Assembly: GCF_000023965.1 (NCBI RefSeq)
Contig: NC_013202.1
Location: 780,001-812,000, forward strand
Source of the DNA: Halomicrobium mukohataei DSM 12286
GTDB taxonomy: Archaea; Halobacteriota; Halobacteria; Halobacteriales; Haloarculaceae
Direction of reading: 5' to 3'
Length of the DNA stretch: 32,000 bases
The notes beneath the pieces were generated by a model that had not been told where the DNA came from, did not search any database, and was given only the letters and a program-made list of their open reading frames with translations. Position numbers and translations under genes: made by a program. This document shows, one piece after another, positions 1 through 32,000 of this stretch; within the stretch, counting starts at the first letter, position 1, and each line of letters begins with the position of its first letter.

Positions 1-386
1 GGGTCGTGTGAGAGGAACGGGATCTTATCACGGATGAAGTACTCACCCAAACCAAAGGCGGCGAGGACAGCGAGAACGTGGCCGTGGAGGATCGGAAGAG
101 AGTACAGAGCAATAAATGACTCCATACCCCCCCTGTCGACGTATGCGGCCCAGGTCAGAAATCCACTGATCACCACCGGTAGCACGATCCGATAGCGAAC
201 CAACAGATATGCTGGAACGGCACCCAATGCAAAGTGTCCCAGCCTCACGATCGGCGTGAACAGCCCCAGATCGGCGAGTTCGAGTGGATCGATCTGCCAT
301 CTCGCGAAGAGGAGAAAGGCGACGTTTGCGATCCCGAACACCGCGCTCAAGATGACGTACGAATCGATGTGGAATGTATCTCTCAT
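1..386 (-). CDS. Multi-pass membrane protein, 3' end cut by window edge; paralog of 403..834
   Basis: Absent from the ORF track because it runs off the left edge. Hand translation from ATG 386..384 gives MRDTFHIDSYVILSAVFGIANVAFLLFARWQIDP...GEYFIRDKIPFLSHD. It aligns along its length with the 403..834 product (shared NVAFLL, GAVPxYLLVRYRIV, ISGFLTW, VDRGxME, SHDP). Confidence 0.6.
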   Translation of the reverse strand, partial: MRDTFHIDSYVILSAVFGIANVAFLLFARWQIDPLELADLGLFTPIVRLGHFALGAVPAYLLVRYRIVLPVVISGFLTWAAYVDRGGMESFIALYSLPILHGHVLAVLAAFGLGEYFIRDKIPFLSHD

Positions 387-402
387 ACTCTGATCGTTTG
401 TC

Positions 403-834
403 CTACAGTATCGGGTCGTGAGAGACGTACGGGACCTGATCGCGGACGAGATATTCCGCGAAGCCGACGACGACGAGCACGCCGAGGCTGTACGCGTGGA
501 CGATCGGGTTCGAGTACAGTACGATGAACGGTTCCATACTTCCGCGGTCGACGAACGCGTACCACGTCAGGAACCCGCTGATCGGTAACGGTGACACAAT
601 CCGATAGCGCACCAGCAGGTACCCGGGCACTGCGCCCAGGAGGAACGGGCCGAGAAACACGATCGGTGCCGTGAGGACGAGGACGACGCCTCCATCAGAG
701 AACATCTGCGGGTCGATGTTCCAGTGTGCGTAGAGGAGGAACGCGACGTTAACCGCACCGAGGAATCCACCGACAATTGTGTACTTGTTCACCTGCAGTG
801 TTTCTTCAAAAACCCCACCCATTTTCTCACTCAT
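403..834 (-). CDS. Multi-pass membrane protein of unknown function (tandem paralog)
   Basis: 143-aa ORF with several hydrophobic segments and high-GC codon usage. Sits 16 nt upstream of its paralog at 1..386. Confidence 0.7.
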   Translation of the reverse strand: MSEKMGGVFEETLQVNKYTIVGGFLGAVNVAFLLYAHWNIDPQMFSDGGVVLVLTAPIVFLGPFLLGAVPGYLLVRYRIVSPLPISGFLTWYAFVDRGSMEPFIVLYSNPIVHAYSLGVLVVVGFAEYLVRDQVPYVSHDPIL

Positions 835-922
835 ACATTAGTTTTAATATTTATTTGATTATTAATAGTGCGATACAATCGGGTCGTATTCACCCGTTCG
901 AAATATACTCTCACACTGTAAA

Positions 923-1915
923 TCAATCATCGTCAAAATATTTCCAATTTCCGTTGTGCGATCCGAATCGTTCCGATGTGGCGGTATTACCAACCGAGAT
1001 AGTTTCCGAATTAATCCCCGATTCCTGAGACCAGAAATCAGATACCTTATCTCTCGCAGCGTCTATTTTCCAGTTGATGTTCTCGTTATCTCGCAGGTGA
1101 CCATGTGTACAGGGGTCTTGATGCGACTGTCCAACCGCAGTGATACCATCTGCAGGAACGTCATACAGTCTAATGTGCCACTGCTTCGTTTCGGCATCAC
1201 AGAAAATATCGGAGATCCACTTCATAATGTGCTTGTCAGTTTCTTTAGTCCCACCGTTGGGAAGGTTGACCGTCTTCGGGACACGCATCCACGGGAGCAT
1301 CGTGACCGGCCCGGGTAGCCAGGCTCTTCCAACGCTTGCATTTTCCATATTTTGCTTAATACTTTGAGAATCCTCCGCTTCCCAGGCAAGGTTCAACGGT
1401 GAACTGCGACTCTGCTGGTCGCTATCGGCGTCGGGATCGTAGTGATACAGCGGGACGTTTCCGTCAATTTCTGCCTGGTCCTGCAGTTCGATCTCTTCGC
1501 TCTGTTGTTCTCTGATGCGTTCCTCCGCGTGCCGGTTTTCTGCCTCTGTTCCGATGACTTTCTTGGTCTGGAAGGTGTAGGTCGTCTTCCGTCGCTCTCG
1601 TACCGCCTCGGGAACACGCTCCTTCGAGAGGACCTGATCCATGTATCTGAAGATCGGATCCCCGTACCGCTCGGCCAGATCCACGCTCTCGAACTTCCGT
1701 TCCAGAATGTAGCGGTCTTCGTGACTCGGATCAGGACGATAGTGAGAGACGAGTCTCCCGTCCGCGTACACGGGTAACTGTTCGTCGTTACCTGGCCCCC
1801 CGGTACCGAGCGGTTGCACTGTACTGTCCGACGAACGGTCGGCGGTTGCGCTCTGTACCGCACCGAGTAGCGATGTGGAGGCGATGCCCTTGAGGAATTT
1901 TCTTCGTTTCGTCAT
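923..1915 (-). CDS. Tat-signal secreted protein of unknown function, in a low-GC islet
   Basis: 330-aa ORF. The N-terminus MTKRRKFLKGIASTSLLGAVQSATA has a twin-arginine motif plus a hydrophobic region. GC is visibly lower than in neighbours, and AT-rich spacers lie on both sides. Confidence 0.75.
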   Translation of the reverse strand: MTKRRKFLKGIASTSLLGAVQSATADRSSDSTVQPLGTGGPGNDEQLPVYADGRLVSHYRPDPSHEDRYILERKFESVDLAERYGDPIFRYMDQVLSKERVPEAVRERRKTTYTFQTKKVIGTEAENRHAEERIREQQSEEIELQDQAEIDGNVPLYHYDPDADSDQQSRSSPLNLAWEAEDSQSIKQNMENASVGRAWLPGPVTMLPWMRVPKTVNLPNGGTKETDKHIMKWISDIFCDAETKQWHIRLYDVPADGITAVGQSHQDPCTHGHLRDNENINWKIDAARDKVSDFWSQESGINSETISVGNTATSERFGSHNGNWKYFDDD

Positions 1916-2135
1916 TGCAAGCAGATTTTGGTTTAGAGCACAGTCAAAAAAAAACCTATTATCTCTATTTGATTTTCAACGAAGTGGTTTGTAGGCAATG
2001 TAGAGGTTGATATAAAAGATAACGAAGATCTGGAATTGAGACCGGGAGAGTCGGCAGAAATGGCAGAAAGTGTCTGAAACCGTTTTTGACGATATCGTTA
2101 ACCGAAGCGCCGGCCAGCGAAAGACGCCGTCCGAG

Positions 2136-2855
2136 TCAGTCCCGAAAGTTCTCGGGAACCTGGATGCTGTAGCGGCCGTCCTCTTGGAGTGCGACGATGT
2201 ACTCCTCGCGGTCGTACAGCTCCATCAGGTTCAGCTCGTACTGACCGGGTTCGAGCACTTTGATGCTCTCGAACTGGTCGTTGAGCTCCTCGCGGAGTTC
2301 TTCCAGCCCCGGTCGGTCCGCGCGGGGTTTCCGGTCGGCAGTTGGCTCGGCGTCGTCCTCGGCGGCGTCGGCCGAGACACGATCGGCCGGGGCTGACTCG
2401 GAGCGCTCCGTCTGGGCGGGGCGAGCCGACGCGGGATCGTCGGTCTGGACCGGCTGAAAGTGATGCTCACCGTCGTCTGACGGTTCCGCAGGGAGTTCGT
2501 CGACGGAGACCACGTCCGTGCGGGCGCTGGCCTGGGCGGTGTCTTCGGGACTGGGGCGAGGGTCCCCACGGTCGGGACCCGTCGTGTCGGGACCGTCGCT
2601 TCGGGTCGGCGACTCCCCGGCGGTGGCACTCCCCATCAGGTCCTTGACGGTCGCAGCGGTCTTGCCGACGGTCTGGGCGACCGACGATCCGCCGGACGGT
2701 TCCGGTGGATCTGGCGGTTCCGCCGCGGTGTCGACAGAGTCGGCACCGGCGGGTTTGAACTGGAACTTGTTGCCGCCACAGTCCGGACAGCCCGACAGCA
2801 TCTCCTTGGAGCCGTCCGAGAACGTGCGGTCGCAGTTCGTACACTGGTGTGGCAT
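2136..2855 (-). CDS. oapC: Origin-associated zinc-ribbon protein OapC
   Basis: N-terminus MPHQCTNCDRTF...SGCPDCGG carries CxxC...CxxC. It is followed by a long acidic, P/S/D-rich low-complexity region and a conserved C-terminal domain. Last gene of the three-gene cluster beside orc1. Its start overlaps the oapB stop (TAATG at 2853..2857). Confidence 0.8.
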   Translation of the reverse strand: MPHQCTNCDRTFSDGSKEMLSGCPDCGGNKFQFKPAGADSVDTAAEPPDPPEPSGGSSVAQTVGKTAATVKDLMGSATAGESPTRSDGPDTTGPDRGDPRPSPEDTAQASARTDVVSVDELPAEPSDDGEHHFQPVQTDDPASARPAQTERSESAPADRVSADAAEDDAEPTADRKPRADRPGLEELREELNDQFESIKVLEPGQYELNLMELYDREEYIVALQEDGRYSIQVPENFRD

Positions 2856-3235
2856 TATTTCCGGGTGACGAGGGCACTGATGACGTTTTCGTCCTTGTGA
2901 AGCGTCTCGATCTGGTTGGCCGGCCCGATCACGGTGAGTTTCTTCGTCGACTGGGTGCCCATGAGTCGGTCGAGGAAGCTCGTGTCGGACGTCTCCGAGC
3001 GCGGATAGGTCTCGATCTCGATGCCGTTGAACTCGTCGGGACTGATCTCGGTCATCGTCACTTCGATCAACCGCGATTCCTCGTCCGGGGACAGCCCCTC
3101 TTCGAGGACGACGATCTTGCCGTCGCGGACGCCGTCGAGGATGTTCCTGATCTTCTCCATGGAGGTCAGTCCGTCCATCTGTTCGCCGCTGATCAGGTCG
3201 ATCTGCACGCCGTCCTGTGGTTTTGCTTCAGCCAT
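2855..3235 (-). CDS. oapB: Origin-associated protein OapB (DUF2073-like)
   Basis: 126-aa acidic ORF lying 6 nt downstream of the GTPase gene. Position and size match the haloarchaeal oapABC cluster. Confidence 0.75.
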   Translation of the reverse strand: MAEAKPQDGVQIDLISGEQMDGLTSMEKIRNILDGVRDGKIVVLEEGLSPDEESRLIEVTMTEISPDEFNGIEIETYPRSETSDTSFLDRLMGTQSTKKLTVIGPANQIETLHKDENVISALVTRK

Positions 3236-3241
3236 CCACGA

Positions 3242-3883
3242 TCACCCGAAGTACTCCGCGATCTTGTCGTACACTTCGTCCATGTTGTCTCCTTCCAGGG
3301 CCGACAGCGGAATCGTCTCGTGTTGTGGGAACGCGTTGCGGATCCGCTGGACCGACGACTCTTCGAGGTCCGTCTTGTTCGCCAGAATCAGAACCGGCAG
3401 GTCCTGACTCTCGATGATCCCGATCAGCATGGTGTTGACCTGCGTGAACGGATCCGTCGAGGAGTCGAGCACGTAGATGACGCCGTCTACGTCCTCGCGG
3501 AGCCAGTGCATCGCCTCCGCGACCCCCTCGGTGGCCTCCCGCGAGCGACGCACGGCGTCGTCTTTCTCCATGTCGTGATCGAGGAACTCCTCGTAGTCGA
3601 CCTTCGTCGTCACGCCCGGCGTGTCGACGATGTCGATGTTGACCGTCGCGCCGTTGCGCTCGATCTCGATGTCCTCTTTCCGGCGCGCGCGCCTCGTTTC
3701 GTGTGGAATGTGACTCTCGGGGCCGACGGCGTCACCGGTCCAGTCACGGGCGATTCGGTTGGCCAGGGTCGTCTTCCCAGCGTTCGGTGGGCCGTAGATA
3801 CCGATACGCTTGGGGTTCTCTTCCGAGAACAGCGTCGATGCCGCGCGTGAAATACTGTCTTTGAGATCTGTGAGCAGTCCCAT
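3242..3883 (-). CDS. oapA: Origin-associated GTP-binding protein OapA
   Basis: GTPase motifs G1 GPPNAGKTT, G3 DTPG, G4 NKTD and G5 SAL. Transcribed divergently from orc1 across the origin. Confidence 0.9.
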   Translation of the reverse strand: MGLLTDLKDSISRAASTLFSEENPKRIGIYGPPNAGKTTLANRIARDWTGDAVGPESHIPHETRRARRKEDIEIERNGATVNIDIVDTPGVTTKVDYEEFLDHDMEKDDAVRRSREATEGVAEAMHWLREDVDGVIYVLDSSTDPFTQVNTMLIGIIESQDLPVLILANKTDLEESSVQRIRNAFPQHETIPLSALEGDNMDEVYDKIAEYFG

Positions 3884-4144
3884 CCTCGTTCCTCCCGCCC
3901 GAACGTCCGTATTCGGGGGCTTGAGCGTAGTAGAAAGGCGAATTCACTTAAGGCTACGTCAGACAACCATACCCGAATTGATAGTACGTCGAAAGATACA
4001 GCGCGGAAACCTGTCGAGAAAACGCGACGGGGACGAGATAGGAAAGTTGCGGGACGATAAGTCAGCCTGGCGGGACGGTAAGCCAACCCGAGGGAGGAGT
4101 GGAGAACGGTAACAATCTGGGAGGGACTTCGAGGGGGAGCACAA

Positions 4145-4175
4145 CACCCCCACCCCTTCGTTTCGACTGGAACGC
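4145..4175 (-). repeat. ORB element with G-string (leftward orientation)
   Basis: Plus strand reads cacccccaccccttcgtttcgactggaacgc. Its reverse complement gcgttccagtcgaaacgaaggggtgggggtg nearly matches 4431..4461. Confidence 0.85.
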
Positions 4176-4242
4176 CATAACCCCTCGTGGGGACCAGCGG
4201 GAGAGACGGGACTCGCGCGGGAAACCTACGGGTGGTTCGCGC

Positions 4243-4263
4243 GGGAGGTTTCGTCTGGAACGC
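4243..4263 (-). repeat. ORB-like element with degenerate G-string
   Basis: gggaggtttcgtctggaacgc shares the gtttcgNctggaacgc core with 4145..4175. Confidence 0.6.
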
Positions 4264-4409
4264 TACTAGAGAGACGTGAGAACGTGTAGAACAGCGTCTA
4301 GAATACTAGATACGACTAATTACTTGTCTCTGCTTCTAGTGCGGCTTTGGTTTTCACGTATCATACATAAGTCTTCCCTCATCTAGTGAGACCTCGACAG
4401 ACTGCCGTA
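4264..4409. other. Candidate duplex unwinding element (AT-rich core of the origin)
   Basis: The most AT-rich stretch of the intergenic region, rich in ctag/tctaga motifs, lying between oppositely oriented ORBs. Confidence 0.6.
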
Positions 4410-4430
4410 CCCCCCACCACCCTCTTCAAC

Positions 4431-4461
4431 GCGTTCCACCCGAAACGAAGGGGTGGGGGGG
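4431..4461 (+). repeat. ORB element with G-string (rightward orientation)
   Basis: gcgttccacccgaaacgaaggggtggggggg is the inverted partner of 4145..4175. A complementary C-string ccccccacc at 4410..4418 pairs with ggtgggggg at 4452..4460. Confidence 0.85.
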
Positions 4462-4913
4462 TTCGTGAACTCCCTTCCGAAATCCCACTCGAAGCTGTTC
4501 GTCTCCTGCTAGCACCTCTCTCACGTCGACTCTCGAATACACCCGACAGTACAGACCCCCGTCCGTTTCTGGTCCGCCCGCTCCCGCCCGCCGACCGTTC
4601 TCACTGTCGACACTCTCCTCACTGTCGAGTGTGAATTCGTCACGAACGTCTCCGTCTCGGGGGAATGCCTGCAGGACCGGACAGCTATCCACATCTCGAA
4701 GGTACGGTGAAGCTGCGGTCAGTAACGACAGAGACACGAATCGGGGACCCGACGTAGGGCTGGATCGACAGGAGTCTCCGTTCCGACCGAAATGTTTAAT
4801 ATCGAGTCACCCACGGGTTCTTGTGGTTCAACTGGACTCGCGCCGTTCGGTGAAATTCGCGTACAACGTCTTTCCGAGCGGTCTCAGTCGCGATTCCACA
4901 CTGCGCACCGGTC

Positions 4914-4937
4914 TTTCCACCTGAAACGAGGGGGTTG
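4914..4937 (+). repeat. ORB element just upstream of the orc1 start
   Basis: tttccacctgaaacgagggggttg has the same ttccacNNgaaacgaggggg core and ends 12 nt before the orc1 ATG. Confidence 0.7.
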
Positions 4938-4948
4938 TCACCACGACT

Positions 4949-6499
4949 ATGGACGAGACAGGAAACGACGCCGACCCGAACACGCCGGATCGAGAGTCCT
5001 CAGAGGAGACCGACGACGACCAGCCCGACCGCGACAACTTCGGGACGGATCTCGACGACGTGGTGCTGGACGACATCGACACGGGTGAGGACGGGGCCAC
5101 TGACGAGGCGTCCCGTGGCCTCTTCGACGACCTTCTCAGCGGCGAGCCGATCTTCGAGAACAAGGAAGTTCTCCGTCCCTCGTACACACCACACAAGCTC
5201 CCACACCGGGAAGAGCAGATCAACAACATCGCGACGATCCTCGTCTCCGCTCTCCGTGGAGACACGCCCTCGAACATCCTCATTTACGGGAAGACGGGGA
5301 CCGGAAAGACTGCCAGTGCCAAGTTCGTCAGCGAGGAACTGGAGACGACCTCACAGAAGTACGAAGTCCCCTGTATGGTCGAGTACATCAACTGCGAGGT
5401 GACCGACACGCAGTATCGCGTCCTCGCACAGCTCGCCAACAAGTTCATCGAGCAGAACCGGACGTACATCGGCGATCGCATCGAGGAACTCGATACGCTT
5501 CGCGAACGCGCGACCTCGAACCCGGACGGGGACCTACTCGCCGAGACCGACTTCGCGACCGTCGACGAGATCGACGCCGAAATCGAACGGCTCGAAGCCG
5601 ATCGCGCGGAGTTCGAGGAAGTGCCGATGACCGGGTGGCCGACCGATCGGGTGTACAGCTCGTTTTTCGACGCCGTCGACTACCACGAACGCGTCGTCGT
5701 CATCATGCTCGACGAAATCGACAAGCTCGTCGAGAAGTCGGGCGACGACACGCTGTACAACCTCTCGCGGATGAACTCCGAGCTCGAACGCTCGCGGGTG
5801 TCGATCATGGGCATCTCGAACGACCTGAAGTTCACCGACTTCCTCGATCCCCGCGTCAAGTCCAGCCTCGGCGAGGAAGAGATCGTCTTCCCGCCCTACG
5901 ACGCCACGCAGCTCCGGGATATCCTCGATCACCGCTCCGACGTGGCGTTCAAGTCCGACGCACTGACTGACGACGTGATTCCGCTCTGTGCCGCCTTCGC
6001 GGCCCAGGAACACGGCGACGCTCGGCGAGCGCTCGACCTGCTCCGGACGGCCGGCGAACTCGCGGAACGGGACCAGACCGACTGCGTCGAGGAAGACCAC
6101 GTCCGACAGGCCCAGGAGAAGATCGAACTCGACCGGGTCGTCGAGGTGGTGCGGACGCTGCCGACCCAGAGCAAGATCGTCCTCTTCGCGATCATCCTCC
6201 TGGAGAAAAACGGCGTCCACAACATCAACACCGGGGAAGTGTTCAACATCTACAAACGGCTCTGCGAGGAGATCGACGCCGACGTGTTGACTCAACGTCG
6301 CGTCACCGATCTCATCAGCGAACTCGACATGCTGGGGATCGTCAACGCCGTCGTCGTCTCGAAAGGGCGCTACGGCCGGACCAAAGAGATCAGCCTCTCG
6401 GTCCCCATCGACGAGACCGAGGCCGTCCTGCTGTCGGACTCCCGGCTCGGTGACATCGAGGACGTGCAACCGTTCGTTCAGGCCCGGTTCGACAACTGA
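4949..6499 (+). CDS. orc1: Orc1/Cdc6 replication initiator
   Basis: AAA+ Walker A YGKTGTGKT, Walker B VIMLDEID, sensor region, and a C-terminal winged-helix-like domain. The acidic N-terminal extension is typical of haloarchaea. Origin-adjacent. Confidence 0.95.
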   Translation: MDETGNDADPNTPDRESSEETDDDQPDRDNFGTDLDDVVLDDIDTGEDGATDEASRGLFDDLLSGEPIFENKEVLRPSYTPHKLPHREEQINNIATILVSALRGDTPSNILIYGKTGTGKTASAKFVSEELETTSQKYEVPCMVEYINCEVTDTQYRVLAQLANKFIEQNRTYIGDRIEELDTLRERATSNPDGDLLAETDFATVDEIDAEIERLEADRAEFEEVPMTGWPTDRVYSSFFDAVDYHERVVVIMLDEIDKLVEKSGDDTLYNLSRMNSELERSRVSIMGISNDLKFTDFLDPRVKSSLGEEEIVFPPYDATQLRDILDHRSDVAFKSDALTDDVIPLCAAFAAQEHGDARRALDLLRTAGELAERDQTDCVEEDHVRQAQEKIELDRVVEVVRTLPTQSKIVLFAIILLEKNGVHNINTGEVFNIYKRLCEEIDADVLTQRRVTDLISELDMLGIVNAVVVSKGRYGRTKEISLSVPIDETEAVLLSDSRLGDIEDVQPFVQARFDN

Positions 6500-6616
6500 C
6501 CGATCGGCAGGCTCGCTCGACTCGAAACGAAGGGATATCGTGCCGCTCGACACGCTCGTTCGCCCCTCTCTCTCTACAGGCGCGAGAACACCGCCGACTC
6601 GCTCGTCTCCCGACGA

Positions 6617-7264
6617 TCAGGCCAGCGCTCGCTGGAGTTGGAGCCGGATGTTGCCCAGTAGTGGCACTCTCGTCTCGGCGGTCCCGACGACCCAGGACTT
6701 TCGGACCGGATCGCAGGCACCGGGGCCACAGCTCGGCAGCCCGTTGACCTGGTCGTAGCCGGCGTTGTTGTCACCTTTCGTCACGAAGCCGGCCGAGTCG
6801 GCCGGGCAGTTGCGCAGTTCCTCGCAGCTGTCGGCGTTGATGTAGGCGGGATCCGCCTTGTCGTACCAGTTTTCGCTCTCGTTGACCCAGAACATCGCTC
6901 GGTGGATCACTGGTGTGGACGCTCCGTCGCCGTCGGGCTGGAAGACGATCACGTCGCCGTCGTTCTGGAACGACCTGTAGCCGGTGTCAGCGCCGCGATT
7001 TGCGGGCACGACGCCGGTGTCGGCGTAGGCTCCCTCACCGGCGAAGCGGTCTTCGTCCATGACGAAGACGAGGTCGCCGGTGTCGATGTGTGGTTCCATG
7101 CTACCGGACTCGATCGCGACCAGCGGCGGCCACACGCCGCTGATCGCGAACAGCAACAGTCCGACTGCGACGACTGCGCCGGCACTGCTGACGAGATCGA
7201 ACAGGTAGACGAGCCCGCCCGGTTGGTCGTCGTCGGGCGGGTTCGGACCGCGTGGCTCGCTCAT
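6617..7264 (-). CDS. sec11: Signal peptidase I, archaeal Sec11/S26B type
   Basis: N-terminal TM anchor followed by the catalytic-serine box SGSMEP, and later a GDNN motif. Confidence 0.85.
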   Translation of the reverse strand: MSEPRGPNPPDDDQPGGLVYLFDLVSSAGAVVAVGLLLFAISGVWPPLVAIESGSMEPHIDTGDLVFVMDEDRFAGEGAYADTGVVPANRGADTGYRSFQNDGDVIVFQPDGDGASTPVIHRAMFWVNESENWYDKADPAYINADSCEELRNCPADSAGFVTKGDNNAGYDQVNGLPSCGPGACDPVRKSWVVGTAETRVPLLGNIRLQLQRALA

Positions 7265-7348
7265 CGTCGTAGAGTGCGTGGAAACGACGTATCAACCTTC
7301 TGTCTCGGAGTTCGCTAGCCTTTTCTCGACTGGTGTCTAGCTATCTGT

Positions 7349-8932
7349 GTGCCCCTGGAGACGCCGGCCCGACTCGTGAGCGAACTCGCCAGCCGTGGCT
7401 ACAACGCCGAACGCGAGGCGGTGACGCTGCTCGCCGACGCCTCCGATCCGAATGTCGCCCTCGACCGTGCACTGGAAACGATTCCCGAGGACACGCTCGT
7501 CCTCTCGGCCGATCACGTTCGAACGGCCCTGGAGAGCGAGCACGACGCCGACGGTGGCCGATCCGGGAACGAGACGCGTCCGGCCGACACGACGAACCCG
7601 GCAGACACGGACCCCTCTGTTTCGACTGGAACTGGCCCCACCTCGTCGACCGATTCCGGCGGGTCGACTCCAGTCGAAACGGAGGGGTCTTCGACGGCTC
7701 GCTCGGTCCGCTCGTCCGATCCCGACCAGCGATCGATCGAGGTCCACAACGACATGACCGGTCAGTCGACCGGAACGGGCGAGTACTCGGATTTCGTCTC
7801 CGTCTTCCGGGACCGCTACGAGAAGCTCTCGAAGCAACTACGCGGGCGCGTGAACCACCGTCCCACGAACGCGCTCGAACGGATGAGCGGCGGCGAGGAA
7901 GCAGCCATCGTCGGGATGGTCTCGGATATCCGCTCGACGGCCAGCGGTCACTGGCTGATCGAACTCGAAGACACCAACGGCACGTTCCCGTGTCTGGTGA
8001 TGAAAGACCGCGCCATCGCCGACCTCGTGCAGGAACTGCTGTACGACGAGGTGATCGCCGTCGACGGGACGCTGGCCGACGACGGCGGGATTCTCTTCGT
8101 CGACTCGCTGCACTTCCCCGATATCCCTCGGACTCACGACCCCTCGACGGCCGACCGGCCGGTTCAGGCGGCGCTGATCTCAGACGTCCACGTCGGCAGC
8201 CAGGAGTTCATGGCCGACGCCTGGCACCGCTTTGCAGACTGGCTCCACACCGAAGAAGCCGCCAACGTCGAGTACCTGCTGTTGGCCGGCGACATGGTCG
8301 AGGGGGTCGGCGTCTATCCCGACCAGGACGATGAACTCGACGTGGTCGACATCTACGAGCAGTACGAGCGCTTCAGCGAGTACCTCAAGGAGATCCCCGG
8401 CGACATCGAGATCCGGATGATTCCCGGCAACCACGACGCCGTCCGCCTCGCCGAGCCCCAGCCGGCCTTCGACGAGGAGCTTCGGGACATCATGACGGCC
8501 CACGACGCCCAGGTCCACTCGAACCCCGCTCTCGTGACGATCGAGGGCGTCACGGTCCTCATGTACCACGGCGTTTCGCTGGACGAGGTCATCGCCGAGT
8601 TGCCCGACGAGAAGGCCAGCTACGACGAGCCACACAAGGCGATGTACCAGCTCCTGAAAAAGCGCCACGTCGCGCCCCAGTACGGCGGTCACACGCGTCT
8701 GGCTCCGGAAGACCGGGACTACCTCGTCATGGAGGAAGTGCCGGACGTGTTCCACACCGGCCACGTCCACAAGCTCGGGTGGGGGAAGTACCACAACGTG
8801 CTGGCGATCAACTCCGGGTGCTGGCAGGCCCAGACCGACTTCCAGAAGAGCGTCAACATCGATCCCGACGCCGGGTTCGCGCCGATTCTGGATCTCGACA
8901 CGCTGGACATGACCGTCCGGAAATTCGTGTGA
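7349..8932 (+). CDS. polD1: DNA polymerase II (PolD) small subunit DP1
   Basis: Calcineurin-like phosphoesterase motifs ISDVHVGS, GDMV, GNHD and GHVH, an OB-fold-like middle region, and an N-terminal PolD small-subunit domain followed by a low-complexity linker. GTG start as given in the track. Confidence 0.9.
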   Translation: MPLETPARLVSELASRGYNAEREAVTLLADASDPNVALDRALETIPEDTLVLSADHVRTALESEHDADGGRSGNETRPADTTNPADTDPSVSTGTGPTSSTDSGGSTPVETEGSSTARSVRSSDPDQRSIEVHNDMTGQSTGTGEYSDFVSVFRDRYEKLSKQLRGRVNHRPTNALERMSGGEEAAIVGMVSDIRSTASGHWLIELEDTNGTFPCLVMKDRAIADLVQELLYDEVIAVDGTLADDGGILFVDSLHFPDIPRTHDPSTADRPVQAALISDVHVGSQEFMADAWHRFADWLHTEEAANVEYLLLAGDMVEGVGVYPDQDDELDVVDIYEQYERFSEYLKEIPGDIEIRMIPGNHDAVRLAEPQPAFDEELRDIMTAHDAQVHSNPALVTIEGVTVLMYHGVSLDEVIAELPDEKASYDEPHKAMYQLLKKRHVAPQYGGHTRLAPEDRDYLVMEEVPDVFHTGHVHKLGWGKYHNVLAINSGCWQAQTDFQKSVNIDPDAGFAPILDLDTLDMTVRKFV

Positions 8933-8985
8933 CGATCACACTGTTCGACCGTGCCAATTATTTTGTTGTCACACGAACTGAGTGT

Positions 8986-9258
8986 ATGTTCGAACTGACG
9001 GCCCTTCGGGAACACAGAGCGGTAAAGCTGATCGCCGTACTCGTGATGGCCGTCCTCGTATCTGCGTACTTCCCGTATCTGGTGCCCGCGATCGGGGTCG
9101 CGTTACTGTACCTCGGCATCTCGTGGTATCGAATGGGGGGACCTGCGAGAAAGGGAGTCGGTTTCACCCTCGCCGCTGGTGGTGCGGTCCTGCTAGCAGT
9201 GTCTCCGGTCGTCTACGCTGGACTCGTGCGACAGCCGGGATTCGAAATGGTTCGGTAG
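8986..9258 (+). CDS. Small membrane protein (90 aa)
   Basis: Internal ATG of ORF 8779..9258, since the upstream part overlaps polD1 in another frame. MFELTALREHRAVKLIAVLVMAVLVSAYFPYLVPAIGVALLYLG... has 3 hydrophobic segments. Confidence 0.5.
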   Translation: MFELTALREHRAVKLIAVLVMAVLVSAYFPYLVPAIGVALLYLGISWYRMGGPARKGVGFTLAAGGAVLLAVSPVVYAGLVRQPGFEMVR

Positions 9259-9387
9259 GCAGGTAGCCTCCTTTTCCGAGACGAACCCGTTCGTGTTCCA
9301 CCCGAAATACCGCCGCTATCCCGGACAGCGAGCGGTATCGACCGGTGTCGGCGGGACTTAAGACGGACCGGACAGACGTTCGAACGT

Positions 9388-10680
9388 ATGAGCGACGACC
9401 GCGGATTCGAGACCGACGCACTGCACGTGGGACAGGAGACGCCAGAATCTCACGCGAACGCTCGCGCCCCACCGATCTACCAGACGACCTCCTACGTCTT
9501 CGAGGATGCCGAGGACGCGGCGGCACAGTTCGCCCTGGAGAAGCCGGGCCACATCTACTCGCGGCTGATGAACCCGACCACGGGCATGTTACAGGAACGT
9601 ATCGCTGCACTCGAAGGCGGGGTCGGTGCGGTCGCGACCTCTTCGGGGATGGCGGCGCTGAATCTCGCGACCTTCCTGCTGGCCGACGCCGGGGACAACA
9701 TCGTCACGGCGTCCTCGCTGTACGGCGGCACGTACACGTACTTCACTCACACCGCGCCGCGCAACGGCGTCGAGGCCCGCTTCGTCGATACGCTGGACTA
9801 CGAGGCCTACGAGGAGGCCATCGACGAGGACACGGCCTACGTCCACTGTGAGACGATCGGCAATCCGTCGCTGGTGACCCCGGACTTCGAGCGACTGGCC
9901 GAGATCGCCCACGACAACGGCGTCCCACTCTTTGTCGACAACACCTTCGCGACGCCGTACCTCTCGAACCCGATCGAGCACGGGGCCGACATCGTCTGGA
10001 ACTCCACGACCAAGTGGATCCACGGCCACGGCACGACCGTCGGCGGCGTCCTCGTCGACGGCGGAAGCTTCCCGTGGAACGAGCACGCCGAGAAGTACCC
10101 AGAGATCGCCCAGGACAACCCCGCCTACCACGGGATCAACTTCGACGAGACGTTCGGGCCTGCGGGGCTCACTTACGCCGCCATCGCGCGCGGCCTCCGT
10201 GACATGGGCAACCAGCAGTCCCCCTTCGACGCCTGGAACACGATCCAGGGCCTCGAAACCCTCCCGGTTCGGATGGAACGCCACTGCGAGAACGCGATGG
10301 CCGTCGCCGAGCACCTGGCCGACCACCCCGAGGTCTCGTGGGTCACCTACCCCGGACTCGACGACCACGAGACCCACGACAACGCCAGCGAGTACTTAGA
10401 CGGTGGCTACGGCGGGATGATCACGTTCGGACTGGAAGACGGCTACGACGCCGCACGGGGCACCGTCGAATCCACAGAGATCGCCTCGCTGCTGGCAAAC
10501 GTCGGCGACGCGAAGACGCTGATCATCCACCCCGCATCGACGACTCACCAGCAACTCACCGACGAGGAGAAGCAGGCCGCCGGCGTCACGAACGACCTCG
10601 TTCGGCTCTCCGTGGGTCTGGAGTCGGCCGACGACATCATCGCAGACCTCGACCAGGCGATCGAGCGGGCGACGAGCTAG
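9388..10680 (+). CDS. metY: O-acetylhomoserine sulfhydrylase (PLP-dependent Cys/Met metabolism family)
   Basis: ETDALHVGQE N-terminus, the NSTTKWIHGHG PLP-lysine box, and 430 aa length. Confidence 0.9.
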   Translation: MSDDRGFETDALHVGQETPESHANARAPPIYQTTSYVFEDAEDAAAQFALEKPGHIYSRLMNPTTGMLQERIAALEGGVGAVATSSGMAALNLATFLLADAGDNIVTASSLYGGTYTYFTHTAPRNGVEARFVDTLDYEAYEEAIDEDTAYVHCETIGNPSLVTPDFERLAEIAHDNGVPLFVDNTFATPYLSNPIEHGADIVWNSTTKWIHGHGTTVGGVLVDGGSFPWNEHAEKYPEIAQDNPAYHGINFDETFGPAGLTYAAIARGLRDMGNQQSPFDAWNTIQGLETLPVRMERHCENAMAVAEHLADHPEVSWVTYPGLDDHETHDNASEYLDGGYGGMITFGLEDGYDAARGTVESTEIASLLANVGDAKTLIIHPASTTHQQLTDEEKQAAGVTNDLVRLSVGLESADDIIADLDQAIERATS

Positions 10681-11174
10681 AGGCCACTCAGCACGCCCGC
10701 CGCGCCGGCCACCAGCGGCACCAACACGAGCAGATACGCCGCCGCCGAGACGGCCCAGTCACGGGTGATCGTCCGCACCCGCTGGCGGGCCAAGCCCGGG
10801 CGCGGGAGGACGACGACGGCGAAGAACCCGACCATTAGGACGAGCAGGACGACCGCGGTCAGCAGGTACGTCACCACGCCGTCGCCGAGGACGTTCCCGA
10901 CGAGCAACAGTAGCGTCACGTACAGCGGCCCGGTGAGCCAGCCCGCGGCGTGGTGGACGACGGCGGCGAGGCGCTTCGGTGCGCTGTCGGGGTTCTGCTC
11001 GGTCAGGACGCCCGACGCGACGAACGGCGGCGTCTCACCCTCTGGCAGGCGAGCCATCACCACGTCCATCCCGCGGGTCGCGAGCATCCCGGCGACGATG
11101 CCGAAGGTAATCAGTAGCGCCACTCCCGGTGAGACCGACGAGAGAATCGTCATACCAGTGGATGGGGTCGCCAC
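10677..11174 (-). CDS. Membrane protein of unknown function
   Basis: 165-aa hydrophobic ORF with 4-5 TM segments. Its stop overlaps the metY stop by 4 nt (convergent). Exact start uncertain. Confidence 0.6.
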   Translation of the reverse strand: MATPSTGMTILSSVSPGVALLITFGIVAGMLATRGMDVVMARLPEGETPPFVASGVLTEQNPDSAPKRLAAVVHHAAGWLTGPLYVTLLLLVGNVLGDGVVTYLLTAVVLLVLMVGFFAVVVLPRPGLARQRVRTITRDWAVSAAAYLLVLVPLVAGAAGVLSGL

Positions 11175-11198
11175 CGACTTTGAAGCGATACCAAACGA

Positions 11199-11831
11199 CT
11201 ACAGCACGCTCTCGCCTTCGAGCAGCTCGGACAGCTCGGCCATCGTCTCGACGATGGTGTCACACGAGGGGGCGACCGCGGGCTTCGGGTCGAAGCCGAC
11301 GGCCAGTCCCGCCACTTCCAGCATCGGGAGGTCGTTTGCTCCGTCGCCGACGGCGATCGTGTCGTCGCGGTCCTCGCCGACGACCGTCGTCACGATGTCT
11401 AAGGCGTCGTCCTTGGTGCCCTCGATGAGCGGCCCCTCGACCGCGCCGGTGAGCTTCCCGTCGGCGACGGGCAGGCGGTTGGCGACGATCGCGTCGACCT
11501 CTACCCCCTCGGCTTCGAGTGCAGCCTCGACGCCGCGTTCGAAGCCGCCGGTGAGGATACAGACGTAGACGCCCGCTTCGCGCAGGGCCTCGATCACGTC
11601 GGCCGCGCCGGGGCGAAGCTCGACCCGATCGAACGCCGCCTGTGCCGTCTCGTCGTCCATTCCCTCCAGCAGCGCACACCGCTGATAGAGGCTCTCCGCG
11701 TACTCGATCTCGTCGTTCATCGCCCGCTCGGTGATCTCGGCCATGTCCTCGGCCGTGTCGTTCTGATTGCCCAGCAGGACGGTCATCTCCGAATCTGAGA
11801 GGGTCCCGTCGAAGTCGAAGGCGACTAGCAT
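11199..11831 (-). CDS. serB: Phosphoserine phosphatase (HAD superfamily)
   Basis: HAD motif I FDFDGTL and motif IV GDGANDL. Start placed at ATG 11831, because the track's 11861 start is a TTG extension. Confidence 0.8.
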   Translation of the reverse strand: MLVAFDFDGTLSDSEMTVLLGNQNDTAEDMAEITERAMNDEIEYAESLYQRCALLEGMDDETAQAAFDRVELRPGAADVIEALREAGVYVCILTGGFERGVEAALEAEGVEVDAIVANRLPVADGKLTGAVEGPLIEGTKDDALDIVTTVVGEDRDDTIAVGDGANDLPMLEVAGLAVGFDPKPAVAPSCDTIVETMAELSELLEGESVL

Positions 11832-11915
11832 TGTCAGGCGGTTTCTCGCGGAGGGTTTCAAAGGGTCCGGTTTCGAGTGGAGTGGTCGCGGATCGACGGG
11901 TTCGGTCGCGACGGG

Positions 11916-11948
11916 CTACGGCGTCGGCGGTGGCCCGTCGTAGCCGTC
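11916..11948. repeat. 33-bp direct repeat, copy 1 (att-like; copy of the XPD 3' end)
   Basis: ctacggcgtcggcggtggcccgtcgtagccgtc matches 13918..13950 at 32 of 33 positions. Confidence 0.9.
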
Positions 11949-12217
11949 TATATCGATCGTATCCCTTTGCTCAGGAACGGACGATTACTGGCCAGTTGGG
12001 ATAAATATATTTTCAGTACACAAATCTGATCCGTATAAACGCTTCAAGCTAGTCCCCTTCAAGAGATACAGAGTACCGTTATAATCTCATCTTTCGTCTA
12101 TCGAGTTGTACCTAATATATTTATAAAATAATATAGAATTAAATTATTTATTATAGTATAAAAATATAGTATAAATCAATAAATAAAACTAAGTGGCTTG
12201 CCAACTTCCGAGGAGAT

Positions 12218-12391
12218 ATGTCGCTGTCAAGAGATATCTTGCTATTCAGCATCGTCTTGATGATCTGGTCAATTCAAGCTGAAATGACACCAGGTGGTTC
12301 CACAATCATTGTGGTTGCATCAATGGTATTTGCCTTGGCTGGACTTGCAGGTAGCATCTATCGTTCAGCGGATGAGATACTACTAGATTGA
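12218..12391 (+). CDS. Small two-TM membrane protein (57 aa)
   Basis: Below the ORF track size cutoff. Hand translation: MSLSRDILLFSIVLMIWSIQAEMTPGGSTIIVVASMVFALAGLAGSIYRSADEILLD. Preceded by ggagat. Confidence 0.4.
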   Translation: MSLSRDILLFSIVLMIWSIQAEMTPGGSTIIVVASMVFALAGLAGSIYRSADEILLD

Positions 12392-12611
12392 GGAAATCGG
12401 GAACTCAGAGTACGTTAATCAGAGAAATTATGCAATTTGTGGGCTCAAAAACAGTGGTTTTCCACCTCAGACTGCACAACAGCCTATCACGACTGGCTAA
12501 ATAAAAATATAACAAACATATATGGTGACCAAAACTATACAGTGAAACCACTGTCTATGCAAGATCAGACTTGACCCGTGAAATAAAAACAAATGTCAAA
12601 TATATATTGGC

Positions 12612-13562
12612 CTATCTTTTCACTCCGTCAATCCTAAGCGTTTCAACAGTAGCGTCAAAGTTCATCTTTGATCCTGTAGTCCACAACCCGCAACTCAGGC
12701 TGCCGCCAAATGCTACACCGATCCGATATTCGTTTCCCTCTCTAAACCCTTCCCAAGTCGCTGATTCTGTACTCCTTGCTGTGCCACTATCGTAATTCCT
12801 GCCAGTTTCACTTGCCGTAGTGATGTCGAAGTTGCTCTCACTACTGAAATTTCTCGTAATTGTTGTCTCCTTTGATAAATTCTGAACAAAATACCCCACC
12901 GAAATCCCAGTGTGGTTCTCATAGCCATCGACTTTATCAGACATCCCGAGCAAGAAATTTGCAGTTCCTAGTGCTATCGGGATATAGGCTGGTGGCACTG
13001 ACTCGGGCGTAACTTTTGATGTGACCTGCTTTTTCACATCTTTCAAACGCTTCTTATTAGCACGACTTTTTCTCCCTGTTTTGTTTGATCGCTCGCTAGT
13101 CTGTGGGTCAACGTATTCAGTGTAGCCTGGATTAAGCTCATATTCGAGTTCTACGTCGATGAAGATGTCTAATTTGTCTGACTTGGCCTCAAACGGAGTC
13201 CCCATCACGACACCGAAAGTGTCCTTGGGACCAGCGGCTGTCCGTTGGGTCTGTCCACTGACATTACCAGTTGGACCAGATTCAACATCCAGATTATCAA
13301 AACCCTGATTTGTCACCCGGTCGGCCTCAAAACTGTCGGATTCTGTCTTTTTCAGCGTATCTCCAGGCTCAATTGTCGGAGGGTTCTTCTGTGAATTTGG
13401 AGGGAGACCAGATAGGATCACTCCATCACTAGTCAGCGTATTGGCCTCATCGTCATCCTCTGCTGTATCTCCCTGAACGCTGCCCGCTACTCCAATTGTC
13501 CCGACCGTGCTAGTTGCTACAAGTTGGGCAAACTTCCGCCTGCCAATTTTTCGTGACATCAT
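12612..13562 (-). CDS. Tat-signal secreted protein of unknown function
   Basis: Start placed at MMSRKIGRRKFAQLVATSTVGTIGVAG (twin-arginine signal). The mature part is S/T/N/G-rich and looks beta-rich. Low-GC codon usage. Confidence 0.7.
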   Translation of the reverse strand: MMSRKIGRRKFAQLVATSTVGTIGVAGSVQGDTAEDDDEANTLTSDGVILSGLPPNSQKNPPTIEPGDTLKKTESDSFEADRVTNQGFDNLDVESGPTGNVSGQTQRTAAGPKDTFGVVMGTPFEAKSDKLDIFIDVELEYELNPGYTEYVDPQTSERSNKTGRKSRANKKRLKDVKKQVTSKVTPESVPPAYIPIALGTANFLLGMSDKVDGYENHTGISVGYFVQNLSKETTITRNFSSESNFDITTASETGRNYDSGTARSTESATWEGFREGNEYRIGVAFGGSLSCGLWTTGSKMNFDATVETLRIDGVKR

Positions 13563-13917
13563 AGACGCATTAACCAAGCATACATTTCTTCTTTTTGTCT
13601 GGAGCAATTTAGACATTACTGAGAACTAACTTTAATGAGAAAGAATAAGAGTACCATGTCGGCAGTGCTAGAAATGAATGACTTCATTGTCTATATTTGG
13701 ATATGTGCGTGGCTTTTCGGATATTCATATCTATGAGTTGAAATCCAACCGTATACAGACAATAAAATAATATCACTTTGTCTATCTCATATCGTTAAAA
13801 AACCACAACATAATATAAAACACATAAATTTATAGGTGGGTACTGTTGTGATATACATAATATTGGTGGCGATTGAATAATGTCACAAGCCAGAACAGCA
13901 CTTTGCATCCGTCGATC

Positions 13918-13950
13918 CTACGGCGTCGGCGGCGGCCCGTCGTAGCCGTC
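13918..13950. repeat. 33-bp direct repeat, copy 2 (functional 3' end of the XPD gene)
   Basis: ctacggcgtcggcggcggcccgtcgtagccgtc encodes DGYDGPPPTP-stop on the minus strand. Confidence 0.9.
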
Positions 13951-16164
13951 CACGTCCTGGTAGAAGTTCAGCATCGCGAACTTGAGCTTCTCTGGGTCGA
14001 TGTCGATCATCTCCGCGCGCTCCTCCGGCGGGAAGGTTCCCCGCACCGCGTAGTCGTGCATCTCCATCTCGGCGGCCTCGGTGTAGCGCCGATCCAGCAG
14101 GATGCGGACGCCGAAGTCCTCGGGCGAGCGGACCACGCGGCCAAGCGCTTGCCGGGTCTTGCGGATCGTCGGGATCTCGACGGCGTAGTGCCAGCCCGCC
14201 TCCTCGTCGTCGCCGAAACTCATCGCGTAGGCGTTCTGGACGGCGTCCATCCGGTCGTCGAGGTGGGGGTAGGGGACGCCGACCACGACGACGGTCCGGG
14301 CGTCGTCGCCGTCGTAGCTCACGCCCTCGCCGAGCGTGCCCCACAGCGACGTACACAGGAGCGCGTCGTCCCGGTCGACGAACGAGTCTCTGAGGTCGCG
14401 GGCCTGCGTTCCGGGCTCGTCGAGGTACTGCTTCCCGTCTACGTCGACTCGCTCGTGGTATCGTTCGGCCTCGGCGTAGCTCGGGAAGAAGGCGAGCGTG
14501 TTCCCGGGCGTCATCTGGGCGGCGTCTTCCAGCACGCCAGCGACGGCGTCCTGGGTCGACGGATCGTCGCGTTCGCTGGAAAACAGCGCGGGGCCGTCGA
14601 CGGCGTAGGTCCGTCTGCGTTCTTCGGGGAACTGCTCGCCGTAGGCCATCGCCTCGGCGTCGGTCAGTCCGAGCACGTCCTGGGTCACGTCGAAGGGTCG
14701 CAGCGTCGCGCTCATCAGCACCGACGCGTGCAGATCCGAGAAGAGGTCCCCGGTCACGTTCGAGGGGATGCAGGTGTACAGCTCCGCCCGACCGTAGATG
14801 TCGCCACTCTCTTCCCGGCGTCGGACACTCACCACGGGGTACTGTCCGAGGTCGTCGCTCTCTTCGAGCCACGCCGAGAGGAACTGGGCCGCCTGCAGGG
14901 TCTGACACTCCTTGCGCGTATCGAGGTCGCCCTCCTTGAACGCCTCCTCGTACTGCTGGTCCAGCTCTCGGCCCAGTTCCAGCGCCTGGTCGAGTTCCTC
15001 GTGGAAGCCGGGGCCGCTGTACTCCTGGAGGAAAGCGAGTGTCAGTTCGTCTCGGCGGTCGTCGTTGGCGATCGAGAGGTCGTACCAGTGGTCCTCGACC
15101 TGCTCGCGCTCGCCGAAGCCGAACGCCTCGTCGTAGGTCGTCCGCAGTGCCCGAAGGAAGGTCGCGAGCACGTTGTGAGCGGCCTCGCTTCTCGCGCCTT
15201 CGCCGCCCGAACCGGCCGCCGTCTCCTCGCTCTCGGCCAGTTCGTCGATGGCGCTCTCGACGGTCGTCTCGGTGAGGGTCCGACGAGCGTGGTCGCGGGC
15301 GGCGTTCTCGACGTTGTGGGCCTCGTCGAAGACGGCGACCACGTCCTCCGGGTCCCGGCCGAGCCACCGAAAGAACTGTTCGCGGATCATCGGATCGAGC
15401 AGGTGGTGGTAGTTACAGACGACCAGATCGACGCCCTCGACGCCCTCCTTGAGCAGTTCGTAGCCACAGAGCCCGCGGTCGTGGGCGTACTCGTACACGT
15501 CGTCGGGCGTGCGAACGTCCTCGTACAGCCAGGCGTAGAACTCGGTCGTGTCCACGGTGAGGTTCCGGTAGTAGTGATCGCAGATCGTCGCGTCCGTCTG
15601 TAGCTCTTCGAGGTCTTCTTCGACCGCCTGGAGTTCGTCCATGACGGCGTTGCGGGCCTCTAGCGCGTTCTCCTGGTTCTCGCCGTCGCTGGGGCCTTCG
15701 GTGGCCTGGTCGAGCAGCTCGCTCTCCTGGCGTTCCAGCTCGGCCCGTTCGCGTTCTTTGTCCACCAGGTCACGGGTGGTATCGCGGAGCGCCTGACACT
15801 CCTCGTAGTCGACGTCGATGTGACACATCGACCCCTTGCCACGGAAGACGACCGCACGGATCGACTCCTGAGCGGTGATCGCTCGGGCGTCCTCGACGAA
15901 CTGACGCATCTGCTGGTGGACGTTGGTCGTGATGACGACGGTCTTGTCTGCCTGCCGGGCGTACTCCAGTGCCGGCACGAGCGAGGCCAGCGTCTTGCCG
16001 GTCCCGCAGGCCCCCTCGAAGAGCACGTCACGACCGTCGGTCAGCGCGTCGTAGATGCCGCCCATCGCCTCGCGCTGGTGGTCGTAGGGCTCCTCGTAGG
16101 GGAAGAAACGCAGATAGTCGTCGTCGGTCGTCGCCACGTCACTCTCTTGGCCGCTATCGGGCAA
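13918..16164 (-). CDS. rad3: XPD/Rad3-family (DinG-like) Fe-S DNA helicase
   Basis: Walker A GACGTGKTL and a DEAH box (FDEAHN). Four Cys residues (MCH, ECQ, ICD, LCG) lie between them as in the XPD 4Fe-4S domain. 748 aa. Confidence 0.9.
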   Translation of the reverse strand: MPDSGQESDVATTDDDYLRFFPYEEPYDHQREAMGGIYDALTDGRDVLFEGACGTGKTLASLVPALEYARQADKTVVITTNVHQQMRQFVEDARAITAQESIRAVVFRGKGSMCHIDVDYEECQALRDTTRDLVDKERERAELERQESELLDQATEGPSDGENQENALEARNAVMDELQAVEEDLEELQTDATICDHYYRNLTVDTTEFYAWLYEDVRTPDDVYEYAHDRGLCGYELLKEGVEGVDLVVCNYHHLLDPMIREQFFRWLGRDPEDVVAVFDEAHNVENAARDHARRTLTETTVESAIDELAESEETAAGSGGEGARSEAAHNVLATFLRALRTTYDEAFGFGEREQVEDHWYDLSIANDDRRDELTLAFLQEYSGPGFHEELDQALELGRELDQQYEEAFKEGDLDTRKECQTLQAAQFLSAWLEESDDLGQYPVVSVRRREESGDIYGRAELYTCIPSNVTGDLFSDLHASVLMSATLRPFDVTQDVLGLTDAEAMAYGEQFPEERRRTYAVDGPALFSSERDDPSTQDAVAGVLEDAAQMTPGNTLAFFPSYAEAERYHERVDVDGKQYLDEPGTQARDLRDSFVDRDDALLCTSLWGTLGEGVSYDGDDARTVVVVGVPYPHLDDRMDAVQNAYAMSFGDDEEAGWHYAVEIPTIRKTRQALGRVVRSPEDFGVRILLDRRYTEAAEMEMHDYAVRGTFPPEERAEMIDIDPEKLKFAMLNFYQDVDGYDGPPPTP

Positions 16165-16286
16165 AAGGGTTCGGCCCTAGTAACGGATCGTGCTTCGTTC
16201 GACGCAGTGTGCTCGCTGGCGAAGGCCGTGACAGATTAGCATTTGGTGATTGAAAGTATTTACCGCTCGCCCATCTTCGATAGTCG

Positions 16287-16682
16287 CTACAATACAGCAG
16301 TGTCTCTGGATGATCGTTTGATCGTCCACAGAGTATAGCCAAATCCCGCAACAACGACGGAAAGGAGCAGGTAGGTGAACTGTCCACTCATCATTGCACC
16401 GGTAATGAGTGAGCCGAGTACCAACAAAACAACAGTATGCTCATAGTTACTGCTCCGAAGCGAAACCGACATTGAGAGGATCCAGGCTGCAAGTACGAAG
16501 CCTAGTATGAGGCTTCCCTGTATGATTAGAAGGTATCCAAAGACGATTGCAGCTATTCCTGCTCCAATCACGTCTAGCGGTTCTATTTTCCGAATATCCA
16601 TATGGTTTATATGACCGCTCACGTACATCAATCCTGCGGCAATAGACAAAGTGCTGTTCAGATAGGAGGCCGAGCAATCCAC
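16287..16682 (-). CDS. Membrane protein of unknown function, lower GC
   Basis: Hydrophobic ORF with 3-4 TM segments. The true start may be an internal ATG at 16628 or 16601. Confidence 0.5.
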   Translation of the reverse strand: MDCSASYLNSTLSIAAGLMYVSGHINHMDIRKIEPLDVIGAGIAAIVFGYLLIIQGSLILGFVLAAWILSMSVSLRSSNYEHTVVLLVLGSLITGAMMSGQFTYLLLSVVVAGFGYTLWTIKRSSRDTAVL

Positions 16683-16739
16683 TTTCGAGGCCTTCTCACC
16701 GAGGAATGAAGCCGCGCCTCCAAACAGTGCACTCTTCCC

Positions 16740-17711
16740 TCAGCTCTCCGGTTCGATGTACACCTTCTGGATGCCGGCACCCGTCGCTTTGAGCTGTGCT
16801 TCGATCGCGGTGATTCGCTCGTCGATCTCGTCTGTCTCCAGTCCGTCCTCGAACTGTACGTCTGCGGTCACCAGCACCTCCTCGGGACCGAAGTACACCG
16901 TCCGGAAACCGATGATCGACGTGACGCCCGGATGGGATCGGACGATGTCGCGCAGTTCCGCCTCCACGTCGGGCTGGAGGCTCTCGCCGAGGATGAGCCG
17001 CTTGTTCTCCCAGGCCAGCGCCAGCGCGAACCCCATCAGCATGAGCCCGATCAGCAGCGCGGAGAGCTGGTCGAAGACGGCGTTGCCGGTGAGCTGTTCG
17101 AGCGTGATGCCCGTCAGCGCGATCACGATCCCCAGCAGCGCGATGGTGTCCTCGGTGAGAGCAGTCAGCGTCGTCACGTCGCTGGTCTTGCGGAACGCCT
17201 CCCGGTAGCTGGTCCAGTCGTGATCTCCCATCTGGCGTTTCATCTCGGCGCGGGCCTTGTACAGTGCCCACGCTTCGAAGACGAAGGCTCCGATCAGGAC
17301 GGTGTAGTTGACCCAGACTGGATCCAGCCACCCTGGCGGCGCGTAGCTCAGAAAGAGGAAATCGACCGTTTCACCCGCGTGCTGCCCGCCGCCGTGCCCG
17401 CCGCCGGTGAGCTGACTGTAGCCGTGTTTGGCGCTCTCCCAGCCGGCGATGCCAAAGAGGAACACCGAGACGAGGAAGCTATAGAAGAACTGAGACTTCC
17501 CGTAGCCGAAGGGGTGTTGCTGGTCGGCGCTTCGGTCGCTGAAGCGGATGCCGATCAACAGGAACACCTGGTTCCCGGTATCAGAGATGCTGTGGTACGT
17601 TTCCGATAGCATCGCCGCACTCCCGGTCAGGAGAAAGCCGACGAACTTCAGGATCGCGATCGCACCGTTCGCGACCAACGCGGCGAGGACGACCGACTTG
17701 CTTCCAGCCAT
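16740..17711 (-). CDS. Cation diffusion facilitator (CDF) family metal efflux transporter
   Basis: Six TM segments with an HSISD motif in TM2 and a C-terminal cytoplasmic domain. 323 aa. Confidence 0.85.
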   Translation of the reverse strand: MAGSKSVVLAALVANGAIAILKFVGFLLTGSAAMLSETYHSISDTGNQVFLLIGIRFSDRSADQQHPFGYGKSQFFYSFLVSVFLFGIAGWESAKHGYSQLTGGGHGGGQHAGETVDFLFLSYAPPGWLDPVWVNYTVLIGAFVFEAWALYKARAEMKRQMGDHDWTSYREAFRKTSDVTTLTALTEDTIALLGIVIALTGITLEQLTGNAVFDQLSALLIGLMLMGFALALAWENKRLILGESLQPDVEAELRDIVRSHPGVTSIIGFRTVYFGPEEVLVTADVQFEDGLETDEIDERITAIEAQLKATGAGIQKVYIEPES

Positions 17712-17764
17712 TGTCTACGCGCTCTGGCGGCCCCAACTAAGTGTTTCTGGAACGGAACAGCGAT

Positions 17765-18268
17765 ATGCTCGCGATCATCTCGGACACGCACGGTACCGAC
17801 GACCATCGACTCACCGGTCGGACGCTCGACGCCGTTCGCGAGGCCGAGATCGTCGTCCACGCCGGTGACTTCACGACCGAACGCGTCTACGAGGCCATCG
17901 CGGCCGAGACCGACGAACTCGTCGCGGTTCAGGGGAACAACGAGGAACCGGCTCTGGGGCGGCGACTCCCCACGACCGCGACCGTCGAGTGGCACGACCG
18001 GCGGTTCGTCCTCGCCCACGGCCACGAGCACACCGAGACGGCGCTGTCACTGCTGGCTCGTCAAGAGGCCGCAGACGTGGTGATCGTCGGCCACTCACAC
18101 CGGCCGGAACTGTCGACCTCGCTCGGTCCGTTGCTGATCAACCCGGGGAGCTACGCCGATCCACGGCGGTATCGCCCTGCACACGCAGAAGTGGTGGACA
18201 CTGGAAGCGAGTTGCGAGTAACGCTGTACGAGCCCGACGGAACGACGATAACGGAGGTGTGCCAGTGA
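17765..18268 (+). CDS. Metallophosphoesterase (YfcE/MJ0936-like)
   Basis: Motifs ISDTHG, GDF, GNNE, GHEH and GHSH. Start placed at the internal ATG (MLAIISDTHG). Confidence 0.85.
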   Translation: MLAIISDTHGTDDHRLTGRTLDAVREAEIVVHAGDFTTERVYEAIAAETDELVAVQGNNEEPALGRRLPTTATVEWHDRRFVLAHGHEHTETALSLLARQEAADVVIVGHSHRPELSTSLGPLLINPGSYADPRRYRPAHAEVVDTGSELRVTLYEPDGTTITEVCQ

Positions 18269-18427
18269 ATCTGGACTCACCAGCGTCGACGGATCGTGTG
18301 TCAGTCTGGTCACGGCCCGTACTGCGGTGGGCCGACGCAATCAGTAGTACACACCTGAGGTAAAAAGAGGCGACGGTAAGACAAAGAGCCGTTTGACAGA
18401 CCTCCGAAGGTGGGTCAAGCGATAGTT

Positions 18428-19102
18428 TCACCGACCGAAGTGCCAGGCTGCGAACACTCCGAGGAGGACGACACAGCCGCCCGCGAAAAACGCTGCGCCC
18501 GGTGGAACGGCGTTTACAGCCGCTTGCGCACCACTCTGTGCGACGGTGCCGCCGTCGGCCGCGACCTGTCCCGCGCTCTCTGTCACGCTCCCGGCAGAAC
18601 CGGACGGCAGATAGCTGCTCCCCGGCTGTCCCGTGCCGGCACTCCCCTCCTGGACGCCGCTTCCCAGCAGCGACCGACCCAGCAGTTCCTGGACGAACAG
18701 GCTGAGGACCCCCACGACGGCGACCCCGCCGAGCAGACTCGTCACCGCGCTGCGCAGCCCCGAGGTCTCCTGCTCGTCGCCCGCACAGATGACCAGCGGC
18801 TGGTCTGCGGGCGCGTACACGTCCATCTCTCGTCCCTTCTCGGAGTAGGCCGTGTCGGCGACTTCCACCGCACCGGCCGTTTCGAGCTTCTCCAGGTGGT
18901 ACTGGGCGTTCTGGAGGGAGGTGTCGACGCGATCGGCGAGCTCGCCGGGCGGGGCCGGCTCCTCGTGTAGCTCCGCGAGTAACTTCCGGGCGGTCGCCGC
19001 CGACAACGCCGAGAGCACGTCGTCGGCGTCATCACTGTCGACCGAGATCACCCGAGGGTCCGCGTCGGTGACTGCGGGGTCTTTCGAGGGGAGCAGTGAC
19101 AT
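18428..19102 (-). CDS. ArsR-like winged-helix transcription regulator with C-terminal membrane segments
   Basis: LSALSAATARKLLAELHEEPAPPGELADRVDTSLQNAQYHLEKLETAGAV is a typical ArsR HTH. The C-terminal part has two hydrophobic stretches. Start placed at MSLLPSKD. Confidence 0.75.
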   Translation of the reverse strand: MSLLPSKDPAVTDADPRVISVDSDDADDVLSALSAATARKLLAELHEEPAPPGELADRVDTSLQNAQYHLEKLETAGAVEVADTAYSEKGREMDVYAPADQPLVICAGDEQETSGLRSAVTSLLGGVAVVGVLSLFVQELLGRSLLGSGVQEGSAGTGQPGSSYLPSGSAGSVTESAGQVAADGGTVAQSGAQAAVNAVPPGAAFFAGGCVVLLGVFAAWHFGR

Positions 19103-19241
19103 GCACTCTGGGTACGTACTACGACCGTATGAGTCTTTACCATACATCAAAGAGCTATTTTACAGACGCGAAAACCGGTCGAGCGGCCCGATTTCCGGAC
19201 GTGCCGAAACGACTTTGTTCGGCCGGCTACAACGGCCGGCC

Positions 19242-19367
19242 ATGCCCGGTTGGGAAGTGTACGCGATACTGGCGGTCCTGCTCCTGTTGGTCTTTTTCCT
19301 CTACCTGATGGTTCGCCGAACGGTGACGGGATTCAAAGAAGGGATCAAAGAGAGCCAGCGCAAGTAG
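19242..19367 (+). CDS. Possible single-TM microprotein (41 aa)
   Basis: MPGWEVYAILAVLLLLVFFLYLMVRRTVTGFKEGIKESQRK. The ATG lies within track ORF 18852..19367 and the segment is intergenic between two real genes. Confidence 0.35.
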   Translation: MPGWEVYAILAVLLLLVFFLYLMVRRTVTGFKEGIKESQRK

Positions 19368-19405
19368 ACGAAACTGGTTAGTTCACGCACTCGGTGGCTG
19401 TCGAT

Positions 19406-20503
19406 ATGGACCCACGTGTCCGCGAACACGCAGAGATCGTCGCAGACCACTCCGTCGAGCTGCAGGCCGGTGACGACGTCGTCATCGACGCCCATCCCGA
19501 CGCGGCGGACCTCGTGACGGCGCTCCACGAGGTGATCGCCGACCGCGGCGCGAACCCACTCACCGTCCAGGACCGCCTCGGTGCTCGCTTCCGACGCGCG
19601 TATCTGCGCAACCACGACGGCGACTTCGAGACGCCGGCACACGTCCAGGCGCTGTACGACGAGATGGACGTGTACATCGCCATCCGCGGCGGCGGCAACG
19701 CCACCGAGACCAGCGACGTCGACCCCGAGACGACCGCGGCCTACCAGCAGGCCCAGCAACCGCTGCTCGACGAACGCCTCTCGAAGCGGTGGTGTCTCAC
19801 CCAGTACCCCGCCCAGACCAACGCCCAGCTGGCCCAGCTCAGCACGGAGGGCTACGAGAACTTCGTCTGGGACGCGGTCAACAAGGACTGGGACGCCGTC
19901 CGCGAACACCAGTCCCAGATGGTCGACATCCTCGACCCCGCCGACGAGGTCCGGATCGTCTCGGGCGACACCACCGACGTGACGATGAGCGTCGCCGGCA
20001 ACCCGACGCTCAACGACTACGGCGAGCGCAACCTCCCCGGCGGCGAGGTCTTTACCGCCCCCGTCGCCGACAGCGTCGAGGGCGAGGTCCTGTTCGACAA
20101 GCCCCTGTACCATCAGGGCCGAGAAGTGACGGACGCATACCTCACGTTCGAGGACGGCGAGGTCGTCGACCACAGCGCGTCGAAAAACGAGGACGTGCTG
20201 ACGGAAGTGCTCGACACCGACGCGGGCGCGCGCCGACTCGGCGAACTCGGGATCGGGATGAACCGCGACATCGACCAGTTCACCTACAACATGCTGTTCG
20301 ACGAGAAGATGGGCGACACCGTCCACATGGCCGTCGGCCGCGCGTACGACGACACCGTCGGCGAAGACAACGAGCAAAACGACAGCGCCGTCCACGTCGA
20401 CATGATCGTGGACATGAGCGAGGACTCGTACATCGAGGTGGACGGCGAGCGCGTACAGGAGGACGGGACGTTCGTGTTCGAGGACAACGAAATCGAGCAG
20501 TAG
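19406..20503 (+). CDS. Aminopeptidase, M29 (AmpS/PepS) family
   Basis: NLPGGEVFTAP and HMAVGRAY motifs, about 365 aa. Start placed at the ATG (MDPRVREH). Confidence 0.85.
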   Translation: MDPRVREHAEIVADHSVELQAGDDVVIDAHPDAADLVTALHEVIADRGANPLTVQDRLGARFRRAYLRNHDGDFETPAHVQALYDEMDVYIAIRGGGNATETSDVDPETTAAYQQAQQPLLDERLSKRWCLTQYPAQTNAQLAQLSTEGYENFVWDAVNKDWDAVREHQSQMVDILDPADEVRIVSGDTTDVTMSVAGNPTLNDYGERNLPGGEVFTAPVADSVEGEVLFDKPLYHQGREVTDAYLTFEDGEVVDHSASKNEDVLTEVLDTDAGARRLGELGIGMNRDIDQFTYNMLFDEKMGDTVHMAVGRAYDDTVGEDNEQNDSAVHVDMIVDMSEDSYIEVDGERVQEDGTFVFEDNEIEQ

Positions 20504-20586
20504 CGAACCGGAACGCTGCACGGCTGGTGCAGCGAAGCGGGGGAGACGACTCGTCTGGCGTTTACAGACCGAGACGCCGACGGCAC

Positions 20587-20624
20587 GTGACCCGGGTCAC
20601 CCGCTCGCGCTGGTGAGATCTCAC
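20587..20624. promoter_or_regulatory. Two perfect palindromes sharing GTGA/TCAC arms (possible operator or recombination site)
   Basis: gtgacccgggtcac at 20587..20600 and gtgagatctcac at 20613..20624, about 80-110 nt upstream of the nuclease-like gene. Confidence 0.3.
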
Positions 20625-20700
20625 TCGGAGGGTGTGTTCTGGTTCGAACATTGTTTCTGGAATACGAACACTCATATTGTTTTGACGAACTGGAAATAGC

Positions 20701-21723
20701 GTGTACCAGTTTACCCCTGACGAAATCGACAGCAGTCGAGCCAATCACCAGGCCGTTATTCAGGATGCAGAGAACATCGATGCGAAGCGGATTGGGAACC
20801 TCGGGGAGATCGCGTTCGAGCAGTTCTGCCGAGAGTATCTGCCAGCAGAGATGTGGGAGTGGCAGAACGAGGATGCGATCAGACGATGTAACCCGGAGAG
20901 TTTCGCGGGACACGACTTCGAGGTGTTCGGCTACGAAGTCGACGTGAAGACCTCTCGCGACGTGTCAGCGTTTCTCCCGGAGAATCTGGTCGAGATGGAT
21001 TCAGCCGACGACATCATCGTGATGGTCTGGCACCGGGACAACGAAGACAGCCTGATTCTGCTCGGCTGGGAGCACGTCGCCACGCTCGAGTCGAAAGTCG
21101 AGACCGAGGAACAGTTCTCGGGGGACACTCCGGCGAAGCTCGACCACCTCGCCGCTCGGCCGATGAACGACCTCCAGGACCTCGGACCGAACACGGCGAA
21201 CATGAACCAGAAACCGGAGAACCCGTTTCAGCCGGGTGATCGCGTCGAGAAGCGAGACGACGAAGATGCCTCGGTGGGGGTCGTCGTCGAGGTTCTGCCA
21301 CCGGAGACGCAGATCGAACTATTCGGGCAGGAAATGGACGGCGAAGCCGTCCGGGTAGCGTTCCCCAGCTCGCTCGACGAGGGACCAGGCGACTGGCGAG
21401 ACATCGAGCCAGCACTGTTGTCCTCGTACTGCGACGATCAGGACGTTAGCCTCTACACGTACAAGCACGAGAACCTGAAGTTCGCGGAGAATCCGTACAC
21501 AGTCGGTGATTACGTTGTCAAGTCCTCACACGACGACCCGAACCTCGCCGTGGTCGTCGGGATCGACGGCGACGAGGTGAGTGTCGTCTACGAAGGTCCG
21601 ACCGGAGAGGAAGTTGCACCGGCGAACCTCTCTGATCACTGTGACGACGAAGACCTGAAACGGTATCAATACTCACCTGACGAACTGGAGTTCACCACGC
21701 TCGAGGAGCACGGCGAGGATTAG
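20701..21723 (+). CDS. PD-(D/E)xK nuclease-fold-like protein with two C-terminal SH3/Tudor-like repeats
   Basis: The N-terminal domain has GNLGEIAFE ... HDFEVFGYEVDVKTS (an E ... D ... D/ExK arrangement). The C-terminal half is an internal duplication (ENPFQPGDRVEKRDDEDASVGVVVEV... versus ENPYTVGDYVVKSSHDDPNLAVVVGI...). GTG start. GC is lower than in core genes. Confidence 0.6.
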   Translation: MYQFTPDEIDSSRANHQAVIQDAENIDAKRIGNLGEIAFEQFCREYLPAEMWEWQNEDAIRRCNPESFAGHDFEVFGYEVDVKTSRDVSAFLPENLVEMDSADDIIVMVWHRDNEDSLILLGWEHVATLESKVETEEQFSGDTPAKLDHLAARPMNDLQDLGPNTANMNQKPENPFQPGDRVEKRDDEDASVGVVVEVLPPETQIELFGQEMDGEAVRVAFPSSLDEGPGDWRDIEPALLSSYCDDQDVSLYTYKHENLKFAENPYTVGDYVVKSSHDDPNLAVVVGIDGDEVSVVYEGPTGEEVAPANLSDHCDDEDLKRYQYSPDELEFTTLEEHGED

Positions 21724-21884
21724 ACCTCGATTGTCCGATAATTCTCTTCGACCTGTTCCACTGGTTCTTCGATTTTCCGACCACACGCCACGCACTGGAG
21801 TCCGATCCGACTGCCGGGGAGCGTAACCGCCTCGATCGTCGCATCACACCCAGCGGGGCAACATAGCCATTCGTTCAGGGACAT
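21720..21884 (-). CDS. Zinc-ribbon microprotein (54 aa)
   Basis: Below the track cutoff. Hand translation: MSLNEWLCCPAGCDATIEAVTLPGSRIGLQCVACGRKIEEPVEQVEENYRTIEV, with CCPAGC and CVAC pairs. Its stop codon overlaps the stop of 20701..21723 (convergent). Confidence 0.5.
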   Translation of the reverse strand: MSLNEWLCCPAGCDATIEAVTLPGSRIGLQCVACGRKIEEPVEQVEENYRTIEV

Positions 21885-21930
21885 CGGATATGGATCAAGG
21901 ATATGTGTGAGTAAAAGTGAGGGCCAACGC

Positions 21931-21951
21931 CGGAGTGAAAGTGAAACTGAA
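21931..21951 (+). repeat. Left arm of a 21-bp imperfect inverted repeat bracketing 21931..26286
   Basis: cggagtgaaagtgaaactgaa versus the reverse complement of 26266..26286, cggagtgaaagtgtaaccgaa. 19 of 21 positions match, and the first 13 are perfect. Confidence 0.45.
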
Positions 21952-22140
21952 ATTCACCAAACAGCGGCTGCGAAATATGTTTAGAATAATATTTACCCAA
22001 AATATTTTTTAATCTATATATAGGTTAATTATCTTTCAATTTTTAAATTTTCATAACAGAATCTGTAATCGGGTATAGTGGTTTTTATTACCGGGTGCTT
22101 CAGCGAAAGGCTGAAATTCTTAGAAAGACTTCCTTTATAT

Positions 22141-22458
22141 ATGAATGAAGCTATCCAAGAATATATATTTGTTTTTGCTATCATGATATTAATGTATGTA
22201 CTCGTAAGGTACCAGTATCTAACGCCACGAATGATTGGATTTGACACAATTATCAGGAACACTCCTGATGAGAAAGCAGCATATATCATTTCAAATGTAT
22301 ACCTTCGGATTGGTGTCTTGTGCTTATTGGGTATCTTGATTGAGACCTTATTTCAACCACCAAGCTACTCACGAAATATTTTAATAGGAATTGCAATTCT
22401 TGACCAGCTAATAGTGATACTGAAGTTGTATTTTGAACACACATATAATGTGGGGTGA
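22141..22458 (+). CDS. Membrane protein (105 aa) in extremely AT-rich DNA
   Basis: MNEAIQEYIFVFAIMILMYVLV... has three hydrophobic segments. An overlapping minus-strand ORF (22029..22289) is an alternative, so the strand call is uncertain in AT-rich sequence. Confidence 0.4.
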   Translation: MNEAIQEYIFVFAIMILMYVLVRYQYLTPRMIGFDTIIRNTPDEKAAYIISNVYLRIGVLCLLGILIETLFQPPSYSRNILIGIAILDQLIVILKLYFEHTYNVG

Positions 22459-22648
22459 CTGTAATTTATAGTGGGAACAATCCATTTTGAAAAGTATAAT
22501 AGCTATCTGGTGTTTCGCACCCCGAAAAGGGTCATAGGACATGCAGTAGGGGGTTAGTGAGTTGAAGAACCGATTATCTCCAACCTTAGTTACAATCATA
22601 TACTGTCACCGCATATTAATATAAATAAGTTTTATATACTATACTCAC

Positions 22649-23131
22649 TTATTCTTCTTTTATGATATTATGGCTCTCAAATTCTGACTTTAGTCCATCA
22701 ATATCAATTTGTTCACGGAACTTCTGATTCCCCAGCCTTATGGGGCGTGTAACTGACTCACCATCTTTTTGATAGACAATTAGTATTATTCGTCCCTGGA
22801 ATGAATCCAACCCTTTGATCTCTTTTATATCTGCTATTTTTATTTTATCTGCTTTATTCATATATCCAAAATAACTAATTGCTTTATTAAAAATATAAGA
22901 TAAAAATATACTAAATACTAGGATGCTGACCACAACCATCCCGATAGTTGATGGGTCAACACCCAATATTAATCCGAATATCGACAAGCAAACAGCAAAT
23001 ATTATCAAAATTTTCACCTTTATATCGGTCAGGACTACTTCGTATAAAGTTCTCCATATTGATTCACTAATATAAATATACTCGCTATCGAACTTAATAG
23101 ATCCTCCCAAAATCCTATGTTCTTCAGCCAT
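22649..23131 (-). CDS. Two-TM membrane protein with a K/I-rich C-terminal soluble domain (possibly bPH/YdbT-like)
   Basis: 160-aa ORF. A TM hairpin (ILIIFAVCLSIFGLILG, MVVVSILVFSIFLSYIF) is followed by a ~70-aa domain. The lysine- and isoleucine-rich composition is unlike typical haloarchaeal proteins. Confidence 0.55.
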   Translation of the reverse strand: MAEEHRILGGSIKFDSEYIYISESIWRTLYEVVLTDIKVKILIIFAVCLSIFGLILGVDPSTIGMVVVSILVFSIFLSYIFNKAISYFGYMNKADKIKIADIKEIKGLDSFQGRIILIVYQKDGESVTRPIRLGNQKFREQIDIDGLKSEFESHNIIKEE

Positions 23132-23197
23132 GATATTTATTTAATAGTTGCTATTTAACTCCTCAACGAATAAGGCTGACGATCCAAGATAGGGGAT

Positions 23198-23698
23198 TTA
23201 AGCGAAGGCGGCTCCCCCTGTAGCCGTGGCAAGAATTCCAATGCCAGCCAGATACACTGATATGGCTGCAAGAGCTGCGATTACTACAACGGCGACAACA
23301 GCTGCCAGAACTGCAACTACGATATCACCCAAGGTAATATCATACCTATCTGCTAGCTCTCGCGCGAATTCCCACGCAAGGTCCTCAGCATCCTTTCTGG
23401 TGATACTATTTTCTCCCACACAAGTTTCAACACAGATTGGTGGCGAGGTGTCCTCAGATCCGATATATGCGCATATGTCTCCAGACTCATCAACCCCCAT
23501 CCCAACGTAGAAACCAACGTCGAACTTAACAAACCCTGAATCCAGAGAGAGATCTCCGGACACCGAGTAGATCTGGGGAGTTCGCCCATAGGCACATTCC
23601 TTACGGCCAAGACTCACCGTATCCTGCATGGTTGAGCAGAACTCTCCACCTCCCACGACATCGGGAATAGCCTCACAATAGTCAATATTGACGCCCAT
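23198..23698 (-). CDS. Cys-containing protein with a long A/V/I/G-rich C-terminal hydrophobic tail
   Basis: 166 aa with six Cys in the first ~95 residues and the C-terminal tail IVVAVLAAVVAVVVIAALAAISVYLAGIGILATATGGAAFA. No signal peptide. Its ATG overlaps the stop of the upstream gene (TAATG). Confidence 0.6.
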   Translation of the reverse strand: MGVNIDYCEAIPDVVGGGEFCSTMQDTVSLGRKECAYGRTPQIYSVSGDLSLDSGFVKFDVGFYVGMGVDESGDICAYIGSEDTSPPICVETCVGENSITRKDAEDLAWEFARELADRYDITLGDIVVAVLAAVVAVVVIAALAAISVYLAGIGILATATGGAAFA

Positions 23699-24180
23699 TA
23701 TTCTTCACCCTCCATCTGAACATCACTCGGAACTGGTCTGCTCTCAATCACAGTTGGTTCAAATGCCTTGTTTGATTGCGGAATTTTCAGTTTATAGACA
23801 GCACCGTCTCTCCAGAACTTCAGCCGGTTTCCTTTCATCCACTCAAGGTTTAGTGCCCCCGTCCGACTTTCCGAGGTAACCTGATAGATCTCATCTGGGG
23901 TTTGCTCTGCTTTTGTTACACCAGTCGCAATGAACAGTTCAACTGTCCCAGTGAAAACGGACGTTGAAAATGCCATACGATCATGATTCGGCTGCTTTGA
24001 TCGTGTGGTAGAACCCAGCAATTCAATCGCGAGGTCCTTCACGGATTCATCGCTGTACTTGCTGTCTTCTATTGAGGGGTATTTTTCTTTTGCACTTACG
24101 ACTAGCGGTGAGGAAGCAATGACTGCAGTACTTCCAACTCCTGCCAGTACATCTCTCCTACTGAGGTTGTTATTTCCCAC
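23698..24180 (-). CDS. Tat-signal secreted protein of unknown function
   Basis: MGNNNLSRRDVLAGVGSTAVIASSPLVVSA has a twin-arginine motif plus a hydrophobic region. 160 aa. Confidence 0.65.
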   Translation of the reverse strand: MGNNNLSRRDVLAGVGSTAVIASSPLVVSAKEKYPSIEDSKYSDESVKDLAIELLGSTTRSKQPNHDRMAFSTSVFTGTVELFIATGVTKAEQTPDEIYQVTSESRTGALNLEWMKGNRLKFWRDGAVYKLKIPQSNKAFEPTVIESRPVPSDVQMEGEE

Positions 24181-24264
24181 ATAGAGCGCTTAGTTCTAAT
24201 CTCAGTTAAAGATTATTTAGGCACTCTAACTATGTTACAATTGCTACTATTGTCTTTCGGGGAC

Positions 24265-25233
24265 CTAATTTTGGAGTTTAGAGAGTATATCCGACCAGGA
24301 GAGATCTTGTGAGAACAGATCCGATTCGAGGTTCCACGACCATGGTGCGGCGTCGTTGGGATCTGGTTCGTGGCCAGTCGGCTCGAGATCCTCAATCGAC
24401 CCACCGAAGAGTTGGTCGGTCGGATGGTCACCGTCAGCAGGCCAGCGATCGTAGAACTCGACGACTTTCTTGTCGGTCTTGTAGTACGCCAGCGTCGCCA
24501 TGCGCTTCAGCTCCGGGTGAGCGTCTTTCCCGGTGTGAATCACGTTGCCGCAGGCGTCGACGCCGATCTTGGCGAATCGCTTGGCGAGTGGTGTCCACTG
24601 GGTCGCGACCTCTCGACGATAGGTTCGAGCGTCGAAGTGCGTCGACGACTCGTCGATGAAGACGAACTTCGGAACGTCGCGGTGTTCCAGAAGGGTGACG
24701 GCGAGGTCGTGCGCGGAGGTCACGACTTCGTCGGTCAGGGGCCAGCTCCGGACGTTCGAGATGATCATGTACTCGTCGAGCTGGGTTTTTCGTAATTCAG
24801 CGACTAGGGACATGGTATTGGTCTTGCCTGTGTTGGGATTGCCCGCGCCGAGGATGAACGCCGGTGCCTCGTTGTTCTCGATCTCGTCAAGGAGCATCAT
24901 TGGGAGCCGAAGCGTAGAGCTATCGAGATCCTGCTCGGTGACGCCGACCAAGTGCGACATGACCGAGCCGTTTCCGTTGGTGACGGCTTTGGTCGTCCGA
25001 TCGGCGAGGTACTTCTCCAGCAGCGTCTCGCCGAGTTTCGACTCTTCGAACGATGTCGTGTCGAGATCGCCACGAGCGACAGCGTCTTCGACGAAGGACA
25101 GCGCTGCTCGATCCTGCGCGTCGTCGACGATTCCGGTGTGGGGATAGTATTGCTCATGTGTTTCGAGACCGCCACGAATCTGCTCGCGGAGCTTCGCCGC
25201 AGTGAGCAGGTGCTCGTCGACGCCATCAGTCAC
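24265..25233 (-). CDS. P-loop NTPase of unknown family
   Basis: Walker A GAGNPNTGKT and Walker B-like KFVFIDESS, with a ~140-aa N-terminal extension. Start placed at GTG 25233 (GTGACTGA overlap with the upstream stop). The track's TTG start at 25275 is possible. Confidence 0.75.
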   Translation of the reverse strand: MTDGVDEHLLTAAKLREQIRGGLETHEQYYPHTGIVDDAQDRAALSFVEDAVARGDLDTTSFEESKLGETLLEKYLADRTTKAVTNGNGSVMSHLVGVTEQDLDSSTLRLPMMLLDEIENNEAPAFILGAGNPNTGKTNTMSLVAELRKTQLDEYMIISNVRSWPLTDEVVTSAHDLAVTLLEHRDVPKFVFIDESSTHFDARTYRREVATQWTPLAKRFAKIGVDACGNVIHTGKDAHPELKRMATLAYYKTDKKVVEFYDRWPADGDHPTDQLFGGSIEDLEPTGHEPDPNDAAPWSWNLESDLFSQDLSWSDILSKLQN

Positions 25234-26053
25234 CGGCGGGCGCACCCCCGTTCCCAGCTCCGGCGAGATCAGCAAGGTCTTGGTCGAAGTCGATACGAAC
25301 GCCGGGGGTTTCGGACTCCTGCGAGTTCTCTTCAGTCTCGCGAATCTTCCGCTCGAGGCCGAACTGCTCGATCGCGTTGTCGATCTCGTCGGTCAACCCC
25401 CCTCCTTCGTCTGGAAGGGTCCCGCGTTCGAACGTCGAGACGATCCGAAGCACGGCCTTCCGGGTGGCGTTACGGATGATCGTGAACGCCTGGGCTTCGA
25501 TCGCGAAACCACGCTTGGCGTCTTCCTCGAGCTGGCCGCGACACTCCTCGACAGCTTGGAGTGTTTTCATCAGCTCGCGGTCGGACATCGTACCGCGCCA
25601 AGTGCCTTCGACAGTCTGTTCGTCGAGATTGACCTGCTTCCCGAAGGCGAGATCGGGACTCACTCGATCGAGTTGCCCTTCGGTGATCGTCCACTCGCTG
25701 AATCGCTGGCCGGGGATGCGGAAGATGCCGCCCTTCGTGTAGCGAGCGTCGACGTCGACGAGCCAGACGTACGTCGGTTCCCACAGCAGTGACCGGACCT
25801 TCTTGCCGGTCGGTCGACCGACGATCGGGATGATGATGATAGCTGTGAGGCCGATGATCTGGAGGTTGCGCGGGGGTTCGAAGCCGATGACCGACGCCAG
25901 AACGAACGGCCCGAGGCCGAGACCCGACGCCAGGAGCGTCAGGTTCTCGGTCAGCCAGCGGAACGCGCGGAACCAGCGAGATCGACTCGGGTCCTGCTCT
26001 GGTTCGTTAGTCTGTTCCGTCCGGGCTCGGGATCGCTCATGCGACGCGCTCAC
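25226..26053 (-). CDS. Two-TM membrane protein with an acidic, helix-rich C-terminal domain
   Basis: 275 aa. Basic N-terminus, TM segments LTLLASGLGLGPFVLASVIGF and LQIIGLTAIIIIPIVG, then a ~180-aa soluble region. GTG start. Overlaps both neighbouring genes. Confidence 0.7.
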   Translation of the reverse strand: MSASHERSRARTEQTNEPEQDPSRSRWFRAFRWLTENLTLLASGLGLGPFVLASVIGFEPPRNLQIIGLTAIIIIPIVGRPTGKKVRSLLWEPTYVWLVDVDARYTKGGIFRIPGQRFSEWTITEGQLDRVSPDLAFGKQVNLDEQTVEGTWRGTMSDRELMKTLQAVEECRGQLEEDAKRGFAIEAQAFTIIRNATRKAVLRIVSTFERGTLPDEGGGLTDEIDNAIEQFGLERKIRETEENSQESETPGVRIDFDQDLADLAGAGNGGAPAGD

Positions 26054-26150
26054 CTCGTTCGGTCGTGCCGACCTTGGCCGCTGCTTCGTACAGGACTGCG
26101 ACGACGAGCAGCGCCACGAGTACTCGGAGAGCGTTCTTGTGTCCGATCAT
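26037..26150 (-). CDS. Single-TM microprotein (37 aa), first gene of the NTPase cassette
   Basis: Internal ATG of track ORF 26037..26261: MIGHKNALRVLVALLVVAVLYEAAAKVGTTERGERVA. Its stop lies 17 nt inside the next ORF. Confidence 0.4.
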   Translation of the reverse strand: MIGHKNALRVLVALLVVAVLYEAAAKVGTTERGERVA

Positions 26151-26265
26151 GAGTTTACTGGACTGGGACTCCCCAGGAGACGACCGTCGCGATAAACGCC
26201 AGCTGCATTCCGAGCGGCGTGTCGGCAGCCACGCGTCAGACGATCGTTCGGTCCGGCCCACGTCC

Positions 26266-26286
26266 TTCGGTTACACTTTCACTCCG
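26266..26286 (-). repeat. Right arm of the 21-bp imperfect inverted repeat
   Basis: Plus strand reads ttcggttacactttcactccg, the partner of 21931..21951. Confidence 0.45.
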
Positions 26287-26438
26287 CTTTCATCGCTTTT
26301 AACCCATCTCGTGTCCTTGGATCACTCGCGCACCCTCCATCGGTGGTGGGCACCATCCATTTCGTTCCCCTTTCCCGAACGTCGCCCAGCGACAGCTGTC
26401 GCGCCAACAGTAACAAGCACCGGGGTGTAACTGCCGGT

Positions 26439-27650
26439 ATGCTCGCTTTCGATGACGTGCTGGCCGCCCGCGATCGCGTCGCCGAGACGGCTCGACACAC
26501 CCCGCTCGACTACTCGCACACCTTCTCGTCGATGACGGGCGCAGACGTACACCTCAAGCTCGAACTGTTCCAGCGGACCGGCTCGTTCAAGATCCGCGGC
26601 GCGACCAACCGGATCGCGACACTGTCGGAGGGAGAACGCGAGGCGGGCGTCGTCACCGCCAGCGCGGGCAACCACGCCCAGGGCGTGGCGCTGGCGGCGA
26701 CCCGTATCGGCGTCGATTCGACGATCGTCATGCCCGAACGCGCCCCCGTCTCGAAGGTCCAGGCCACCGAAAGTTACGGTGGGAACGTGGTCCTCCACGG
26801 GCGAGACTACGACGCGGCCGCCCAGAAGGCCCACGAGATCGAGCGCGAGTCCGGCCGGACCTACGTCCACGCCTTCGACGACGAGATGGTGATGGCCGGC
26901 CAGGGGACGATCGGACTGGAGATCTACGAGGACCTGCCCGGCGTCGACACCGTCGTCGTCCCCATCGGCGGCGGCGGCCTCATCAGCGGGATCGCGACGG
27001 CGCTGAAGGGCCAGGACGACGACGTGCGCGTGATCGGCGTGCAGGCAGACGGGGCGTCCAGCGTCGCCGAGTCCCTGAAGAAGGGCCACCGGATCGAACG
27101 CGATTCGGTCCAGACGATCGCCGACGGGATCGCGACCCGGACCATCGGCGACCGGACGTTCGAGGTGATCGAAGAGCGCGTCGACGAGGTCGTCACCGTC
27201 ACCGATCCGGAGATCGCCGTCGCGCTGACGACGCTGCTGGAGCGGTCGAAGACGCTGGCCGAGGGAGCGGGCGCGGTCCCGCTTGCGGCCCTGCTCGAAG
27301 GGAAGTTCGACTACGAGGACGACGAGACGATCGTTCCGACGCTCTGTGGGGGCAACATCGACCTGAACACGCTGACGAACGTCATCATGCGAGGGCTGGT
27401 CGAGACCGGGCGGTACTGCAAGATCAGGACCGTCCTGGAGGATCGGCCGGGCTCGCTGGAGGAACTGGTCGAGGTGCTGTCGGCGGCCCAGGTCAACGTC
27501 TACGGCATCGAGCACGACCGGACCTCGCGGGACATCGCCATGAACGACGCCGAGGTCGAGTTGGACTTGGAGACGCGGGGGCCGGACCACGTCGCGGAGC
27601 TGCTCGATCGGCTCGAAGACGCGGGCTTCGAGGTCGAAGTCCTGGTGTAG
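26439..27650 (+). CDS. ilvA: Threonine ammonia-lyase (threonine dehydratase) with C-terminal ACT-like domain
   Basis: PLP-lysine box SFKIRGA and glycine loop PIGGGGLISG. Start placed at the ATG (MLAFDDVL). 403 aa. Confidence 0.9.
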   Translation: MLAFDDVLAARDRVAETARHTPLDYSHTFSSMTGADVHLKLELFQRTGSFKIRGATNRIATLSEGEREAGVVTASAGNHAQGVALAATRIGVDSTIVMPERAPVSKVQATESYGGNVVLHGRDYDAAAQKAHEIERESGRTYVHAFDDEMVMAGQGTIGLEIYEDLPGVDTVVVPIGGGGLISGIATALKGQDDDVRVIGVQADGASSVAESLKKGHRIERDSVQTIADGIATRTIGDRTFEVIEERVDEVVTVTDPEIAVALTTLLERSKTLAEGAGAVPLAALLEGKFDYEDDETIVPTLCGGNIDLNTLTNVIMRGLVETGRYCKIRTVLEDRPGSLEELVEVLSAAQVNVYGIEHDRTSRDIAMNDAEVELDLETRGPDHVAELLDRLEDAGFEVEVLV

Positions 27651-27689
27651 CGCCCCACATTTATGCCCTCGCCGGTCGCGCGTTGACGT

Positions 27690-28067
27690 ATGAAACGGAT
27701 TGTCAGTACCGACGCCGCCCCCGCCGCGGTCGGAGCGTACAGTCAGGCCACGACGACCGACGACCTCGTCTTTACGGCCGGACAGATCCCGCTGACTCCC
27801 GAGGGCGACCTGCTCGACGAGGCCGCCATCGACGTACAGGCCCAGCAGGCCCTCGAAAACGTCGAGGCCATCCTGGAGTCGTCGGGCACGAGCCTCGACA
27901 ACGTCCTGAAGGTGACGGTGTACCTCGACGACATCGACGACTTCGAGGCGATGGACGACGCCTACGAGAGCTTCTTCGAGAGCGAGCCGCCGGCCCGCAG
28001 CGCCGTCGGCGTCGACGAACTCCCGAAGGGCGTCGGCGTCGAGATCGAGGCGATTGCGACGAAGTAA
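27690..28067 (+). CDS. ridA: RidA/YjgF/L-PSP family enamine/imine deaminase
   Basis: AAPAAVGAYSQA, AGQIPL and a C-terminal LPKGVGVEIEAIA. 125 aa. Confidence 0.9.
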   Translation: MKRIVSTDAAPAAVGAYSQATTTDDLVFTAGQIPLTPEGDLLDEAAIDVQAQQALENVEAILESSGTSLDNVLKVTVYLDDIDDFEAMDDAYESFFESEPPARSAVGVDELPKGVGVEIEAIATK

Positions 28068-28092
28068 AGGCTGACCGGCCCACAGCGTCGGT

Positions 28093-28317
28093 ATGGACGA
28101 TCGCACCAGAGAGAGCCTGCTGTGGGGGGTCGTCGGAACGCTGTCCTTTCTCGTACTCGTCCAGGGCTACGAGCTACTCGCCGCCGCCACGGTGACCGTC
28201 GGCGTCAAGGCCGGCGTCGCCCTGATGGTCGGCGTCACCACCACGGCAGTGACGACCGTCGCCCGCGATCGACTCCTCGACGCCCGGCGTCGCCCAACCG
28301 AGAACGAAAGCCCTTAA
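28093..28317 (+). CDS. Small two-TM membrane protein (74 aa)
   Basis: MDDRTRESLLWGVVGTLSFLVLVQGYELL...VALMVGVTTTAVTTV, with high-GC codon usage. Confidence 0.5.
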   Translation: MDDRTRESLLWGVVGTLSFLVLVQGYELLAAATVTVGVKAGVALMVGVTTTAVTTVARDRLLDARRRPTENESP

Positions 28318-28345
28318 TCACCCGCCCGCCGACGTTTCGATGCGT

Positions 28346-28427
28346 GCCAGGATGGCCGAACGGTAAGGCGCACGCCTGGAAAGCGTGTTCCCTTTCGGGA
28401 TTCTGGGTTCAAATCCCAGTCCTGGCG
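28346..28427 (+). tRNA. tRNA-Ser (anticodon GGA)
   Basis: Hand-folded cloverleaf. Acceptor gccagga/tcctggc, D arm gcc-gaacggtaa-ggc, anticodon arm cacgc-ctGGAaa-gcgtg, long variable arm tccc-tttc-ggga, T arm ctggg-ttcaaat-cccag, discriminator g. No encoded CCA. Confidence 0.85.
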
Positions 28428-28462
28428 TGATTCTGCCGCGAGCAAACTCGCGAGCGGCGACT
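28402..28462 (+). repeat. Direct repeat copy 1: tRNA-Ser T-arm and acceptor plus 35 nt downstream
   Basis: tctgggttcaaatcccagtcctggcgtgattctgccgcgagcaaactcgcgagcggCgact matches 28548..28608 at 60 of 61 positions. Confidence 0.9.
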
Positions 28463-28463
28463 C

Positions 28464-28488
28464 TCCCATCGAGAGGATTTGAACCCCT
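28464..28488 (-). pseudogene. tRNA 3'-fragment-like sequence (T-arm plus acceptor strand) in inverse orientation
   Basis: The minus strand reads aggggttcaaatcctctcgatggga, a T-arm (one G-U pair) with a TTCAAAT loop and a 7-nt acceptor strand. No matching 5' half could be folded. Confidence 0.3.
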
Positions 28489-28547
28489 GGAAGTCGCAGC
28501 CCCGGAACGGCCGAGCGAAGTGAGGCCGCATGCCCGGACCGTCTTCC

Positions 28548-28608
28548 TCTGGGTTCAAATCCCAGTCCTGGCGTGATTCTGCCGCGAGCAAACTCGCGAG
28601 CGGTGACT
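28548..28608 (+). repeat. Direct repeat copy 2 (att-like duplicate of the tRNA-Ser 3' end)
   Basis: Same 61-nt sequence with one C to T change. It lacks the 5' two-thirds of the tRNA. Confidence 0.9.
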
Positions 28609-28641
28609 GTCTAAACGTGGGCGAAAAAACTGAACGCCCGT

Positions 28642-29778
28642 CTATCGCTCGTCGAGGGGGACGAACGTCTGATCCGTCGGGCCGACGTAGCGAGCGCGGG
28701 GCCGGATCAGACGGTTGTTCTCGTACTGTTCGAGGACGTGGGCCGTCCAGCCGCCGACGCGGGACATCGCGAAGATGGGAGTGTAGATGTCGATGGGGAT
28801 CCCCATCTGGTAGTACGTCGAGGCCGAGTAGAAGTCGACGTTCGGGGCCAGCCCCTTCTCCGCTTTGAGGTAGTCCTCGATGGCGGTGGACATCTCGTAC
28901 CACTTGAGCGAGCCGGCGGCCTCCCCCAGTTCCTTCGAGCGCTGGCTGAGGATCTTCGCACGGGGGTCCTTGACGTTGTAGACGCGGTGGCCGAAGCCGG
29001 AGACGCGCCGTCCCTCGTCGAGTGCCGTCTTCACCCAGTCGATCGGGTCCTGCTGGGCGTCGTCGACCTCCTTGAGCATCTCCATGACGTCCTGGTTCGC
29101 GCCGCCGTGGAGCGATCCCTTCAGGGTGCCGATCGCGGAGGTGATCGCGCTGTGGAGATCCGACAGCGTCGAGGCCGTGACCATGGCCGAGAACGTCGAG
29201 GCGTTGATGCCGTGGTCGGCGTGGAGCACGAGCGCCATGTCGAACGTCTCGGCGAGCACCTCGTCCGGTGCCTCGCCGTTGAGCATGTAGAGGAAGTTCG
29301 CGGCGTGCGAGAGGTCTTCCCGCGGTTCGACGGCGTCCTGTCCGTCACGGAACCGGGCGAAGGCAGCCAGCACGGTCGGGATCTTGGCGGTGATCCGGCG
29401 ACCTTTCCGGAGGTTGGCGTCGAGGTCGGTCGGGTCGGTTTCGGCGTCGGGATCGTGCGAGGACAGCATCGAGACCGCCGTTCGGAGCGCGGCCATCGGA
29501 TTCTCGTCGGCGTCGGCGAGCTGCTCGACGGTCTGCATGACGTCGTCGTCGACGTGTCGCTCCTCGACCATCGCGTCGGTGAACTCGTCGAGCTCCGCTG
29601 CGTTCGGGAGGTGACCGTGCCAGAGGAGATACAGGACCTCCTCGAAGCTTGCGCCGGTCGCCAGGTCCTCGATCGTGTAGCCACGATAGACGAGTTTGCC
29701 CGCGTCACCGTCGATCTTGCTGAGCTCCGACTCGGTAACGAGGACACCCTCCAGACCTTGCTTGAGGTCGTCGGACAT
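28642..29778 (-). CDS. citZ: Citrate synthase
   Basis: GFGHRVY and LHADHG motifs. Start placed at MSDDLKQGLEGV (378 aa), since the track's longer N-terminus is an R-rich extension. Confidence 0.9.
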   Translation of the reverse strand: MSDDLKQGLEGVLVTESELSKIDGDAGKLVYRGYTIEDLATGASFEEVLYLLWHGHLPNAAELDEFTDAMVEERHVDDDVMQTVEQLADADENPMAALRTAVSMLSSHDPDAETDPTDLDANLRKGRRITAKIPTVLAAFARFRDGQDAVEPREDLSHAANFLYMLNGEAPDEVLAETFDMALVLHADHGINASTFSAMVTASTLSDLHSAITSAIGTLKGSLHGGANQDVMEMLKEVDDAQQDPIDWVKTALDEGRRVSGFGHRVYNVKDPRAKILSQRSKELGEAAGSLKWYEMSTAIEDYLKAEKGLAPNVDFYSASTYYQMGIPIDIYTPIFAMSRVGGWTAHVLEQYENNRLIRPRARYVGPTDQTFVPLDER

Positions 29779-30001
29779 ACGCAGAGAGTTTTTTACCTGC
29801 CGGGAAAAACATTGTCTTTCTGTGCGTCGCTTGCCCCGGTCTGTGGGGGAGATTTTTGAACGTTTAGCCATCGATCGGGTCGACAGTGGACGATCGTTCC
29901 GACCACCGGACAGAGTTCGACAGAACGGTGATTCGGAGCGGCCGACTCGGCGAGGCCGACACGGCGAATAGCTTTTGGCCGCCCCCCGCGCAGGTGGAGA
30001 C

Positions 30002-31219
30002 ATGTCGACCGAGGTGGCCTACGAGCCGGTCAGCGTCAAGGCGGTGCTGGCCGAGATGAAAGACACCGCCGAGCTGTTGATCGATCTCTCGTACTCGGCG
30101 GTGTTGCTGGGCAGCGACGAGGTCGCCGCGGAAGTGCTCGAACTCGAAGAGCGGATGGACGTGTTGCAGTTGCGCGCCCGGATGAGTCTGCTCATGGCCG
30201 CCCGGAACACGGAAGACGCCGAGGCGCTGGCTCCCGTGCTGGGGATGGTCGGAGCCGCGGAGAAGATCTCCGATGCGGCCGGCGACATCGCCAAGGTCGT
30301 GCTCGAAGACATCGGCCTGCCGGAGGCGATGCGGGCCACCCTCCCGGAGGCCGTCGAGACGATCGTCCGTGCGACCGTCGCGCCGGGGTCGCGACTCGCC
30401 GACGAGACGCTGGGCGACCTCAACCTCGAAACGGAGACCGGCGTCCGCGCCATCGCGGTCCGGCGGGCCGGCGACTGGCTCCTCAACCCCGACGCCGAGA
30501 CGACCGTCGCGGCCGGCGACGTGGTGCTCTTTCGCGGCCCGGACGACGGAATCGGCGCGGTGTATCGGGACGCGACCGGCGAGGGCTACGAGCCACCGGC
30601 ACCGCCCGAGAGCGACATCGAGGACCTGGAGCGGGCCGTCGACTCGATCGTGCTGATGAAGGACATGGGCGAGCTGGCCGTCGATCTGGCCTACGGCGCG
30701 GTGCTGTTCGACGACACGGATCTGGCCGAGGAGGTCGTCGAACTCGAAGCCGAGGTCGACGCCCTCCAGTCCCGGTTCGAGGCCTGGACGCTCCAGGCGG
30801 CCGGTCGCCACGACGACCCGATCTCGCTGCGCGGGCTCGTCCACCTGGCCCGGGCGACGGAGGTGATCTCCGACGCCGCACTGGAGATCAGCGAGGGCGT
30901 CTTGCGGGGCCTCTCGACACATCCCGTCGTCGCCGAGGCGGTCCGAGAGTCCGACGAGGTGATCGTCAGCGTCCCGGTCGCGGCCGACAGTGCCCTCGAC
31001 GGCACCACGATCGGACGACGGCAGGTCAAGACGGAGACGGGAATGCGGATCATCGCCGTTCGCCACGCTGGCGCGAGCGACCGGACCGGACGCGAGGGGG
31101 GCGACTGGGAGGTGTCACCGGGGCCGGAGACGACGCTCGAAGCCGGCGACGTACTGATCGCGAAGGGGACGCGCAGCGGTGCCGAGCGGTTCGGGGCGCT
31201 GGCCGGCCAGCGCGACTAG
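30002..31219 (+). CDS. PhoU-like / TrkA-C (RCK_C) domain protein, internally duplicated
   Basis: Two halves, each with a PhoU-like helical region (LIDLSYSAVL / AVDLAYGAVL) followed by a TrkA-C-like segment (LGDLNLETETGVRAIAVRR / IGRRQVKTETGMRIIAVRH). Start placed at MSTEVAYEP. Confidence 0.75.
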   Translation: MSTEVAYEPVSVKAVLAEMKDTAELLIDLSYSAVLLGSDEVAAEVLELEERMDVLQLRARMSLLMAARNTEDAEALAPVLGMVGAAEKISDAAGDIAKVVLEDIGLPEAMRATLPEAVETIVRATVAPGSRLADETLGDLNLETETGVRAIAVRRAGDWLLNPDAETTVAAGDVVLFRGPDDGIGAVYRDATGEGYEPPAPPESDIEDLERAVDSIVLMKDMGELAVDLAYGAVLFDDTDLAEEVVELEAEVDALQSRFEAWTLQAAGRHDDPISLRGLVHLARATEVISDAALEISEGVLRGLSTHPVVAEAVRESDEVIVSVPVAADSALDGTTIGRRQVKTETGMRIIAVRHAGASDRTGREGGDWEVSPGPETTLEAGDVLIAKGTRSGAERFGALAGQRD

Positions 31220-31473
31220 AGCGACCGGATCTGGCGGATCGCCGAGCCGGCGACGAACACCGCAGTGATGAGCCCGCCCAGCGAGACGAACAGGACGAAC
31301 GCCAGCCCGGCGTACAGCACCGCCGGCCGCTGGGCTCCGGGGATGACGACGAAGAAGGCGAAGACCGCCGCTGTGAGCAGCGCTGCCAGGAAGAAGCCGC
31401 GCTTGGCGTGAGTCGGGACGTTCAGCGCTGCCACGAGCGCGCCGGGGCCGGTGTCGGGCTGACTCTCTGACAC
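31216..31473 (-). CDS. Small two-TM membrane protein (85 aa)
   Basis: Hydrophobic ORF whose stop overlaps the upstream gene's stop by 4 nt (convergent). Confidence 0.5.
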   Translation of the reverse strand: MSESQPDTGPGALVAALNVPTHAKRGFFLAALLTAAVFAFFVVIPGAQRPAVLYAGLAFVLFVSLGGLITAVFVAGSAIRQIRSL

Positions 31474-31595
31474 GGCACTCCCTTGGGACGGCCCGAATAA
31501 GGAGCCGTCGGTTCAGCCCAGCCCGCGACCGCGAGCGGGTTCGCTACGGCGCGAATCCGAACCAGTAAAAGTCCCGGCCACTCAAAGTCGTTCAA

Positions 31596-32000
31596 ATGGT
31601 TACCCTCGGGACGGCGACGGCCCAGCCGGGCGAGACGGACACGGGACGGCTGGCAGTCGGCGAAACACGGGACGGAAGCGAGGTCGGGCTGCCGGTCGCC
31701 GTCGTCAACGGGGCCGACGACGGCAAGACGCTGTACCTCCAGGCCGCGAGCGACGGCGACGAACTCAACGGCGTCGGCGTCGTCCAGCGGGTCGTCCCAC
31801 GGCTCGATCCCGCCGAGATCTCCGGAACGATTCTGGTCGTCGGGATCGTCAACTACCACGCCTTCCAGGTGGCAGAGCACCGGAACCCGATCGACGACAC
31901 GAAGATGAACCGGGCGTACCCGGGCAACGACGAGGGCACGTCCTCGGAGCGGATCGCCGCGGCGACGTTCGACGCCGCCACGCGAGCGGATCTCGTGGTC
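31596..32000 (+). CDS. Succinylglutamate desuccinylase/aspartoacylase (AstE/AspA, M14-like) family protein, 3' end outside the window
   Basis: Absent from the track because it has no stop in the window. Hand translation: MVTLGTATAQPGETDTGRLAVGETRDGSEVGLPVAVVNGADDGKTLYLQAASDGDELNGVGVV...MNRAYPG. The family call rests on recalled family pattern only. Confidence 0.5.
   Translation, partial: MVTLGTATAQPGETDTGRLAVGETRDGSEVGLPVAVVNGADDGKTLYLQAASDGDELNGVGVVQRVVPRLDPAEISGTILVVGIVNYHAFQVAEHRNPIDDTKMNRAYPGNDEGTSSERIAAATFDAATRADLVV

Follow-up and report, generated by a model that had tools for sequence, protein, structure and literature searches.

What accounts for a stretch of about 5.7 kb in the chromosome of Halomicrobium mukohataei DSM 12286 whose base composition breaks with that of its neighbours, ampS (an aminopeptidase gene) and ilvA? 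In the window, the 32,000 nucleotides of NC_013202.1:780001-812000 to whose first letter all positions refer, the GC content of this island ranges from 31 to 63%, against 65–70% in the flanks (ampS 66%, ilvA 68%, with GC3 of 92% and 91%, respectively). A sequence-only reading had described three compositional layers between two ordinary high-GC genes, and GC measurement reproduced them: the first holds the gene p340 (59%) and a zinc-ribbon gene (56%), the second is very AT-rich (the hand counts given for three 60-nt lines from 22021 were matched exactly, at 25.0%, 36.7% and 23.3%), and the third holds an NTPase gene (59%) and its neighbour (63%). The open reading frames were confirmed in place, as were the motifs of the Tat-secreted, Cys-rich tail-anchored, zinc-ribbon and NTPase proteins.

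The answer that we favour, with high confidence, is a provirus of the alphapleolipovirus type (HRPV-1/HHPV-1/Halfgib1 lineage), once integrated in the chromosome of the Halomicrobium mukohataei group and now reduced to a non-autonomous remnant. The sequence-only reading had found no match to any recognised system. This did not hold, as three of the proteins match virus families (phrog_1979, phrog_5952 and phrog_18072) very strongly and the gene order follows that of known proviruses and of pleolipoviruses, which are membrane-vesicle viruses. The limits of the provirus-derived DNA could be refined to 20654–26232.

Core genes of pleolipoviruses lie on the ilvA side of the island. A full-length VP8-type NTPase of 322 aa (24265–25233, minus strand; longest ORF to 25275) with intact Walker A (GAGNPNTGKT) and Walker B (VFIDES) motifs matches phrog_1979 at 4e-102 and is 52–56% identical at the amino acid level to VP8 of HRPV-1 and its counterparts in HHPV-1/2 and Humcor2. 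Next to it lies a full-length ORF7 homologue (DUF8125/DUF8126) of 275 aa (25226–26053, minus strand; phrog_5952 at 1e-107), 41–52% identical to ORF7 of HRPV-1/2/6 and HHPV-1/2 and 82–92% identical to its close relatives. By tblastn, VP8 matched 21 pleolipovirus records and ORF7 matched 12. A close relative over this part is L084, a circular virus of 11.1 kb (124-bp terminal overlap, 59% GC), which shares 82–89% nucleotide identity from the end of ORF6 through ORF7 and VP8 and has a VP8 protein 84% identical to that of the island. The island's host also carries a complete sibling provirus, L101, about 122 kb away; its ORF7 is 92% identical in amino acids, and ORF7-VP8 as a whole is 78.6% identical in nucleotides.

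Three further core genes, VP3, VP4 and ORF6, survive as fragments, none of them intact, and the deletion junctions could be located at the nucleotide level. A chimeric ORF of 37 codons (26037–26150, minus strand) joins the start of the spike gene VP4 (about 17 codons, encoding the signal peptide) to the last 24 or so codons of ORF6. It was recognised from alignments to relatives; against L101, window positions 26099–26217 correspond to 16550–16668 and the stretch reaching 26107 corresponds to 14058; the microhomology at the VP4/ORF6 junction is TCGTCGTCG / TCGTGGTCG. Beyond its first 17 or so codons, VP4 has no further match in the window. The last 25 or so codons and the stop of VP3, the internal membrane protein (26155–26232, minus strand; translation ending ...DTPLGMQLAFIATVVSWGVPVQ, then the stop), mark the truncation point on the ilvA side. 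By tblastn, this tail is 90% identical to residues 113–132 of VP3 in L088, 72–76% to L089 and L086, and 60% to Halfgib1. The minus-strand order of VP3 tail, VP4 start/ORF6 end, ORF7 and VP8 is the viral one, and of the five-gene core that the ICTV gives for Pleolipoviridae (VP3, VP4, ORF6, ORF7 and VP8 types; PMC12642806) two, ORF7 and VP8, are intact.

Backbone DNA of the same kind is found on the ampS side. Segment A (20654–21951), comprising the DUF7961 gene with its upstream region and a convergent zinc-ribbon gene with its own, shares 93% nucleotide identity with L101 9954–11248 and 84% with L089 9978–11300. The DUF7961 protein p340 (20701–21723, plus strand; phrog_18072 at 2e-212) is a conserved accessory protein of alphapleolipovirus-type proviruses, 97% identical in amino acids to the L101 copy and 72.5% identical to HfxHg1_080 of Halfgib1, and its homologues lie inside proviruses in all contexts examined (L086, L088, L089/L090, L101, Halfgib1). 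The 54-aa zinc-ribbon protein (21720–21884, minus strand; CCPAGC...CVAC) is 91% identical in amino acids to a 54-aa gene at the equivalent position in L089, and 58% identical to an ORF in L054 about 370 nt from an integrase gene of the Halfgib1 type. The complete elements L089/L090 read int-71aa-DUF7961-54aa-174aa-VP8-ORF7-ORF6-ORF5-VP4-VP3-ORF2-...-Rep, in the same orientation as the island relative to the same upstream host genes, and L086 and L088 have this gene order too. The order and orientation of the island's genes likewise match those of the sibling L101.

The sequence-only reading had assigned p340 a nuclease fold, which the analysis did not confirm. In the N-terminal domain, 31 homologues all keep D72 and D81-V-K83, and the strand order predicted there would fit a PD-(D/E)xK alpha-beta-beta-beta-alpha-beta core, but no Pfam or PDB sequence match was obtained, and the domain model (pLDDT 58) gave no significant structural match in a fold search. 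For the full-length model, the only matches were to tandem Tudor/Agenet/KOW barrels and lay in the C-terminal half, which is predicted to form two barrels of this type. As an observation in its own right, DUF7961 is unusually strongly conserved, more so than any other gene of these proviruses.

What the island lacks agrees with the sequence-only reading, which had seen neither integrase nor transposase: a tblastn search of the window with protein queries from six related (pro)viruses found no homologue of integrase, Rep or transposase, the gene calls for window positions from about 10.7 to 31.7 kb contain none, and the Rep proteins of Halfgib1, HRPV-1 and L089 as queries gave no significant match in the window. 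No direct repeats spanning the island ends and no att sites were detected, a point against the proviral reading.

From these data a history can be proposed. The ancestor would have entered by integrase-mediated recombination and, from the ampS side, would have read att, integrase (minus strand), small regulators, DUF7961 (plus), zinc ribbon (minus), a cargo slot, VP8 NTPase (minus), ORF7, ORF6, ORF5, VP4, VP3, ORF2, Rep and att. One deletion removed the integrase and an adjacent small gene left of 20654. Another, microhomology-mediated and about 2.2–2.5 kb long, fused VP4 at about codon 17 to the last 24 or so codons of ORF6, and yet another took everything beyond the last 25 or so codons of VP3, including ORF2, Rep and the distal att site. 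The sequence of these events, like the mode of entry, is inferred. The element is no longer able to excise, replicate or build virions.

Adjacency of ampS and ilvA in other genomes had been proposed as a check on the island; the two genes are adjacent in none of 80 related genomes, and there is no "empty site" for comparison because ampS ends a conserved syntenic block. The island is specific to the strain or species. Synteny with the sister species H. katesii extends to 20673 and ends there, and the island is missing at the corresponding position, where H. katesii retains only about 20 bp of provirus-derived sequence (20654–20673). Between ampS and the provirus-derived DNA lies a spacer of 150 bp (20504–20653), rich in short palindromes and common to H. 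katesii, for which comparison with the int/att regions of L084, L089 and L101 and with the region downstream of ampS in L089 or L005 gave no significant match; this, too, speaks against the proviral reading. The last codons and stop of ampS (20488–20505, plus strand) include an exact 18-bp identity to the virus L084/L104/L105 near its attP. This 18-mer, present in a single copy, was considered as a crossover site and rejected: in L105 this virus is found integrated at tRNA-Ala(GGC), 44 nt from the 18-mer.

Homology to L089/L101 stops at 21948–21951 and homology to L084/L101 at 24283, and between these limits lies the AT-rich block of 2.33 kb (21952–24282). Its GC content is 40% overall (33% in 21952–23197, 47.5% in 23198–24270), and it gave no nucleotide match in phages or plasmids. 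Its genes are near-orphans coding for membrane and secreted proteins. The weakest gene call is a multi-pass membrane ORF of 105 aa (m126; 22141–22458, plus strand, longest form from 22078) with no family match. The 160-aa protein m160 (22649–23131, minus strand), with two central hydrophobic helices, is restricted to Halomicrobium, matched only itself among 5.8 billion clusters and has no family match either. The remaining two genes, tat160 (23698–24180, minus strand; 160 aa, twin-arginine signal SRRDVLAGVGS) and cys166 (23198–23698, minus strand; 166 aa, six cysteines and a C-terminal hydrophobic tail), overlap by 1 nt, stop to start, and form a conserved pair. For cys166, 8 distant homologues were found among 1.84 billion representatives, with the cysteines recognisable by eye in the unaligned sequences. 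A word-indexed search with tat160 returned only itself, yet in L093 the cys166 homologue is preceded by a 174-aa gene to which tat160 is 48% identical, and tat160 is 26% identical to the N-terminal half of P0129, a fused tat160-cys166 paralogue encoded in the same genome.

Did the virus bring this block along before it integrated, or was the relic invaded later and independently? The interval between DUF7961 and VP8 is a cargo-exchange slot, and different genes occupy it in each relative: a 174-aa gene in L089, Trypsin_2 in L101, AAA_16 in L086 and a 132-aa gene in L088. That the block lies exactly in this slot, that tat160, cys166 and m160 share the strand of ORF7-VP8 directly downstream of VP8, and that a search for flanking repeats found none and no target duplication is seen all speak for viral cargo, which we regard as a serious but less probable origin. 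Its GC content of 33–47% falls well short of the 59% found in L084, a complete relative, and other AT-rich islets of 2.0–2.4 kb occur in this genome outside proviruses, flanked by direct repeats of 33 bp and 133 bp; the one with the 133-bp repeats contains P0129. The homologues with readable neighbourhoods (L096, L099) are likewise not in pleolipoviruses, those of L093–L095 being on contigs of <2 kb whose wider context is not visible. Arrival as one of these small AT-rich islets is, in our view, the most likely origin of the block. A conserved cassette of a Tat-signal protein and a Cys-rich tail-anchored protein, sometimes fused, is present in at least two of the three islets (this block and the two with flanking repeats), and might serve, for instance, as a secreted toxin plus immunity or as a surface or exclusion factor. 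We are doubtful of the bolder, joint proposal that the block represents an undescribed class of 2.0–2.4 kb, integrase-less, very AT-rich Halomicrobium islets inserting beside gene 3' ends and that, separately, DUF7961 is a key lysogeny or replication factor.

A second question is whether the remnant still works, as a domesticated module or as a satellite-like defective element that cooperates with the sibling provirus 122 kb away, in superinfection exclusion, vesicle formation or interference, through the intact ORF7, VP8, DUF7961 and zinc-ribbon genes. All four retain their full length and conserved motifs, contain no frameshifts and have dN/dS of 0.04–0.2 (0.04–0.08 for p340). The higher identity of the DUF7961 segment to the sibling (93% in nucleotides, 97% in amino acids) than of ORF7-VP8 suggests gene conversion or separate histories, and, since H. 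katesii shares 20654–20673, the loss on the integrase side may be older than the separation of the two species. However, the hosts have diverged very little since they separated (ampS dS 0.016), so that intact ORFs are expected by chance alone, and pairwise dN/dS mostly mirrors evolution in functional viruses; the low values are compatible with recent decay but also with retained function, which counts against a mere relic. There is also no Rep, origin or att and hence no route of mobilisation, and in H. katesii IS activity has removed the remainder of the element with no obvious replacement. We consider a working module improbable.

Least probable is an anti-virus island in which the nuclease-like protein, the NTPase and the membrane proteins form at least one defence system: the invariant D...D-x-K residues of p340, the presence of an NTPase and the fact that prophage relics often carry exclusion genes would suit it, but none of 9 proteins matches PADLOC-DB v2 at E≤0.1, the NTPase and its neighbour are the pleolipovirus core genes VP8 and ORF7, p340 and the zinc ribbon belong to the backbone of complete proviruses, and the nuclease fold is not confirmed. 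Of the sequence-only reading's "defence or mobile-element island", the second half alone was borne out.

The main value of these results lies in annotation, as ten "hypothetical" genes become a pleolipovirus relic with foreign AT-rich cargo and not a defence island. The locus is also a nucleotide-resolved case of provirus decay, in which a microhomology deletion joins two stretches coding for hydrophobic segments and both ends are truncated. Two leads may deserve specialist attention: the pairing of tat160 and cys166 in AT-rich islets that repeats flank, and the unusually strong conservation of DUF7961.

Such provirus relics are common in salt-loving archaea. Alphapleolipovirus-type proviruses have been described as regions 1 and 2 of Hmc. 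mukohataei, Halfvol3 of Hfx. volcanii and Halfgib1 of Hfx. gibbonsii, together with plasmid pHK2 (PMC3384331; PMC7911831), and proviral regions and "proviral remnants" of the pleolipovirus group are known in Hmc. mukohataei and other haloarchaea (PMC3384331); the present locus is not named in the papers searched. The metagenomic elements L084/L104/L105 (IMG/VR UViG_3300026961_000001 and others) and L089/L090 are complete, unlike the island. The former type integrates at tRNA-Ala(GGC), as seen in L105, whereas in L089 the host genes upstream of ampS are those of the island and the provirus follows a second M29 peptidase gene, 4.3 kb beyond ampS. HRPV-1, HHPV-1, HHPV-2 and Humcor2 (Alphapleolipovirus and relatives) share with the island VP8, ORF7, a recognisable VP3 C-terminus and the overlap pattern of ORF6/ORF7/VP8, but are complete, virion-making replicons of 7–12 kb, whereas the island is a chromosomal fragment. 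It differs from the haloarchaeal proviruses in retaining two of five core genes intact, in lacking Rep, integrase and att, and in its 2.33-kb block of 33–47% GC with near-orphan genes. It resembles them in its ORF7 and VP8 homologues, its host genus, a GC content below that of the host, and the order and orientation of DUF7961, cargo slot, VP8, ORF7, ORF6, VP4 and VP3.

The compositional island proposed between the aminopeptidase gene ampS and ilvA is borne out by the GC/GC3 profile, and similarity searches identify the locus as a pleolipovirus proviral remnant that carries foreign AT-rich cargo. The flanking genes ampS and ilvA have a GC content of 66% and 68% (GC3 92% and 91%, respectively). 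Between them, GC is 59% in the gene for p340 (a DUF7961 protein, 20701–21723, forward strand), 56% in that for a 54-aa zinc ribbon (21720–21884, reverse strand), 33% at 21952–23197, 47.5% at 23198–24270, and 59% and 63% in two reverse-strand genes for an NTPase (24265–25233) and a 275-aa protein (25226–26053). The three lines for which the sequence-only reading had counted GC by hand gave exactly the same values upon recomputation, and its description of the ORFs with their broad traits (Tat motif, Cys-rich tail-anchored protein, zinc ribbon, P-loop) likewise holds.

Pfam and NCBIfam returned zero matches for nine island proteins. Three matches to PHROGs (p340 to phrog_18072, 2e-212; the NTPase to phrog_1979, 4e-102; the 275-aa protein to phrog_5952, 1e-107), together with tblastn searches of GenBank phages, identify the genes, so that the earlier statement that they match no recognised system has to be given up. 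The NTPase is pleolipovirus VP8 (21 records, with 52–56% identity to HRPV-1, HHPV-1/2 and Humcor2), the 275-aa protein is pleolipovirus ORF7 (12 records), and p340 has 72.5% identity to HfxHg1_080 of the provirus Halfgib1. The family is defined by ICTV via a five-gene cluster consisting of HRPV-1 genes 3, 4 and 8 and ORFs 6 and 7 (PMC12642806). At the nucleotide level the whole island had no match among phages, and a pattern scan of IMG/VR revealed no close relatives of p340. An exact copy of the 340-aa product of 20701–21723 is encoded in GCA_009217585.1 (CP045142.1), and the protein is also found under accessions of H. mukohataei DSM 12286 (ACV46960), strain JP60 and Halomicrobium sp. ZPS1.

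Complete relatives are available for comparison. L084, from IMG/VR, is circular (11.1 kb, terminal overlap 124 bp); it encodes Rep, ORF2, VP3, VP4, ORF5, ORF6, ORF7, VP8 and an integrase, and has 82–89% nucleotide identity to 24283–26107 of the window. L101 is a complete sibling provirus in CP045142 (ca. 1.557–1.578 Mb), located about 122 kb from the remnant, and is probably the ‘region 2’ of Sencilo et al. 2012 (PMC3384331). Its nucleotide identity to the window is 93% at 20654–21948 (DUF7961 97% at the protein level), 78.6% at 24283–26107 (ORF7 92% at the protein level) and 87% at 26099–26217.

Both ends of the provirus have been lost. At the ampS side, homology to L101 and to the metagenome provirus L089 starts at 20651–20654, downstream of the position of the integrase and a 71-aa gene in these elements, so that both genes are missing. 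At the other side, homology ends upstream of ca. 26232, which means that ORF2, Rep and the distal att have been lost as well. A tblastn search of the whole 32 kb with the proteins of Halfgib1, HRPV-1, L086, L088 and L089 revealed no full VP3, spike protein, integrase or Rep, which upholds the earlier claim that the island has no integrase.

The frame that ends at 26155 reads ...DTPLGMQLAFIATVVSWGVPVQ*, which is the C-terminus of the membrane protein VP3 (90% identical to residues 113–132 in L088, a Har. marismortui provirus, and 60% to Halfgib1). The start codon of the spike gene VP4 is located 4 nt past the VP3 stop, the same as in viruses, and VP4 runs for about 17 codons before it switches to the final ca. 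24 codons of ORF6, which are followed by ORF7 with the usual overlap. In a three-way alignment the switch point lies inside a short similar stretch (TCGTCGTCG vs TCGTGGTCG), both versions of which code for hydrophobic segments. The VP4–ORF6 junction is a microhomology deletion of about 2.2 kb in L084 coordinates or 2.5 kb in L101 coordinates, and has left a chimeric 37-codon ORF (26150–26037, reverse strand). ORF7 and VP8 can be aligned with their homologues over the full length, and the Walker motifs are preserved. For the retained backbone genes dN/dS versus relatives is 0.04–0.2, a ratio that cannot separate recent decay from retained function, as host divergence is very small (ampS dS 0.016 vs H. 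katesii).

The sister species H. katesii has 95–98% nucleotide identity to the window up to 20673, including about 20 bp that are provirus-derived. Past this point it has DDE transposase fragments and unrelated genes, and a 5-kb pile with at least four DDE families (DDE_Tnp_1, IS240, IS1595, DDE_5; L004 11269–16600) directly follows the end of synteny. This suggests that the integrase-side deletion is older than the species split and that the rest of the element was removed in H. katesii by IS activity. Two other pleolipovirus relics, L086 and L102, occur elsewhere in H. katesii, and such remnants are common in Halomicrobium.

An exact 18-mer across the ampS stop codon (20488–20505) also occurs in L084 (10083–10100), 126 nt past the integrase gene and in an orientation that fits the remnant, as well as in the viral contig L105 (2167–2184). 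According to PMC7911831 (Fig. 9 legend), integrative pleolipoviruses have their attP in the interval where the 18-mer of L084 falls. A metagenome scan recovered the L084 virus both in free form (L104) and integrated (L105). The L105 junction involves the 3′ end of tRNA-Ala(GGC) and is 44 nt away from the 18-mer, so that this virus does not cross over at the 18-mer. The 3′ end of ampS, which had looked like an att core, was accordingly rejected as the crossover site. In IMG/VR the 18-mer has two matches only, one of these in an unrelated contig, and the identity may be due to chance or be the trace of an old exchange. A second exact 18-mer (window 21929–21946, L084 1774–1791, opposite orientation), which precedes the zinc-ribbon gene in the window and ORF2 in L084, may be a shared regulatory motif.

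The 150-bp spacer at 20504–20653 matches neither provirus ends nor the regions downstream of ampS in L089 and in the MAG L005. It is plausible that the locus would have started from an L089-like arrangement, with ampS, HTH_10, P450, DUF7577, a 66-aa gene and an M29 paralogue preceding the provirus; a deletion of about 5.9 kb would then give the layout of the window. Adjacency of ampS and ilvA in other haloarchaea, envisaged as a check by the sequence-only reading, is absent in 80 of 80 genomes, ilvA being 4 kb off in Halostagnicola only. In seven of the 80 genomes, pleolipovirus-type fragments (VP8, Rep) or Halfgib1-type integrase genes are found less than 10 kb downstream of ampS (1.4–8 kb; L015, L017, L028, L049, L054, L071, L076), and no tRNA genes were found in these seven loci. 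By this count, the region downstream of ampS may be a recurrent insertion region. The last 36–70 bp of ampS are duplicated 150–220 bp downstream in eight genomes from several genera (L009, L010, L011, L021, L024, L045, L046, L081). In the five genomes examined the copies are split by a conserved palindromic element (CTTTTTCATCGANGTTTTT...GAAAAAGNTCG), which also follows the M29 paralogue beside the L089 provirus (L089 8380–8470), and the arrangement is reminiscent of att-type scars or of a miniature element.

Homology to L089 and L101 ends at one edge of the AT-rich layer (21952–24282) and homology to L084 and L101 at the other, where the boundary falls within VP8, 18 nt from its 3′ end. As each relative has unrelated genes in the equivalent interval (a 174-aa gene, Trypsin_2, AAA_16, a 132-aa gene), the interval is a cargo slot. 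Its four ORFs are near-orphans: tat160 (with a twin-arginine signal) and m160 have self-matches only, and cys166 (six Cys, hydrophobic tail) has 8 distant homologues among 1.84 billion representatives searched. In L093, a 174-aa Tat protein with 48% identity to tat160 has a 1-nt overlap with a cys166 homologue, and from the homologues of cys166 the tat160–cys166 pair is thus seen to be conserved and translationally coupled. An AT-rich islet of 2.36 kb in the same genome (L096 9560–12052; CP045142.1 ca. 936.9–939.4 kb) encodes the 371-aa P0129, a fused paralogue of tat160–cys166, and next to it a four-helix membrane protein of 120 aa. The direct repeats on either side of it (133 bp, 96% identical) begin within the 3′ end of a RidA-like gene. 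This islet is of the same size class as the AT block. The 381-aa and 120-aa neighbours at L102 in H. katesii were considered as relatives of the cassette and are not homologous. A second AT-rich insertion in the window (11949–13917; 2.0 kb, 35–50% GC) has a single 334-aa ORF (12612–13616, reverse strand) without a Pfam match and is flanked by a 33-bp direct repeat (11916–11948, 13918–13950); H. katesii has the empty site, with the repeat in single copy.

We lean towards the view that the AT block is one such islet, acquired by the provirus through insertion or exchange. That it is cargo of the virus itself is the less probable explanation, yet one to be taken seriously, since the block has no flanking repeats of its own: repeats and terminal inverted repeats around it or around the island are chance-level 8–19-mers only. 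It has no match to plasmids at the nucleotide level. On present evidence the locus is not a defence island, one of the two kinds of island that the sequence-only reading had considered, and PADLOC gave zero matches for the nine island proteins. What remains most promising are the AT-rich islets that have flanking repeats and the tat160–cys166 cassette, and the strongly conserved DUF7961.

The full-length model of p340 (pLDDT 77) predicts that the C-terminal half forms two barrels of Tudor/Agenet/KOW-like fold (Foldseek probability 0.99, E ca. 1e-3, TM-scores low). In the modelled N-domain, with its invariant D72 and D81-V-K83, the strand order would be compatible with the nuclease fold ascribed to this gene from the sequence. 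Such an assignment is backed by none of the sequence or structure searches: those of Pfam, NCBIfam and PDB sequences were empty, and the fold search with a domain-only model of poor quality gave no signal. Among related proviruses DUF7961 is more conserved (78–97% at the protein level, dN/dS 0.04–0.08) than the virion-module genes VP8 (44–84%) and ORF7 (72–92%).

Several other spots in the window deserve mention. The last 27 nt of tRNA-Ser(GGA) (28345–28428) and at least 24 nt downstream are repeated from 28548, a pattern similar to the att scar that an integrative element leaves. A segment of about 560 bp (16176–16738, 50–57% GC) is missing at that position in H. katesii and in L005. An ARAGORN call of ‘tRNA-???’ with a four-base anticodon (11210–11310) falls within high-GC coding sequence and is probably spurious. 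Positions 1–6500 may be another variable region: GC is 42–62% in most 400-bp windows, with the 42% dip at 801–1200 and one window at 70%, compared with 63–69% at 6.0–12.0 kb, and parts have synteny with three distant loci only (L021, L027, L082).

Pleolipovirus proviral remnants are well described as a class (PMC3384331, PMC7911831, PMC10599561), and this particular locus was not found by name in the literature searched. Homologues of p340 number more than 290 across Halobacteria (64–90% identity among the 120 matches listed), and in the contexts inspected they are always within a pleolipovirus-type provirus: L086 in H. katesii, L088 in Har. marismortui, the metagenome contigs L089/L090, L101 in the genome shared with the window, and Halfgib1. 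Apart from Halfgib1, where the p340 homologue shares the strand of VP8 and comes after it, these have a common order of integrase (reverse strand), small genes, DUF7961 (forward strand), variable gene(s), VP8 (reverse strand), ORF7, ORF6, ORF5, VP4, VP3, ORF2, ... and Rep. L089 is of particular value here: the window has the host genes found upstream of its provirus (helicase, cation efflux, Metallophos, HTH_20, DUF7859 and ampS, the latter with 94% protein identity), the provirus has the orientation of the remnant, and a 54-aa zinc ribbon (91%) is encoded convergently with DUF7961 (90%).

Follow-up and report, generated by a model that had tools for sequence, protein, structure and literature searches.

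The gene at positions 20701-21723 (+ strand) of the 32,000-nucleotide stretch of Halomicrobium mukohataei DSM 12286 DNA analysed here (the window) is well supported as an accessory ('moron'-type) gene of a temperate pleolipovirus, which has stayed intact while the surrounding provirus decayed. Its product is predicted to join a PD-(D/E)xK nuclease domain to two small beta-barrels, and belongs to the family DUF7961. We tentatively propose that DUF7961 is a solitary restriction-like nuclease that serves superinfection exclusion or defence, the present copy being an intact survivor of its provirus.

An intact gene within a decayed pleolipovirus provirus

The reading frame is real and intact; it encodes 340 aa from a GTG start, and its start residue is also that of the homologues. 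Alignments with other loci show nucleotide homology from 20697-20701 onward, and the similarity to the closest provirus opens at 20651, 50 nt before the start codon. An AT-rich stretch, CATATTGTTTT, lies at 20673..20683 (+), ~18-28 nt 5' of the GTG. Judged from its letters, it is a possible TATA box for a leaderless transcript of the gene. A preliminary description of this DNA had noted a low GC content for the gene; it is ~58-60%, against 64-68% in the flanks, and the gene adjoins a stretch of 33-45% GC at 22.0-24.2 kb. That description had also placed the gene at the edge of an island; the island exists, but the gene is part of it, the island being a decayed pleolipovirus provirus.

This remnant, which is non-mobile, occupies ~20.65-26.2 kb of the window. 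Convergent with the target gene, with an overlap of 4 nt at its stop codon, is an ORF for a 54-aa zinc-ribbon (CxxC-type) protein (21720..21884, - strand). The same ORF follows the DUF7961 gene in loci L090/L091, L012, L013 and L016. The low-GC stretch (22000..24200) is an insert within the remnant, with three orphan ORFs, all on the minus strand (22649-23131, 23198-23698 and 23698-24180), and had no similarity in any locus compared. Beyond it lie a pleolipovirus VP8-like putative NTPase gene (24265..25275, - strand; phrog_1979, E 4e-102), 49% identical to HfxHg1_060 of the virus Halfgib1, and a pleolipovirus ORF7-like gene of the DUF8125/DUF8126 type (25226..26053, - strand; phrog_5952, E 1e-107). 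The latter is 72% identical to a Haloarcula marismortui provirus gene and takes its Pfam names from its homologues. The remnant ends on the right with a 119-nt fragment (26099..26217), which blastn matched at 82-89% identity to related proviruses (loci L009, L003, L008, L035, L071 and L074). The match covers the 3' end of VP3 and the intergenic stretch between VP3 and the spike gene, and the fragment also records an internal deletion. The window carried no integrase, spike or Rep gene and the remnant no methylase gene, and neither the target nor the other remnant ORFs had a match in PADLOC-DB 2.0 at E = 0.1.

The closest relative of the target protein (90% identical) is encoded in a complete provirus that lies beside an M29 peptidase gene, the same kind of host gene as at the window. 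Its gene order is integrase, DUF7961, 54-aa ORF, VP8-like, ORF7-like, spike, VP3 and Rep; the integrase and a 71-aa ORF of this relative are missing from the window.

The DUF7961 family and its viral relatives

The preliminary description knew of no described nuclease family with this architecture, but the family is already catalogued, as DUF7961_N plus DUF7961_C in Pfam and as PHROG 18072, with 'unknown function' in both. The target protein matched phrog_18072 with E 2e-212 (residues 1-334 of 335 profile positions). Its membership of DUF7961 is read from the annotation of its homologues, since each of the 120 homologues listed (64-90% identical) has PF25902 (DUF7961_N) together with PF25903 (DUF7961_C). 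The nuclease assignment, the reading of the C-terminal half as tandem barrels, and the pleolipovirus and defence context are new here and absent from the catalogues.

The distribution of DUF7961 is patchy. It occurs in 99 species-representative genomes, in very varied neighbourhoods that include plasmids, and the identity across genera is at least 62%. Only one of 50,697 phage and virus records, that of Halfgib1, carries it, and a scan of IMG/VR viral contigs returned no relative. The copies were intact at 84 of 85 loci, even as orphans, and purifying selection was strong over the whole length (dN/dS 0.02-0.13).

Recognisable pleolipovirus proviruses accounted for 19 of 84 loci, and those markers or an integrase were present at 28 of 84. 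The full pleolipovirus core set (VP3, spike VP4, ORF7-like and VP8-like genes) was found at L090/L091, L003, L008, L009, L092 and others. Within proviruses the position of the DUF7961 gene was fixed, with the integrase/wHTH module on one side and the VP8-like gene on the other.

Halfgib1 is an active Haloferax virus (PMC7911831), and its DUF7961 gene is HfxHg1_080. This gene and the copy in the Haloferax volcanii provirus Halfvol3 encode proteins that are 72-73% identical to the window protein over residues 1-262, sharing the nuclease domain, linker and first barrel, and both occupy this same place, flanked by the VP8-like gene and by the wHTH/integrase module. They differ from the window protein in being 265 aa long; they lack the second barrel because they end just after the first. 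Gene order and the position of HVO_1425A suggest that the Halfvol3 copy is HVO_1425.

The N-terminal half is predicted to be a PD-(D/E)xK nuclease domain

Residues 1-162 (DUF7961_N; 20701..21186, +) are well supported as a PD-(D/E)xK-like nuclease domain by the AF2 model, Foldseek and conservation. The residue constellation on which the preliminary description had based this idea was present as described (G35-E36-I-A-F-E, H71-D72-F and E79-V-D81-V-K83-T). E36, a candidate metal ligand in the GNLGE motif of helix alpha1 (codon 20806..20808, +), D72, the 'D' of PD at the start of beta2 (20914..20916, +), and D81 and K83, the (D/E)xK motif of beta3 (D81-V-K83, 20941..20949, +), were invariant in all 84 intact copies among the 85 loci examined. 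In more distant relatives, of 23-43% identity, E36, D72 and K83 were still invariant and D81 nearly so.

When residues 1-170 were modelled with distant relatives in the alignment, AF2 returned a PD-(D/E)xK core with pLDDT 88 and pTM 0.86, in which the elements follow the canonical order: alpha1 (E36), beta1, beta2 (D72), beta3 (D81-x-K83), alpha2 and beta4. The modelled helices (H) and strands (E) were H26-46, E52-54, E73-75, E78-85, H88-98, E105-112, E117-125 and H126-139. A full-length run on a shallow alignment gave pLDDT of 50-70 for this domain, and Foldseek with the whole protein matched the barrels only.

Foldseek with the N-domain against the PDB returned influenza PA-N endonuclease as nearly all of the top 50 matches, which were weak (E 3e-3, TM 0.41). 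Against BFVD, small phage proteins came out on top (E 8e-7 to 1e-3, TM 0.5-0.6), some of which bear the name restriction endonuclease, Holliday junction resolvase or RecB-family exonuclease. At the sequence level, searches of Pfam, NCBIfam and PDB sequences with the target protein gave no match even at E = 10, a profile of the N-domain had no match in the PDB, and no characterised housekeeping enzyme was matched in these searches. The same profile aligned by hhalign to two neighbouring PD-(D/E)xK proteins, one of PDDEXK_17 and one of Mrr_cat type, with a probability below 1%, in comparisons of low power because both were single sequences.

The C-terminal half consists of duplicated Tudor/SH3-like barrels

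A near-invariant linker (residues 163-172, PNTANMNQKP; 21187..21216, +; dN/dS 0.00-0.14) that was modelled with low confidence leads into two consecutive units, residues 173-262 (21217..21486, +) and 263-331 (21487..21693, +). The two units are well supported as Tudor/SH3-like beta-barrels that arose by tandem duplication. They resemble each other far beyond chance in BLASTP (E = 3e-12, 33% identity) and in profile-profile hhalign (probability 99.5%, E = 2e-23), which bears out the duplication reported in the preliminary description. Its assignment of the units to SH3/Tudor/KOW-type barrels also held in the AF2 model, where the C-terminal half had pLDDT of 80-92, with strands at 181-184, 193-198, (202-214), 216-220, 252-255 and 259-261 in unit 1 and at 271-274, 283-289, 292-296, 322-324 and 329-331 in unit 2. 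Almost all Foldseek matches of this half in the PDB were tandem Tudor/Agenet/KOW modules. The window protein itself had no match to Tudor/Agenet/KOW/SH3 Pfam models, and among its homologues such models were reached at sub-threshold level only (KOW6_SPT5, E 0.87; DUF3553, E 0.16).

The two barrels have evolved differently. Unit 1 is always present in the family (dN/dS 0.02-0.16) and carries a hairpin insertion of 14 residues; its GPxxWR loop is invariant. Its aromatic residues F221, W232, Y243 and Y254 are invariant and F176 nearly so; these five are candidates for an aromatic cage or other ligand pocket. Unit 2 evolves 2-4 times faster, has been lost repeatedly, and is missing in 13 of 85 copies.

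A thrice-repeated strand motif, Y-x-[FY]-x-x-[DE]-E-[IL], had also been claimed, opening the protein and closing each unit. The three segments exist (YQFTPDEID, YTYKHENLKF and YQYSPDELEF), but unit 1 breaks the literal pattern with N at position 7, as in 82 of 84 copies, and the N-terminal strand is no third repeat. When a PSSM was built from the two unit ends, the N-terminal segment ranked third of all windows of the protein, with a score reached by 0.7% of shuffled N-domains. Despite this nominally non-random resemblance, we rejected a reading of the N-terminal YxFxPDE strand as what remains of a third barrel. The strand (MYWYPFSE...) is kept in single-domain relatives without barrels, and so belongs to the nuclease-like domain.

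DUF7961 genes recur beside defence genes without a fixed partner

In Halfgib1, HfxHg1_080 lies between a type II restriction-modification pair, HfxHg1_070 (PADLOC REase_II, E 3e-30) and Dcm, and a SIR2-TPR gene (Aga_SIR2/ThsA-like, E 1e-52), none of which is present in the window. At eight Halorubrum loci, a gene for an Mrr-type type IV enzyme lies 81 nt 3' of the DUF7961 gene, together with a Dam methylase gene. An AAA_5 (McrB-type) ATPase and a 450-aa partner adjoin DUF7961 at 8-9 loci in at least five genera, and relatives with the DUF7961_N domain only lie beside Kiwa, Pycsar and restriction-modification genes.

No conserved partner gene emerged from clustering of the neighbour ORFs in 87 loci, tblastn with markers, or a Pfam census of 150 neighbouring genes from 42 marker-less loci, which proved heterogeneous. 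At about half of the loci the neighbours were neither viral nor defence genes but ordinary metabolic genes only. Apart from Halfgib1 and its integrated copy L080, no locus has Dcm next to DUF7961. The idea that the DUF7961 protein is the restriction partner of this Dcm was discarded, because HfxHg1_070 across Dcm clearly matches REase_II and a methylase is lacking at most loci.

Proposed function and its alternatives

Taking the fold model together with the genomic context, we tentatively take the cutting of foreign DNA as the most likely function of the DUF7961 protein. E36, D72 and D81 would hold Mg2+ and K83 would activate water, so that the N-domain would cleave phosphodiester bonds. Barrel 1, always present and with invariant loops, would probably recognise the target, which could be a foreign protein or some non-self feature of nucleic acid, with barrel 2 as an auxiliary copy. 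Since there is no conserved partner or cognate methylase, discrimination of self from non-self would have to be built into the DUF7961 protein, as it is in solitary restriction enzymes of the type IV style. Expressed from the provirus's own promoter, the protein would limit the replication of competing viruses or plasmids, and such defence or superinfection exclusion would explain why hosts retain the gene once the other parts of the provirus have gone.

Several observations were counted against the defence reading. The PDB fold matches are weak (TM ~0.4), there is no PADLOC match, and there is no sequence match to a curated nuclease family or a PDB chain. DUF7961 and defence genes may occur together only because both reside in variable regions, and about half of the loci have neither viral nor defence neighbours. 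For an arms-race gene, identity of at least 62% between genera is unusual, and how a solitary nuclease would spare its own host is a further difficulty. We also know of no Tudor-like barrel that reads DNA modification.

Two published results were counted for the defence reading. HVO_1425, the presumed Halfvol3 copy, is detected by mass spectrometry (PMC12091111, Table 5). In cells from which Halfvol3 (HVO_1422-1434) had been deleted, the virus:host genome ratio of HFPV-1 rose by up to 10-fold (PMC9436352). The authors of this deletion study considered the repressor HVO_1423 the likelier antiviral factor, a preference that was likewise counted against the defence reading. A more specific form of our proposal is that DUF7961 is a new single-protein restriction-like antiviral effector of pleolipoviruses, in which the Tudor-like barrel senses non-self and licenses the PD-(D/E)xK cut, and that HVO_1425, as the presumed Halfvol3 copy, explains some or all of the 'superinfection-like exclusion' that this provirus exerts on HFPV-1. 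We regard this combined claim as doubtful.

An unlikely alternative is that the nuclease serves the life cycle of the virus, by processing or resolving intermediates of replication or recombination, by acting in integration or excision, or as a virion-packaged enzyme that degrades host or competitor DNA at entry. Its presence in an active pleolipovirus and many proviruses, at the fixed place described above, would fit such a role, as would the BFVD neighbours named Holliday junction resolvase and RecB-family exonuclease. Moreover, the CsCl fraction in which mass spectrometry detected HVO_1425, the probable Halfvol3 copy, was the one with the Halfvol3 virion proteins (PMC12091111, Table 5). However, DUF7961 is not a core gene, given its presence in a single virus record and the lack of a match in IMG/VR, and it stays intact under strong purifying selection in decayed proviruses and in loci free of virus genes, where a viral function would be useless.

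We consider it still less probable that DUF7961 is a selfish free-standing homing-type endonuclease, which would spread by cutting cognate sites that lack the gene and ride proviruses and islands without benefit to them. The gene is solitary, without a conserved partner, its distribution over the 99 genomes is patchy, its neighbourhoods differ greatly and include plasmids, and inter-locus nucleotide homology begins at the start codon itself, all of which would suit such an element. Homing endonuclease genes usually decay after fixation, whereas 84 of 85 DUF7961 copies are intact and constrained over their whole length. Nor did we see a recurrent target gene or insertion site, and the fixed place relative to the viral modules fits cargo better than independent insertion.

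Very improbable, in our judgement, is that the PD-(D/E)xK fold binds rather than cuts, making DUF7961 a regulator or adaptor whose barrels dock, for example, on RNA polymerase, the ribosome or chromatin proteins and tune host or provirus expression. The barrels do match protein-binding readers and Spt5 KOW domains, and the gene adjoins provirus wHTH regulators. Inactive PD-(D/E)xK domains have normally lost their catalytic residues, but here all four are invariant in the family, and at 23-43% identity D81 alone falls short of invariance. Host transcription is widely altered by HFPV-1 infection and by provirus deletion (PMC9436352, PMC12091111), which would also agree with a regulatory role. 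The reading of DUF7961 as an ordinary nuclease of the haloarchaeal chromosome, for DNA repair or housekeeping, suggested by its high conservation over many genera, is effectively refuted by its distribution and proviral context: synteny is not conserved, it occurs in only 99 species-representative genomes, it lies in proviruses, one virus and plasmids, and all four H. volcanii proviruses, including the one that carries the DUF7961 copy, can be deleted (PMC12091111).

Significance

The superinfection exclusion or defence reading bears on how chronic, non-lytic archaeal viruses exclude competitors, of which, to our knowledge, almost nothing is known. In H. volcanii a pleolipovirus provirus restrains another virus, and the responsible gene was not identified in that work (PMC9436352). 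DUF7961 is a concrete and conserved exclusion candidate with intact predicted catalytic residues, and a copy lies in that same provirus, Halfvol3, so that a direct test is possible in Haloferax volcanii, a genetically tractable host for which a challenge virus is available. If the function is true, a nuclease with a Tudor-like reader joins the list of stand-alone immune effectors, and pleolipovirus accessory regions would act as defence hotspots like those of bacterial prophages and satellites. If it is not confirmed, DUF7961 is still a well-delimited DUF with a clear fold assignment.

Comparison with known systems

Archaeal NucS/EndoMS and eukaryotic Tudor-SN also combine a nuclease with a small beta-barrel or Tudor module, and neither appeared in any search of DUF7961. 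NucS is a conserved repair enzyme with an N-terminal barrel, and Tudor-SN contains staphylococcal-nuclease (OB-fold) domains.

The nearest solved structures to the N-domain are those of the cap-snatching endonuclease influenza PA-N (for example PDB 6w7a and 4e5g), likewise a stand-alone domain (~180 residues) of PD-(D/E)xK fold with acidic residues and a lysine round a divalent-metal site. Unlike DUF7961, PA-N cuts capped RNA inside the viral polymerase and has no barrels; the identity is ~10%, and no evolutionary link is implied. The phage proteins found in BFVD (for example K4FB91 of Cronobacter phage GAP32 and A0A6J5NRJ2, named 'restriction endonuclease') resemble the N-domain in size (150-200 aa) and in being viral, but they are single-domain proteins of bacterial viruses, mostly uncharacterised and 13-20% identical.

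The tandem Tudor/Agenet/KOW modules of ZGPAT (4ii1), ADCP1 (6ie4), Spt5 KOW2-3 (4ytl), 53BP1 and SETDB1 share with the C-terminal half two consecutive five-stranded SH3-like barrels (Foldseek E 5e-4 to 4e-2, probability 0.9-1.0). They differ in being eukaryotic chromatin or RNA-polymerase readers, with 9-14% identity.

Solitary type IV (modification-dependent) restriction enzymes found in mobile elements and defence islands, among them Mrr, MspJI and PvuRts1I, place a PD-(D/E)xK nuclease and a reader in one polypeptide without a cognate methylase. Their readers are winged-helix or SRA/PUA-like domains, not Tudor-like ones, but the logic of these enzymes is the same as that we propose for DUF7961.

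The target gene within a decayed provirus

The DUF7961 gene (20701-21723, + strand) encodes a 340-aa protein and begins with GTG. Its lower GC, noted in the preliminary description, was borne out at 58-60% vs 64-68% in the flanks; the window as a whole is haloarchaeal in character, with ~65% GC and acidic proteins. AT-rich CATATTGTTTT is located 18-28 nt upstream of the start codon, a position that, judged from sequence, would be compatible with a leaderless haloarchaeal transcript. The named members of the 90%-identity cluster holding the exact protein are all Halomicrobium.

The nearest relative, 90% identical, is found on metagenomic contigs L090 and L091 inside a complete pleolipovirus provirus with the order integrase, 71-aa ORF, DUF7961, 54-aa zinc-ribbon ORF, 174-aa ORF, VP8-like, ORF7-like, DUF8063, spike, VP3 and Rep. 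Comparison with this provirus indicates that the window carries a decayed copy. PHROG matches and comparison with homologues identified a VP8-like gene (24265-25275, - strand) and an ORF7-like gene (25226-26053, - strand), and nucleotide similarity to related proviruses identified a 119-nt fragment of the VP3 end (26099-26217). The 54-aa zinc-ribbon ORF (CCPAGC...CVAC; 21720-21884, - strand), which also follows DUF7961 in L090/L091, L012, L013 and L016, converges on the target, with a 4-nt overlap at the target's stop codon. Both flanks of the provirus, on the integrase side and from spike to Rep, have been lost, and a 2.2-kb insert of 33-45% GC (22000-24200), which looks like foreign DNA from a secondary insertion, occupies the place of the 174-aa gene of L090. 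Its three ORFs (22649-23131, 23198-23698 and 23698-24180, all - strand) had no Pfam, PADLOC or significant PHROG match and no similarity across about 90 fetched loci. DUF7961 is intact despite the decay of the surrounding provirus.

Among 84 non-redundant loci, recognisable pleolipovirus proviruses were present at 19, and those markers or an integrase at 28; DUF7961 keeps a fixed place, flanked by the integrase/wHTH module on one side and the VP8-like gene on the other. A proviral origin of the gene is well supported. An M29 peptidase gene adjoins the integrated provirus in L090/L091 (L090 983-2077 and 5274-6362) and likewise in the window (19394-20503). Across several genera that are not closely related, namely Halorhabdus, Halorubrum and the lineage of the window, M29 aminopeptidase genes lie 0.2-5.6 kb from DUF7961 (besides the window and L090, at L001 10779-11879, L021 and L030), and this recurring proximity may reflect a repeatedly used integration site nearby.

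Elsewhere in the window, a second low-GC island (11500-13900, 40-45% GC) contains a 334-aa ORF (12612-13616, - strand) without Pfam, PADLOC or PHROG matches, between genes for a HAD hydrolase (11199-11861, - strand) and an XPD/Rad3-type helicase (13918-16164, - strand). The ARAGORN call of 'tRNA-???' at 11210-11310, with a four-base anticodon, lies within the ORF of the HAD hydrolase and is likely spurious; tRNA-Ser(GGA), at 28345-28428, is the one tRNA of the window that convinces.

A predicted nuclease domain followed by small beta-barrels

The candidate catalytic residues E36, D72, D81 and K83, at the positions first proposed from sequence, were invariant in all 84 intact copies (from 85 loci). 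When the target was aligned to relatives of only 23-43% identity, the six invariant columns were G32, E36, D72, F73, K83 and G122, with D81 nearly invariant. A first AlphaFold model, of the full-length protein, was confident for the barrels (pLDDT 80-92) and poor for the N-terminal domain; re-modelling residues 1-170 with distant relatives in the alignment raised the latter to pLDDT 88 and pTM 0.86. The re-modelled domain has the canonical PD-(D/E)xK element order, with the conserved residues predicted on alpha1, beta2 and beta3. In Foldseek searches of the PDB, influenza PA-N endonuclease, a PD-(D/E)xK enzyme, made up nearly all of the top 50 matches, weakly (E 3e-3, TM 0.41). BFVD gave better matches to small phage proteins (E 8e-7, TM 0.5-0.6), some of them named restriction endonuclease, Holliday junction resolvase or RecB-family exonuclease. 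No sequence-level link to curated nuclease families was found. The model and these matches uphold the suggested PD-(D/E)xK fold, a well-supported assignment for the predicted domain.

The proposed C-terminal tandem duplication was confirmed by comparing unit 1 with unit 2 (BLASTP E 3e-12; profile-profile probability 99.5%, E 2e-23). Their predicted small-beta-barrel character likewise agreed with the confident model and its PDB matches, which were tandem Tudor, Agenet and KOW modules (ZGPAT, ADCP1, Spt5 KOW2-3, 53BP1, SETDB1). The thrice-repeated motif held in part: the N-terminal resemblance is real, ranking third among all windows against a unit-end PSSM at a score reached by 0.7% of shuffles, but unit 1 does not match the literal regular expression. 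The N-terminal strand is conserved also in relatives without barrels, which assigns it to the nuclease-like domain. Protein P0222 (277 aa), apparently secreted given its Tat-signal-like N-terminus, has two tandem units related to the DUF7961 barrel (E 3e-6, ...GWPDWR...FYAFPRDRL), so this barrel type exists outside any nuclease context too.

Family history and selection

Homologues form 297 clusters, 64-90% identical, across many Halobacteria genera, all 'hypothetical' with Pfam DUF7961_N and DUF7961_C; 99 of the species-representative genomes scanned are carriers, and PHROG 18072 matches the target over its full length. The family is catalogued yet uncharacterised. Among 1.84 billion representative proteins searched, the full-length family fell into one 50%-identity cluster. 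The distant relatives recovered were proteins of 165-230 aa with the N-terminal domain only, and others whose C-terminal extension forms a single barrel. Two barrels are present in about 70 copies and one in 13, the latter ending 2-4 residues past unit 1. Short and long forms are interleaved by identity, and the likeliest history is a single duplication followed by multiple losses of unit 2. Barrel 1 is present in every copy, with invariant PPE, GE and GPxxWR loops. The nuclease domain had a dN/dS of 0.02-0.13, the linker 0.00-0.14 and unit 1 0.02-0.16; amino-acid change in unit 2 has been 2-4 times greater, yet this unit too is still constrained. Domain architecture, conserved active-site constellation and purifying selection are all well supported.

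Defence genes near DUF7961

Halfgib1, a 16-kb pleolipovirus known as an active virus (PMC7911831), carries a one-barrel copy within what looks like a defence-gene cluster of three to four members: a type II restriction enzyme (HfxHg1_070, annotated 'hypothetical protein', 8994-10115 of the Halfgib1 locus L006, - strand; PADLOC E 3e-30) back to back with a Dcm methylase, and SIR2-TPR (Aga_SIR2/ThsA-like, E 1e-52). Directly after the DUF7961 stop, on the same strand, a 26-codon stretch (L006 12400-12477) is 65% identical to the C-terminus (residues 296-321) of the VP8-like protein encoded in the window; recombination that brought the cluster into this virus may have left the stretch behind as a scar.

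At eight loci of Halorubrum, DUF7961 is followed 81 nt downstream by an Mrr-type type IV enzyme, with a Dam methylase beyond. An AAA_5 (McrB-type) ATPase (~750 aa) and a ~450-aa partner, itself without a family match, adjoin DUF7961 at eight to nine loci (L004, L026, L029, L030, L036, L044, L053, L056; L042 in part) in at least five genera and two orientations, sometimes across merely 35-105 nt. These genes may move together as a cassette, or they may be functionally linked. Single-domain DUF7961_N relatives neighbour Kiwa, Pycsar, restriction-modification and recombinase genes. At roughly half of the loci the neighbours are ordinary metabolic genes alone, no partner gene was conserved across loci, and PADLOC left the target protein unmatched.

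Proposed function

We infer that the protein is a predicted metal-dependent endonuclease whose barrel 1 would recognise the target, and that provirus and host would gain by excluding competing viruses or plasmids. Haloferax volcanii DS2 has a one-barrel copy in provirus Halfvol3, presumably HVO_1425 from gene order and the position of small ORF HVO_1425A. When Halfvol3 was deleted, the virus:host ratio of HFPV-1 rose by as much as 10-fold; that study did not identify the gene responsible, its preferred candidate being the repressor HVO_1423 (PMC9436352). HVO_1425 protein has been detected by mass spectrometry (PMC12091111). DUF7961 is a candidate for the provirus gene that restrains HFPV-1. 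HVO_1425A, whose translation has been demonstrated (PMC10117724), is a 56-aa CxxC ORF between the H. volcanii copy and the VP8-like gene; it looks unrelated to the window's 54-aa ORF, and the two lie on opposite sides of their DUF7961 copies.

As a rival to exclusion of competitors, the protein might serve the virus's own DNA metabolism or be a virion-delivered nuclease, given its fixed place among proviral genes. It might alternatively be a selfish homing-type endonuclease, or a non-catalytic adaptor in which the invariant constellation does not cut. A housekeeping enzyme is effectively excluded.

DUF7961, carried by a group of viruses that has received little study, joins a reader-type module to a known catalytic fold; our searches found no tie of such a module to prokaryotic nucleases. 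As an endonuclease directed against competitors, it would act solo, with neither methylase nor immunity partner, by analogy with solitary type IV-style restriction enzymes.

Follow-up and report, generated by a model that had tools for sequence, protein, structure and literature searches.

An NTPase gene cassette in Halomicrobium mukohataei is probably a decaying, inverted portion of an alphapleolipovirus-type provirus

Alphapleolipoviruses share a conserved gene core, which runs VP3-VP4-ORF5-ORF6-ORF7-VP8 in HRPV-1 and is also found in HHPV-1/2 and Humcor2, and in full proviruses the gene order is Rep-VP3-spike-ORF5-ORF6-ORF7-VP8-integrase. In the case of Halomicrobium mukohataei, a provirus (region 2, Hmuk_0952-0965) was published by Sencilo et al. 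2012 (PMC3384331), and proviral remnants of the group have been reported, for example from Haloarcula hispanica, Har. marismortui (region 2) and Hfx. volcanii (region 1) (PMC3384331); the remnant described here is missing from the table of that paper. These published remnants, together with the loci L051, L052 and L054-L056, are partial core-gene sets in haloarchaeal chromosomes, often beside a tRNA, and the present locus resembles them in this regard. Unlike them, it keeps full-length ORF7 and VP8 frames, and an inversion appears to have parted it from the tRNA side. Bare VP8 fragments make up 5 of the 44 genomic VP8 loci, and those near M29 in Haloarcula (L054, L056) differ in orientation from the remnant.

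In this study, we have analysed a window of 32,000 nucleotides of the H. mukohataei chromosome, in which a first-pass annotation had singled out three overlapping minus-strand ORFs and had read them either as akin to the pleolipovirus ORF6/ORF7/VP8 genes or as a membrane-anchored NTPase module for defence or abortive infection. The positions of the three ORFs were recovered unchanged and are given, with the features around them, in Table 1. From sequence comparison, we put at about 0.9 the probability that the cassette represents the distal portion left by an old alphapleolipovirus-type provirus, an ordinary decaying remnant; it is not a new membrane NTPase system, and the three genes are not a self-standing cassette.

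Table 1. Positions of the remnant genes, accessory genes and junctions within the window.
Feature	Coordinates	Strand	Description
VP3 (internal membrane protein) remnant	26155..26217	-	last 20 codons and TAA stop, PLGMQLAFIATVVSWGVPVQ
Junction J1 of 121.7-kb chromosomal inversion	26210..26217		8-nt microhomology CCGAGCGG
37-aa ORF	26150..26037	-	
Spike (VP4-like) start	26100..26150	-	codons 1-17, MIGHKNALRVLVALLVV; N-terminal signal-peptide part of 37-aa ORF
Internal deletion junction	26099..26108		imperfect microhomology GTCGT(C/G)GTCG, minus-strand reading
ORF6-like (DUF8063) tail	26037..26099	-	last 20 codons and stop, AVLYEAAAKVGTTERGERVA; C-terminal membrane-anchor tail
ORF7-like (DUF8125/DUF8126)	25226..26053	-	275 aa; two TM helices, small beta domain, long helices
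VP8-like P-loop NTPase	24265..25233	-	322 aa counted from GTG; intact, native GTG start (MTDGVDEHLL...); helical N-domain and Zot/pI-like ASCE ATPase core
Low-GC (40%) variable block	21949..24282		accessory-gene slot, VP8 to CxxC/DUF7961 genes
ORFan genes in low-GC block	23698-24180, 23198-23698, 22649-23131	-	
CxxC-motif small ORF	21720..21884	-	54 aa, provirus accessory region
DUF7961 protein	20701..21723	+	recurrent pleolipovirus accessory gene

The two long ORFs are both coding, as indicated by their GC3 (0.75-0.77), and both have clear viral homologues: ORF7 matches phrog_5952 (E 1e-107) and VP8 matches phrog_1979 (E 4e-102). Compared with the alphapleolipovirus core, order and strand agree, identity is 41-52% for ORF7 and, against HRPV-1, HHPV-1 and Humcor2, 52-56% for VP8 across 94-97% of its length (tblastn), and the overlaps of the ORF6 stop with the ORF7 ATG and of the ORF7 stop with the VP8 start recur. 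The closest relatives of the pair, at 82-88% nucleotide identity, sit in full proviruses, and window positions 20654-26217 are colinear with complete relatives through the VP3 end, spike start, ORF6 end, ORF7, VP8, variable block, CxxC and DUF7961. Among these, region 2 and the provirus of H. katesii DSM 19301 show 79-93% nucleotide identity and have the tRNA-Arg(TCT) attachment neighbourhood in common with the window element; they keep Rep, full VP3, spike, ORF5, ORF6, integrase and att repeats, all of which the window element lacks, its accessory block also being a different, low-GC one. Of the genes of a pleolipovirus provirus, the window holds the VP8-like P-loop NTPase and, directly upstream and overlapping it, an ORF7-like gene with a frameshifted 5' end, whereas VP3, spike and ORF6 survive as scraps. 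The pleolipovirus likeness first proposed for all three ORFs is strong for ORF7 and VP8, and extends to the small ORF only as a 20-residue ORF6 tail joined to the signal-peptide start of a spike. Homology to the pleolipovirus core had been named beforehand as the outcome that would make the locus an ordinary degraded provirus, and this is what the comparison returned.

The 37-aa ORF, originally taken for a small membrane-protein gene, belongs to no gene family: it is chimeric, joining the spike start to the ORF6 tail. Window positions 26217-26099 match the VP3 end and spike start in two relatives, the H. katesii provirus (L013) at 89% and region 2 (L058) at 87%. The spikes of both begin MIGHKNALRLLVALLVVGSV; 16 of the 17 remnant spike residues are identical to both, and the spike ATG lies 4 nt past the VP3 stop, the same spacing as in relatives. 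At the other end, ORF6 of the relatives terminates in AVLYEAVAAKVGTTERGERVA before its stop. Some 2.45 kb, corresponding to L013 6381-8833, is missing here: it held the spike body, ORF5 and the larger part of ORF6, and its in-frame deletion at the 10-nt microhomology generated the 37-aa ORF. A tblastn search of the window with four spike proteins found nothing beyond codons 1-17. The initial statement that spike and VP3 are missing holds for the bulk of both genes and needs amending for the final VP3 codons and the spike start, which remain. As that annotation also said, there is no match to Rep or integrase anywhere in the window; Rep (the rolling-circle initiator), the 5' part of VP3 and an integrase with tRNA att repeats are all absent, and because Rep and integrase are lacking, the locus is a remnant unable to replicate or excise.

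A second lesion explains the unusual start of ORF7. Intact relatives have an ATGA overlap between the ORF6 stop and the ORF7 start. The window retains the native ORF7 ATG at 26040, but the loss of 1 nt between 26019 and 26018 has thrown it out of frame; this deletion cut ORF7 off from its ATG, leaving the GTG start at 26053, which opens the long frame by chance only. The TGA at 26039..26037 does lie 17 nt within the GTG-26053 ORF, but the overlap is an artefact of the deletion rather than a genuine arrangement. The window assembly, the ZPS1 assembly and the DSM 12286 protein record, three independent sources, all show the same frameshift. ORF7 has 6 nonsynonymous and 5 synonymous window-specific codon changes, compared with a ratio of 8:42 in relatives (Fisher p = 0.013), and this nonsynonymous excess suggests relaxed constraint. 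Downstream, the ORF7 stop and VP8 start are indeed coupled through GTGACTGA at 25233..25226. The proposed co-translation is in this sense inherited from the viral core operon, and is not the trait of a new module. The two TM helices first described in the NTPase partner were found again; a Foldseek search of the ORF7 model (pLDDT 80) against the PDB gave a best match of only E = 2.3.

In the case of VP8, the Walker A (GAGNPNTGKT) and Walker B (FVFIDES) motifs seen initially were both found, and residues G135, P137, G140, K141, T142, D198 and E199 are invariant among 44 homologues. With these motifs (Walker A GxxxxGK[ST], Walker B hhhhDE) and a RecA-like core, VP8 is an ASCE P-loop NTPase. Its AF2 model (pLDDT 87) shows a helical N-domain of roughly 125 residues and a parallel sheet core matching Zot, B204 and RecA. 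The best structural matches in the PDB and BFVD are to Zot/pI filamentous-phage assembly ATPases (the Zot N-domain 2r2a, E 7e-6; inovirus Zot in BFVD, E 2.5e-7) and to FtsK-HerA-type packaging ATPases (STIV2 B204, A32-like), at a sequence identity of only 12-16% and a query TM-score of about 0.35-0.39. VP8 has no match to Pfam Zot (PF05707), and a PDB sequence-profile search using the 44 homologues gave no matches. In Zot/inovirus pI proteins, a single chain holds an N-terminal P-loop domain, then a TM segment and a C-domain in the periplasm, whereas VP8 has its own helical N-domain and no hydrophobic segment, the membrane part residing on the separate protein ORF7; the modelled VP8 thus resembles Zot/pI at the level of the fold only. 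Zot/pI and packaging ATPases serve viruses that load DNA at a membrane, and filamentous phages leave the cell without lysis. In an intact virus, VP8 would be a Zot/pI-like assembly or genome-loading ATPase at the budding site, with ORF7 as its membrane partner. A record of a "truncated" VP8 of 231 aa reflects an annotation difference only.

The order of small TM protein, TM protein and P-loop NTPase, with low-GC ORFan genes adjoining, had suggested a stand-alone defence or abortive-infection system, whose viral likeness would go back to ancient common descent only. Pfam (local copy), NCBIfam and PADLOC gave nothing useful for the three proteins or the genes around them; in particular, VP8, ORF7, the three low-GC ORFs and DUF7961 have no match in PADLOC-DB 2.0 at E <= 0.01. 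The ORF7 family is narrow (134 representatives at 50% clustering, every one ORF7-sized), the native ORF7 start is lost, and the nucleotide identity to bona fide proviruses includes non-coding junctions and the VP3, spike and ORF6 fragments. As these fragments flank the genes, a stand-alone system is effectively refuted.

A different possibility is that ORF7 and VP8 were kept by the host or by the region-2 provirus because they are useful: two genes spared by selection as the others decayed, of which an intact VP8, alone or together with the GTG-initiated ORF7, would be expressed and act on pleolipoviruses in the same cell. They could interfere with the assembly of incoming pleolipoviruses, poisoning that of superinfecting relatives, or complement region 2 in trans, where VP8 has a premature TAG replacing an invariant Trp; the remnant VP8 is unbroken and conserves the Walker motifs and the C-terminal Trp motif. 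As cited in PMC13612827, a pleolipovirus-type provirus of Haloferax volcanii has been reported to lower HFPV-1 replication. However, the remnant VP8 is just 66% identical in amino acids to region-2 VP8, ORF7 is without its native start and has the nonsynonymous excess, and the whole ORF7-VP8 stretch is lost from sister genomes. Furthermore, as read from the sequence, the region upstream of VP3 that held the operon promoter is missing, and the TrkA promoter lies on the side of the other junction. We therefore regard such exaptation as quite improbable. Some residual function is possible, since VP8 is intact, its pairwise dN/dS to relatives is low (0.14-0.21) and the long ORF7 frame is kept through the GTG; the window-specific changes (26 codons) are too few for intactness to require selection, and the ZPS1 genome, intended for a strain comparison on selection, is 100% identical to the window across 16.8 kb. 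Most likely, the ORF7-VP8 pair here would be a neutral relic without its own promoter.

Comparison with sister genomes and with the second, complete provirus of the same genome points to a 121.7-kb chromosomal inversion that split the older provirus. From 26203 upward, the window is host sequence homologous to an empty site: L059 9771-12178 matches window 26203-28593 (93%), L059 up to 9780 matches L058 17328 beside the region-2 provirus, and TrkA and ThrDH adjoin in the sister genomes L059, L060 and L061. The sequence CCGAGCGG occurs both at the 3' end of VP3, as its reverse complement, and in the ancestral spacer between TrkA and ThrDH. A Rep fragment and the tRNA-Arg att lie 121.7 kb away, next to region 2, which is flanked by a 31-bp att repeat with the Rep fragment after attR. 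Junction J2 lacks the 5' part of VP3, so that the exchange at the inversion cannot have been cleanly reciprocal. No att-type direct repeats bracket the cassette, the sole strong repeat being an unrelated 3' duplication of tRNA-Ser 2 kb away. This tRNA, alone detected in the Rfam scan, was considered as the integration site and rejected: ThrDH, RidA and DUF7981 intervene, and the true site is tRNA-Arg(TCT), which M29-DUF7961 adjoins in the sister genomes L063, L064 and L066. We propose that an old virus integrated at tRNA-Arg(TCT), that a second virus, region 2, integrated in tandem at the same tRNA, that the older copy decayed, and that the inversion, with breakpoints in VP3 and the TrkA-ThrDH spacer, would have brought the piece from the VP3 end to DUF7961 beside ThrDH.

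The accessory side raises the question of whether this piece is of one origin. Homology to region 2 stops distally at 20654, the CxxC ORF falls inside a stretch that is 93% identical in region 2, and a search of plasmids and the protein database for relatives of the low-GC block found none. As sister genomes carry DUF7961-CxxC alone at the site, and similarity to region 2 is mosaic (amino-acid identity of 91% for ORF7 and 97% for DUF7961, against the lower value for VP8), the ORF7-VP8 and DUF7961-CxxC pieces could represent separate integrations at the same tRNA, joined later. This seems unlikely, since the order VP8, variable slot, CxxC, DUF7961 exactly matches region 2 and the H. katesii provirus, and neither an att copy nor an integrase remnant was found between the pieces. 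DUF7961 and CxxC would then probably share one ancient integration with ORF7 and VP8.

All together, the remnant would be the third pleolipovirus-derived locus in H. mukohataei, after the two published regions, and the view of VP8 as a Zot/pI-like assembly ATPase gains fold-level support. The locus, otherwise a routine decaying provirus, serves mainly as a worked example: an in-frame deletion and a frameshift alone can produce a "micro-protein gene" and an odd ORF overlap, and where elements have integrated in tandem at a single tRNA, a later large inversion can strand half a provirus beside housekeeping genes, where it can pass for an independent cassette.

Three overlapping ORFs lie on the minus strand, as the first-pass annotation had described: the TGA of the 37-aa ORF (26039..26037) sits 17 nt within the frame opened by the GTG at 26053, and GTGACTGA at 25233..25226 joins the stop of the second ORF to the start of the third. 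Codon-position GC in both long ORFs (GC3 0.75-0.77) follows the pattern of genuine haloarchaeal genes. The window proteins are identical to ACV46960, ACV46962 and ACV46963 of DSM 12286, and the DNA is 100% identical to that of strain ZPS1 (CP045142.1) across 16.8 kb. The Walker A and B motifs noticed in the third protein are present, with key residues invariant in 44 homologues. This NTPase matches phrog_1979 (E 4e-102) and shares 52-56% identity over ~95% of its length with VP8 of HRPV-1, its homologues in HHPV-1/2 and the Humcor2 ATPase. The hits of the 275-aa protein are to phrog_5952 (E 1e-107) and to ORF7 proteins of pleolipoviruses, a small family of 134 representatives at 50% clustering, every one of 200-300 aa. 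The pleolipovirus reading offered by the first-pass annotation was correct, and since homology to the pleolipovirus core, it had been argued, would make the locus an ordinary degraded provirus, it is one; the defence module proposed as the other option has no support, and PADLOC returned no match.

The breakpoints of the remnant were placed by comparing its nucleotide sequence with those of the H. katesii provirus (L013) and of region 2 (L058), the second provirus in this genome. The 37-aa ORF begins at the spike ATG, 4 nt past the VP3 stop; its residues 1-17, MIGHKNALRVLVALLVV, are identical at 16/17 positions to the spike N-termini of both relatives (MIGHKNALRLLVALLVVGSV...), and its final 20 residues, AVLYEAAAKVGTTERGERVA, are the ORF6 C-terminus (...AVLYEAVAAKVGTTERGERVA*). 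What looked like a "micro-TM protein" is therefore a signal peptide joined to a membrane anchor by a deletion that is in frame by chance; the ~2.45 kb lost at the junction comprised ORF5, the body of the spike gene and the greater part of ORF6. In all relatives the ORF7 start ATG overlaps the ORF6 stop (ATGA). This ATG is kept at 26040 in the window, but the loss of 1 nt between 26019 and 26018 has thrown it out of frame, so that a reading frame from it ends after 29 codons; only the upstream GTG, within former ORF6 coding sequence, gives access to the long frame. The 17-nt overlap is thus a consequence of the frameshift. Sequencing error is excluded as the cause of the deletion, which the window assembly, the ZPS1 assembly and the DSM 12286 protein record show independently of one another. 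VP8 has kept its native GTG and is intact (MTDGVDEHLL, in agreement with the family consensus). Neither Rep nor integrase was found across the window.

Features of the remnant and of other parts of the window
Feature	Position	Strand	Remarks
VP3 end and spike start	26217-26099	minus	87-89% match to L013/L058
VP3 remnant, last 20 codons and TAA	26217..26155	minus	nucleotide comparison with L013, L058
37-aa ORF	26150..26037	minus	
Spike/ORF6 deletion junction	26099-26108		10-nt imperfect microhomology
ORF7-like ORF	26053..25226	minus	275 aa
VP8-like NTPase ORF	25233 or 25275 to 24265	minus	322 or 336 aa
Low-GC (40%) block, 2.3 kb	21949-24282		variable slot of provirus; three ORFan membrane/secreted proteins
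Resumed identity to region 2	21948 to 20654		93%
tRNA-Ser(GGA)	28345-28428		
Repeated tRNA-Ser 3' 53 nt and flank	28402-28454; 28548-28600		perfect, 146 nt downstream
Second low-GC island (40-45%)	11900-13900		between HAD hydrolase and XPD-like helicase
ORF in second island	12612-13616	minus	334 aa
'tRNA-???' (ARAGORN)	11210-11310		101 nt, 4-nt anticodon

Downstream of VP8, homology to the relatives ends at 24283. Of the ORFans in the low-GC block that follows, one has a Tat-like signal, one a C-terminal TM segment and one two TM segments; for the one queried, of 166 aa, a search of 5.8 billion protein clusters gave no homologue outside Halomicrobium. The stretch beyond, similar to region 2, carries a small CxxC ORF and a gene for DUF7961, an accessory gene present in Halfgib1 and in many surveyed proviruses.

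The position of the remnant beside the threonine dehydratase (ThrDH) gene is accounted for by a chromosomal inversion. The ThrDH and TrkA-domain genes are divergent neighbours in three related genomes (L059, L060 and L061); in the window's genome the TrkA gene lies 121.7 kb away and directly adjoins region 2. The empty-site sequence is split cleanly, L059 to 9780 running on at L058 17328 and L059 from 9771 at window 26203, with microhomologies of CCGAGCGG (shared with the VP3 end) at the window junction and CCGAG at the other. In sister genomes an intron-containing tRNA-Arg(TCT) lies ~280 nt past the M29 peptidase and DUF7961 genes, with peptidase-inhibitor and DUF373 genes after it, and it is these last two that flank region 2 on its Rep side in the window's genome. 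Region 2, published as Hmuk_0952-0965 (PMC3384331), is flanked by direct repeats (31 bp) of the 3' end of the tRNA, and a second Rep gene fragment lies immediately past its attR. Reversing the inversion (CP045142.1 1,449,311-1,570,973) brings both ancestral adjacencies back and sets the elements in tandem: tRNA, region 2, att, Rep', ..., VP3', micro ORF, ORF7, VP8, ..., DUF7961, M29. Of the two arrangements, that in the window has to be derived, since VP3 codons are fused to the ThrDH upstream region. An old provirus would thus have inserted at tRNA-Arg, the newer region 2 would have joined it in tandem, the old copy would have decayed, and a non-reciprocal, microhomology-mediated inversion would then have broken it in two. 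The second junction lacks the VP3 5' part, and therefore further DNA was lost at or before the inversion. Between the old Rep fragment and this junction, L058 16090-17040 (minus strand) encodes a 316-aa protein that may be a halocin-type precursor, judging from its Tat signal, a weak halocin-C8-like match of its N-domain (PF22862, E 0.0015) and its Cys-rich hydrophobic C-terminus.

The nearest relatives, with 83% amino-acid and 82% nucleotide identity, are on metagenomic contigs holding complete, at times tandem, pleolipovirus genomes that run Rep, VP3, spike, 62-aa ORF, ORF6 (DUF8063), ORF7 (DUF8125/8126), VP8, integrase. A survey of 44 VP8 loci, from a collection with one genome per species, found the full pleolipovirus set at most of them, where the contig allows, and bare C-terminal VP8 fragments at five, three of these directly downstream of a tRNA gene. 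The latter (L051 and L052 of Halorussus and L055 of Haloarcula pellucida, ~9600-10400) form a recurrent remnant type, retaining only the C-terminal third of VP8 ~170-330 nt after a Tyr-GTA or Arg-TCT tRNA, with a DUF7961 gene further along in two. In the Haloarcula loci L054 and L056 the fragment lies ~5-7 kb from an M29 peptidase orthologue, in a relative orientation opposite to the window, and the M29 neighbourhood may be an integration hot spot in Haloarculaceae. The closest genomic relative, in H. katesii DSM 19301 (L013), is decaying too, its spike (6329-8135) being broken into two ORFs and its VP8 (9997-11116) by a ~150-nt insertion.

VP8 has been described as a putative P-loop NTPase present in HRPV-1 virions, and ORF6 and ORF7 as membrane proteins with a possible role in assembly (PMC3384331). 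The AlphaFold model of VP8 (pLDDT 87) shows a helical N-domain of ~125 residues and an ASCE core, with best matches including the N-terminal domain of Neisseria Zot (2r2a, E 7e-6, target TM 0.56), Zot proteins of inoviruses in BFVD (E 2.5e-7), STIV2 B204, A32-like packaging ATPases and RecA. The ORF7 model (pLDDT 80), a TM hairpin with a small beta domain and long helices, has no analogue in the PDB. In intact viruses, ORF7 would tether the soluble VP8 ATPase to the membrane, and VP8 would help to load the genome or to assemble the virion as it buds, a pair functionally like a split pI/Zot; VP8 is, however, not a member of the Zot family, having neither a Pfam Zot match nor a TM segment.

Elsewhere in the window, the repeat at tRNA-Ser(GGA) is an att-like scar of another integrated element, essentially gone now. 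The ORF listed in the second low-GC island has no Pfam, PHROG, NCBIfam or PADLOC match, and sister genomes carry other genes at this spot. The 'tRNA-???' within the HAD hydrolase gene is probably a false positive, as it was not confirmed by Rfam.

Pairwise dN/dS against intact relatives (0.14-0.21) mostly reflects evolution in the viral phase. Window-unique changes in ORF7 are 6 nonsynonymous to 5 synonymous, versus 8:42 in relatives (Fisher p = 0.013), and those in VP8 (3:12) are not elevated; as lineage-specific codon changes number only ~26, intact frames are expected by chance. It is very unlikely that the remnant's intact VP8 is in use, for example with region 2, in whose own VP8 a TAG replaces an invariant Trp: the upstream region of the remnant's operon is lost, the TrkA promoter appears, from our reading of the junction, to have remained with TrkA, and in sister genomes nothing of ORF7 or VP8 is left at the site. 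Together with the few codon changes and the PADLOC result, this makes the locus a neutral relic with a probability of roughly 0.9. The TAG (L058 ~11712-11714, CP045142.1) is in frame, APWT*NLQAGLFEKDIDWSELLSKL, and truncates the conserved C-terminal motif, so that region 2, otherwise complete, may itself be defective. The remnant, for which no entry was found among the published H. mukohataei proviral regions consulted, is therefore newly recognised, but of a well-known type.
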